64,000 nucleotides of DNA from Azolla caroliniana (lineage: Eukaryota > Plantae > Polypodiophyta), in contig JBHGNT010000004.1 of assembly GCA_043228905.1 (NCBI GenBank), positions 8,680,001 to 8,744,000 of the forward strand, read 5' to 3'. Under the pieces are notes generated by a model. It was given only the letters and a program-made list of their open reading frames with translations, had not been told where the DNA came from and made no database searches. The translations under genes and the position numbers were made by a program. This document shows, piece after piece, positions 1 through 64,000 of this stretch (its first letter is position 1; the number at the start of each line of letters is the position of its first letter).

Positions 1-18
1 TTCGGGTGTCTCGCATAC

Positions 19-2067
19 GTGCACGTGGCGAAGGACCGGAGAGGAAAGCTAGATCCGAAGACCCGGCCATGCATATTCCTCGGTTACGGCGACGACGAGT
101 TCGGCTACCGAGTATGGGACCCGGTCGACAAGAAGATATTCAGGAGTCGAGATATCGTCTTTATGGAGGACAAGACACTCGCCGACTGGGAGTCGGAGAA
201 GAAGATGAAGAGCTCCAAGTCGACCGGTGAGGATAAACTCCACGAGGAGCAGTCCCGACCGGCAAGGGACCGGTTAGCACTCGAGGACCCGGCCGAAGAC
301 GGTGAAGAAACAGAACCGGCCGAAGAAGATGAAAATGATGCCGGAACCGGCCCCGATCCCGAAATGGATTCGGATGAAGAAGAAGAATCGGAAGAACCGG
401 TTACCGAAGCTCCGAAACGGAGATACCCTCAAAGAGAGAGAAGGGCCCCCCGGAGATTTCCGGAACCAGAGCACGTGTTGCTAACCGACGAGGGGGAGCC
501 GGAGAGCTTTGAGGAAGCAAAACATGACACCCAGAGCCGCAGGTGGTTGAGTGCCATGCAGGACGAGATGGATTCCCTGCATGAGAACCACACATATGAA
601 CTTGTGGAGTTGCCGAAAGGAAAGCGGGCACTTCGAAACAAGTGGGTGTTCAAGCTGAAACCGGGAGATGCCGGAAACCCCCCGAGATACAAAGCCAGGA
701 TCGTGGTGAAGGGGTTTCAGCAGAAGAAGGGCGTCGACTTCGACGAGATATTTGCCCCGGTAGTGAAGATGACCTCCATCCGGACGGTGCTGAGCATAGC
801 GGCAAGCATGGACCTCGAGGTAGAACAGATGGACCTGAAGACGGCATTCCTTCACGGCGACCTCGATGAAGAGATCTACATGCAGCAACCGGAAGGATTC
901 GAGAAGAAAGGGAAGGAGCACCTGGTATGCCGGTTGAAGAAGAGCCTTTACGGACTGAAGCAGGCTCCCCGGCAATGGTACCGGAAGTTCGACTCCTTCA
1001 TGACCGACGAAGGGTACCTCAAAACGCAGTCCGATCACTGCGTGTTTGTGAAGAAGTTCGAAGGAGGAGACTTTCTAATACTCCTCCTGTACGTGGACGA
1101 CATGTTGATCGTCGGACGGGACCAGGTCAAGATCCGGATGCTGAAGAAGGCTCTTCACCGAACCTTCTCAATGAAGGACCTGGGTCCGGCGAGACAAATA
1201 CTAGGGATGCACATCATCCGGGACCGGAGCAAGAAGCAGTTGTGGCTTTCACAGGAGAAGTACGTGACGAAGGTGCTTCACCGGTTCAACATGTCGGAAG
1301 CAAGACCGGTCGGATCGACCCTCCCGACAAACTGCAAGCTGTCCAGCAAGCAAAGCCCCAAGACAAAGGCTGAAAAGGAGGATATGATGAAAGTGCCGTA
1401 TGCCTCAGCCGTCGGGAGCTTGATGTACGCCATGGTGTGTACGAGACCGGACATCGGACATGCAGTCGGAGTGGTGAGCCGGTACATGAGCAATCCCGGC
1501 AAAGAGCATTGGAACGCGGCCAAGTGGATACTCCGATACCTGAAGGGCACGGCAAACGTGTGCCTCCGATTCGGCTCCGGTAAGCCCGAACTCGACGGCT
1601 TCACCGATTCGGATATGTCAGCTGATGCAGATACCAGCCGGTCCACATCAGGGTATGTGATGACGTATGCAGGGGGAGCTGTTTCATGGCAGTCGAGGCT
1701 GCAGAAGACGGTTGCGCTGTCAACCACGGAGGCGGAGTACATGGCGGCTGTTGAAGCCGGCAAGGAAATAATATGGATAAAGGACTTCATTAGAGAGCTC
1801 GGTATCCGACAGGAGGAGTACCGACTCTACTGCGACAGTCAGAGTGCAATCCACCTTGCGAAGAACGCGGCCTATCACTCCCGGACGAAGCACATCCAGC
1901 GAAGATATCACTGGATCCGGGAAAGGATAGAAGACAAGGAGTTCGTGCTGACGAAGATCCACACGGACGAGAACGGGTCGGATATGCTGACCAAGGTCCT
2001 CACACCCGACAAGCTGGAAGCATGCCGGAAGAGGATCGGATTGGAGAGACATCCCATGCCGAAGTGA
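19..2067 (+). CDS. Copia Pol C-terminal part (integrase tail, RT, RNase H), open and 5'-truncated by the window edge
   Basis: Motifs GKLDPKTRPCIFLGY, YKARIVVKGF, QMDLKTAFLHG, LYGLKQAPRQWY, LLYVDDML, DSDMSAD, STTEAEY, RTKHI, DMLTK. Confidence 0.95.
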   Translation: MHVAKDRRGKLDPKTRPCIFLGYGDDEFGYRVWDPVDKKIFRSRDIVFMEDKTLADWESEKKMKSSKSTGEDKLHEEQSRPARDRLALEDPAEDGEETEPAEEDENDAGTGPDPEMDSDEEEESEEPVTEAPKRRYPQRERRAPRRFPEPEHVLLTDEGEPESFEEAKHDTQSRRWLSAMQDEMDSLHENHTYELVELPKGKRALRNKWVFKLKPGDAGNPPRYKARIVVKGFQQKKGVDFDEIFAPVVKMTSIRTVLSIAASMDLEVEQMDLKTAFLHGDLDEEIYMQQPEGFEKKGKEHLVCRLKKSLYGLKQAPRQWYRKFDSFMTDEGYLKTQSDHCVFVKKFEGGDFLILLLYVDDMLIVGRDQVKIRMLKKALHRTFSMKDLGPARQILGMHIIRDRSKKQLWLSQEKYVTKVLHRFNMSEARPVGSTLPTNCKLSSKQSPKTKAEKEDMMKVPYASAVGSLMYAMVCTRPDIGHAVGVVSRYMSNPGKEHWNAAKWILRYLKGTANVCLRFGSGKPELDGFTDSDMSADADTSRSTSGYVMTYAGGAVSWQSRLQKTVALSTTEAEYMAAVEAGKEIIWIKDFIRELGIRQEEYRLYCDSQSAIHLAKNAAYHSRTKHIQRRYHWIRERIEDKEFVLTKIHTDENGSDMLTKVLTPDKLEACRKRIGLERHPMPK

Positions 2068-2077
2068 AGGGGGAGTT

Positions 2078-2713
2078 TGTTGGGATTACGGTCCCTTCGC
2101 ATGGGATGGTCGGATATCGGAGATGAATGCCGACAAGCCTGGTTTCGGTTTCGGATCCGGATGACGAAGACCCCGGTTTCGGTACCGGATGACGAAGACC
2201 CCGGTTTCGGTACCGGATGACGAATGTACCCGGAGAGCGATCCGGATGCAGGGACATATCCGTGAATATGTTCACTATGGGCCCCTGAGGCTACAGTTGT
2301 AAATAGCCCAAAGTCATATAAGTATAAATATGACTTAGGGCAAATAGTTTAGTTGTTGCTTCTCATTTTTCTGTTTTTCCACTTAAGAGGAGTGAAGTGT
2401 AAGCAGCCGTGAGAGAGAGAGAGATAGAGCGCGAGAGAGGAAGAGGTAGACGCCTCTGTGTATTTCCGCCGCCTGTGGCGAGGACAGCGAGCTCAAGGTC
2501 GTCGCCTTGCAGCTCGCCATTGTATACTTCTCTGTATAGTGTTGGTTTGGAGTCTTGTACTCCCGTGGTTTTTCCCGTATAGGGTTTTCCACGTTAATCC
2601 CTGTGTACTCGCGTTTTGTTTCTCTTTGTGGTTCCTATTTTCTGCTCCATCGATTCGCGCTTACTCGGTTGTGGCCGAGCGGTGAAGGTGAATAGAAGCG
2701 TCTATTCCTTACA
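2078..2713 (+). repeat. 3' LTR of copia A, with a 28-bp tandem repeat (~3 units, 2157-2240) in U3
   Basis: TG...CA ends after the PPT. Unit is CCGGATGACGAAGACCCCGGTTTCGGTA. TATAAAT near 2323. Confidence 0.85.
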
Positions 2714-3940
2714 CGTCTCCGTTGTCGCTCGTACCCAATGAGGTCGAGTGTAGTGGCTGTCCACCATATCTTCATCGATTTCGTCTCTTGCCATCGTTAT
2801 GGCATTCGTTTTTGCTTTTTGCGGCTTCTCTTCTTCCTCGTCCGATTGTTGTCTCTTTCTCTTTACAAGGTCCACGATCGTGTCATGGAACTCCTTCTTC
2901 GTAATGCCAAGCAATTCCCTCAAGGACAAAGTTACGTGGCTATCAAGAACTCGTTCTTCGAGAATCTTCTTTAGGTCCGTCGTCTGCTCTATGTCCGACC
3001 TTAGCTTATAGGTAGGTATGGTCCTTGTCCTCCGAGCGGAGTCTTCGACACCAACCTTCACGGGCCGAACCGTTTCTTCAACTCGTATGCTCGGCTCCCC
3101 TTTTCGGCTTGATTCTCGTTCCTCCGTTTGTAAAGGTCGACTCGTCTCCGCATCGTCCTTCTTTTTCGCGTTCCTTGTTTCATGTCTTTTTGATGGCCCT
3201 TGCTCTTCTATTCTCTTTCTCTTTTCTTCGACGAACACCTCGTGGTTGTCGCACATCACCTCTGCGAGTATGGTGTTGTCGTCCACCGGATCCGACCACC
3301 CGGTTATGCTTTGCACGCTTCGGTCAGCAAGCTCTACCTCGTTCGATGTGATTTTTCCCTTCTTCTCATATTCGAGAACGGAAGTCCAAAACTTTGCTCC
3401 CGCTCTAGCAGCTTCAGTCTTGTCTTTCCCGACTCTTATTCCGGCCGACGCAGCATAGTGCATCGCATCCACATGAGTCGCATCGGCATCCTCCATAGAT
3501 CTCTTCATTCCTCCTCTTCCGAAATTCACCCGTAGGGGTCTTCTAGTCTCACTTGAGCAGATCATGTTGTCCTCTATGTATACGATATTTTGTCGAATCG
3601 CCTCTCGAAGGCTCGCACAATCCCTTCTCATGTGGTCCATGCTATCGCACCACACGCATCTAAAGGGTTCTTTTCCTTTAGGGCCCCGATGATTCATGTT
3701 GGATAGAGTGACCTTCTCGAACTTCTTCGCTAGCTCTTCAATGATGTCGTCATCAATCTTCTTTTCTTCCACGTTACTTTGTCTTGGCGGCTCAGCTACT
3801 TTCAACGGTCTTGCTTTCTCCGTGGTAGTCGGTCCCGTCAAGTCGGTGTCATCAACCCATTGGCGACGCTTGTCGAGCCTATTGCATGCCCGCTTCACCG
3901 CGATCTAGTCCGCTACGAGCCCATTTGCTTGGGTATCATT
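2714..3940 (-). pseudogene. gypsy gag, C-terminal part
   Basis: CX2CX4HX4C knuckle and YKLRSDIEQ...LRELLGI, homologous to 61241-62464. Confidence 0.85.
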
Positions 3941-4603
3941 TGTTGGAAGACAGGTCCCTCCGGATGGGGAGAACCCGACTTCGGAGAGTCGGATGGTGTA
4001 GGCCCGGTATGAACCGGATGGGGAGAACCCGACTTCGGAGAGTCGGATGGTGTAGGCCCGGTATGAACTGGATGAGGAGTACCGGACTGCAGAGAGTCGG
4101 ATGGTGTAGGCCCGGTATGAACCGGATGAGGAGTACCCGACTACGGAGAGCCGGATGGAGCCCATCGAGGCTACATTGGTAAATAGCCGAAAAGTCATAT
4201 TAGTATAAATATGACTTAGGGCAAACTTATGTTTTTTTGAGTAGTCGTTGTTGTTTCTGTTATTATTCTTCGTTGTTGGTGCAAGAAGAAATTAGAGCGC
4301 GTAACTGTATAGAGAGAGAGAGAGACGAGGTCGTTGCCTCTGTTGTAACCGCCGCCTGTGGCGAAGATCTGAGAGCACGAGGTCGTTGACTCGGTGATCT
4401 CACTGTTGTATATTTCTACATAGTGACAGTTTGCAGCTTGTGGGCTGCCGTGGTTTTTCCCCTATTTTGGGGTTTTCCACGTATACCTCCTGTGTACCAT
4501 TTCTCCTCTTTTGTGTCGCGTTTCATTACCTGTTTTTTCTGTGTATGAAAAGAATCTTAGTTGTGGCCGAGCGTCGGACATAAGGAACGTCGAGTTCTCG
4601 ACA
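3941..4603 (+). repeat. 5' LTR of copia B with 54-bp tandem repeat (3960-~4160)
   Basis: TGTTGG...CGACA, nearly identical to 8706-9368. Confidence 0.95.
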
Positions 4604-4605
4604 AG

Positions 4606-4617
4606 TGGTATCAGAGC
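4606..4617 (+). promoter_or_regulatory. Primer-binding site, tRNA-iMet
   Basis: TGGTATCAGAGC 2 nt after the LTR end. Confidence 0.95.
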
Positions 4618-4633
4618 GAGGTTGACACAGAAA

Positions 4634-7600
4634 ATGGACGAATCGTTTGGCGGCATGTTCAAGCTCACCGGCTCCAACTATTCAGTGTGGAAGTCGAAGA
4701 TGAGGGACATGCTCGTGGTTAAAGACCTCTGGCTGCCGGTTCAGTTCGGGGACAAGAGACCGGACAAAATCGACGCCGTGATATGGGAGGTGATGCACAT
4801 GAAGACAACGGCGTACATACGGTGCTTCATGGACATGAGCCTGTACAACAACTTCAATGAAGAGAGCAAGGCTCATGAGCTCTGGGAGAAGATCGGCATG
4901 ATGTTCCAGAACAAAAATGCTGTCAATCAGGCGTCGGTATTCCGGAAGCTTGTAAGACTCCGGTACCAAGATGGCTCCAGCATGGCGGAGCATATGAATG
5001 CCTTCCAGGGGCTGATTCACCAGGCAACTTCATTGGAAGTACCTCTTGCCGATGAAGTCCTAGCGCTACTCCTGCTCGGTTCTCTCCCGGATAGCTGGGA
5101 GACGTTGGTTGTTACTTTGGGCAACGCCGGGCCGGAAGGAAAACGGTTATCCCTGGCAAGAGTAAAGTCGAACTTGCTAGATGAGGAGGCTCGTCGGAAA
5201 GACAAAGATACGAGCTCCGACTCCAAAGCGCTCCTTACCAAATCGGAACGCGGAAGACATAGAAACTGTAGTCCCCAAAACCGAGAGAAGTCGGGGACAC
5301 GATCAAAGTCAAGGGGGAGGCCTACTTGCTTCTATTGCGGCAAGCCGGGACACTTCCAAAAGAACTGTCGGCATTTCCGTAAAGACAAGGAAACCGACGG
5401 TACCGATTCGAAGCAAACCCCGAACCGGAACGTTACAGACCGGAACGGTAAAGACCGGAGGGGGCCGGACCGGAAGGCAACGACGGCAATTGCGGCAAGT
5501 GAAGAGGAGTTGATGCTCATCACCGAGGAGAGTGAGATAAACCATGCCGGCGATGAGATGACCTGGGTGGTAGATTCCGGAGCGTTGTTCCACCTTACCC
5601 CGGACCGGAAATGCTTCTCATCCTACTCATCCGGTGATCACGGCTGTGTCCGGATGGGGAATGAAGGAACATGCCGAATTGTCGGCATAGGAGACGTGTG
5701 GCTGACAACACCAACCGGATGCAAGTTGCTGTTGAAAGATGTCTGACACGTTCCGGAAGTTCGTCTGAACCTGATATCAGCCGGTCGGCTAGATGATGAA
5801 GGCTACACGGGTAGCATCCGGAACGGTGTCATGAAGTTCAGCAAAGGGAGCCTGATTGTGGCTCGGGCCTGGAAGGTAAACACATTGTACCTGATGAATG
5901 CCCAGTTATGTCCGGAAGAAGTGAACGTGGCTTCCGACACTGCCGGTGAGCTGTGGCACAAGAGGCTATGTCACATGAGTGAGAAGGGGATGAAGAGGCC
6001 TGGAGACGACAACCTCATTCCAGTGAAGAACGTGCACTTAGAGAAGTGCACTGATTGTCTGGCCGGTAAGCAGAACCGGACCTCCTTCCGACCAAGGCCA
6101 CCGATGAGACGTAATGCACCACTGGAGTTGGTGCATACGGATGTTTGTCAAGTAGACACGAAGTCACATGCCGGAGCGCAGTACTTCGTGACGTTCATAG
6201 ATGACCACAGCCGGAAGCTGTGGGCCACACCGCTGAAGACGAAGGATCAAGTGTTATCCGTTTTCAAAGAGCTCCACGCGAGAGTGGAAAGAGAAACCGG
6301 CCGGAAGCTGAAGGCGGTTCGAGCAGATAACGGAGGTGAGTACCGGGGGCAGTTCGAGGAGTACTGCCGCTCGAAGGGAATCCGGCTCGAATTTACCGTG
6401 CCGAAGACGCCGGAGCTAAACGGACTGGCCGAGAGGATGAACCGGACCATAATGGAGAGGGTCCGGAGTATGCTAGCGCATGCAAAACTACCCAAGAAGT
6501 TTTGGGCTGAGGCACTGTCGACGGCAACATATGTGATAAATAGATCACCCTTAGTACCCCTGGACGGAGACACGCCACAGAGAGTATGGACCGGTAAGGA
6601 AGTGTCCTACCGGCATCTAAGGGTGTTCGGGTGTCTCGCGTACGTGCATGTAGCAAAGGACTGGAGAGGAAAGCTAGATCCAAAGACCCGGCCATGCATA
6701 TTCCTCGGTTACGGTGACGATGAGTTCGGCTACCGAGTGTGGGACCCGGTCGACAAGAAGATATTCCGGAGTCGAGATATTATCTTCCTGGAGGACAAGA
6801 CGCTCGCCGACTGGGAGTCGGAGAAGAAGATAGTGAACTCCGAGTCGACCGGTAAGGATAGACTCTACAATGAGCAGACCCAACCGGCAAGAGACCGGTT
6901 AGCACTCGAGGAACCAGCCGGTTACGGTGAGGATACCGAACCGGCAGAAGAAGAAGTAGAGGAAGCTGAGACTGGAACCGGTCAAGATACCGAATCGGAT
7001 TCGGATGAAGAGCAAATGGAGGAACCGATTACCGAAGCCCGAAGACGTAGATATCCTCTCAGAGAGAGAAGGGCGCCCCGGAGATTTCCGGATGTAGAGC
7101 ATGTCCTGCTAACCGATGAGGGGGAGCCGGAAAGCCTCGAAGAAGCGAAGGAAGACACCCACAGCCGATAATGGTTAAGTGCCATGCAAGATGAGATGGA
7201 TTCCCTGCATGAGAACCATACGTACGAATTGGTGGAGCTGCCGAAAGAAAAGCGGGCACTCCGAAACAAGTGGGTGTTCAAGTTGAAACCGGGAGATGCC
7301 GGCAACCCCCCGAGATACAAAGCCAGGATCGTGGTGAAGGGGTTCCAGCAGAAGAAGGGCGTGGACTTCGACGAAATATTCGCCCCGGTAGTAAAGATGA
7401 CCTCCATCCGGACGATGCTGAGTATAGCAGCAAGCATGGATCTCGAGGTAGAGCAGTTGGACGTGAAGACGGCATTCCTCCATGGCGACCTTGAAGAGGA
7501 AATCTACATGCAGCAACCGGAAGGATTTGTGGAGAAAGGGAAGGAGCACCTGGTATGCCGATTGAAGAAGAGCCTGTACGGACTGAAGCAGGCTACCCGG

Positions 7601-8695
7601 CAATGGTATCGGAAGTTCGACTCCTTCATGACCGATCAAGGGTACCACAAGACGCAGGCCGATCACTGCGTGTTTGTGAAGAAGTTCGAAGGAGGGGACT
7701 TCCTGATACTCCTCCTGTACGTGGATGACATGTTGATCGTCGGACGAGACAAAGGCAAAATACGGATGCTGAAGAAGGCTCTCAACCGGACCTTCTCAAT
7801 GAAAGACCTGGGTCCGGCAAGACAGATGTTGGGGATGCACATCATTCGGGACCGGTCAGTGAAGCAACTATAGCTGTCACAGGAGAAGTATGTGACAAAG
7901 GTGCTTCACCGGTTCAACATGTCAGATGTAAAACCGGTCGGATCGACACTTCCGGCAAACTGCAAGTTGTCCGGCAAGCAAAGCCCGAAGACAAAGGGAG
8001 AGAAGGCAGATATGATGAAGATTCCATATGCCTCTGCCGTCGGGAGCTTGATGTACGCCATGGTTTGTACCCGATCGGACATTGGATATGCAGTCGGAGT
8101 GGTGAGCCGGTTCATGAGTAATCCCGGCAAGGAGCATTGGAACGCGGTCAAATGGATAGTCCGGTATTTGAAGGGCACTTCAAATATGTGTCTCCGATTC
8201 GGCACCGGAAAACCTCAACTGGACGGTTTCACCGATTCGGACATGTCGGCTGATGTGGATACCAGCCGGTCTACATCCGGGTATGTGATGACATATGCAG
8301 GGGGAGCTGTCTCATGGCAGTCGAGGCTGCAGAAGACGGTTGCATTGTGAACCACAGAGGCGGAGTACATGGCGGCTGTGGAAGCCGGCAAGGAAATATT
8401 ATGGATGAAGGACTTCATCGGGGAGCTCGGTATCCGGCAAGAGGAATACCGACTCTACTGCGACAGTCAAAGTGCCATCCACCTTGCTAAGAATGCGGCC
8501 TACCATTCCCGGACGAAGCATATCCAGCGGAGGTATCACTGGATCCGGGAAAGGGTAGATGACCAGGAGTTTGCATTGGTGAAGATCCACACGGCCGAGA
8601 ATGGGTCAGATATGCTGACCAAAGTGCTGACACCCGACAAGCTGGACGCATGCCGGAAGAGGATCGGGCTGGAAAGACACCCCATGCCGGAGTGA
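4634..8695 (+). pseudogene. copia gag-pol (Gag, Zn knuckle, PR, IN, RT, RNase H) with in-frame stops near 5744, 7169, 7871, 8348
   Basis: Consecutive same-frame ORF pieces carrying CFYCGKPGHFQKNC, WVVDSGA, LVHTDVC, VRADNGGEY, NGLAERMNRT, YVDDML. Confidence 0.93.
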
Positions 8696-8705
8696 AGGGG
8701 GAGTT

Positions 8706-9368
8706 TGTTGGAAGACAGGTCCCTCCGGATGGGGAGAACCCGACTTCGGAGAGTCGGATGGTGTAGGCCCGGTATGAACCGGATGGGGAGAACCCGACTT
8801 CGGAGAGTCGGATGGTGTAGGCCTGGTATGAACCGGATGAGGAGTACCCGACTGCGGAGAGTCGGATGGTGTAGGCCCGGTATGAACCGGATGAGGAGTA
8901 CCCGACTACGGAGAGCCGGATGGAGCCCATCGAGGCTACATTGGTAAATAGCCGAAAAGTCATATTAGTATAAATATGACTTAGGGCAAACTTATTTTTT
9001 TTTGAGTAGTCGTTGTTGTTTCTGTTATTATTCTTCGTTGTTGGTGCAAGAAGAAATTAGAGCGCGTAACTGTATAGAGAGAGAGAGAGACGAGGTCGTT
9101 GCCTCTGTTGTAACCGCCGCCTGTGGCGAAGATCTGAGAGCACGAGGTCGTTGACTCGGTGATCTCATTGTTGTATATTTCTGCATAGTGACAGTTTGCA
9201 GCTTGTGGGCTGCCGTGGTTTTTCCCCTATTTTGGGGTTTTCCACGTATACCTCCTGTGTACCATTTCTCCTCTTTTGTGTCGCGTTTCATTACCTGTTT
9301 TTTCTGTCTATGAAAAGAATCTTGGTTGTGGCCGAGCGTCGGACATAAGGAACGTCGAGTTCTCAACA
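8706..9368 (+). repeat. 3' LTR of copia B
   Basis: Direct repeat of 3941-4603, preceded by the PPT. Confidence 0.95.
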
Positions 9369-9922
9369 TCATCTTCGAGAAGAGTCCCCAACTCCCGTCT
9401 ATCCTTTATGTCCACGGCCTTCAAGAAGTACAAAGTCTTGTCCTCTTCAAGCAACACTTGGTCCGTAGTGGGGAGACGACTAAACATCTGGTCGAATTCG
9501 TCGTACACCCTCGAGACGCTCATCTTCTTATTGTTCTTCTCTATCCACTTCATCAGGGCATGTCGAGTCATCCTCGTTGAGTCTTCAGTCACGAACTCCG
9601 CTAGTATCGTTTTCTCGAACTCGGACCATGTTGTCTTACCTTCTTGAAGCTCGATGACGCGTCTTTGGATGTTGTTGGCGACAACTCTCTTGAAGCTTGC
9701 GATTTGATGTGCCTCGGACACGTCCCTTTGATTCATCTCCCTCTTATATGCATCAAGGAACTTCGTAACATTCCTTCCATCGAATTGGCCCTCGAGCTCT
9801 ACGACACGATCGACAGCCTTCTCCACGCTCGCGTCGTTGTCCCGAGATCTCATCATTTGCTCGACGATTAGCATCATCCTTTCGAGCTCTCCTGCTTGGT
9901 TGCTTGAGGTCGCCATCTCCAA
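9369..9922 (-). pseudogene. gypsy gag, N-terminal part
   Basis: GQFDGRNVTKFLDAY...WSEFEK..., homologous to 62477-63424. Confidence 0.85.
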
Positions 9923-9959
9923 GTATTAATCTCGACTTGATCGTTCCTACCGCCTCTTT

Positions 9960-9975
9960 CACGTCGGGTTCACCA
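9960..9975 (-). promoter_or_regulatory. Primer-binding site, tRNA-Trp
   Basis: Minus strand TGGTGAACCCGACGTG, complementary to the plant tRNA-Trp 3' end (...CACGUCGGGUUCACCA). Same motif at 54425 and 63455. Confidence 0.85.
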
Positions 9976-9983
9976 CTTAATTA

Positions 9984-10235
9984 TGTCGTGAAGATCCGTC
10001 ACTACGCGCGGATCGTGAGGCGGAACCGTCGGGGTTCTGGACCAGAAGGATTTAGAGTCGATACAAGCTTTGGCGAGAAAGTACTTAAAATTGATCGGGT
10101 AATCTCAACTTCTCTCTTTCCCAATCTATCTTAAGTACTTTCTCGCCAAAGCTTGTATCGACTCTAAATCCTTCTGGTCCAGAACCCCGACGGTTCCGCC
10201 TCACGATCCGTGCGTAGTGACGGATCTTCACGACA
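9984..10235. repeat. Fold-back LTR end: 105-bp inverted repeat with a 42-bp spacer
   Basis: 9984-10088 is the reverse complement of 10131-10235 with one mismatch. Ends are TGTCGTG...CACGACA. Confidence 0.95.
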
Positions 10236-13200
10236 GCGTAAGATTAATTATATTAAGCATAGGACAGTAACCAAATAAACACTAACCAATACTTAAAACA
10301 ACATCGCTTCTATTAATTATCCATCCCTGATTACATTCTTGCCGGGTCCTCTTATAGGTCTCCAGTTGAGTTACAAACCGGTGCCAACCGGCAACCGGCA
10401 ACGATCCGGTCCGGATCCAAATCGGCATACCGATTCTGGGTCCGTCCACTCGCTTCTCAAAATAACATAATATTTATCTTCTCAAAATAACATAATATTT
10501 ATTAATAACAACTCCCTATCCTTAATTAAATACCCCTTTCACATTCAGGACTCTCAACGGCCCTTTGGTCTTGCCGGCCAACACATGGCACGCCCGTGGG
10601 ATAGTGCATTGTACGTCAAACCCAAGGTTAGCCCTTTTCAATCGTCCATCAAAATGTCCAGAATGCTTTGGTCCAAGGGTTCTAGAGGTTCTTCGGGTAG
10701 TTGCTCCGTTTGTTGTGCTACTTGTTGTTGTTGTTGCTCTCCGGCCTATTCCTCCTTTCTGGCTCCAGTCACTTCTGGGCTTCCGTCTCCGGCTCATCTA
10801 TTCTGGGCTCCTCCTCCTCCTGTCGTTCGGCTTGCACTGGCTCTTACGGTTTGGCTACCTTCGGCTTCTCCACTTGAGCTACATTTGACTGGCTCCCTTC
10901 GGTTTCGGCTACGTTCGGTGTCTACTCCGGAGATTGCTCTTCGTCACTAATGTTAATTGTCGCCATTCTACTAGCTGCCATTTGCCATCTTCTCTCCCGT
11001 TCATATTGCTCGAACTAGAGTTGGGTATCCAGCTGGTCGTCATCCAGCTATCCCACCAGTCGGCCCACCGCCACCAGTTGTTCTCCGGCCAAGGACAGGA
11101 AGTCATTTGATAACTCATCCCTTATGGTCACAACGCTTTCTGCATACAGTTTGTAGAAGTTATCACCGTCCTTCTGCCGGTTCTCCGCATCTAATCGTAG
11201 GACTTGTAACTCAGTTGCTTACTTTGCCTAATTGGACCACCATTATACTGAACTTTCTTCAACTAACCTCTTCGTCCGGTCCCTCTATGTCAGTACAATG
11301 TCTCGAATACGGGCCAACTCCCATCTTTGACTTATCCTCTATGGCCTGCTTTTCATCCTTTGATTGCTTTATGAGGATCGTGGTTGCCTCAGCTTGTCCC
11401 TGATACTACCTCATATGCATCTGATAAGTTGTCTAAACTCTGTTCAAAGCCATCTTTGCTCGTTCCATCTCCTCATGATGTTGCTAGGTAAGCTCTATTC
11501 TGTCCTTTGCCACTTTTGCCAACATCTTTGCCGCCTCGACTCCCTTGGTCCTTTCTTCTGCCAATGCCGCTACGATCCTGTTGACTTCATCCCGGAGATC
11601 CCGCATCTTCTCTTGTTGTCCGGACAGTGGCCGACAACAGCCGAGTGGTGGTCGAACAATGACAATTGCCCGAACAACGGTTGAGTGGCAGTGACGAATG
11701 GCCGAGACCACGGCCGAGAAGACAGCCAAACGTGTCACCTTCTACCATCAATTTCTTTTGTTTCACCTCTAGGTGCTTGTGATCCTGGTGCAACCTGTCA
11801 AAATCCTTCGTTTTCTATTTCAGCCGCTGATTGACTTGGCGTCGCGTCGGGCCCGGTTCTCACGGTCCTTCTTTTGCCGGAGTTCTTCTTGGAGCTAGTG
11901 GATCTCGACTTCCACCGAATGCCGGAGTTTGTCCTTATTATGCAATGTGGGATATCTCGTAGTTTTGTTTTTTCTCTTCTTCTTCGTAAACTTTATACCC
12001 ACATAGCTTGCCAGTTAGTTGTCCATTTCTTATGTGGTAAAGTGTATTCGAATGCTCTTGAAGACCTCCATCTTTTTGTACCAAGATATTAAACTAATCT
12101 AAAATAGTATATTTACTATCATTGTTTCATATCATGTGTGAAGAACCACACTCGATTTTGTATGTTCCTCGCAATTTTCACATTCTTGCCGAAAATGTTC
12201 ATGACACCGTGAGTGGCAGATTATAGACTGTGTCTTCATTGTGCAGTCTACCGTAGAATGGCCCGGGTTTAGACACATTATGAATTGCAACACCTAGTGA
12301 AACCTGAGATCCTCCTGATTTTGGAGGACCCTCTATAGGGCTCCCATCGTCATCAGGGAGCTATGTTTATCCATTTCCAGCACCCAATCGATGACTTGAT
12401 CCATTGTGCTTGCTTGGAAATCTAGTACCCCGCACATCGTTCAGAGGGGTTCCCGTAGAGCGGCCAGAAACACCGCTTTTGCCTCCTCTTCCGGAGGTGC
12501 CCTTGTTAACTGGCTATGTAGTGTTTGAAATCAGATGATAAATTAGGGCACTGTCTCCTGCTCCTCTTGGTGGGTTGTGTAAAATTGACGGACTAGTTTG
12601 TGTTGTTCCACTTGCCTATGGAATAGTCTGAGGAATTTTATTTTCAAGGCCTCAAATATAGCAAAGCTTCCGGGTAGGTGCTTTGCGTGCTAGAGGGCCA
12701 TCGGTCCCTCTAATGTCCTACCGAATTCGGCAATTTTTGACCCTTCGGCTTCCGGTTCGGTCAGCCTTTGGGACACATGATTCGATTCCCATGTTTGTAG
12801 GAACACATAGACGTGCGCCTCCACATCTGGGTCATCCCGGTACTTTGGATACGGGTACGACATGGTGTAGTCTTCGGGGGAGGTTGTACCGGAGATGTGT
12901 GGTTTAGTTCTTGCTCTGCGGGTGGTGTTGGTGAGCGGTTTTTTGCTTCCTCCACGGGTGGTGTTGGCACGCGGTTTTCCACTTTCTCCCCGAGTGGTGT
13001 TGATGAGCCGTCTGATTCGTCGTCCTCCGGATCATGCGGAGTATCGTGCCTGCTTTTGTAATTCGATTAAATGCTTTATTCACTATTTGATTCCGACTCT
13101 AAGGTCGAGAATGCCTTTGAGTCTCCGTTGCCTCTGGCAAGCGTCTGCAGTCCCACTTCTACCTCTTGCAGGCTCGTCAGACTACTGCCCTCGGCGGAAA

Positions 13201-13896
13201 GTTGTTGTTTTTGGAACTGAAGTGCTTCTTCCGCGCCCCTCTGAAGCACTCTGGGAAAAGACCGATCATGTCGGATCTCCTCAGCCGCTTGCTAAAAGTC
13301 TTCCCGCCTTTGTTGTCTTTCGGGAAAGTCTTCTTCCTCGTTCGGTGACTTGGTCGTTAGTCGGTCAAGACATCCATCCACCGATGTTCTCTGCTCACTA
13401 CAAGAATCATGGTCGCCAAAAACTGTGTTATCTTTTAGGCTGGACAAGTCCTAACATAGGGTGTCCCTATGGAACACTTCACGAAAGGGTGGTACGGTGA
13501 GATATGGATGGACCATAGTATCAAATGGGTCTTAACCGGTTACTAACCAGCACTGTTAATGATCGTAACACATGCGTAAGATTAATTATATTAAGCACAA
13601 GACGATAACCAAATAGACACTAGCCAATACTTAAAACAACACGACTTCTATTAATTATCTGTCCCTGATTACATTCTTGTTGGGTCCTTTTATAAGTCTC
13701 CGACTGAGTTACAAACCGGTGCCAACCGGCAATCGGCAACGATCTGGTCCGGATCCGAATCGGCATACCTAATCTGAGTCTGTCCGCTCGCTTCTCAAAA
13801 TAACATAATATTCATTAATAACAACTTTGTATGCTTAATTAAACACCCCTTTCACATTTTGGACTCTAACCGGCCCTTTGGTCTTGCCGGCCAACA
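10236..13896 (-). mobile_element. Non-autonomous gag-only LTR element (LTRs 10236-10583 truncated, and 13554-13896)
   Basis: Direct repeats of ~340 bp. Degenerate minus-strand gag at ~12180-12870 (PKYRDDPDVEAHVYVF..., FEALKIKFLRLF..., FLAALREPL, Cys/His knuckles). No pol detected. Confidence 0.8.
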
Positions 13897-14218
13897 TTAC
13901 CCGTAAGAATATACAGGGAGCCATAAGGGTATGTGTAATGATGTGGTTGATGTGTATGTGTAAAGTAAATGAGTCTGTGAGGATGAGTATGTGTATGGAC
14001 ACATGCACAACTATGTGCATGTGTACAAGAATGCGTAACGGTCTTATTTATAATGGTCATGTAACCGTTACATTGGATGTGTTATACAAACCGCATATGG
14101 GGTATGTAATTGTTAAGAATTAGCTAAGTAATTAAGCAAGGATTAATTAGTACCTAATTATGAGATTAGTTGATAAGCGGAAGATTAAGTGATATGTGTG
14201 TGTATGTGTGTGAGAGGA

Positions 14219-14249
<31 letters not shown>

Positions 14250-14785
14250 AAGTTAACACTTATGAGCAACACCACATGGGGGATGATTAACTCTATATTA
14301 AATTAGCATTATCATCATCAAAAACAAAAATACCCACAATGAGGTATATATACATCTCATGTGCAAATGTGCACATGTGTGAGTAGAATATAGGTACAAA
14401 CTTGTAAGTCCTATATTAAATGTACTTGGGAGTGGAGGGTCTAGAATATTGCAATGAAGTACAAGGTCCTATTTAAGGCGTTATAGTCAACACTTCTAAC
14501 TAGATTCTATCTAGGTAACTACGAAGTTACTATTGGGAAATCGGACTCTCTGGATGGGATCTGGTGATGAATAAAGAGAGTCGGTGAGAACCGGAAGAGA
14601 AGATAGATTTGTAAATATGCCTTGAATAAGCCCATTGAAGCTATATTTGTAAATAGCCCTAAGTTCATATAACTATAAATATGACTTAGGGCAATCACTT
14701 TAGTTATGGGTGTGTGATTGTGTTATTGTCATATTGTTGTAACTGTTGTACAAAGAGTGAGTGAGAGAGAGAGATACAGAGCGAT

Positions 14786-14909
14786 ACTCTGTTGTAACCG
14801 CCACTGTGCAAAGAAACAGAGCTCAAGATCGTTGCCTCCCAGTCTCTGCATGTTCGGAGGCAACGACCTTGAGCTTTGTTTCTTTGCACAGTGGCGGTTA
14901 CAACAGAGT
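14786..14909. repeat. 54-bp-arm inverted repeat inside the copia C LTR
   Basis: 14786-14839 pairs with 14856-14909, 2 mismatches. Confidence 0.9.
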
Positions 14910-16778
14910 TCGGAGTCTATGGGCTCGTGTGGTTTTTTCCCTATTAGGGTTTTCCACGTAAACATCCTGTGCCATTTTCTTGTGGACTCACCACTTCCCA
15001 TTTTTGTGTTTGATTATTATAGAAGTGATTTACTACTCGGTTGTCGCCGAGCGATATTCCGTGCATTTCTCTTCGAACTGGTATCAAAGAAAACAACACA
15101 GAAAATGGAAGAATCTTACGGCGGCATGTTCAAGCTCACCGGCTCCAACTACTCTGTGTGGAAGTCGAAGATGAGGGACATGCTAGTGGTTAAAGATCTT
15201 TGGTTGTTGGTTCAATTCGGGAACAAGCGACCGAATAAGATGCACATGAAGATGACGGCATACATCCGGTGCTTCATCGACATGAGCTTATACAACAACT
15301 TCAAAGAAGAGAGCAAGGCCCATGAACTCAAGGAGAAGATTGGCATCATGTTCTAAAACAAGAATGTCGTTAATCGGGTTTTGGTATTTCGGAAGCTAGT
15401 GAGGCTCCGGTACCAAGACAACTCCAGTATGGCGGAGCACATGAATGCCTTCCAGGGGCTGATACACCAAGCAACATTATTGGAAATACCTCTCACCGAT
15501 AAGGTACTTTCTCTACTCCTGCTTGGTTCCCTCCCAGATAGCTGGGAGACGTTAGTTGTCACGTCGTGCAACGCCGGGCCGGAAGGAAAACAACTATCCT
15601 TAGCAAGAGTCAAGTCGAGCTTGCTAGATCAAGAGGCGCGTCGGAAAGACAAGGAGGTGATCTCCGACGCCAAAGCCCTCCTTACCGAATCGGAACGCGG
15701 AAGACAAAGGAATCGGAGTCCCCAAAACCGGGAAAAGTCGGGGACACGGTCAAAGTCAAGGGGGAGGCCCACTTGCTTCTATTGCGGCAAGCCAGGGCAC
15801 TTCCAGAAGTCTAACTGTCGGCATTTCCGGAAAGACAAGGGAACCAATAGTACCGATTCGAAGAAGTCACCGGACCAAAACGGTTTGGATCGGCGAGGGC
15901 CGGACCGGAAGGGAATGACGGCGATCGCGGCAAGTGAAGAAAAACTATTGCTCATCACCGAGGAGAGTGAGTTGAACCTTGCCATCGACGAGACAATGTG
16001 GGTTGTTGATTCCGGAGTGTCGTTCCACCTTACCCAAGATCAGAAATGCTTCTCATCCTACATAGTCGGTGAGCACAGCTGTGTCTGGATGGAGAATGAA
16101 GGGACATGCCGAATTATCGGCATAGGATATGTGCTATTGACGAGATCAACCGGATGCAAGTTGTTGCTGAAGGATGTCTGACACGTTCCGGAGGTTTGAT
16201 TGAACCTGATATCAGCCGGTCGGCTCGATGATGAAGGCTACACAAGTAGCATCCGGAACGGTGTCATGAAGTTTAGCAAAGGGAGCTTAATAGTGGCTCG
16301 AGCCCGGAAGGTCAACACACTTTACTTAATGAATGCCCGGATATGCTGGGAAGAAGTGAATGTAGCATCCGACACTGCCAGTGAGCTATGGCACAGAAGA
16401 CTGTGTCACATGAGTGAGAAGGGGATGAAGAGGCTTGTCGAAGACAACCTCATCCCGGTGAAGGACGTGCAACTTGAGAAGTGCACCAACTGCCTGGCCA
16501 GCATGCAAAACCGCACCTCCTTCCAGTCAAGACCACCGATGAGACGGAATGCACCACTAGAGTTGGTGCATACCGATATGTTTCAAGTAGACATGAAGTC
16601 ACATGCTGGATCACAGTACTTCGTGACGTTCATAGATGACCATAGCCGGAAGTTGTGGGTCTTATCATTGAAGATGAAGGATCAAGTGTTATCCATCTTC
16701 AAGGACCTCCACGCGAGAGTGGAAAGAGAAACCGGCCGGAAGCTAAAAGTGGTTCGAGCAGATAACGGAGGAGAATAT

Positions 16779-16863
16779 TGTTGGAAGCAATGTCGTCTGT
16801 GCGGAAGATCTTGAAGCACTCGATTCCTGTTTATTCCCTGTGTATGACAGAATGTAGGTCGTT

Positions 16864-16901
<38 letters not shown>

Positions 16902-19900
16902 AAAAGAGTTTCTTATTTCATAAAGCAACAATACAACAACCAACCCCACAAAGAGGTTACAAGGTCACTATATATAGTGACTGACTTAGGGCAACTACCC
17001 TTTATGCTAATTACAGAAATGGCCAAAACGGGATAATGTGAATACGTCCATTATACACATGTATTCGACACTCCCCCGTAATGGGCGTATACATGGGTTA
17101 TCTGAGATTACAGGTATAAACTTAGGTTCTCGGACATATCAGCTTTGTTTGAGTCGGCAGGGTCCGAAGGCAGAAGACCGAACTGGTCGGGTCGGAACAG
17201 TCGAAGCCGATCATTAAGGAACTGATGTCGGTTGTCGGGAACCATTCTGCTCTGTGTCCGGCTCTAACCGGACTGGTTTGTCGTTACGCCCATCTGATGC
17301 CGAAGAGACCGAAAACGGTCTGCCGAAAGACATTTGGTCATTCCATCTGCGACATTGTCGGTTGTGGATATTTTCTCTAGACCGATTTTCCCTGAGATGA
17401 CGCAGTCCCGAACGAAGTGATATCGAACGTCGATATGTTTGGAGGCGTTGTGGTGAACCGGATTTTTCGACAAGGCAACAGCACCTTGACTGTCGCTGTA
17501 GACAACTGGAGCCGAGTCATGGTCGACTTGTCGAAACGTGTGCGCCAGCCGACCGAGCCACAAAGCTTCTTTTGCTGCGTCGGACGCAGCTACATATTCT
17601 GCTTCGGTCGTTGAGGTTGCTGTGCACTCTTGAAGTTTCGACTTCCACGAGATTGCTCCATTGCCGAATTTGAAGCAGTATCCGGTTGTTGATTTCCGAC
17701 TGTCTATACAGCCGGCGAAGTCCGAGTCGGTGTAACCGACTACGCCTGAGGTTCGGTTCGGACCGAAAAGAATGCCGTGATCTTTTGTGCCAGCCAGATA
17801 TCTGAACACATGCTTGACTGCGTTCCAATGCGATCGGCCAGGATTGTGCATAAATCTGCTAACGACTCCTACGGCATGAGAGATGTCAGGCCGTGTCGCG
17901 ACCATCAGGTACATAAGGGAGCCGACTGCCGGTGCATACGGTACCGACTTCATATCTTCCCCCTCCGAACCGGATGTCGGGCAGTCTCGCTGAGAGAGCC
18001 GAAGATTCATAGGGAGTGGGGTTGAAGCAGATTTGGCTGATTGCATGTTGAAGCGTTCCAAGACACGTCCGATATAGTCGGTCTGAGACAAAAAAAGATG
18101 TCGTTTATCGCGATGCCGACTAATCTTCATGCCAAGGATGTGTCGTGCCGGACCGAGGTCCTTCATGGCAAACTTCAACCGCAGTTGCCGAATGAGATCG
18201 GTGAGTTCGCCCGCGTGGCGTCCAGAGATTAGCATGTCGTCCACGTAGATGATGAGGAAGATGGGTGATCCATCTTGAGCTGTGTTGGTGAAGAGACAAT
18301 GGTCCTCACCGCTTTTGGAGAAGCCGATCGATTGGATGAAGTCGTCGAACTTCTTGTACCATTGTCGTGGTGCCTGTTTGAGGCCGTATAGACTCTTCCT
18401 GAGTCGGCAGACTAGATGTTCTTGGCCGGTGGCCACGAAGCCTTTCGGCTGCTCCATATAAATTTCCTCGTCAAGATCACCATGGAGGAATGCTGTTTTG
18501 ACATCTAGCTGAATCAGCTCCAAGTTGTCGGCTGCCACTACGCCGAGTAGGAAACGAAGGGTTGTCATTTTCACCACTGGTGAAAAAATCTCGTCGAAGT
18601 CGACGCCGTATTCTTGTCGGAAGCCCTTCGCAACCAATCTGGCCTTGTACTTTGGGGTGGTCGAATCAGACGTCTCTTTTAGTCGATAGACCCACTTGCA
18701 AGGAAGAGCACGTCGGTTCCTCGGTAATTCGACCAAATCCCAAGTCTTGTTTGCCCGAATGGAGTGCATTTCCGACTCCATCGCCAGATGCCAGGTGGCT
18801 GAATCGACAGATGTCGATGCTTCTTCGTAAGACGTCGGTTCGCCGGCGTCGGTGAAGAAAATTCCAGGAGAATATCTCTCCGGAGGTTGCGACAGTCTCT
18901 CGGATCGTCGAAGTAGGATTGGACTGGTCGCATCGGGTATCGAGGTCGGATGGTCCGAAACCGAATCATTCGGCTGTGCCGAGTCAGAGTTGTCTGAGTC
19001 GGTAGTGTAAGGTTCAGCTACCCGTGAAGCTGACCGTGTGTTGAGAGCGGGGCCTTCTTGAAGGGTCGGCACATCGGAAAATGTTACCCTTCGGACTTCG
19101 ATCGGTTTTTCGACAGATGGATTCATAGCCGACTCGTTGAACACAACGTCCGAACTTCGAACGATTTGTCTGCGTTCGGGGTCCCAGAGTCGGTATCCCA
19201 TTTCGCCGTCGGATCCATATCCAAGGAAAATGCATTTCCTGGACCGAGGTGCAAGTTTGCGGCGATCATCTTTCGGAATAAGGGCATACGCCTCGCATCC
19301 GAAGATCCTCAGCTTGTCGTAATTCGGCTTTCTGCCGATCCATAGTTCCTGAGGAATTTGAAGTCCTAGAGGTCTACTTGGCGACATATTGATTATGTGT
19401 ACTGCCGTGAGTAGAGCCTCTGCCCAGAAGCCATCCGACAGTCCGGAGTGTTGGAGCATGGAAACTATCCGTTCTTGGATTGTCCGATTCATTCGCTCTG
19501 CAATCCCGTTTTGCTCCGGACTGTGTGGTGCCGTAAATTCACGTCGGATGCCGCGTTGTCGGCAGAATTTGACGAATTCATCGGATTTGAACTCTCCCCC
19601 ATTGTCTGTCCGAAGGCATTTCAGCTTTCGGTCGGTTTGATTTTCTACCATAGCGAGCCAATCTGAGAAGATCGAGAAGACACGATCTTTGGTGCGAATC
19701 GGATAAGCCCACACCTTTCGAGTCGAATCGTCAATAAAACTGACGAAGTAAGATGCACCGCCTAGAGACTGATGCGGCATTGGGCCACAGACGTCCGAAT
19801 GGACTAAGTCGAGAGGTCTCGTTTCTCTTGGTGCTGATGTCGGGTGTGATGCGGCTGCTTGTTTGCCATACTGGCAGTGCTCGCAAAATTGATGGTCCGA

Positions 19901-21938
19901 GAAGGAGAGTTTGGGGATGTATCCGGCTCTGGATAGGTGCGTGATGCCGGCCTTGCTGAGGTGTCCTAATCTTCGGTGCCATAGTGATGACACAGGAATA
20001 TCCACCAAAAACAGGTTACCCTCTCTGAGCGTAACATGTAGCGGATACAATGAGTGTATCTTAGGTCCTCTAGCAAGCAGGAGGTTCCCCCTGTGGAGTG
20101 TCCACCCTCCCGAAGAAAAGCCGGCACGAATGCCGTCTTCATCCAGTTGTCCGACTGAGATCAATGGCCTTGAGAGCTCGGGTACATGTCGGACATTGTG
20201 GAGTACAAGTGTAGAGCCACCTGCAAGGTTGAGCTCTACTGTGCCGATTCCGATGATGTCACAGTGTTGTGAGTTGCCGACCCGAACTGAGTCGGAGTGA
20301 CGGATCGTATATTGCCGAAATTGGGACCGATGAGGAGTCACATGAAATGACGCACCCGAATCTAAGAGCCATGTGCTTGACTCTTCAGTCGTGAGTAGAA
20401 CTTCTGATCCGACTGGATTTTCGATTGATAGTATATTCGGGTCGTCTGGTAGCACATCAGCTGAGAAGCTGACGTAGTTGACCTCCTCATGCCGGCCACT
20501 CTTCTTGTTGTTCTTGTTCTTGAGTGCGCGGCAGTCGGCCTTGATGTGTCCGGGTTTCTTGCAATAGTTGCAGATTCGGTTATCCCGTGACTGGCTCCGT
20601 CTTCGCTGATTGTTCGGCGGCCGTGAGGAATCTCTTCCTCGTATGTTCGATCGGTCTGTCGAACCTTGTACTACGTAAGCGTCGTCTGTTGAGTCTTTGG
20701 CGAAAGACTTTCTCCGAGCTGCTTCAGTCAGGATTGCGCTCGTGACTTCGGAGTATTTAACAGCCGTGGTTGACGCGTTGCACACAGTTGTGACGAAAGT
20801 TTCCCATGATGAGGGAAGGCTGCTCATGAGTATCATTGCTCTGAGCTCATCCTCGATTGCCGTCCCCTGTGACGAGATTTGGGAGCTTATGCTTTCGTAC
20901 TCATTGAGGTGTGCTTGAACCGAATCGGATTCTTTCATCCGCAAGTTGTAGAGGCGCCGGATCAGAAACATCTTTGTTGCGGCGACCTTCTTTTCGTAAG
21001 TGTCCGACAGTGTTTTCCACAGTTCGAATGCTGTCGTACACGATTGCACCGTAAAGTATACCGATTCCGATAGGTGCATCCGAATCGTGGCGCGGACGAT
21101 TCTGTCCAGCTTCTGCCACTCAATTGGTTTGTATCCTTCTGGAGGTTCTTCATTTTCGATGGGATCGATCTGCCCCTTGACTATGAGATAGTCCTGCATT
21201 TGTTCCTTCCAGAAGTTGAAGTTCGATCCATCGAACTTTCGTAGACTCATTTCTGACGAGCCGGATGTTGATGCCATCAAATTCGGTTTCAGTTGACGAA
21301 GCTCGGTTCGGAGTTGACTACGAACCTTGTTGGAGTGCAGCCGGTTGGCTCACCCGATATCGTTCTAGTCGGATTTGAACCCGAGTCGGTTCGGCTTCGG
21401 AACTTGCTCGAATTGACTCCGGTAACTTGAGGGACAGAACCGACTGGTCTTCCCGAATGTTGCCGAGTCGGAGTGAGCCCGGTTCGTTTCGGATATATAT
21501 GCCGAATACCAATTATTAAAACCGATTATCTGAACCGATTTTGCTTCGGTTGACTGCAGCGACGAGAGAGACGGATCCGACTGATCCTCCCGAATGTCGA
21601 TCAGCCAGATGAAGCATGAATTTGGGTTGTTGTCAGGGTTGCACAAGGGGATTTCACCTCGAGCGGTTACGATCACGGGGAGCGGAGTACAACCTGCTGG
21701 CTTACTCCAAACAAAGATGATCTAACGCGATGAGATGCAAACCTGGTTTTTCTTCTTCTTCTCTCTTCTTCGAATGACGCAGGGAACCGAATGCAGAGAC
21801 GACGGCCGACAGCGGATTGAAGAACCGACTACTGTGCAGGCTCTGATACCAGATGTTGGAAGCAATGTCGTCTGTGCGGAAGATCTTGAAGCACTCGATT
21901 CCTGTTTATTCCCTGTGTATGACAGAATGTAGGTCGTT

Positions 21939-21974
<36 letters not shown>

Positions 21975-22143
21975 AAAAGAGTTTCTTATTTCATAAAGCA
22001 ACAATACAACAACCAACCCCACAAAGAGGTTACAAGGTCACTATATATAGTGACTGACTTAGGGCAACTACCCTTTATGCTAATTACAGAAATGGCCAAA
22101 ACGGGATAATGTGAATACGTCCATTATACACATGTATTCGACA
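16779..22143 (-). mobile_element. Intact, very young Ty1/copia copy D
   Basis: LTRs 16779-17070 and 21854-22143 are identical by eye except one GA unit. Perfect TSD AATAT. PBS (iMet) at 21840-21851. PPT at 17071-17077. Single 1338-aa ORF. Confidence 0.98.
17264..21280 (-). CDS. copia Gag-Pol polyprotein (Gag, ZnK, PR, GAG-pre-integrase, IN, RT, RNase H)
   Basis: Uninterrupted ORF with CNYCKKPGHIKADC, WLLDSGAS, LVHSDVCGP, LRTDNGGEF, YKARLVAKGF, YVDDML, TDSDFAG, ADGMTK. Confidence 0.97.
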   Translation of the reverse strand: MMASTSGSSEMSLRKFDGSNFNFWKEQMQDYLIVKGQIDPIENEEPPEGYKPIEWQKLDRIVRATIRMHLSESVYFTVQSCTTAFELWKTLSDTYEKKVAATKMFLIRRLYNLRMKESDSVQAHLNEYESISSQISSQGTAIEDELRAMILMSSLPSSWETFVTTVCNASTTAVKYSEVTSAILTEAARRKSFAKDSTDDAYVVQGSTDRSNIRGRDSSRPPNNQRRRSQSRDNRICNYCKKPGHIKADCRALKNKNNKKSGRHEEVNYVSFSADVLPDDPNILSIENPVGSEVLLTTEESSTWLLDSGASFHVTPHRSQFRQYTIRHSDSVRVGNSQHCDIIGIGTVELNLAGGSTLVLHNVRHVPELSRPLISVGQLDEDGIRAGFSSGGWTLHRGNLLLARGPKIHSLYPLHVTLREGNLFLVDIPVSSLWHRRLGHLSKAGITHLSRAGYIPKLSFSDHQFCEHCQYGKQAAASHPTSAPRETRPLDLVHSDVCGPMPHQSLGGASYFVSFIDDSTRKVWAYPIRTKDRVFSIFSDWLAMVENQTDRKLKCLRTDNGGEFKSDEFVKFCRQRGIRREFTAPHSPEQNGIAERMNRTIQERIVSMLQHSGLSDGFWAEALLTAVHIINMSPSRPLGLQIPQELWIGRKPNYDKLRIFGCEAYALIPKDDRRKLAPRSRKCIFLGYGSDGEMGYRLWDPERRQIVRSSDVVFNESAMNPSVEKPIEVRRVTFSDVPTLQEGPALNTRSASRVAEPYTTDSDNSDSAQPNDSVSDHPTSIPDATSPILLRRSERLSQPPERYSPGIFFTDAGEPTSYEEASTSVDSATWHLAMESEMHSIRANKTWDLVELPRNRRALPCKWVYRLKETSDSTTPKYKARLVAKGFRQEYGVDFDEIFSPVVKMTTLRFLLGVVAADNLELIQLDVKTAFLHGDLDEEIYMEQPKGFVATGQEHLVCRLRKSLYGLKQAPRQWYKKFDDFIQSIGFSKSGEDHCLFTNTAQDGSPIFLIIYVDDMLISGRHAGELTDLIRQLRLKFAMKDLGPARHILGMKISRHRDKRHLFLSQTDYIGRVLERFNMQSAKSASTPLPMNLRLSQRDCPTSGSEGEDMKSVPYAPAVGSLMYLMVATRPDISHAVGVVSRFMHNPGRSHWNAVKHVFRYLAGTKDHGILFGPNRTSGVVGYTDSDFAGCIDSRKSTTGYCFKFGNGAISWKSKLQECTATSTTEAEYVAASDAAKEALWLGRLAHTFRQVDHDSAPVVYSDSQGAVALSKNPVHHNASKHIDVRYHFVRDCVISGKIGLEKISTTDNVADGMTKCLSADRFRSLRHQMGVTTNQSG

Positions 22144-22743
22144 AATATTAGGGGCAGTTCGAGGAGTACTGTCGGTCGAAGGGAATCCGGCTCGAATTCA
22201 CCGTGCCGAAGACGCCTGAACTAAACAGGTTGGCCAAAAGGATGAACCGGACCATAATGGAGAGAGTCTAGAGCATGCTCGCACATGCCAAGCTACCCAA
22301 GACGTGTTGGGCTGAGGCGCTGACGACGGCGACCTATGTGATAAACAGATCACCCTCAGTACCCTTGGATGGAGACTCACAGCAGAAAGTATGGACCGGT
22401 AAGGATGTGTCTTACCGGCATCTGAAGGTGTTTGGGTGTCTCGCATACGTGCATGTGGCGAAGGACAAGAGAGAAATACTAGATCCGTAGTCCCGACCAT
22501 GCATATTCCTTGGATACGGCAATGATGAGTTCAGTTACCGGGTGTGGGATCTGGTCGACAGAAAGGTGTTCTGGAGTCGAGACATAGTCTTCATGGAAGC
22601 CAGGACCATTGCCGACTGGGAGTCGGAGAAGAAGGTAACAAACTCCAGATCATGCATTGAAAACCGGCTTGAGGAAAAAAGGATATACCCGGTTGAAAAC
22701 CCGATGTTAGTCGGTAACCAGATGACACTCGACGAACCGGCCG

Positions 22744-22862
22744 AATACAGACAGGAAACCGAACCGACCGAAGAAGAAGAAGACACCGGAACCGGACAAA
22801 ATCCTGAATCGGATGAGGATGACGAACAAATGGAGGAACCGGTAGTCAGAAACCATGGACGG
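22744..22862 (+). repeat. Left copy of the 117-119 bp target-site duplication of the Penelope-like insertion
   Basis: Identical to 26139-26257. The terminal GG is shared with the telomeric tract. Confidence 0.95.
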
Positions 22863-22887
22863 GTTTAGGGTTTAGGGTTTAGGGTTT
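22861..22887 (+). repeat. Interstitial plant telomeric repeat (TTTAGGG), ~4 units
   Basis: GGGTTTAGGGTTTAGGGTTTAGGGTTT exactly at the insertion junction. Confidence 0.95.
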
Positions 22888-22890
22888 GAA

Positions 22891-23637
22891 TTGGAAGGAT
22901 ACAATAGAGAGCGAAGATCTTACTTCGATAGCGGCTACACGTGCGGCGATGGTGGACGATTGTCACACCATAACGGCGGCTACATGAGCTGTGGCGGTGA
23001 TTATCCTACGGGTCGATACGGGAGGTCCATCCAATGCGAAGGCCGTACATCTTTTGGAAGCGGCACACGTGCCAACATAAGACAAGAAGTGTATCCCCAT
23101 GGCGGCTGTGCAGGAGATCATGCAAGCCATGGCACGAACGACCTTCCGTCTTTCCCTCGCGGCCCTCCTCCTCCTCCTCTCCTCCCCACCTCATCCCTGC
23201 AGACAATTTCAAACATACCCTCTCACTTCCCATATTCGTTTAACCCTAATCACGCCCCTCCCCCCCCCTCCTTACTTCCTACAAATTTGAGGCATGCCCC
23301 CCCTTTATTTTCTATAAACCCCCCTCATACCCCTCCCCCATTTTTTAACCATGCCCCTATGCATTTCCCCCCTAATAACCCCCACAACGTTTCCCTATTT
23401 CCAAACTATACCCCTCCCCCTTTTCATGCATTTCCTACACATACCCCCCCCTTCTTTACTCATAACTCCCCTTCTACTTCTAGTAGATTTCAATATTCTA
23501 CCGCACCCTCAAAATTTCCCCCACACTTATATGAAATCCCTCATAGAAAACAACCTATCCGTACTCACAATAATCGGCCCCTTCCCACAAAACTACAAAC
23601 TTTCCCATGTAATAATGTTAGGACAAAAAACGTGTAG
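22891..23637 (+). CDS. PLE ORF1, Gly/Tyr-rich then Pro/His/Phe-rich low-complexity protein, possibly 5'-truncated
   Basis: Open from the telomere junction (first ATG at 22984). Ends just past an A-AAA-AAC site overlapping the RT frame. Confidence 0.6.
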   Translation: MEGYNRERRSYFDSGYTCGDGGRLSHHNGGYMSCGGDYPTGRYGRSIQCEGRTSFGSGTRANIRQEVYPHGGCAGDHASHGTNDLPSFPRGPPPPPLLPTSSLQTISNIPSHFPYSFNPNHAPPPPSLLPTNLRHAPPLFSINPPHTPPPFFNHAPMHFPPNNPHNVSLFPNYTPPPFHAFPTHTPPFFTHNSPSTSSRFQYSTAPSKFPPHLYEIPHRKQPIRTHNNRPLPTKLQTFPCNNVRTKNV

Positions 23638-23683
23638 CTAGGCGTGCCAAACGCGATAGTAAACAGTTTCGGCACGCCATACA
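23625..23683 (+). promoter_or_regulatory. Putative -1 programmed ribosomal frameshift signal (ORF1 to RT)
   Basis: In-phase A-AAA-AAC at 23625-23631. Stem GGCGTGCC (23641-48) / GGCACGCC (23671-78). Confidence 0.65.
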
Positions 23684-23741
23684 TCCCACGAAACGTCTCT
23701 TTTACCTTCTCGATAGACCTACTTCTACTTTAGATACTTTC

Positions 23742-25604
23742 ATGTGGTTAGGACGTCATACACCTAATTTTCCCTTCTCCCCATATGTGAAAAAGACCCA
23801 TAGTAGGAAACCCCGTAATAAATTTTGGACACCTCTCCTTAATAAACCTAGAATTAGTAGGATCCACAACCACTCTAATTATTCCCTCTCTAAACATGAG
23901 ACACAACTCCTTAGCCTAGGTTTGAAACACATCCTCCCATCTTCTCCACCATCATCCCCTACCCTACTTAAAGAATTTGATAGCCTAAGTAGGACCCTTC
24001 GACTTAAACATTTTTTTAAAGATGTGGATAATTTGCCCCAAAATCCCTTTAAGCTACCTAACCCTAGTTGGCAACCTCCTACTAAGTACACTCCCTTAGA
24101 AAACATTATATCTAAACACCAAACTATCTTTAGGGACACACTTCATACACTCAAATTAAAACCCACTAGGATTGCACCTCACTTATCACTAGCCTTACAA
24201 TCTCTTAAGAAAAACAACAAAATCATAATCCTACCTGCTGACAAGAATGTTGGAGTGTGTGTTCTGGATAAGGACACGTACTATAACAAAGCTATAGAAC
24301 ACCTTTCTGATACTAATACATATAAAAAAGTCTCCCACTATCCACTTGAGGAATTATCCTATAGATTGAAAAACATTGTTAATAACCATCTTGGTACCCT
24401 ATCCAACATAGAAGCCAATTACATACTACGTAAACCCTCAAAAGGGTACAAAGTATGCAATATCTATTTCCTCCCAAAACTCCATAAAAACCCAATAGGT
24501 TTTAGACCTATTTGCTCATACAATAACTCCCTTTTTGAACAAACATCAAAATGGCTTCACCACCAACTCATGCCTATCCTTCTCCTTCAAAAGCAATATT
24601 TGAAAGACTCACATTCCCTTGTCCAGACTTTAGAACATCTCAACCCACCCCCTAATAGCTTTATCTTCACCTTTGATGTTGAATCTCTATATCCCAGCAT
24701 ACCCCCTAGGTTAGGACTCCAAGCTTTACGAAAAATGATTACCCCACATTTTTCATCTTCTAAAACTAACCTTATCTATACACTTAGCGCACTCACATTA
24801 GAATATCACTTTCTATCCTTTGATGACATGATCTATCAACAAGTCAAGGGTACAGCCATGGGTAGTAATTTTTCTGTAGTTTATGCATGCCTATTCTTAG
24901 CTCACTTAGAGAACTCCCAGCCATCACACCCTAATCTTTTTTATTTCACTAGATATATAGATGATGCATTCGGGATATGGACAGGTACTAAACCCGAATT
25001 AGAAAATTACCTCCAGTTCTATAACACCTCCACTAATAACTGCATCAAAATTACCATCACCACTTCTCCCTTTAGATTACCGTTCTTAGATTTATGGATT
25101 AACCTAAAGAATTCACATTTCTCCTTTAATTGCTACCAAAAGCCCCAAAATGCCTACCAATATCTCTCATTCTCGTCAGTTCACCCCTTTCACTTAAAAC
25201 GTCATTTTATTATTAATGAACTAAAACGATACCTAATTAGAGAAAGTACCCCCTTAGGTTTCCTTCGAATGAAAAAACTATTTTTTAATAGATTAGTTAA
25301 GAGAGGGTATCCCCTTTCTTTTATATTAGAGAATTATAAAAAGGTGCCATTTAACGCTAGGAAATCACTAGTATTTAGTAGAAAACCTAAAAGTACCCTT
25401 ATACCTGTCATCTTCAAACTTAGGTATACGAAAGATACCCCTAGATTAGGAATTCACGACATGCTAGAAAACCTCCACGCAGATTTAGCCACACATCCCC
25501 AACTATCCGAACTACCGCGACCCTTCATATGTTGGACTAAGTCTAAGTCCATTCATTCCCTTCTCGTCAAAACTAAATATAAATCCATAAAAACTCCCAC
25601 TTAA
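23742..25604 (+). CDS. Penelope-like reverse transcriptase (frame open from 23622), no endonuclease domain
   Basis: PLE motifs LLSLGLK, ILPADKN, YFLPKLHK..FRPI, FDVESLYPSIP, YQQVKGTAMGS, RYIDD, LPFLDL, YQKP..QYL...S.HP, thumb RGYP. Stop follows the linker. Confidence 0.93.
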   Translation: MWLGRHTPNFPFSPYVKKTHSRKPRNKFWTPLLNKPRISRIHNHSNYSLSKHETQLLSLGLKHILPSSPPSSPTLLKEFDSLSRTLRLKHFFKDVDNLPQNPFKLPNPSWQPPTKYTPLENIISKHQTIFRDTLHTLKLKPTRIAPHLSLALQSLKKNNKIIILPADKNVGVCVLDKDTYYNKAIEHLSDTNTYKKVSHYPLEELSYRLKNIVNNHLGTLSNIEANYILRKPSKGYKVCNIYFLPKLHKNPIGFRPICSYNNSLFEQTSKWLHHQLMPILLLQKQYLKDSHSLVQTLEHLNPPPNSFIFTFDVESLYPSIPPRLGLQALRKMITPHFSSSKTNLIYTLSALTLEYHFLSFDDMIYQQVKGTAMGSNFSVVYACLFLAHLENSQPSHPNLFYFTRYIDDAFGIWTGTKPELENYLQFYNTSTNNCIKITITTSPFRLPFLDLWINLKNSHFSFNCYQKPQNAYQYLSFSSVHPFHLKRHFIINELKRYLIRESTPLGFLRMKKLFFNRLVKRGYPLSFILENYKKVPFNARKSLVFSRKPKSTLIPVIFKLRYTKDTPRLGIHDMLENLHADLATHPQLSELPRPFICWTKSKSIHSLLVKTKYKSIKTPT

Positions 25605-25754
25605 TACTATATGCCTTTTATATCCCACCCCCACACCCAGCCCCACCTATCACTTATCATGTACATACATATAACCCCCCTCTAACCCACTTTCACTAAC
25701 CAATCCATTACCTATCACAATTCCCCGTTTCCCTCTCTCCCATCATTAAACTCC

Positions 25755-25758
<4 letters not shown>

Positions 25759-25815
<57 letters not shown>
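25759..25815 (+). repeat. (CT)n microsatellite in the PLE 3' region, followed by TATATAA at 25824-25830
   Basis: Read directly from the sequence. Confidence 0.9.
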
Positions 25816-25817
<2 letters not shown>

Positions 25818-25851
25818 TCCCCCTATATAAACCTACCCTCTTGTTGTAAAT

Positions 25852-25903
25852 GACCTTGGCACTGATGAGCTCTACCTAGAGCGAAACTAGTTTGCACAAG
25901 GTC
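25852..25903 (+). ncRNA. Type I hammerhead ribozyme (minimal, palindromic stem III)
   Basis: Stem I GACCTTG-GCA / TGC-A-CAAGGTC, core CTGATGA, stem II GCTCTA/TAGAGC, GAAAC-TA-GTT. Predicted cleavage after 25892. Confidence 0.9.
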
Positions 25904-26138
25904 TTTCTAATGAAAATTTCTTAAGCTTTTCTCTTTTCTCTTTTCTCACTCACTCTTCTCTTCTTCTCTTCTTCTTTCATCTCATTCTCTCATTCTCTTT
26001 TACTCTTGGTCACCTCTAATCCTACTCACCTTAGTTTCACTTGCATCATTGCTTTATTTCTTTTCTTACTCTTCCCATATCATCTCAATAGTTGTGCTAG
26101 TTCGCTCGCACTCCTTGTCACGATCCTACGGTCATAGC

Positions 26139-26257
26139 AATACAGACAGGAAACCGAACCGACCGAAGAAGAAGAAGACACCGGAACCGGACAAAATCCT
26201 GAATCGGATGAGGATGACGAACAAATGGAGGAACCGGTAGTCAGAAACCATGGACGG
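26139..26257 (+). repeat. Right copy of the target-site duplication
   Basis: Identical to 22744-22862. The copia pol sequence continues afterwards. Confidence 0.95.
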
Positions 26258-29200
26258 AGATATCCTCTCCGGGAGAGAAGAGCCCCCCAAAGATTTCGGT
26301 ATGCATAACATGTGTTGCTGACCGATGAGGGGGAGCAGGAAAGCTTTGAAGAAGCAAGGGGAGACACCCATACCCGCAAGTGGTTGAGTGCCATGCACGA
26401 TGAGATGGATTCCCTGCATGAGAACCACACATACAAATTGGTGGAGTTGTCGAAAGGAAAGAGGGCACTCCAGAACAAGTGGGTGTACAAGTTGAAACCG
26501 AGACACGTCGGAAATCCACCAAGGTATAAGGCCCGAATCGTGGTAAAGGGCTTCCAGTAGAAGAAAGGAGTGGACTTCGATGAGATATTTGCCCCGGTAG
26601 TAAAGATGACATCAGTCCGGATGGTATTGGGCAAAGCGGCAAGCATGGGCCTCGAGGTAGAGGAACTGGACATCAAGACGGCATTCCTACACGGAGACGT
26701 CGAAGAAGAGAGCTACATGCATCAACCGGAAGGATTTGAGAAGAAAGGGAAGGAGCACTTGGTGTGCCGGCTGAAGAAGAGTTTATACGGACTGAAGCAA
26801 GCTCCCCGGCAATGGTACCGGAAGTTTGACTCCTTCATGACCGATCAAGGATACCACAAGACGTAGGCCGATCACTATGTGTTTGTGAAGAAATTTGATG
26901 GAGGAGATTTCCTGATATTGCTCCTATACGTGGACGACATGTTGATTGTCGGCCCTTGACTGGACCGTCTCAGTGAAAGACTTAGGTCCAGCAAGATAGA
27001 TATTGGGTATGCACATCATCCGGGACCGGTCGAAGAAGCAATTGTCGTTCTCAAAGGAAAAGTATGTGACAAAGGTATGTCAGCGGTTTAACATGTTAGA
27101 AGCAAAACCGGTTGGATCGACACTCCCGGCAAAATGCAGATTATCCGGTAAGCAAACCCCGAAGACAAAGGCAGAGAAGGCGGATATGATGAAGATTCCA
27201 TATGCCTTTACGGTCGGGAGGTTTATGCACGCAATGGTGTGTACTCGACCAGATATTGGTTACACAATCAGAGTGGTGAGTCGGTTGATGACCAACCCCG
27301 GAAAAGAGCACTGGAATGCGGTAAAATGGATACTCCGGTACTTGAAGGGAACTTCGAGTATGTGCCTCCGATTCGGCTCCGGTAAACCCCTCATGGAAGG
27401 CTTTACCGATTCGGATATGTCGGCTCTACTGCGACATCGATGTCGCATTCGCCCGAGCACATGCACTACCCGCCATATGCCTCTCAAAACCCATTCCTAT
27501 TGAAGCCATTGATGGGTGTGTCCTCTCATCAAGAGTAATTACCAAGATTACAATCCCATTAGGGCTTCGTGTGGGCTCCCACCAGGAGGAGCTCCCCTTT
27601 TACCTCATCGCATCCTTTGGGCATGCGATCATCTTAGGACTATCGTGGCTGGAAGCGCACAATCCAATAGTGGATTGGTGCAATCACTCGATCACATTTA
27701 ATGAGCCAGGATGCTCGTGCACAACTATGAAGGCCAATTCCGTTTCACATCCTTCGGAGACGGTTGATCCCGACTCGGCTACTCCACCCTTAGTTCATCA
27801 CCCACTCGCCATTTGTGGAGCTACTTCTAACACACTCCACGCTATTCCTGACAAGTATAAAGACTTCTCCGATGTATTTGAGAAACGTAATGCAGATCGT
27901 ATGCCTGAACACCGGCTCTACGACTATCCCATCGATCTTCAAGAAGGCGTGTCTCCACCCTTTGTTTCTCTATATGCATTGTCTGTAGGAGAGCTAAAGG
28001 CCCTTCGAGTGTATCTCGATGAGAACCTCGTGAAAGGATTTATTCAACCTTCTAAGTTGTTGGCCGGGGCCCCCATATTATTCATGAAGAAGAAGGACGG
28101 CTCTCTACGCTTATGTGTAGACTATTTGGGGTCTAAACAAACTCACTGTGTGCAACCGCTATCTGATCCCCGAACTCCTCGACTGGCTCCGCACTATGCA
28201 TGTCTTCTCCAAAGTTTATCTGCATGGTGCGTACAATTTGGTCTGCATCAAGCCCAATGATGAATGGAAAACCGCCTTCCGAACACGATATGGGCATTTC
28301 GAATATAAGGTAATGCCTTTTGGTCTTACTAATGCCCCAATTGTTTTTCAACATATGATGAACGATATATTTCATGAATATCTCGATCATTTTGTGGTTA
28401 TGTACCTGGATGATATTCCCATTTTTTCGCCAAACATGGCAGAGCACACCTATCAAGTGCAATTAGTTCTTGCAAAACTTTGGGAGCACGACCTTTATGC
28501 CAAAAGTGAGAAATGCGAGTTTGACCGTACCTCGATTGAATTCTTGGGCTACATCATCTCGCCCAATGGCATCGCAAGGGATATGAAGAAGGTTTCCGTC
28601 ATTCAGGGTCATTCGGGAGTGGGTGACTCCAACTTGACTTAAAGATGTACAATCCTTCCTTGGCTTCGCCAATTTTTACCATCACTTCATCCAGGGGTTT
28701 TCCACTCTAGCCCATCCTCTTATCGCCCTCACGCACAAAGGTACTCCCTTTCTATGGACCTTGCCGGCATAAAATGCGTTCAACTCTCTCAAACACACAT
28801 TCACCATTGCCCCTGTGCTCCTACATGCCAACCCCACAAGACCCTTCCATGTCGAAATTGATGCCTCAGACTTCGTCATTGGCGTCATTTTATCCCAGGC
28901 TGATTATTCCAACATAATGCACCCGGTGGCTTACTACTCTTGTAAATTCACGACATCCAAAATAAATTATCCAATATACGACAAGGAGCTTGCTGTTATC
29001 ATTGCCTCCTTTGAAGAATGGCACCCCTATTTAGCCAGAGCACAGCACCATGTCCAGGTAGTGACTGATCATAAGAATTTAATTTATTTTTCCATTACTT
29101 GTACTTTGAATCGAAGGCAGGCTCGTTGGTCGACATTTCTCGCCGACTATGATTTTGAGATTGTATTTCGACCTGGTGGCCAACATGGGATGGCCGATGC

Positions 29201-30173
29201 TCTTTCTCATCGACCCGAATTTGCCATCCACCCCGGGGATGCCGCTAATGCTCAACAATCTCGTTGTTTGCTGAAACCCGACCAATTGCATCTTTTTTCC
29301 ACTTGTATGTTGCAAGATGATTCGTTACCTCAACAGATCACTGATGCATCCATGACTGATGCATTCGCCAACAACATTCGAAATAGTCTACAAAATCCCT
29401 CCAAGACACCGAGAAGGACAAACCATGACCACTTCACCAGACAAGATGGTTTGTTATTCCGCGATCATCTCTTATACGTACCGGAGGGCCCGTGTCGCAC
29501 TTGAGTGTTGTGGGAATGCCACGATGACCCCCTTGTAGGGCACTTTGGAGTTGCAAAAACCTTCGAACTAATCTCTCGAGGGTATTGGTCGCCACAACCA
29601 TGGAATTTGGTCAAATAATACATCAAGATTTGTGAGGTTTGCACTCGCTCCAAAGTTGCTCATCATCGACCATATGGCTTACTCCAGCCGCTTCCATGCC
29701 CTAGTTGCCCCTAGGCCTCTATCTCTATGGACCTCATAACCGATCTACCCTTGGTCAATAGCTATGACTTGGTGTTGGTCGTTGTTGATCGGTTTACAAA
29801 GATGGCTCACTTCACTCCATGCTCAAAAACCATTTCCGAAGAAGGAATGACGCATCTACTCGTCAATCATGTGGTTCATTTGCATGGCCTCCCCGACGAT
29901 GCCATCTCTGATCGTGGACCCCAATTTGTCTCTCACTTCTGACAGTGCCTACTACAAACTTTAGGCATCTTCGTCAAGTTGTCCTCCGCTTATCACCCTC
30001 AGACTGACGGTCAGATGTAGTGCGTCAACCAAATCCTTGAGCAATAAATTCGGTGCTCAGTTAGTTACCAACAAGATGATTGGGTCAACTTACTTTCACT
30101 CGCAGAATTCGCCTACAATAATTATGTCCATGCATCAACTGGCGTCACTCCATTCTTTGCAAACTATGGTTTA

Positions 30174-30600
30174 TGTTGAGAGACAAGCTCAACATCGGCC
30201 GGATCGGCTGAAGAAGCCGAGGACCAGATCGGTTGGGCCGAATGCGTAAACCGGTACGCAGATCGGTGCGTAGGTAGAGCCGGATTGGTGCGTAAACCGG
30301 GAGGCCGTTAGGAAAGATATTCCATGAGGAATATATTTGGGAGTTAGTGTAGGAGCTCTTAATGAGCATTGAAGTACTGTCAGTACTTCTGTCAGTCCTT
30401 CTAGGACTTGTATAAAAGTGTTCATTGAACACACATGTATACAGAGTAGTGAATAGAGGTTGAATATAGTTCTTGTGTTTCTCTCTCTCACTCTCTATGT
30501 CTCTCCCCGTATACTGCGTAAGCTCCAACTCTCCATTAAACTTGAGTTTTTCTTCCTTCTGTTCGGTCTTCATACTTGCTTCCACACATTACTTTTTACA
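30174..30600 (+). mobile_element. Solo LTR inside the gypsy integrase
   Basis: TG...CA ends and perfect TSD GTTTA. Related to the LTR at ~35050-35508 (opposite strand). Confidence 0.88.
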
Positions 30601-31297
30601 GTTTACATCCTCGCTTCAACATTTCCCTCCCTACCACTTCTGTGAACTCTTCGGCAGAGGGTGGAGCCCGCGTTTTAGAAGAGCTACATCATGATTTATC
30701 CTTGGAGCTTCGTCTCGCTAGTGAACGATACAAGAAATACGTTGATTGTCATTGCTCTAGCACTCCACCCTTTGTCGTTGGCGACATGGTCTAGTTGTTA
30801 CGACGACACATCTCTACTACCCATCCATTTGAGAAATTTGATTACAAGAAGTTGGGACCATTCCGTATAGTTGAGCGCATCAATCTCGTCGCCTTCCGGT
30901 TGGCCTTTCCATCCCATTTCCGAATTCATGATGTTTTTCATGTCTCCCTCCTCGAGCCCCATTATGATTCGCAACTCCCAGGATGCCAAGCCCCCCCCCC
31001 CCCACCAGCACCACCACCTATGCAATTGACGACAAGCGAGGAATACGAGGTCAACCAAATACTTGACTCACGTTTGCACCGTCAGCACCTGCAATACCTC
31101 GTCTTGTGGAAAGGTTACCCCTTGTCTGACACCACATGGGAACCCGCAAAGAATTTATAAAATGCCCCGAAGGTGGTTCAAGATTTTCATCTCCGATATC
31201 CTCACAAACCGGCGAAGGGTTTGGGAAGGCGGCGTAGGAGGGGAGATAATGTCATAGACTCGAACCTCTAACCTATAACACACCCAATACTTCATAT

Positions 31298-31788
31298 TGT
31301 TGGTAGACAGGTCTCTCCGGATGGTGCAGGCCCGGTATGAACCGGATGAGGAGAACCCGACTTCGGAGAGTCGGATGGTGCAGGCCCGGTATGAACCGGA
31401 TGAGGAGTACCCGACTTCGGAGAGTCGGATGGTGCAGGCCCGGTATGAACCGGATGAGGAGTACCCGACTTCTGGGAGAGTCGGATGGTACAGGCCCGGT
31501 ATGAACCGGATGAGGAGAACCCGACTTCTGGGAGAGTCGGATGGTACAGGCCCGGTATGAACCGGATGAGGAGAACCCGACTTCTGGGAGAGTCGGATGG
31601 TACAGGCCCGGTATGAACCGGATGAGGAGTACCCGACTGCGGAGAGTCGGATGGAGCCCATCAAGGCTACATTTGTAAATAGCCGAAAAGTCATATTAGT
31701 ATAAATATGACTTAGGGCAAAATTTTAGTTATGTGTGTGATTATTATTCTTCCTTGTTGGTGCAAGAAGAAATTAGATCGCGTAACTG

Positions 31789-31820
<32 letters not shown>

Positions 31821-32109
31821 CGAGGTCGTTGCCTCTGTTGTAACCGCCGCCTGTGGCGAAGATCTGAGAACACGAGGTCGTTGCCTCAGTGATCTCACTG
31901 TTGTATATTTCTGCATAGTGACAGTTTGCAGCTTGTGGGCTGCCGTGGTTTTTTCCCCTATTTTGTGGTTTTCCACGTATACCTCCTGTGTACCATTTCT
32001 CCTCTTCTTCTCCTCTTTTGTGTCGCGTTTTCATTACCTGTTTTCTGTGTATGTAAATAATCTCGGTTGTGGCCGAGCGTCGGACATAAGGAACGTCGAG
32101 TTCCCAACA
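31298..32109 (+). mobile_element. Solo LTR of the copia B family with an expanded 54-56 bp tandem array (~6 units)
   Basis: Perfect TSD CATAT. Homologous to 3941-4603. Confidence 0.93.
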
Positions 32110-32449
32110 CATATTAGATAAACCTTTTGGAAACCCTTAAGTTATATGTAAAGTATATGGTTAATATTATATAGTTGAGTATATAGAATATTCTATTGTT
32201 TAGTATATACTAGAAATGTTCTATGGTATATTCTAGACAAGTATATTCTAGAGATATTTCTCGGGTATATTCTAGAGATATTTCTTAGGTATATTCTAGA
32301 GATATTCAATCTCAGAACTTGTATAAATATGTGCGTTCACCTAGATTATAATCAAGGTGAACAACACCAGTACGGAGTCTTTCAATTAATCAACTCATCC
32401 CTTTGATTATCTTCTACTACTCTCTTGTGTATATCTTGTACTCGTGACA

Positions 32450-33400
32450 GTCTCCTCTTCTCCTCTACCATCACATCATAATCAGTGGGAATAGTTGGAT
32501 CACTCCAGTCAGTCCTTTGACAACCATCTTCAATGCAAATAGTCTGAATAGTTGGTTCTTGCTTTGGCATTTCAATTAGTCAACCTACGGTTGAAGTAGA
32601 ATGGAAAATAGCTTGTGCATGTCAAAGCTCTTCTTCCTCCAAGAGCTTTTTCATTCCTCCTCGCCCAAAATTTGTCTTCAGTGGTTGTCCAGTCACAGAT
32701 CAGTGGATCAACCGATCCTTGTAGAATATGAGGTTCTTCTGCATAGCCTCCTAATGCTCCACACACTCTGATCTTCAATGCTCCAATCTGTCACACCATA
32801 AGCATCGAAAATACCTAGTCGGAAGAGTTTGTTGCACTTGTGGCTGATGTTGCACCTTCGACATGGAAGAAATCTTCCACTCCATGAATAGCTTCACCTG
32901 CTTATCCACGTCACTTGGTTGTGTTTTTTCCATAAATACCTAGATCCCTGTTCCTTTTTACTCAGAGAGGAGGTCAGAGTAACATTTCCAAGGCCCTTCA
33001 AGTCCAACCATGTCCATCTTTTCTAATATCAAAGATAGATGGACCGAATTCAGCTCCAGTCCTCCCAACTTGTTTCTAACTAACCTGATTCCATAAGTTT
33101 CCCTAGCTCTACCATATCCACATAGGGAACTGAGCGAAGGAAGAGAACCACCTTCTCTAGTTCAAGCAAAGTTTGCTCCTGAACTGAGAGTTGTCGAAAC
33201 TTTGCTTCAAAATCAACAAGGGTCTTTAGAACTGACCCATGCTTCTTGTCTGACCCCACCCAAGCTTCAAATGCACGTTAGGTCATCTTGGTGGAATCAG
33301 TATAATTGAAAACACGAAGCAGATCATGACAGAATGCCTCCCAATTGACATCTTGCGTCTAAAGCTCTTCTATGATAGGAAGAACAAAAAAACCTACCCG
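32450..33400 (-). pseudogene. Highly degenerate gypsy gag fragment
   Basis: TDWSDP...VMVEEKRR resembles TGWSDP...VEEKRKR of the tRNA-Trp gypsy gag. Confidence 0.5.
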
Positions 33401-33899
33401 TGAAGACAAAAAACCTTGTATCGTTTCACTGATATGACACAAGTTCGAAAGCCCTTGGAATAAGCTTTCCAACGAGTATAGACAGTTGAAAACAAACATC
33501 AAAATTGAGAGTTATGAATAAAACACCCTACACAGCTAACCCTCAAACATAGAAGAAGAAAGAATGCCAAATAGAAAATCTCTATTTCTTCGAGAAGGAA
33601 AAAAAAAACTTTTACAAAATATGACTCTTTGATTGTTCCCCCTCATGATAATAACCCTCTCCCTCTTATACTAAATGGATGATTTTACATATTGCCATGT
33701 GGTACACCCCTAGAGAAGCATGTGCATGTACGTTATATAAAAGCATGTTGGCCATGTGGCACACATGTAGAGAAGCTTTGGATGTGCATTATATGGTGTG
33801 CATACAATACATTACATGGTTTGCATATAAATCCCTAATAACAATAATACTAAAGAAACTTGAGTCTAGAATATAAATCAATTCCAATGAGTCAAATCA

Positions 33900-35508
33900 A
33901 GTGGACCTCCAAGGAGTGTTGGGTCATCGATCCAAGTCGGGATGCTTGGTTGTAATTGAGGCAAGTGCAGAATCACGATGGCACCAGTCGGTCGCCTCAC
34001 TATACGAGATCGGCATAGTGCGACCTTTGCCGGATCCCTTGCTAGGCCTTGCCAGATCTGGATTTTTCTGAATTGGCTCATTTCTTCCCGCATTCTCTCT
34101 CCTTGTGGCCTTCCTTCCCATAATATCAGTATTCCGTGTCAACCTTCGATTACCGGTTTTTAGCGCCAACTTGACCCACCTTGACTCCCCCTGCTCGTGG
34201 AGGGTTGGGAATTATTTTTGGCATGTCGGTTATGCCTCATTGTTTGCTCTTTTCGGTCGTCACCATTGCTGATCCACCTCACCCCCCACGCCCATGGGGC
34301 CAATTCACCCCTGTGTACAGCATTCGGCTGTCGAATTGAGTCGTCCTCGACCCACTCGCATGGTTTTCTTTGACCATTAGCATCAATTGTAAGTAGAAGA
34401 AGGATAGTGGCTTCTCCCGGGAGCATATCGTTGTTCGGATTGGCCCGTACTTTTGCGCTAGACCACAGAGACAAATCTTTACCATTTCATCTTTGTCCAC
34501 CGTCACATTGATGGACCCCAAAGCATCGTAGATCTCCTTTATCTTGGTGGTGTAATCTATAACCAACATGTCCCTTTGCTGGATGTTGTTGAGCTCAACT
34601 TCTAGGCCGTGGTACTGGCGGCGAAAATCTTTTTAAGATTTTCCCAAGCTTCCTTCTTCGTTTTCGCATCTCTGATATAGCCGATCATTTGATCGTACAC
34701 ACAAGACATGAGGCAGTACAACACTTTGCTCACTACTTGTTCCCATACCGGGAAGTCCTTGTGTGCCGGCTCCAGTGCTGCTTCATTTGCTAGTACCCGT
34801 GTCCCAACAAGTACTGGTGCATCTTGTGTGACCAAGATGCATAGTTGCTCCGGTCAAGCTTTTCTGTAGGAAGCAAGCTTGCCATGCTTCTATCCATTCT
34901 TTGCTTCTTTCTTTCAGTTCTTTAGTAGAATCTTTACCGGAAGCTAGGTATTGGTTTGCCCTAAGCTCTTTCGGTCAGCAGCAGGGGATTCTCAACCCTT
35001 GCGCTCAGTTACCATATAGACACAACCAACCTCGTCGGATAGCAACAGAAATATATATTATGCAAGTTTAATAGAAAGCTTGAAACACACAGAGAGTATG
35101 CGAGGGAGATAGAGAGACTAGAACACACAAAAACTACATATTCAATAAATACTTTGTACATACAATGTCCTCTGTGAGCACTTTTATGCAAGTCCTTAAA
35201 AGAATTGACAGAAGTACTGACATGTACTTCAATTCTCATAAATGAGTGATGACACAAACTCCCAAAAAATATGCCTATCTAATATGTTAGGACCATAGGC
35301 CTCTAACGGCCTACCGATTACACATTGATCAGGATACTGATCTGGTTCCCTACTCTGGACACCGATGCGGCTCTTGGTTCCGGATGCCACTCCGGCTCTT
35401 TGTTCCAGATACCTATCCGGACACTGATCCGGTTCTTCGTTCCAGTTTACAATCCGGCTCTTGCTTATTCAGTTGATTCAGATCATGTTCAGCTTGTCCC
35501 GCTCAACA
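33900..35508 (-). mobile_element. Truncated copia relic: LTR (~35050-35508) and gag fragments
   Basis: KEAWENLKKIFAAST and DEMVKICLCGL match the gag at 42281. LTR start TGTTGAG at 35508 (minus). Confidence 0.7.
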
Positions 35509-35509
35509 A

Positions 35510-38500
35510 TGTGGTGCGTGCAAACAATGCCTCTTATCATGTCATTCGAGTAGGAGAAATTGAGCGTACGATTGCAAATGGAGGTGTTGTCATCTTGAAG
35601 AATGTATTGTATGTGGCCGGTATCAAGAAGAACTTAATTTTGGTTCCTTTGATTGCAAAAGTTGGACTTCATGTACATTTTGTTGATGATAAGTGTATGG
35701 TTCATGGTTTCAGCGATGGTGATGTTATCATGATGTCTAGTACATTATGCAATTTCTTATATCTCTTGGATACATACAAGAGGGCGGCCCTAAATGCCTT
35801 GGCTGTCCATACTTCTTCCATGGCTGAAATGGAGCTTTCGGCATGCTCGTTTTGGTCACTTGAACTTCAATAGTTTGCTCCACTTGTAAACTAAGGATAT
35901 GGTTTTTGGGTTGCCTACACTTGAGTCCATTGAAAAGCATGCATGTGAAGGTTGCATTCTTGGAAAAATGCATCGTGCTTCTTTTCCAAAAGATGACTAC
36001 ACACACTACAAGAAAATTACTGGTTGTTCATAGTGATGTGTGTGGTCCCGTGAAGACTCCATCTTTTGGAAAGCATGTATATTTTGTTACCTTCATTGAT
36101 GATGCTACTCGGCATACATGGATGCATCCTATGAAAGCAAAGAGTGAGGTATTTTGTTGCTTCAAATCATTTTTAGCTATGGCTGAAAATGTTTCTGGAA
36201 ATAAGTTCTTGACTCTACGCACGAATCATGGCGGTGAATACATGTCACAAGAGTTTAATGCTTTTCTTTGTGAAAGAGTTATTTCACATCAATGTACTAT
36301 GTCATATACACCTCAGCAAAATGGTGTTGCAGAGCACAAAAATAGAACACTCTTGGAGATGGCATGATGGATGGTTAAAGGAAAGCATCTTCCTAACAAG
36401 TTTTGGATGGAAGCAATTATGTGTGCAAATTATGTGTTGAATCGTTGCCCTACAAAAGCATTGAGAGTCATTACTCCTTATGAGGCTTGGAATGGACATA
36501 AACCTATTGTCAGTCATATGTGTGTGTCTAGTTGTTTGGCATAAGCTCTTGTGCCATCACAACAACGTCACAAACTTGATGACAAGGCAAAGAAATGCAT
36601 ATTTGTTTGTTATAGTGCTGAAAGTAAGGGATATGGTTTGTACCATCCATTGACAGACACAATTATTGTGAGTCGAGATGTGGTATTTGCTGAAAATTGA
36701 GCTTTCCCTTTTCTTGAATGCAAAAACCAGCCAACAATTAGCTCACAAGATGTGTTTGATACGTCATGCCTTTGTTCCAAAGTGGTGAGGTTGACTATGG
36801 ACATGTAGAACAGCTAAGTGAGCTTCAAAGGGCTGAAAATTTCCAGTAAATAAGTGCTGAAAATGCACGAAATTTCCAACCAAACATGGCTGAAAATGGG
36901 CATGAAATTCAGCCCATGCATGATGTACATATTGAAGATGTATTACATAATGAGCGCATGTCTATCAAGAGTGAACAAGCAATGCCAAAGTTGTGGAAAC
37001 AAACTTTGCAAGGCAACAAATTGAGTGCACCTTTACATGGTAGTACTTGGTAGAACAAGATCAAGCTCCCGCCATGCATCCAGTAATTTTGTGGATTATT
37101 CTCTTGTTGCAACAGCATGTAACGAGGAGCCACTTACTTTTGAAGATGCATGTGATGATCCACATTGGATGAGTGCTATGCAATCAGAAATGGATTCCAT
37201 ACATAAGAATGCTACTTGGGAGTTGTGTGAATTGCCAAAAGGAAAGAATGTCATTGGTACTAAGTGGGTTTTCAAGATTAAACGAAAGTTTGATGGTAGC
37301 ATTGATCGCTACAAAGCTACATTTGTTGCCAAAGGATATGCACAACAATATGGCATTGATTATGAGAAATTTTTGCACCTACTTCACACATGACTACCAT
37401 TCGTACCGTGGTTGCATTGGCTACCCAAAGAGGTTGGAAGTGCACCAGTTCGACATAAAAGCAACTTTCTTGAATGGTGATTTGCAAGAAGAGGTTTATG
37501 TGAATCAACCTCCTGGATTTTCTATGAAAGGGAAAGAGCATATGGTTTGTCGCGTGCATAAAGCCTTGTATGGTCTCAAGCAAGCTCCACGTGCATGGTA
37601 TGAAAAAATCCATAAGCACTTGATTGCTCTTGGCTTCACATGTAGTCCAATTGAAAGCACACTTTATCTACGCAAAGATGGGGCTGATCTTACAGTGCTT
37701 GTTCTTTATGTTGATGGCATACTCTTGGATGGGTCATGTCATGCAAAACTTGACATTCTTATGGCTGATGTGCAACGTACTTTTGATGACACACTTATCT
37801 TGATCTTCTGAGCTACTATCTTGGCATCTAGTTTGTATCTATTGAGGGGGACTGATTATGCATCAAGGAAAGTATGTTTAAAAACTACTTCAACGTTTTG
37901 ACAAGCCGGTCTCTACACTTGTGGAGACAGTATTTAGGTTCTCAGTTGAGGATTCCAATTATGCATTTGATACTTCTCTTTATAGCAAGTTGTGGGATGT
38001 CTTATATATGCAAGCAATACAAGGTTGGATATACAGTATGCAGTTTCCCAATTGAGTCGATTCATGCACTGACCAAACATATTGAGGTGCATTATCACTA
38101 TGTGAGAGAGCGCCTTCATGCTGGAGATATTGATTTGGTATATGTGCCGACACAAAATAATGTGGTAGACATATTCACCAAAGTTCTTCCACGAAAAAAA
38201 GTTTGAAGCTTTTCGTAAAGCTTTAGGCTTATTGCCTTGTTGCCTTGTTGGGGTTGGTTTGTTACTCCCTGTATGTGTTCACATCATTCGCTCCAGGGGG
38301 GTTTGTTACACTTATGTGTTCCTCGAGTAGCTTTGATGTGAACCTTTTGCCTATACATGGGCACTTTTTACTCTAGTGTTGGCTAGAGGTTTTTTCCCCA
38401 CGTTACCACATACATCATTCACTCATATCTGGTGGTACTTAATACTTAGGGATATATTTCAGCTCTTACTTAAGTTTTAGCATTATTCATCAATAGAGAG

Positions 38501-38620
38501 AGCCATTCCAGCCATTGTCTTCTCTATACGAGTGTTGTGTTTGTACTTCTTGTGTCTGCTTCTTCTGTGTCTCTTACACTCCTACACACACCCAAGAGTT
38601 TGTAGAAGAATTCCAATACC
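35510..38620 (+). mobile_element. Old degenerate copia pol (IN, RT, RNase H) with probable 3' LTR from ~38304
   Basis: VHSDVCGP, PQQNGVAE, LYGLKQAPRAWY, TKHIEVHYHYVRE. G-run at ~38296-38301. Confidence 0.8.
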
Positions 38621-38914
38621 AACGCAATAAAAGATAGAATTCCTGCAATAAAAAGATGATAACACCCAGGGATAGCAAAGGAAACATGACATTTCTTGAT
38701 ACAAAAGCAGTGTGGGATGGGATGCGGAGACTAATAGTAGGTAATATGTCTGTAGTGGTTTATGAAGCTATTGAGGTTATGAGTTAGGAATCGCATTGAG
38801 CTTATACAAGTGTTCAAAAAGGAACAAAGGAGCCGGTCACCATCATCATTATTATTATTATTATTGAAAGCCATGAGGAGAAGGAGAACTTCATTCCTTC
38901 TTCTTCCTTCTACA

Positions 38915-40114
38915 TTACATGGAATGGGGAGGAAGGCCGCATGAGCCACCGCGCTGGACGGTCATGGAGAATGAATCCTCGCAGTCTGAAGAGATGCCAT
39001 ATGACTGGGCCAGTGACAGGAAACCCTCCACTACCGAAGGGTCGGGTTTCCACGACCGGGCGATGATGAAGATGGATTTCTCTGCTATGTTGCCATCGCT
39101 GTCATTCACGCACGAATACACGAGCGCGGCTTCGTTGTGGCTGTCCACTGCCAGCACCCAATATGGCTTCATAATCACTTCCCCCTTCACTTTCACCTGT
39201 AGCTTGCCTCCCTTAATTTGCACTCCCTCGCCTTCCACCTTGTACGCTTTGGCGCCTTGTGCTACCGTGATCGATCTACCGTTGCCTTTGGCCAGCGACC
39301 GTGCCGTCTTCCGCAGCTGTATCGCACCCTTCTCGATATTCTTCGCGCTCTTCACCAGCTCTTTCCCTGCTAGCCTTATCTTCTTCCCCACCGCCTTCAT
39401 TGATGGCATTGCCTCGACCTTCCTCCCCGCATCCTCCAGAAGCTTCCCTGCAAGCCGCAAAGCTCCAGCATCCTCCGCCTTAAGCTTCTCTGCATTTACC
39501 TCCATCTTCTCTGTGGTGTTTGCTAGACTTACCGTGTAATTGGCTTGACTCAACTGGTTGAGATAGCCTTGAATGTGGCCGATCCTCCCGGCCGCAGAAT
39601 CTAGTGCTGCCTCTCCAATTTTAGCGGCGTCCGTCACGTTCTTCAACAATGCGGGGTGATCCTTGAGCAATTCAAGAGCATGGTCATTGATGTGGCCGAT
39701 GACGTGGCACGAGCTTCGGGCAGAGTTACAGACGCCGAAGGAGGTGGTGCCGGCATAATAGATGTCAGCCACACCAGCGGGGCGGAGGATGGAGAGGGCA
39801 CTGTTGAGGACGGAGAAGAGGGTTTGGTGTGAAGGGGAGTGGCCCCTTAGCTCGTACTTGGCGCGGGCGCAAACGGAGCCGGGTTGGTCCCTGAACTGGG
39901 ACCTGGCGCTGATACCGATCTGGAACCAACTGCCCGCGAAGGCCGTGAGGTTGATGGCGTCGAAGGTTGGGGGTGTGGGGCAGCCCTTGGCGGTGCCATG
40001 CGTCCTGGTGCAGAAGCCATGCTGAGGATGGGCTTGCACACAGACGACGAAGAAGAAGCAAGCCACCATCACCATTCTGATGAGAGACATGAGTGCATGA
40101 GCAGCAGAAGCCAT
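38915..40114 (-). CDS. Secreted ApoD-like lipocalin with a large internal helical insertion (host gene, intronless)
   Basis: Signal peptide (VQA-HP). SCR1 CPTPPTFDAINLTAFAGSWFQI, VCARAKY, SCR2 PYWVLAVD..AALVYSC, SCR3 IFIIARS, C-terminal Cys. Clean 399-aa GC-rich ORF. TATAAAT ~75 nt upstream. Confidence 0.78.
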   Translation of the reverse strand: MASAAHALMSLIRMVMVACFFFVVCVQAHPQHGFCTRTHGTAKGCPTPPTFDAINLTAFAGSWFQIGISARSQFRDQPGSVCARAKYELRGHSPSHQTLFSVLNSALSILRPAGVADIYYAGTTSFGVCNSARSSCHVIGHINDHALELLKDHPALLKNVTDAAKIGEAALDSAAGRIGHIQGYLNQLSQANYTVSLANTTEKMEVNAEKLKAEDAGALRLAGKLLEDAGRKVEAMPSMKAVGKKIRLAGKELVKSAKNIEKGAIQLRKTARSLAKGNGRSITVAQGAKAYKVEGEGVQIKGGKLQVKVKGEVIMKPYWVLAVDSHNEAALVYSCVNDSDGNIAEKSIFIIARSWKPDPSVVEGFLSLAQSYGISSDCEDSFSMTVQRGGSCGLPPHSM

Positions 40115-41693
40115 TGTTGTGTGTGTGTGTGTGTGTATGTCTGGAGGTATTTGGGTGTTTGTTGCAAAGGAGCCGCAACATGTATATGTATTTATATGTG
40201 TGTGTTTGTGTGTAAAATAATAGTAGCACTTTGACCTCCAATCAATAAATAATATCCTTCCTCCTCATCATCGTGTTGTTGAGTGGTTGCTATGTATCAA
40301 TGTATGTACTTCAAACCATAACCATATTGTTATGTACTACATTTCTACATCATTTCAGCACATTACTTCACGCTGTACATACATATGCATTTCTGTACGA
40401 TCCATAGGATAATAAATAATTAGGCTGACTGACCTTCACGATCCCAAACCCCAAAACAACGTACCATCTCTATTGTGTCCGTGGTCTCCACGATCAGGAT
40501 TCTGATTATGATATTTCGAGTCATGGACGAATGAATGTCCCATTTGTGTGGCTCATTGCAAAAGTCATTGCAAATAGATACAATGTTAATGCGATTGTTG
40601 GAGATTATAACAGAAAACCTTGGGATATCTTCTTGAAACTATGCATAGTTTCTCATGAATTTACTCCTACATCTATTTCTCGCAAACCATTGTCATCTAA
40701 ACTCTTAAGTCATAAGGCATGACATCATCATTTTGGCTTCTAACTTGAAATGTAGAGTCAACATTCTGATAAACTCTTGTAGCTTAAATGCAAATGACAT
40801 TGTGTACCAATTGGTAAATCATAGTTTGGTTCAATAAAATATGTCAACCTAGTTTCTTAGTAAAAAGTATTATGTAATAAGACACAAAATGGTTTTATTT
40901 TCTCTATTCTTTAGGATAAGCTTCTCGTACTATAAAAATAGTGAAGCGTTGCCCTTTAAAATCATATAAGTAAAAATAGTAAGCGTTGCCCTTTAAAATC
41001 ATATAAGCATGTGTACATGCACAAGGTTACTCTAATGTATTAAATGAATAGGGATAGAATATCATATTGACCCACCACAATAGGCATAGAGTGCCCCTTA
41101 TAGATTCCACATGTATTGCAATGCATTGCAAATCTGTACAACCCAAACTCCTCACGTCAACCTCCTAAAATTCTCCCCAAGGAGAATTACCTAGAGATTG
41201 TGCCTTTTAAATGTCAAACGTATTTCTGAACCCCACCTTGAGTATAAAAAAATGAAGGCATTCAACACATGCCGATTATGTCACTATTTGCACTACCCAA
41301 GGAACTCCAATACCATCTTATCATACAAGATGGGAATTCCTACTGCGCATTGAGCGAATACAAATTGGAAAGGGGATTTTGACACTTCCATTAAATCTCT
41401 GACATCACAAGAATTCACCGTACTTCTCAACCACTTGAACATTGAGTCGGGACCATACTCCTCGGTTCGCTTTTTTAGTTGATTATGACTTCAAAATATT
41501 ATTTTGTCCTAGAAAACAACACATGGAGGGTGATGAAACTTTCTCGACAGTTGGAATTTGAGCTCTAGCTAAGGGATGATGACTATGCTCAACAACCCCA
41601 ATGTTTCTTAAAGGCAGATCAATTCCATATCTTTGCAACATGCATGCTACATGGGGACTCTCTACTCAAGGAGATCATTGAAGCATTGGCAAC

Positions 41694-42061
41694 TGTTGAG
41701 AATAAAGCTCAACCTAGCCTTGTGTGTGAACACACCCTTTGAGAATCTATGAGCCCTCAAAGGTCAAAAGTCACACCACTACTCTCTACACATTACGTAT
41801 GTGTCATAGAATCATATTCTATGACACATAACTAAGGAGTCTTCACATTCCCCAAGAGAGAGTGGTTGTTGTAGTGGATTTAATGAAGAGAGAGGGTGAC
41901 CTTATATAAAGCACCCTCCTCCTTCTTCATAAGGTGTCGATTGTCCTCCCTTGTAATGCTACATTTTTTAATTCATATTCTCCTTGTTAATATACAATCT
42001 TGAGTACTTCATTTTTTCTTTTGTCTTGTCTATCTTGTGTTTCTCTCCTCTTCTCCTCTTT

Positions 42062-42108
<47 letters not shown>

Positions 42109-45100
42109 ACACACATCTCTTCCACTGCACAGAATCATGCCCGATTCTTTACATGGTATTAGAGTGGTTTGATAGCTCGATCTAGTCCATCCGTTTGTGT
42201 TGTCTCGGCCAAGCCTATTGGAGCTACATCAAAGGAGCACAAGAAAATCAACCCGACCCAAAGGACACTGACTACTCAACATGGGAGCAATGGCGAGTCG
42301 AGTAATGTATTTCTTGGCGACAAGTGTTCATGACCACATGCTTGGCTACATTCGAGAAGCCAAGACGCTGAAGGAAGCATGGGAGAATCTTAGGAAGATT
42401 TTTGCGGCCAACACAACTGCACGAAAAGCGTCAACTTCTCCAAGAGTTGAACAACATTCAATAAAGAGACAGGTCCATCACAAGCTACACCTTGAAGATC
42501 AAGGAGCTTTGTGATTCATTGGCTCAATAAGCGTGAATGTGGAGGATGATGAGATGGTGCAAATATGCCTCGGGGGCCTTGCACCACGGTTTGGCACGAT
42601 GAGGACCGCCATACTAGCACAAGCGAATTCTCCCTCTTTCTTCGATATTCAATCCATGTTGTTGGTTGAAGAAAACCATGTTTGAACAAGGAGCAATGCC
42701 TCGGAAGGCCACATGCTCTACACACATTCGAATGGAGGAAGAGGATGTGGCCGAGCAAGAGGCCGATTCAACCAAGGACGAGGTGGATGAGGTTCGACAT
42801 ATGAAAACAACTCCTAAATTTGGCAACAAGACGGAAACCAACGAGGAACCTTCGGAAGAAGGGGGAACTTCCATTCCTGCCCGAGCCGACAAACCTCTAT
42901 CGAATGCGTATATTGCGGCAAAATCGGCCACCATGAAGAAGAGTGCCGAAAGAAGAAGCGTGAGTCAGCTTCCACATGCCAACAACTAACCAAGTGCGCC
43001 ACAAATTCTGACTATGACGACCATGGTGGAATGTTCGTGATGAGACATAGAGCATATTCTATGCCAGCCTCTACTTCGACAAGTTCCTCTGTTCCGGAAG
43101 ATGTATGGTTTGTTGACTCCAATTCTTTGAACCATATGATGTCTCATCAAGAATGGTTCTGAGACCTTCGAGAGCTGAATGGACCCGGCTATGTGGAAAC
43201 CGGAGATGACACTACTCATCCGATTCGGCACATCGGCAATGTTCCAATTGCCAAAGAAGGTAACCAAACTTACATTAAGAATGTCTTGCATGTACCAACC
43301 ATCACGAAGAATTTGATCTTCAGTTGGCCAAATGGTGGAGCAAGGCATGGAAGTTCGATTTAACCAAGGCAATTTCTTCATCGAAAAAGAGGGTCGACTC
43401 ATCGCTCACAGTCGAAGGGAAGGTCGAATGTTCATTCTCGATTCGCAGGAGATGAAATCGGCCATGTTGGCAAAAGGCACCAAAGTCAACACATACATAG
43501 AGTTGTGCCACAAGAGGATTGACCACATCAATCTCAATCAACTCAAGGCAATGCAATCGAAAGGAGTCGTCATCGAGCTCCCTAGCTTCAAAGAGAAGGA
43601 GATTGAAGGCGTATGTGTAGCCTGCCAATTTGGGAGGCAACACCGACACCCGTTCCCAAAAGAGAGGAACTTGAGAAAAGGCGTACTCGACGTAATTTAT
43701 TCTGATGTATGGGAACCAACTCAAACGGCTACATTCGGCGGACAACGTGGCCTTTATCAACGACTTCTCCAGGCACACATGGATCTACCCCATGCGGCAA
43801 AAGAGAGAAGTGTTCTGACACTTCCAGAAATTCAAAAGCGAAGTCGAAAAGACAACTGGCCATCATGTACGATGTCTTCGGTCGGATGGCGGAAAAGAGT
43901 ACTTCTTTGACGAATTTTCGGCTTTTCTCTGGAAAGCAGGAATTCGGTGAGAGTTTTTGTGTCGACATAAACTCGAACAAAACGGAGTGCCCGAACACAA
44001 AAATCGAAACATCCTCGAAGTAGCATGGGTCATGATGAACGAAAAGAATATGCCAAAGTCATATTGGGCTTGGGCCGAAGCAACAAATACTGTCGTCTAC
44101 CTCATGAACCGGTGCACAACATACGGTGTGCATGAGGTTACCCCACATGAAAAGTACTATGGGAAGTAGCCGGATCTATCCCATGTAAGAATATTCAGTT
44201 CACTTGCATATGTGTACATTCCCAATGAAAAGCGACAGAAGCTCGATCATAAGCGGAGAAGTGTATCCTCGTAGGATACTCATTGGAGCAAAAGGGGTAC
44301 AAGTGTTATAACCCCTCTACTTGGAAGGTTCGTGTAAGTAGAGATGTCATCTTTGAAGGATCAACATCATGGTACGAACCCGAGCTGAATCCTTCCGAAC
44401 CATTTACGAATGACCTTGACAACACATAAGACGATGATCAACTGAGGCATATGTTCGAAGAAAGTCCAATTACGACAAGGATCAGTGGGCCACAAGAGAC
44501 CCCAAGTGACCAAAGCACATCTCGGCCAAGAATGAAGATGGACAAAGGCAAGGCCAAAATGCGGGAATATGAAGACGATCAATTTGGCGACAACGAATCA
44601 ACTCACTCTCACTAGATAGTGAGTTCGATGGCTTTGATGTGCCTCTTCTGAGGTCACCCGGAGTTAAGAAAGCACTCACATCGGCAAATCAGAAACTCCG
44701 TCACTCGAGCCGTGAGAAGAATCCAGTTAGCCAATTCGGCTACAACAACTATATGGCATACCACTATGCCTTTATGATGAAGGTGGTAGTAGTTCGAGAA
44801 CCGGAAATTTTCTCCGAAGCAGCCTAGGATCCACCATGGGTCGAAGCAATGAACGAGGAGATGCAGGCACTATGCAAAAATGAAACATGGGATCTCATCC
44901 CCCACTCACCGCACAAGAAGGCAATCGGCTGAAGATGGATATAGAAATTGAAGTATCATGTCGATGGTTCCGTCAACCGCTACAAAGCTCGACTTGTAGC
45001 AAAAGGATACGCACAAACACATGGAGTCAACTATGAAGAGACCTTTGCCCCGGTGGCAAAGAAGACAATTGTGCGGACCGTGATAGCACTTGCTGTAGCG

Positions 45101-46730
45101 AAAGGGTGGCACCTCCATCAAATGGATGTCAAGAATGCCTTTCTTCAAGCTGAATTAGAAGAGGAGGTGTACATGGTACAACCACCTGGCTTCACATCGA
45201 GCACCCATCCAAAAGTAGTGTGTCGATTAAAGAAGCCACTCTACGGCCTTAAGCAAGCACCACATGCTTGGCATTCGAAGATAACACAATATCTTCATCG
45301 AATTAGCTTCTCAATGTCAAAATCCGACAACTCCATATACACAAGAAGCGATTCGGGAAGTCTGATTGTCATCATTCTATATGTGGATGATTTGGTCATT
45401 GGAGGTGAAAGTCTAGTCGAAATCAACAAGGTCAAGTTCCTCCTCTCCAGCAAATTCGAGATGACGAACATGAAGGAGCTCCATTACTTCCTTGGGATCG
45501 AGGTAATTCAAACTCCAACTGACATTATGATCTCTCAACGACACTACATCCTTAACTTGTTATACAAGTTCGGGATGACTGAGTGTAAACCTATGGCAAC
45601 CCCTCTCGATTGATATCTCAAACTTGATGCCGACTCCGGCACCGAAGAATGCGGGCCTAATTAGTATCGACAACTGATTGGGAGCCTCATCTATCTCACA
45701 ATCACTCGACCTCAGGCAATTCATGCAAAAACCACGAGACAGTCACTTGGATTATGCTAAGCTAGTATTACGATACGTGAGTGGCACAATGTATTGTGGT
45801 ATTCTCTATGAATCCGCCAACCAATTCAACTTGAAGGGTACACTGATGCCGACTGGGCCGGCTAAAGAGTCGATCGACGATCGAAGATCGACCTCCGTAT
45901 TTGTTTTCTCCGGATTTCATGGAGTAACAAGAAGGAGCCGACTATTGCACTTTCAAGAACAGAGGCTGAATATAGGGGTGCAACTGTGGCTGCATGTGAA
46001 GCCGTATGGCTCAAGAGGATGTTGAAGGATCTGAGCGTTCCCATCCACGATCTGACTCCCCTCTACTGCGACAACATGGGCATTATTTATCTGGCTCGGA
46101 ACTCGATGTTCCATGCACGCACGAAGCATATCAAAGTGCCCTATCACTTCATTTGAGAGTGCGTTTAGGCATGCGATGTAGACCTTCACCACATCAGCAT
46201 GCATCTTCAAACAACCGACATCTTCACCAAAGCCTTAGGAGACGACAAACTTTGGCAATTCATGTCAAACCTTGGATTGACGATCCCCGACTTGCCAAGC
46301 TAGAGGAGTACAAGAGACAATTGGATACCATCCGTACTGGGTACCAACCGAAGCGGACACTGGATATCGTCCGAACAGAATACTAACCGAAGCGAACATA
46401 CCACAAAAGGAACCGACTCGAGTTGAGCTTGAGGGGGCGTGTTAAGAATCTAGCTCAACCTAGCCTTGTGTGTGAACACACCCTTTGAGAATCTATGAAC
46501 ACTCAAAGGTCAAAAGTCACACCACTACTCTCTACACATTGACTATGTCTCATAGAATCATATTCTATGACACATAACTAATGAGTTCCATATTCCCCAT
46601 GACTAATGATTCTTCACATTCCCCAAGAGAGAGTGGGTGTTGTAGTGGAGTTAATGAAGAGAGAGGGTGACCTTATATAAAGCACCCTCCTCCTTCATAA
46701 GGTGTCAGTTGTCCTCCCTTGTAATGCTAC
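41694..46730 (+). mobile_element. Degenerate Ty1/copia copy E
   Basis: 5' LTR 41694-42153. PBS TGGTATTAGAG at 42154. Fragmented gag-pol (CVYCGKIGHHEEEC, YKARLVAKGY, YVDDL). PPT GAGGGGG. 3' LTR from 46440, interrupted at 46731. Confidence 0.9.
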
Positions 46731-46830
46731 TGTCAGGAGCAGTACTAAGACAGAGAAGTACTATCAATAGCAATACTAAGACACATAAGGAATTAGTACT
46801 AAAAGATGAGGATTAGTACCAAGGGAGGTG

Positions 46831-46868
<38 letters not shown>

Positions 46869-49800
46869 GATGATAAAAAAATGACAGGAACTACATGCTC
46901 CTATGAACAACGCTCAGCCACAACCGAGCTTAGAATCAAACACAGGAAAAACGGGGAAGGAATGTATGTCACGATGGAGAGAAGAGTACACAGGATGTTT
47001 ACGTGGAAAACCCAAACTAGGGAAAAAACCACGGCAGCCCACAGGCTGCAAACTATCACTATGTTACAATGCACAACAGTAAAGCACCGAGGCAACAACC
47101 TCGAGCTCTCTATCTTCGCCATAGGCGGCGGTTACAACAGAGGCAACGACCTCTTCCTCTCTCTCTCTCTCTCTCTCTGTACACTGTTATGCTCTCTCTA
47201 GTCTTGCGCCAACAAGAATGACAACAACTTGACTCTGTCTTGCCCTAAGTCATATTTATACTAATATGACTTTTCGGCTATTTACAAATATAGCCCCGAA
47301 GGACTCTTAGAGACATATTTACAAATATGTCCCTTCATCCGGTAAGCGCTCCTCACCGGGCCTGCATTATCCGGCTCTTGCCGGGCACTTGTCATCCGGT
47401 TCTCACCGGGTCATCCATAGTCGGGTACTCTTCATCCGGTTCTCAGCGGGTCTTCACCATCCAGCTCTTGCTGGGTACTTCTCATCCGGTTCTCACCGGG
47501 TCTTCCGTTGCCGGGTACTCCACATCCGGATTCCCACTGTTCTTCTCACTTCCCATCCGGAGGGACATGTTTCCTAACAAAAAAGATATATATTATGTTA
47601 AGAGAATATACAATAGTAGCTAGGAGGCTTAAGACTGGTGTTGAACCGATTTGGTTCGAAATAATGCTTTGTGCCTCCTTTTATAGTGTTCTTAGGAGTA
47701 CTCTTGAAGTTTCTAGAATGTTCTAGAGAAATCTAGAATATACATCAATTTTGTATTACAACAAATAATCTAATGGGCAAGAGCTCGACCCATGTAACAT
47801 AAAGTCATGGGTTCGAGTCTTGCCATATCATGACACTATGCCCCTTTTAAAACGACGAGTGTCACGAATCGTTTTGGATTGAGGACCCGGTTTGTCTGGA
47901 TATTCACAATGGAAGTCTTCAGGAAGAGCACGAGCATTGGTGACATTCTGTATTGGTTCCCAAGTATGCTCGCTGGGACTATATCCTAGCCAATAGACTA
48001 AATAGTAGAGCTTGTTGCGAACAATCTTGGAATTGAGGATGGGGACAACCTCATACTCAGGTCCATCTTCAAGTTCGATAGGGGGTCGAGGTTGTTTAAT
48101 ACGACCTGGGATGGTGCTGTCTTGATAGGGTTCAAGGAGAGAACTATGAAACACCGAATGTATCCAAAGTTGTGGAGGTAGATCGAGACGAAAAGTAACA
48201 TCATTAATTTTTCTGATAATACGGAAAGGACCTAATCGCCAATAATCGAACTTCTCGCATGGGCGAGTAGTCTTGATGTGTCGTTGAAGTAGCCATACCT
48301 GATCTCCAATGTTAAAACTGGATGGAAGCCAATGACGATCCGCGTAAACCTTGTGTGTTTGTTGAGCTTGCTATAGATGAGTAGATAAATTCATTCGCTT
48401 GTATCTTGCGTAACTGCTCCAAACGATCCTCTGCGCAAGGATTTGTGGATAACTCTGGGGTTTCAAATACACACCACCAGGGGTGACAACCTGTATAAGG
48501 TGTAACCTTTGTTGATGAGTGGACAGAGTTATTATACGCAAATTCAGTGAAGTGGAGAATATCTGCCCAATCATCTTGATGATAGCTTAGAAAGCATCAA
48601 AGATATTGCTCCATCGTTTGATTTGTTCGTTGTGCTTGGCCGTTTGTTTGCGGGTGGTAGTCGGAGGAGAGCTTACAAGTGATCTTGAGCATTTTAAAGA
48701 GGTGCTTCCAAAAGATCGAGACGAACCGAGGTCCATAGTCGCTGATGATACTATCGGGAAGGCCATGATGCTGACATACTTCATGCATGACAGTTTCAAC
48801 GGTTTCCTCACTAGAGATTTCCTTAGTACATCGAATCCCTTAGAGACCGGAAGATCTGTGATGAAATCTAGGGCAATGGATTGTCACGGCTTGCTTGGAA
48901 TTGGTAATAGTTCTAATAAACCATATGGATGATGCCTGGGCATTTTTGCTCTGCAACATTTATCACAAGTCCGAACAAAATCTTCGACAAATTGTCGCAT
49001 ATGGGGCCACTAGAATGATCGTTGTACTACATCTAATGTTTTAGTACTACCAAATTACCCATATGTATATGTGTCATGACAGTTTTGGACTACTCGAAGG
49101 CGACAAGAACCATTAGGAACATACAACAGTTTCTTAAAGAATAGTAATCCATCATGACATTCGAATTGTCGATAATTTGTACCTAGTTGTTGCGACTGTG
49201 AACAAGATGCTCGAGAGGGATCAATTTGTGCTAGAATGGCTTGGGAGAAAGCATTTGTCTTCAAGTCCTCACGTATGGTATTGATAACGTGGGAATCCAA
49301 GGGCATTCCGAAGACTTGTGTTGCTTGCAGTCGTGCTGGTCCCAGGATTACTTGCTTGTGGTTATCGAAAGCTGGCTCGTTGGGACGCGATGCTAGATAC
49401 GAACACCGTGATAATGCATCTGCCTTCCCTTGGTGCTTCCCCGAACGATATGTAATTTTGAAGTCGAAACACGTGAGGAATTGGGTCTACCGAGCTTGAC
49501 GTCGATTTAACACACGAGCACTCTAGAAGTAGGCAAGGTTTTTGTGATCACTGAATACGGTGACTTGATGAGAGGATCCCTCTAGAAAATGCCTGCATTG
49601 CGCAAAAGAGTCCACTATTGCTAATAGCTCCTTATCATGAATTTCATAATTGATTTCGGAGGCGTCAAACTTGCGTGAGTGGAAAGCCATAGGATGGAGC
49701 TTTTCATCATCGCCTTGTTGTGACAGAATGCTACCCAACATGAAATCTGATGCGTCTACTTCGATGATGAATGGTTTTTCTGGATCAACATGAGCCAGAA

Positions 49801-50853
49801 TAGGAGCTGATGTAAATGCCTTCTTAAGACCCTCAAAAGCCATGTCTACTTCTTCAGACCAATCAAACGATTGTCCCTTCCTGGTGAGCTGTGTGATAGG
49901 CAGAACAAGCTTTGAGTAATCATGTATAAATTTGTGGTAGAAATTGGCAAAGCCTAAAAAGCATTGCACATCTTGCAATGAACGTGGAGTCTGTCATTCT
50001 GCCACTGTTTTGAGCTTAGTCGGATCCATGGAGATGCCTTCCGAGGAAATGACATAGCCCAGAAATTCTACCTAGTTGCACTCGAAACTACATTTTTCCA
50101 ACTTTGCATAAAGACCATGTTCTCGAAGTCGTTTTAGTACTAACAGTACATGAGAATCATGTTCTTCTTGGGTCTTCAAATAAACCAGTAGATCATCCAA
50201 ATAGATGAATAAACAAACATCCAAGAGATCTCGGAATATATCATTTGCCATGCACTAGAAGACTGTTGGCGCATTAGGGAGGCCGAATGACATGACCGTA
50301 TACTCAAAGTGCCCATATCTGGTGCGAAACGCGGTCGTCCATTCATCTCCTGGTCGGATCCGTATGAGGTTATATGATCCTCGTAAGTCGATCTTTGTGA
50401 AGAACTTTGCACCATTGATCCGTTCTAAAAGACTTGAGATAAGGGGAAGTGTGTACCTATTCCTAATGGTGACCTTATTTAAGCCACGGTAATCTACGAG
50501 GAGACGAAGTGATCCATCCTTTTTCTTGACGAAGAAAATGGGTGCGCCGGATGGAGATTTTGAATGTCGAATGAAACCATTTGCCAAATTCTTCTCTGTA
50601 TCGGCTAAAAGGACTTCTAGCTCGGTTGGCAATTGATGTAACGAAATGGTTGTAATCTTATGACTAGATCCTCGGGTTTGTCGATATTGGATTTCTCTTG
50701 TTCTCCAATCTATGTTTGGGTTATGTAATTCGAACCATGGTAATCCTAAAACAATGGGATGTTCTAGGATACTAATTATATTAAATGATACTACACACGC
50801 TAAATTATCTAGGACAATATTAAAAGGCTCGGACTCTTCTATGATATTTCCGA
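46731..50853 (-). mobile_element. Degenerate chromoviral gypsy: 3' LTR 46731-47835, chromodomain, IN, RH, RT; cut at 50854
   Basis: EYEVVPILNSK...[52 protein letters not shown] next to the LTR. Confidence 0.88.
46882..47579 (-). mobile_element. Solo LTR of the copia A/B/C family
   Basis: TG...CA ends, TSD AAAAA, shared AGTCATATTAGTATAAATATGACTTAGGGC block, CCGG repeats. Confidence 0.85.
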
Positions 50854-52342
50854 TGTCGTGAAGATTTTCGGCAATGGTGTGAAAATCGCGTAAAACATAC
50901 GAAATCGAGTATGAATCATATAAAACAATAATAGTCAAAATACTATTTTAAATCAGTTTCATATCTTAGTACAAAAAGATGGAGGTCTTCAAGAGCTTTC
51001 GAATGCACTTTACTACATAAGAAACGAACATCTAAGTCTCAAGTTATGTGGGTAGGAAGTTTACAAAGGAAAAGAGAAAGATAAAATTGTGAGATATCCC
51101 ACATAGACAGGACAAATAAGGATCTCACCATATATAAGGCAGAGCAAAAGCTATTATCTTTGTGTCTATGTGTGGAGCATAGAGAGTTCAACGAACATCT
51201 AAGTCTCAAGTTATGTGGGTAGGAAGTTTGCAAAGGAAAAGAGAAAGATAAAACTGTGAGATATCCCACATAGACAGGACAAATAAGGATCTCACCATAT
51301 ATAAGGCAGAGCAAAAACTATTATCTTTGTGTCTATGTGTGGAGCATAGAGAGTTCAAGGTGACTTGAACTAAGCTCGTTGGATAAGTAGGTCTGGCCTA
51401 ACTACTTGTAAAAGATTTTAACCAACCAAAACCGACGGCAACTGGCGACCAACAAGTAGCGACTGGCCGGTTACCGGCAAGTGACTAGGGATGAGGACCG
51501 AACGAAATCGGGATGCGGACTGGGCCGGACCAAACGGATGTAAATCAGACGGATTGGTCGGGTCGGTTGATCGCGGTGCATGGTGTCTTAAAGATATTTG
51601 GTCCAAAAGCCTAATAGTATTTTGTGTAACCAACCAAAACCGACGGCAACTGGCGACCAACAAGTAGCGACTGGCCGGTTACCGGCAAGTGACTAGGGAT
51701 GAGGACCGAACGAAATCGGGATGCGGACTGGGCCGGACCAAACGGATGTAAATCAGACGGATTGGTTGGGTCGGTTGATCGCGGTGCATGGTGTCTTAAA
51801 GATATTTGGTCCAAAAGCCTAATAGTATTTTGTGCATAAAAGAAAAAGATGTAAGCAAAACTCGAACTTTGCACCTCCAAGATAGGAAATAATAGGCTTA
51901 CCATTAAGCCAAGCCATTGTTTTAGGTATTATATTTTTATCATTATAGCTTTACATGTAAATTCTCATATTAGAGCTCGATTGAGTGACATGTGATGCAT
52001 GAGCGCCAAATGGCAAACATGCATCACCTGCATTCCATGCATTGTATGCATGTCTTGTACCCTCACATGCATCATATGCATGGGAGCATCTATAATAGGG
52101 TGGATGAAAAATATCAAAGGGAGCTTTGTACTTTATATCAAAATTAATATTAAGAAGAAAATTCGTTATCCAATTGATGTATTAATCAGGAAATTAAAAG
52201 TAAGAACTTCGATATCCAATTGATGTATCAATCTTGTTCTTAAAATCTGAAGTCAAGAGTTCAATCTTAATCTCTCTCAATCTAAAGTCAAGCGTTCTAT
52301 CTTATCTCAATCTCTCTCTCTCAATCTACCTTAATTCCTTTC
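50854..52342 (+). repeat. Partial gypsy-type LTR with tandem duplications of 167 bp (51023-51358) and 208 bp (51419-51834)
   Basis: Starts TGTCGTG. Shares blocks with the LTR at 55146. Duplications read directly. Confidence 0.7.
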
Positions 52343-53645
52343 TGTCATAGACATATGCCACGAAAGAAGGTAGGGATGGAACCCAAGACCTCATGGTCTC
52401 TATTGGGCAACCCTACCACTTGAGCTACATATGCATCCTTATATTTAATTCAACTTCATATAGTGTAGATTGAACATTGGAAGTTCCTAGCTTGCATCCA
52501 TCCTCATGCATACTTTATTTCTAGCTGGCTTACATAGCCCTACCTTCTTGTATAAATACTCATGTGCACCTTGATTCTAATTAAGGTGAACAAAACAAGT
52601 TATGGGTTCTATAAGTTGAGTTCTTGTTCTTTTACTCTCTCTTGTTCTCTAGTATTATCTTTGTTCTACTCTATTATACTTGTCCGTGACAATTTGTTCA
52701 CCTTCCTTTTCTTGGTACAATGTTTGACTCCATCGACAACCTAAACCAAATCATGGCAACCTTGCAACAACTTCAACTATAGAATGAAATCCTTTGGGAA
52801 TCATTACCAGAGTTGCAATCCGGCACTTGAAGAAATCCAGTAGCCGCCGAGCACAACCACTGTCGACACGTAACCCGACCACGTCCTCTTCTCATCCATT
52901 TGTCCTCGAACCAACCATCAACCTACCTGACAAATTCAACGGCACGAGGGCATACCTTCGCGGCTTCATCAACCAAATTTGGCTTATCATCCGATTACAG
53001 CCCCAACGGTATGCTAGTGACTTTTCTCGGGTTGGGCTTGTCGGCACGCTTCTCTCTAGGCCAACGCAAGCGTGGTTTGCACTCTTGACCGATACCTCAT
53101 CCCCTCTCTTGGAGGACTTCACCGCTTTCATTAACGAGCTCGAAGAGACATTTGGCGAGACAGATCGGTGATGAACGACACTCACAAAGCTTTATTCTGT
53201 CCAACAAGGCTCACGTCTTGCCTCGGTCTACACCTCAAAGTTTTGCAAGATTGCTTGTGATGTTAGTTGGGATGACCAAGCCCTATGCAACCATTTCCGT
53301 CCCGGTCTTCGAAATGATGTCAAGACTCTTCTCTTAAACTTCCCGGATCCCACATCGTTCTCTCAAGTAATCTCCCAAGTTGTCCAGTGTGACAATCGTC
53401 TTTTTGAACTTCGTCAAGAAGAACGGGGGACTCGCGGATCTCAGGCTTCTTCTAAGAACGCAACAATCGCCAGGCCCGACTTGTCGCCCACGCCAACCTT
53501 ACCATCAGTCAGTGAAACCCATACCACAATGGAGGTTGAGTCCCATACCGATGGAGATCGACCATGCTCGATTCCAACCACTCACTGAAGCCCAACGCCA
53601 ACATTGTTGGGATAATGGACATTGTGTCTATTGTGGCAACCCCGG
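52343..53645 (+). mobile_element. Chromovirus-type gypsy 5' end: LTR 52343-52691, self-complementary PBS, degenerate gag
   Basis: LPDKFNGTRAYLRGFINQ, PIPMEID, CVYCGNPG. PBS 52693-52704 is complementary to 52583-52594. Confidence 0.85.
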
Positions 53646-55145
53646 TGTCGTAGTGTAATTCGCACACTACGTGAAAAATTACATTTTTGGTCTCTCCGGA
53701 TAGGACATGGAGTACCCAATGAGAACCAGAAGAAGGAACCGGTAAGGACCAAAACCGGTAAGGAGACCCGGCAAGAGCCGGATGAAGAAGGCCGGTGAGA
53801 GTCTCTCACCGGATCAAGAGACATATTTGTAAATGGAAGAAAGTATAAAAATATATATATTACATGCATAGGGCAAGATTCGAACCTTGCACCTCCATGT
53901 TAATAATGTTAAGCCTTATTATTATACTAGCGTATTATGAATTTTAAGGTTATACTAAACTTTATCCCATGTAAAATTTCTAGACATGCATGGTACAAAA
54001 AGTTATTCATGCATAGACATTCGAGTTAAAAAGAAAAGATGAGATACAAAGTTAATCATGGACATGCAGTGTGCATGAAAACTAAAGATAGGAAAAGTAT
54101 GATGCTTGCATGTGATAAACTTAGACTCTTCCAACACTATATAAGGAAGAGAGAAAGATGTATAGGGTTGTTGATTATTTTACAAGGGTTGATTAATATA
54201 ATATAATCGTGGGATCCACGAGTTTGCTAACTATTTTTCTCTCTTAATTTGAGTACTCACTAATACACTATACTCGTGGGATTCACGAGTTTTTCATATC
54301 TTTCTTTCTTACAATATATTTCATATTCTTAATTGCCTTAGAATTTTCTTTCCTCCTAATCCAAAACCCCAGTGGTTCCCACCCGACTCACGCAACGATC
54401 TGGAACCGAAAGGCAAGACACAAGTGGTGAACCCGACGTGAAGACGGGTGGCAAGGAGATGGAAAATCAACTGGAGGCTAACAACATGATGATGTTCGAG
54501 CGGATGCTTCAAGAACAACATGCGATGTCGGAGATAGCGGCGGCAGTAGAGCGGCTCGTGCAACGGATCGGGCAATTCAACGGGAAGGACGCATCGCGCT
54601 ATCTTCGGGACTACAAGGTGAAAATGATACGATGCGGGATTTAGGAAGGACTACAAGTTACATCCTTCAACCGGGTAGCTACCAACGGGCTTCAAGCAAG
54701 TATCCACGTGCTATGACAACAAAATCCGATGTGGGAAGCATTTGAAGAGACGCTAAAGACCACGTTCGCTATCGAGGACTCCTCCAAGGCAACGCGGAGA
54801 GGATTCGAGGATTGGGTAGAAACGCCGGACAAGGGGATGAAGGTCCTCGATGTGTTTTCGGCATTCGAAAGTCGGTTCGGGAGGTTGTCTGCGAGAGATC
54901 AAGCAATCCTCGCACCGGACAAAGTTATCATGTTCTTACGAGCCGTAGACGTCCGGGACCGGAAGGATCTTGGAGTGCTTCTAGAGGACACGACTACCGA
55001 GAGCAGCCTCACCGAAACATGGGAAAGCGTGCGGGATATAGTCGCGCGATACACAAAGAGGGGGCAATGGCTTGCCAACGAAGAAAAGAGGGTTTCGGAA
55101 CCGATTCCGAAACCGAGATCCGGATCGGAAGACCATCAACCGCGG
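53646..55145 (+). mobile_element. tRNA-Trp-primed gypsy 5' end: LTR 53646-~54422, PBS 54425-54440, partial gag
   Basis: TGGTGAACCCGACGTG. IGQFNGKDASRYL...RKDLGVLLED is homologous to the other two gag copies. Confidence 0.85.
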
Positions 55146-56538
55146 TGTCGTGTGAATCTTCACACACTATGTTAAAAAATAATAAAATAATTATTATAGA
55201 TTAGATTAGTAGCTTACTATAGAAAGATGGATATACTCAAGAGCTTCAAAATGTATTTTACTATATACAAAATGGAGAAATACATATCAAGTTATGAGAA
55301 AATGAAGTTTGATTAGATAGAGAAATTAGAACTATCCCACATAGATAGGAAAGTTAAGGCCCTGGCTATATAAACACCTTGAGCTCCCTCATTTTTCATT
55401 TGTGCTAAGAGCACTTTGGCCACTTTGTCTTGATGGATGATGGTGGCCAAATTCCCTAACACCGGAAACCGGCCGATAAGCAAATCTGGAAAACGGGTCC
55501 GGTAAGCAAAAATACGGAAACTAGTCGGTATGCAATCCGGAAACCGGCCGGTTTGTAAAACCGGAACTGGCTTGCAAGCAAATCGGAACCAAAACGGGTA
55601 TGCAATCCGGAAACCGGTCGGTATGCAATCCGGAAACCGGCCGATATGCAAAACCGGAACCGGTCGGCAAGCAAACCGGAACCGGAACGGGTATGCAAAC
55701 CGGAAACCAGCCGGTAAGCAAAACCAGAACCGGCCGGCAAGCAAAACCGGAACCGAAACCGGCAAGCAAACCGGAACCAGCCGACAAGCAAAATCGAAAC
55801 CAGAACCGGCCGGCAAGCAAAATCGGAACCGGAACCGACCGGCAAGCAAAATCAGACTGGCTACCGGACGAGGTTGGACGTGGACGGACGAAAGATTGGA
55901 TCATGCAACAAACTAAAGTAAAGTGAAGAGAACTAAAGTAAAGGCCATGTGGACACAAGCAACTAAAGAAGGAGTGCATGGAAAAAGTAAAGGTCATGTT
56001 GACAGTCACATGCAACCAAAAGAAAAAGCTAGGCAACTAAAAGTAGAGGCCATGCAACAAAAAGTGAAAAGGCTATGATCAAGAGAGAACTCCATATTTA
56101 TTCCATTTTTTTCCTACACTAGGGGGGACTCTCCATGTTATCTTAATTTTCTTTTCTTTTCTTTGGGAGCTCTCTTATATTATCGAAGCCAATAACCCTA
56201 AATTTATATACGGAAGTTATCTCTCAAGTAAACCATAATTTCCATACGGAAGCAAGCTCTCAAAATCCAAAATTCCTTGTCAAAGCCATATCACTCAAGA
56301 ATCATAATCTCTTATTTCCTCTGATCTATTATTCTAATCATCTCCATAAGATAAAACTTTTGTAATCCCAATCTTGGGATTGATTGTAATCTTTCTTTCC
56401 CTTTTATTAATGAAATTTGTTAATCTTTCTCATTTCGGTTAATTCTTAGTACATAAATACACGAATTTGATATCCTCTAGACAAAGGCCCCGGGGTCTTG
56501 CCTCAACGTTCACGTATCCTCGTCGTATTTTCGCGACA
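55146..56538 (+). repeat. Complete LTR of the terminal gypsy family in + orientation (left arm of a large palindrome)
   Basis: TGTCGTG...CGCGACA, reverse complement of 56542-57762, internal AACCGG repeat array. Confidence 0.9.
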
Positions 56539-57799
56539 TCTTACGACGAGGATACGTGAACGTTGAGGCAGGACCCCGGGGCCTCCGACCAGAGGATAAT
56601 CACATTTGTACGTTTATATTTTTAACAAATAACAGAAAGAAGAAATTTAATAATTTTCATTAACAAAGGAAAAAGAAATTACAATGTCCCAAGATTGGGA
56701 TTTAGAAGTTTTAGGTTTACTAAGATTAATAGAAAAGAAAAATTAGGGGTTTTGAGAGATATGGCTTCCGTAGGGAAGATTAGGATTAGGTTGTATGAGT
56801 ATTATGGCTTCCGTAGGGAAGATTAGGGTTTTTGAGTGTTATGGCTTCCCTAAGATAAGAGAGTTGAGAAGGACAAGAAAATTAAGATAATATGGAAAGT
56901 GCCTCCTCGTGTAGGAAAAAAAAATGGAATAAATATGGAGTTCTCCCTTGATCATAGCCTTTCCACTTTTTGTTACATGGCCTCTACTTTTAGTTGCCTA
57001 GCTTTTTCTTTTGGTTGCATGTGACTGTCCACATGACCTTTACTTTTCCCATGCACTTCCTTCTTTAGTTGCTTGCGTCCACATGGCCTTTACTTTAGTT
57101 CTCTTCACTTTACTTTAGTTTGTTGCATGATCCAATCTTTCGTCCGTCCGCGTCCAACCTCGTCCGGTAGCCGGTTCCATTTTGCTTGCCGGTTAGTTCT
57201 GGTTCCGGTTTTGCTTGCCGACCGGTTTCCGGTTTGGTTACCGTCGAGTTTCCGGTTTTGCTTACCGGCCAGTTTCGGTTTTGCTTACCAGCCGGTTTTC
57301 TATTTTGCTTGCCGGCCGGTTTCCGGTTTGTATACCCGTTCCGGTTCCGGTTTGTTTGCCGGCTGGTTCCGGTTTTGCATACCGGCCGGTTTCCAGATTT
57401 GCTTACCGGCGAGTTTCTAGATTTGCTTACCGGACCCGTTTTCCGGATTTAGGGAATTTGGCCACCATCATGCATCAAGACAAAGTGGCCAAAGTGCTCT
57501 TAGCACAAATGAAAAATGAGGGAGCTCAAGGTGTTTATATAGCCAGGGCCTTAACTTTCCTATCTATGTGGGATAGTTCTAATTTCCCTATCTAATCAAA
57601 CTTTATTTTCTCCTAACTTGGTATGTATTTCTCCATTTTGTATATAGTAAAATACATTTTGAAGCTCTTGAGTATATCCATCTTTCTATAGTAAGCTACT
57701 AATCAAATCTATAATAATTATTTCATTATTTTTTTACATAGTGTGTGAAGATTCACACGACATTCGCCCCCACCAAACCTGCACATCCACCGGTATGTG

Positions 57800-60700
57800 C
57801 CAATTTTGGTGAGGATTCATGTTTGTTTACTATACTTTTTCATCGATGCTTAAGACTAAATCATCAAAAGCTTCGAATCCAATTTCTATTCTATCTCTTC
57901 TCTTGAAGATCTTGATTCTTTTACCGGCAATTGGCAAGGCAAGTGGTGTACCATCCAGTTCTACTAAATGATATGTTGCATTATCTTCCACTTTCTTCAC
58001 CACATATGCCCCAAACCATCGTTGTACTATGTTGGTTATCTAGGCTACTGTCATAGACTAGCACCAAATCTCCTTCAACGATTTTCCTCGGCCGAAGTCG
58101 ATGTCGTTTATCGAAGTCTTTCTTGTTCTTTAGCCTTGCATTCTTTAGCCGCGCTTTAGCCACCTCTACATCTTCCAAATTCCGCTCTAATTGTCGAATC
58201 CTCAATGCTAGAAGATCTTCTCTACTTATATCATCTTGCCATGGCAATGCAAACCATGAAATAATACTTTGGTCTACCGGCATTATTGGCTTTTGTCCGA
58301 ATATGAGCTCTGTCGGCATGTATCCCGTCACCGTGCTATGAGTAGTCCTGTCAGCCCATAATGCAAATGGCAATAGACGTGGCCATTCTCCTATTTTCCC
58401 ATGGCAAGCTTTCACTAGAGCCTTCACAATCGGTCCATGTCCACGTTCCACCTTCCCATTTGCTTCCGGATTATACGCCATGGTAAGAGATAATTTGATT
58501 CCCATCCTCGAGAAGAATTCTCTAGCTTCATTGGCGTCCAACTCGCCTCTATCAGCCACTATCTTGCCGACGCATCCATATCTGCAAATAACATCTTCAA
58601 GAAGGAATCAGCATACCGATGATGTCTCCTTAGTTCTTAATGCTTGCCCTTCAACTTGATTGGTAAGATCCTCTCTCGCGAGCACAAGATACTTCATCTG
58701 CCATCGTCCCATTGGCATCATCACTATGTCCACCATCCACTTGTAATGCATAGCCAACGGGTAAGTCGGATGAAGTCCATCTCGATGGCAAATATTCGAA
58801 AACATTTGACATTCCTTACATGTTTCCACATAAGCTGCTACATCTTTGTAGATGCCCGGCCACCAATATTTCTCCTTAAGCTTCGCAAACGTAGCCCATA
58901 TTCCTCGATGGCCTGCAAAAACACTATCATGAAATTCGGACATTAGTTTTTGTTGGTCTTCTAGCTTGCAGACAACTCTCATCGGAGTCCCATTCTTCTT
59001 TTTTGCATGCTTCCAAAGAGCTCCATCCTTAAGGAAATACTTGTATGCTTTCTTCCGAATTCGATGGAAGTCTTCCGTCGACCATGATTCATCTTTTTGG
59101 AGAGAACTCAAGTATTTCCCGATCTCCACGAATTCGCCTTCGTAGTCCTCTTCTATGAAAGTAATCAACACCCGAGCATAGGAACTTGCAAAGAAATCCA
59201 AGCCAACATCATCTTCATCAGAATGTCGATCTTCTTCTCCGTCGTATCTCACTCGTCATAGCATGTCTGCAACGACATTACGCTTCCCAGCTACATGACG
59301 GATCTCCGGGTTGAGTGATTTGATATATGCAATCCAACGCGACATGGCAATATCCAGTGTATTACAACCAGATATCATACCCAAAATTGGTAGGCAATCT
59401 GTCTCAATTATGACTTCTGCTCCAATAAGGTAATCACGATCAGATTTGATTGCTGAGACGATCCCCCATAGCTCCCTCTTCACTTGGGCATACCTTCTTT
59501 GCCTGTCACTTAACACTTTCGCGCCAAACCAAATTGCATATCGGTTACAATCTTCATCTTCTTGGTTGATAACCCATCCAATTCCGATTGGACTAGTATC
59601 CACAGTCACGAAAATGGGCTTGCCGTATGAATAGTCCGCTTTCCGTAATGCAGGTGCCTCCATCAATAATTTCTTCAGCCTTCGGATGGCGATTGTATGC
59701 TCGCTCGTCCATTCGAACATCCGCTTCTTCTTTAGTAGACCATATAATGGCTCAGCAATGTGGGCGTAGTGTGGAATCCAAATATGATAAAATGCGCATG
59801 CTCCAAGGAACCTTCGAACCTCTGTTTGGGTTACACATTCTTCTTTCATGTCTTGGATTGCATTCACCTTGGATGGCGAAGGCTTCCGACCATATGCTCC
59901 ACACAAGTGACCTACCACCAGGATCTCCGGTTGCCCGAATGCGGATTTTTCTCCCGAAAATGTCAAATTCGCATCTTCGAGCCTTTGGAGCACCTTCTCG
60001 CAATCTTTCATATGATCCATGACGAAATTTCTACATCCATCCTTCTCTTCATCCGAACATCCTTTTATCGGAATATCATCTAAGAATGGCATCGTGATAT
60101 CCGGGATGCAGTCCTTCAAGACCTTGTTCATGGCATTCACCATATGAGCCACCAAGTTCGTTGCGCCTTGAGGTAAGGTACACATCCGCACCAACCCGAT
60201 TGGAGTTCTCATGGTTGTAATGTCACGACTGTCGACCGCCAACTGGAATTGATCGTAGCCAGAGTAAAGATCGCCGATGGAGTAGATGGACCGGCCTGCA
60301 AACGCCTCGGCAAATTCATCCACACTCGGACCGATTCCAGCATTCCGAATTGTCACCTTGTTGACGGGTTGAAGATCTTGAATGAATCGCAACGATCCAT
60401 TCTTCTTTGGCACCGTGAACCACCTATTAGAATAAGGAGCGTTCGATGGTTCTAGAATTCCCATCCTCACCTTCTCCTTTAAGAGCTCGATCAGCTTCGG
60501 TAGGTGTGCTCTCGGAACCGGTATCGGTTTCAAATTCCAAGGCACATGCGGCACCGTGAAGATCACCATTGGTTCTACCGTCCTTGGATTAGCACACCCG
60601 ATTTCTTGTGGGAAAAACGCGAAAGGCTTCCCATGTCTTTCAAGCATTCCACGAAACATCCGCTCCTCTTCAGGGAGGAGGAAATCCTCCCTTCCAACTC

Positions 60701-61243
60701 GTAGCTTTCCCTTCGTCTCTTCAGTGAAGATGTGACTAATTGTATTTGGGTTCCTTAAGCTTGGATCTTTTGCAACTTCCTTCATCTTTTGCCAGTTATC
60801 TTCCGGTAGCGGAACTGCAACTGGCTTGATCTTCCTATCCACGGTTTTATATTTTGTGTTGACTTCGACTTCCTCTATCAAGATGCCTCGATGATATTCA
60901 TCGATGATAGTATACATGTTGACGGAGTTAACCGAAATCACATGTTGATGGTGAGGATAGCTCAAATCCACGACTTCCTCGATTTCGCCGATGGTGTCGT
61001 TAAATGAGGCTTCCTCCATAATATATGACACGAATTCTTCTTCTTTGATTATGCTTTCTTCTTTCAGCACCTCCTCGAAGTCTTGTATTTGACACTTTTC
61101 CTTCTTGTTGAGTAGTCTAAGTTTGCATGTGCCGCCAGGTGTGACGCATGTTGCTTCTCCTTGCAATCCACGCACTTTGCTTCCTTGTGGGGACTTATGA
61201 TTGCTCGGACTATTTGTGCCCCATGCTTCAATAGTCCGCTTTA
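57800..61243 (-). pseudogene. gypsy pol (RT, RNase H, integrase) with a few stops/frameshifts
   Basis: LRFIQDLQPVN, DLYSGYDQF, PFLDDI, VDTSP..KRELWGI, GHRGI...CKEC, ANGKVERGH. Confidence 0.9.
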
Positions 61244-61250
61244 AAAATCC
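61188..61250 (-). promoter_or_regulatory. Putative -1 frameshift site with H-type pseudoknot between protease and RT
   Basis: G-GAT-TTT-TAA, 5-nt spacer, stem CGGACTATT/AATAGTCCG, loop TGGGG pairing with downstream CCCCA. The -1 frame is open into RT. Confidence 0.7.
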
Positions 61251-63421
61251 GAGGATTCGCCTCCAAGGCTATCTCGGTTCCTTTCATGATTAGCTCGCAC
61301 CGTCAGGAATTGAACGGATCTTTTACTATCAAGACTCTTGACGCGCGCGAAGGCCGCTCCATTATCGAACACCTTGGTCTCCATCCGGGACGATGTTATA
61401 TATGGTTGTCCTAGGATGACGGGATGTGAAGCCGAGTCTTGCACGAAGAAGTGTTGATCAATCTCTACATCCCCGATCGTGACTTTAACGTTGGGGCAAG
61501 CTCCGTACAAGTCCTCCGTAGCCTTCATCGCCGCTCGAATCTTCCATCCGTGGTTTGTATTAATCGGCCATCTTCCTTTCTTGTAGAACTCGGTCGACAT
61601 GAGGTTGATCTCAGAGCCATGGTCAATCAAAGCGACCACTGTCTCTTTCTTCTCCCCGATCTTCACCGGTGTCTCCGTTGTCGCTCTTGCCCAATGAGGC
61701 CGCGAGTAATGGCTATCCGCCACCACTTCTTCTTCTTCCTCCTCTTCCGATCTTGCCATGGTTATGGCACTTGTTTTCACCTCCTCTTCATCAGATTGTT
61801 GCCGCTTCCTCTTAATAAGGTCCACGATAGTATCATGGAACTCCTTCTTCGCGATCCCAAGTAGCTCTCTCAAGGTAAGGTCGACATGACTATCTAAAAC
61901 CTTCTCCTCAAGGACCTTCCGCAAGTTAGTTGTTTGTTCTATGTCCGACCTTAGCTTGTAAGTCGGTGCCGCTCATTCTTTTCCTTTCTTCGTTGATTCT
62001 TCGACTTCCATCCGAGCAGGTTGGCTCGATCCACCGGGCTTCTTGTTTGTTTCACCAATCTCTTTTCTTGGGATAGGTTGGGGTGGCCCTTCTTTCCCTC
62101 CGTTCCTCGTGTTAGGTCGCTTTGATGTGCCATCTTCTTCACCGGTTCTCTTCCTCTTCTCTTCGACAAGGGCTTCATAGGTGTCACACACAACCTCCAC
62201 AAAGCTTGTGTTTTCATCGATTGGATCTGACCATCCGGTTGCTCGTCGCACGTTTCGGTCAGCAAGTTTTAGATCCTCTGAATTGATTTTGCCTTTTTCT
62301 TCGCACTCGAAGACCGTTGGCCAAAACCCAGCTCCTGGCTTGATCATTTTAAGATTCTCTTTTCCAACTCGTATCCCAGCCGAAGCGGCATAGTGCATAG
62401 CCTCCACATGCCTTGCATCTTCTTCTTCTACAATCTTTTTCAGCCCACCTCTTCCAAAGTTCACTCGTAGTGGCTTCTAGGTCTCGCTTGAGTGAATCAT
62501 GTTGCCGTCCAAATAGACGACATTCTTGCGGATCGCATCTTGCAAGTCAGCACATTCCCTTCGTGAGTGTTCAAAGCTATCGCACCACACACATCTATAC
62601 GCTTCTTTTCCCTTGGGCTCGCGTCGACCTAAGTTGGCTAGCGATACCGCTTCAAACTTCTTGGAGAGCTCTTCGATTATAGACTCCTCCATTGCTTTCT
62701 TGTCGAAATTGTTGATCGGCTTACTAGGCTCAATCGTCGTAGGTGCCTTCTTCCACAATTGTGGATTCTCGACCTCAGCTTCCTCTTGCCATTGTCGCCG
62801 CTTATCCAAACGGCTGCAAGCCTTCTTCACCGCCACCCAGTCCGCTACCAAACCATTTGGTTGTGTTTCGTCCTCCAAGAAACTACCCAATTCTCGCCGA
62901 TCTTTCGCATCCATTGCCTTTAGGAATAGTAAGACTTTATCTCCGTCGAGAACTCGTTGCTCGACACTCGGAAGTCGGTTGTACTTCTGGTCGAATTCGG
63001 CATAAATTCCCGATGCACACAGATTCTTCCCTTTCTTCTCGATCCAATTCATTAACATATGCCGAGTCATCCGCGATGCGTCTTCAAGCATGTATTCAGT
63101 GAGAAGAGCCCTTTCGAACTCCGCCCAAGTTGCATGCTCGTTTTGGATCTCCATCACGCGCTCACGGATCCCGGGTTCTACCACACGCTTAAAGCTTGAA
63201 ATTTGTTTTGGATCATGGACATCTCTTTGTTGCATCTCATTCCGGTAGGTAGCAAGGAAATTTGTGATGTTCTTCCCAACGAATCTTCCAACTGTCTCCA
63301 CAGTTCGGTCAACAGCTTTGTCGACTAGAGCCTCCCGATCTCTCTCTTTCAGCATGAATTCAACGACGGACATCATGCCTTTCGTCAATTCTTCTCCTTG
63401 AGTTCCACTTGTCAAAGCCAT
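61241..63421 (-). pseudogene. gypsy gag-protease (one stop at 62477, one frameshift near 61970)
   Basis: CVWCDSFEHSRREC knuckle. Protease-like ALIDHGSEIN...ILGQP. Confidence 0.88.
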
Positions 63422-64000
63422 CTTCGTACTTGATATCCTCCTACTGCCTCGTTTCACGTCGGGTTCACCAAAGATGTCGCGAAAATACGACGAGGATACG
63501 TGAACGTTGAGGCAGGACCCCGGGGCCTCCGACCAGAGGATAATCACATTTGTACGTTTATATTTTTAACAAATAACAAAAAGAAGAAATTTAATAATTT
63601 TCATTAACAAATGCAAAAAGAAATTACAATATGTCCCAAGATTGGGATTTAGAAGTTTTAGGTTTACTAAGATTAATAGAAAAGAAAAATTAGGGGTTTT
63701 GAGAGATATGGCTTCCGTCGGGAAGATTAGTATTAGGTTATATGAGTATTATGGCTTCCGTAGGGAAGATTAGGGTTTTTGAGTGTTATGGCTTCCCTAA
63801 GATAAGAGAGTTGAGAAGGACAAGAAAATTAAGATAATATGGAAAGTGCCTCCTCGTGTAGGAAAAAAAAATGGAATAAATATGGAGTTCTCCCTTGATC
63901 ATAGCCTTTCCACTTTTTGTTGCATGGCCTCTAATTTTAGTTGCCTAGCTTTTTCTTTTGGTTGCATGTAACTGTCCACATGACCTTTACTTTTTCCATG

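Follow-up and report, generated by a model that had tools for sequence, protein, structure and literature searches.

We found that the 64-kb stretch of DNA analysed here (the window) contains a young, 5′-truncated Penelope-like retrotransposon (PLE). Full-length members of its family measure ~4.7 kb and have two ORFs and no endonuclease; the family falls in a clade of nuclease-less PLEs from land plants, along with telomere-associated elements from Selaginella and Cryptomeria. The insert (22863-26138, 3276 bp) is flanked by perfect 119-bp direct repeats and, as the initial annotation had recognized, is interstitial: rather than sitting at a chromosome end, it separates the integrase and reverse transcriptase (RT) parts of one degenerate copia pol gene. 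Elements of this kind are already known; what sets this copy apart is a G-rich telomeric tag at its 5′ edge, the 119-bp target-site duplication (TSD) and the interstitial site (Table 1).

Table 1. Features of the insert and of the copia element that it interrupts (window positions).
Feature	Positions	Strand	Description
Host copia, upstream part	22275..22743	+	Degenerate Ty1/copia pol; integrase C-terminus/SH3-like region, with stop codons
Left TSD copy	22744..22862		119 bp, ending ...GGACGG; 119/119 identical to right copy
Non-element tract G(TTTAGGG)3TTT	22863..22887	+	G-rich on the element sense strand; final TTT common to the element (microhomology)
ORF1 remnant	22885..23637	+	C-terminal ~250 codons; proline-rich, low complexity; in frame; lacks its own start codon
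PLE-type RT ORF	23742..25604	+	Intact, 620 aa; no endonuclease domain, no CxC motif
(TC)29 microsatellite	25758..25815	+	Within the 3′ region; relatives have one too
TATA box of terminal-repeat (pLTR) promoter	25824..25831	+	38 nt upstream of CUGAUGA
Type I hammerhead ribozyme	25852..25903	+	Conserved core, covariation, fold score
3′ tail	25893..26138	+	246 nt; ends at the family's natural 3′ terminus ...ACGGTCATAGCA; no poly(A)
Right TSD copy	26139..26257		119 bp; identical to left copy
Host copia, downstream part	26258..26866	+	pol continues; start of RVT_2, degenerate

The perfect identity of the flanking repeats, which had been noticed earlier and holds at all 119 positions, indicates that the insertion is young. 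Two paralogous copia copies elsewhere in the window each contain these 119 bp only once (about 6921-7039 and about 303-420), so the repeats are a true TSD, and a pre-existing tandem duplication within the copia family is ruled out. The interrupted gene was recognized by Pfam matches to SH3_retrovirus (22275-22487), in a region colinear with the paralogous copies, and to RVT_2 (26312-26557 and 26570-26863). The best named copia matches are angiosperm proteins at 38-48% identity. The surroundings of the insert are a nest of repeats. A weak Rfam sR14 match at 20802-20846 was taken as chance.

The initial annotation described an uninterrupted PLE-type RT frame with a YIDD motif and no GIY-YIG endonuclease behind it, and both parts of this description were confirmed. 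YIDD lies at 24954-24965, and homology to PLE RTs is overwhelming (17,669 representatives at E ≤ 0.001); the Pfam RVT_1 match, at 27.4 bits, is slightly under the cut-off, and the window RT itself has no entry in the protein collection searched. Five RT homologues (P0050, P0061, P0068, P0069 and P0084) bear a C-terminal GIY-YIG, and the precomputed Pfam domains DUF8422 and HTH_animal are common to the window RT and its GIY-YIG-bearing homologues. An HMM built from five endonuclease-bearing homologues, which gave 164-207 bits on positive controls, found no GIY-YIG in the six frames of 22000-27000 or in sister loci L001-L014, and no C.C pattern occurs in the 620 residues of the RT. Close and distant plant relatives are all 560-640 aa long and none has a GIY-YIG, so the missing nuclease is a trait of the lineage; as all relatives end at the same place and the six-frame search of the window and L001-L014 was negative, a deletion derivative of an endonuclease-bearing element is ruled out.

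In a tree whose rows are database proteins labelled only by endonuclease presence and a few organism names, with no named Coprina or Athena references, the window RT falls among PLE RTs, in a 28-row plant clade composed entirely of nuclease-less proteins (99% support) and nested in a 174-row clade of the same composition. The land-plant nuclease-less clade holds the window RT, a telomere-flanked Selaginella element (P0024, with which the window RT groups at 99% support), Ginkgo and Cryptomeria. Across the midpoint root from the window RT lie 38 of the 40 endonuclease-bearing proteins; the other two, P0050 and P0060, make up a small group adjacent to the 174-row clade but not within it. The placement of the window RT in a nuclease-less land-plant clade means that loss of the nuclease is ancestral.

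Upstream of the RT, an ORF1 had been proposed; an in-frame ORF is present, but the 5′ truncation that leaves only its C-terminal part had been overlooked. The remnant, which was also aligned as protein to L001, starts at codon 480 of the 722-aa ORF1 of L099. Full-length relatives of ~4.7 kb consist of a 21-nt 5′UTR, a 722-aa ORF1 (819 aa in L005), a 620-aa RT and a terminal repeat made up of (CT)n, a TATA box, a hammerhead and a ~250-nt tail. About 1.46 kb is therefore missing from the 5′ end of the window copy, and with it the conserved ORF1 domain and any promoter copy further upstream, which makes the copy dead on arrival and non-autonomous. The family itself is under purifying selection, with an RT dN/dS of 0.18 between the window copy and L001. 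The earlier claim of recent activity thus holds for the young insertion and for the family, but not for the window copy, which is inactive.

The N-terminal domain of ORF1 is conserved as far as Cryptomeria and is predicted by structural modelling to form three long helices with no nuclease-like fold. ORF1 gave no Pfam match and no PDB sequence match, a homologue search returned three close matches only, and Foldseek matches to helical bundles were non-significant (E > 0.27). On the basis of the Pfam and PDB results and the helical model, ORF1 as a hidden nuclease is ruled out. The family thus has two ORFs with an ORF1 of structural or coiled-coil type, of which the window copy retains the C-terminal remnant only.

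Close relatives were found only in ENA metagenome contigs, in which a 17-mer scan returned 118 stretches that were mostly chance bacterial matches and included 17 real element copies. Head-to-tail chains of RT, repeat, next ORF1 and RT occur in L015, L051, L069, L097, L099 and L009. In such tandem relatives the 3′ terminus abuts the next 5′UTR; the window copy has the 3′ repeat only. Units of heterologous families also join precisely, 3′ end to 5′UTR, which suggests frequent template jumping.

The 3′ region carries the TATA box and hammerhead that the initial annotation had listed, and both are supported by comparison with relatives. The five closest families (window, L001, L002, L015 and L011) have the TATA box at -38 or -39, the more distant L017 at -53. 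In the hammerhead, helix I pairs 25852-25861 with 25893-25903, the CUGAUGA core is at 25862-25868, helix II pairs 25869-25873 with 25878-25882, and GAAA follows at 25883-25886; helix III is minimal, with 2 bp inside the palindrome ACUAGU, and the cleavage triplet is GUU. From the conserved core, the cut is predicted to fall between 25892 and 25893. The Rfam HH9 score of 20.7 bits is under the gathering threshold of 52, but the fold has a z-score of -3.4, and in a comparison of 11 PLE hammerheads from plants, pairing holds in 94% of cells and 5 of the 10 pairs show compensatory changes, which none of 500 shuffles equalled. A 2-bp helix III in ACUAGU has been taken as a sign of dimer action in PLE hammerheads (PMC4209133). 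Together, the TATA box and hammerhead would form the promoter and RNA-processing module of the terminal repeat, and this module should function only in copies with another repeat ahead, which the window copy does not have. The 3′ terminus of the insert recurs, within a few nucleotides, in relatives: unrelated flanks come next in L001 and L056, and the 5′UTR of the following unit in L097 and L096. No CCCTAAA or CCCTAA repeats occur in 25893-26138; a family of 62% identity (L011, 5680-6130) has many CCCTAAACCCT motifs downstream of its hammerhead.

The telomeric tract at the 5′ edge is present as claimed, with three copies of TTTAGGG at 22864-22884. It is the sole such tract in the 64 kb, and none of 100 shuffles matched it. 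Tandem Repeats Finder (TRF) reports 3.9 perfect 7-mers at 22861-22887, a span that starts at 22861 because the GG that ends the target continues the repeat in phase. At the homologous position of the full-length relatives L001, L097 and L099 the tract is missing, ...GGAATTT there running directly into GAATTGG, which rules out that it belongs to the element or to the element's promoter. Its polarity is opposite to that of all 5′-abutting tracts in the relatives examined, which are C-rich in Selaginella (L010, L017 and L011) and in Cryptomeria (L137, L138 and L140). This canonical polarity was derived from priming logic and then verified on the Selaginella and Cryptomeria loci; among the latter, L137 lies close to one end of an 862-Mb scaffold (13-35 kb from its start), and L138-L140 are contigs of telomere repeats. 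In place of the C-rich cap expected on the cDNA end of a 5′-truncated copy, the truncation point here bears a G-rich tract, and the copy is not telomere-capped in the Athena/Coprina sense that had been suggested. The polarity excludes the usual mechanism, in which telomerase caps the cDNA end, and indicates extension of the target top strand. A captured fragment of a canonical telomeric copy is also ruled out, as inversion of a whole block cannot turn a C-rich sense tract G-rich. No second case of G-rich polarity or of a long TSD was found among the relatives. Other interstitial 5′-truncated copies, namely L056 (in the RNase H region of a copia element) and L136, carry no cap at all, which makes the telomeric tag optional; L056 has no TSD within 671 bp.

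Taken as a whole, the locus is probably best explained as a nuclease-less PLE copy inserted by nuclease-independent target-primed reverse transcription (TPRT) at a pre-existing staggered break with a telomerase-extended target, a mechanism that we infer from one complete event. Element RNA would have been reverse-transcribed from a pre-existing bottom-strand 3′-OH at the left edge of the future duplication, where priming would need no more than 1-2 nt of microhomology close to the RNA 3′ end and no element-encoded nuclease would take part. cDNA synthesis would have halted within ORF1. Telomerase would have added ~25 nt of TTTAGGG repeats, in register, to the 3′ end of the top strand (...GG, 119 nt downstream), and the resulting G-rich tail would have annealed to the cDNA end via TTT/AAA, priming the second strand. 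Fill-in of two 119-nt single-stranded stretches would then yield the long target duplication. Cooperation with telomerase, which the initial annotation had raised as possible, is a reasonable reading of the sequence. Two perfectly complementary 119-nt overhangs would be expected to remain paired, and the TPRT model does not account for how the staggered ends arose.

The same junctions might have arisen without telomerase if the element RT, on reaching ORF1 codon 480, had jumped to a TERRA-like UUUAGGG RNA, copied ~3.5 repeats and been joined through CC/GG. The microhomologies, TTT on the element side and GG on the target side, fit such a template switch equally well, complex tandem PLE insertions are known and ascribed to template jumps, and the precise joins of heterologous units point to frequent jumping in the relatives. 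However, the jumps of the relatives reach other element RNAs rather than telomeric RNA, they provide no second example, and G-rich telomeric transcripts are hypothetical in the source plant, and we consider this course unlikely. We are similarly doubtful of a replication-associated origin, in which a stalled nascent strand would leave its template, copy element RNA and a telomeric template and re-anneal 119 nt further back (MMBIR/FoSTeS-like), or the cDNA would join two sister chromatids with breaks 119 bp apart. The apparent TSD would then be a re-copied or doubly inherited segment instead of a filled-in staggered cut, which would give a long, arbitrary and perfect duplication without separating two nicks 119 bp apart, and junction microhomology of 1-3 nt is typical of such events. 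This origin would still require a source of telomeric repeats, and the natural 3′ terminus suits ordinary TPRT equally well.

There is only a slight chance that a nuclease supplied in trans, for example by a LINE, an endonuclease-bearing PLE or the host, made the staggered nicks, in which case the element would not be truly nuclease-independent. A clean TSD is what nuclease-dependent TPRT leaves, and PLE TSD length varies with the distance between first- and second-strand cleavage (PMC8557442), but 119 bp is far above the usual length, no endonuclease-bearing PLE or GIY-YIG was found in the window or sister loci, and the telomeric tag and the cap-less, TSD-less L056 would be left unexplained. 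Both junctions are known from the assembly sequence alone, and the repeat nest around them is a setting in which an assembly or chimeric-read artefact could have produced insert and duplication. Nevertheless, the insert stops at the natural 3′ terminus of the family and starts at a tag that relatives lack, and the duplicated 119 bp correspond precisely to the host sequence that an insertion here should duplicate; boundaries of this sort are not what an artefact would produce, and one is very improbable.

Nuclease-less, hammerhead-bearing, telomere-associated PLEs have already been described in Selaginella (PMC4209133, PMC12477314 and PMC8557442), the endonuclease-deficient PLE of Selaginella moellendorffii being credited to Gladyshev & Arkhipova 2007 as cited in these three papers, and the window RT groups with a Selaginella element; the suggestion of an undescribed system therefore does not hold. 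Like these and other telomere-associated, endonuclease-deficient PLEs of the Coprina type, which occur in plants, fungi and protists, the window family has an RT without GIY-YIG, an upstream ORF1, a type I hammerhead in the terminal repeat and 5′-truncated copies with short telomeric repeats. Unlike them, the window copy is interstitial with a 119-bp TSD; its tract is G-rich on the sense strand, in contrast to the C-rich tracts of Selaginella and Cryptomeria, and its 3′ tail has no telomeric repeats in reverse complement. Athena elements (Terminons) of bdelloid rotifers are also nuclease-less and have a coiled-coil ORF1, comparable to the predicted helical ORF1 of the window family, but they are giant, reside at chromosome ends and carry (ACACCC)n directly downstream of the hammerhead, which pairs with G-overhangs (PMC6431247), whereas the window copy is internal, belongs to a ~4.7-kb family and has a 246-nt non-telomeric tail. 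The nuclease-less PLE-X elements within Chlamys, which are genome-wide in Chara braunii and 28S-specific in Selaginella, resemble the window element in being of plant lineage, without an identified nuclease, internally inserted and equipped with canonical hammerheads; their route of internal insertion has been stated as an open question (PMC8557442). PLE-X has a CxC motif and an N-terminal CxCX1-8C extension (PMC8557442), whereas no CxC occurs in the window RT, and the ORF1 that accompanies it is predicted to be helical. Penelope/Poseidon elements, including the conifer Dryad, are endonuclease-bearing, unlike the window RT with its missing C-terminal GIY-YIG.

Outside PLEs, Morrish et al. in 2002 and 2007 reportedly described endonuclease-independent LINE-1 retrotransposition at DNA lesions and dysfunctional telomeres. 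That process is said to share with the window copy the use of pre-existing 3′-OH ends, junction microhomology, 5′ truncation and a link to telomeres. It reportedly leaves no TSD in most cases and joins the element 3′ end to telomeric DNA; the window copy, in contrast, has a long TSD and telomeric repeats at the 5′ junction on the strand of the target. An exceptionally long TSD of about 120 bp, like that of the window insertion, is said to have been found by Gladyshev & Arkhipova in 2009 (a study cited in PMC8557442) for the rDNA-specific non-LTR elements R9 of rotifers, which, unlike the window PLE, reportedly have their own endonuclease, are site-specific and belong to an unrelated RT clade.

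No reverse transcriptases are more closely related to telomerase than those of PLEs, and nuclease-less PLE branches are thought to persist solely by attachment to chromosome ends. Our results show that the nuclease-less clade has spread widely among land plants and has been active in them recently: beyond the usually cited Selaginella case, it is represented in a lycophyte, Ginkgo, a conifer and the source plant. Internal insertion by nuclease-less PLEs of plant lineages has been stated as an open question (PMC8557442). The locus keeps both junctions of a very recent internal insertion, with a 119-bp duplication and priming without an element nuclease, and the polarity of its tag is incompatible with classical cDNA-end capping, a rare footprint of entry into chromosome interiors. 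The claim that this lineage integrates at internal breaks goes further than the one complete event and two partial ones (L056 and L136) behind it. It is conceivable, if doubtful at present, that this plant lineage of PLEs regularly enters chromosome interiors with the help of telomerase, by a route in which telomerase or the telomerase-related element RT extends the free upstream 3′ end at a lesion or a replication intermediate and the G-rich tail primes the second strand on the cDNA. Such a route would be expected to leave sense-strand G-rich tags and long target duplications; it would constitute a retrotransposon-telomerase cooperation distinct from end-capping and would explain the genome-wide spread of nuclease-less PLEs. 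If the pattern is unique, it is a documented exception nonetheless; if it recurs across the source genome, it would offer a testable mechanism tying together break repair, telomerase and retrotransposition.

The Penelope-like element (PLE) in the window is inserted interstitially, as the initial annotation had proposed. The flanks of the insert are consecutive pieces of one degenerate Ty1/copia pol gene, with the SH3-like integrase C terminus upstream and RVT_2 downstream, so the insert splits a single gene. The perfect flanking repeats reported there are also linked to the insertion: in two paralogous copia copies found at other places in the window, the two repeats correspond to a single stretch, so the duplication came about with the insertion. 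Nested copia and gypsy fragments occupy the window as a whole (such as 19-2067, 4511-7171 and 59256-61175). At a distance of 1.5 kb from the insertion is an uninterrupted 1338-aa Ty1/copia polyprotein containing gag, a protease-like barrel, integrase and RVT_2 (17264-21280, minus strand), and a 399-aa ORF (38915-40114, minus strand) gave only a sub-threshold lipocalin-like match. The window also has several scattered (GA)n/(CT)n microsatellites, approximately 30 bp in length (14212-14248, 16868-16898, 21943-21971, 31792-31820 and 46836-46866), which produce spurious 'inverted repeats' with the (TC)29 tract of the element.

Features of the insertion and of ORF1 in related loci (window coordinates unless a locus is named)
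Feature	Position	Size or state	Remarks
Insert	22863-26138	3276 bp	Between perfect 119-bp direct repeats
Direct repeats	22744-22862 and 26139-26257	119 bp, perfect	Flank the insert
RT ORF	23742-25604	620 aa, intact	YIDD at 24954-24965
(TC)29			Downstream of RT ORF
TATA box	25824-25831		Downstream of (TC)29
Hammerhead	25852-25903		Downstream of TATA box
3' tail		246 nt	Downstream part of insert
ORF1 (CCCTAA)n runs	L001 753-776; L005 1128-1337; L015 5481-5540; L097 799-834, 5421-5606; L099		Region absent from window copy

In the canonical PLE architecture, the RT carries a GIY-YIG endonuclease (EN) at its C terminus. The window RT matched Pfam RVT_1 just under threshold; an exhaustive HMMER search gave 17,669 related representatives, and the distant matches in a word-indexed search include RT proteins with a C-terminal GIY-YIG. 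Using an endonuclease HMM built from five GIY-YIG regions of EN-bearing homologues, which themselves score 164-207 bits, we searched all six frames of window 22000-27000 and of sister loci L001-L014 and found no GIY-YIG match (E>2), in agreement with the initial reading of a PLE-type RT lacking this domain. In a midpoint-rooted tree of 242 proteins, the window RT groups with 99% support in a clade whose 28 proteins all lack the nuclease; among them are Selaginella P0024, Ginkgo P0028 and several from Cryptomeria. This clade is nested in a 174-row clade with an endonuclease in none, and 38 of the 40 EN-bearing proteins lie across the root. Because these clades are entirely nuclease-less and the window and sister loci have no GIY-YIG, the absence of the nuclease is ancestral to a large clade and not a local deletion, which rules out a deletion derivative of an EN-bearing element. 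The tree covers database proteins labelled by EN presence and a few organism names, and assignment to 'Coprina' is solely by association with the telomere-flanked Selaginella element.

We compared the window copy with same-family copies on metagenome contigs of a related plant. Loci L001 and L097 share approximately 92.5% nucleotide identity with the window copy over 22885-26140 and extend more than 1.1 kb further upstream. The full-length unit in L099 (about 4.7 kb) comprises a 21-nt 5'UTR, a 722-aa ORF1 and a 620-aa RT. The window copy begins at ORF1 codon 480 of this unit and is 5'-truncated; the upstream ORF1 noted initially is present, but just as a proline-rich C-terminal remnant. The missing N-terminal region of about 290 aa is conserved across families, is detectable in Cryptomeria and has no Pfam or PDB sequence match. 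It is predicted to form three long helices (core pLDDT 80-93 in the best model), for which Foldseek returned no significant match. The modelled region looks like the coiled-coil ORF1 reported for nuclease-less PLEs (PMC6431247) and unlike a nuclease. ORF1 of every close family also carries sense-strand (CCCTAA)n hexamer runs, read as Asn-Pro repeats and partly arranged as 30-bp repeats. Read on the opposite strand, CCCTAA is TTAGGG, one base shorter than the plant's own 7-mer telomere repeat, and the runs could reflect coding slippage or be a telomere-pairing relic.

The 3' TATA box and hammerhead are borne out by comparison. Relative to CUGAUGA, the TATA box is placed at -38 or -39 in the five closest families and at -53 in L017. 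In 11 plant PLE hammerheads, the core, the GAAA and the GUU cleavage triplet do not vary, whereas helices I and II show covariation: 94% of cells pair versus 27-46% in slid controls, with compensatory changes at 5 of 10 pairs, a level reached in 0 of 500 shuffles. Helix III is minimal and lies inside the palindrome ACUAGU, which has been taken to imply dimeric hammerhead action (PMC4209133). The tail of relatives is followed immediately by the 5'UTR of the next unit, often of a different family, which is the pseudo-LTR/tandem organization of PLEs; where the 3' repeat stands alone, as in the window copy, it cannot drive the transcription of that copy's coding region. The window copy ends ...ACGGTCATAGCA, the end in L001 and L056 lies a few nucleotides beyond this point (...CACAACAACAGT), and two copies of an 84% family (L083 and L060) end ...GACAATAAAA(G), each relative then giving way to unrelated flanks. 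These shared ends identify the window 3' boundary as a natural terminus, with few-base variation as expected for microhomology priming. The window copy has no poly(A) at this end, and its family has no telomere-complementary repeat there, unlike Athena/Coprina elements with their reverse-complement telomeric repeats. Motifs resembling the latter, CCCTAAACCCT, stud a long tail downstream of the hammerhead in a 62%-identity sister family (L011 5680-6130).

The 5' edge of the insert reads G(TTTAGGG)3TTT, the only telomeric tract in the 64 kb (0 of 100 shuffles gave one), and in the TRF call the perfect 7-mer register continues through the final two bases of the target, GG. At the truncation point, relatives read ...GGAATTT/GAATTGG whereas the window copy reads ...AGGGTTT/GAATTGG; the tract is therefore foreign to the element, which it overlaps by TTT, and we rejected it as element sequence. 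The copy had been described as telomere-capped, which holds for the repeats but not for their polarity. A cDNA primed from a G-overhang and capped by telomerase must read (CCCTAAA)n-element-(CCCTAAA)n on the sense strand. C-rich tracts flank the element on both sides in Selaginella L010 and lie upstream of a partial repeat in L017; in L011, about three CCCTAAA units lie between a flank that is not telomeric and a copy with its truncation in ORF1, and in Cryptomeria L137, L138 and L140 kilobase C-rich arrays directly adjoin truncated RT fragments. Among the tagged copies compared, only the window copy has a G-rich sense strand at its tag. A rearranged canonical copy was discarded as the source, as no rearrangement yields this polarity. 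Truncated interstitial copies in L056 and L136 are untagged, so tagging is occasional and not obligatory. In L056 (612-700), a short similarity patch (...TIALS / NIEAKY...) marks the in-frame junction of a window-family copy with a copia RNase H region; the resulting chimeric ORF has 421 aa, with no telomeric tag visible and no target-site duplication within 671 bp.

The nuclease-less conifer copies in L137-L140 are embedded in kilobase telomere-repeat arrays of canonical polarity, and L137 is located on an 862-Mb scaffold (Cryptomeria japonica BSEH01000007.1), 13-35 kb from its start. In L137, G-rich tracts (3-1261) also face C-rich tracts (2800 onward) head-to-head, an arrangement that could be due to a fusion or to an assembly artefact. 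The element sense strand is extremely G-poor (11.5% G versus 29% C in window 22888-26138; flanks about 25% each), as is the whole L005 locus. This makes the antisense, or cDNA, strand rich in G, as is the telomeric G-strand that it would continue in canonical end attachment.

For a duplication of this geometry, the 119 bp must have had a 3'-OH on the bottom strand at its left edge and one on the top strand at its right edge. We infer that target-primed reverse transcription began from the former without an element nuclease and that cDNA synthesis would have ended prematurely in ORF1. Telomerase would then have extended the top-strand 3'-OH in register from the terminal GG, second-strand synthesis would have started from the new ...TTT-3' once it had annealed to the end of the cDNA, and fill-in would have completed the duplication. 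The repeats must either have been added to the target top-strand 3' end, as in this scheme, or templated by a G-rich RNA; the latter would follow if the RT had switched to telomeric RNA, which we regard as unlikely. Re-copying of the 119 bp by a replication-type template switch or by sister-chromatid joining seems equally improbable. We consider a nuclease supplied in trans quite unlikely, and an artefact is the least probable reading.

The 119-bp duplication is unmutated, the window RT differs from that of L001 by 2.6% of nucleotides with dN/dS 0.18, and at least four families with 62-97% protein identity coexist in related metagenome samples. The lineage is or was recently active, as first suggested, although the window copy itself is not. 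The further claim of an undescribed system does not stand: nuclease-less, hammerhead-bearing, telomere-associated PLEs have been described for Selaginella, and a 2025 review gives them as the plant example (PMC4209133, PMC12477314). Nuclease-less PLE-X elements of Chara and Selaginella insert internally by unknown means (PMC8557442); these have a CxC motif, whereas the window RT does not. What is new is the footprint, which combines a 3' end without telomere-complementary repeats, an internal site, a perfect 119-bp duplication and a reversed telomeric tag.
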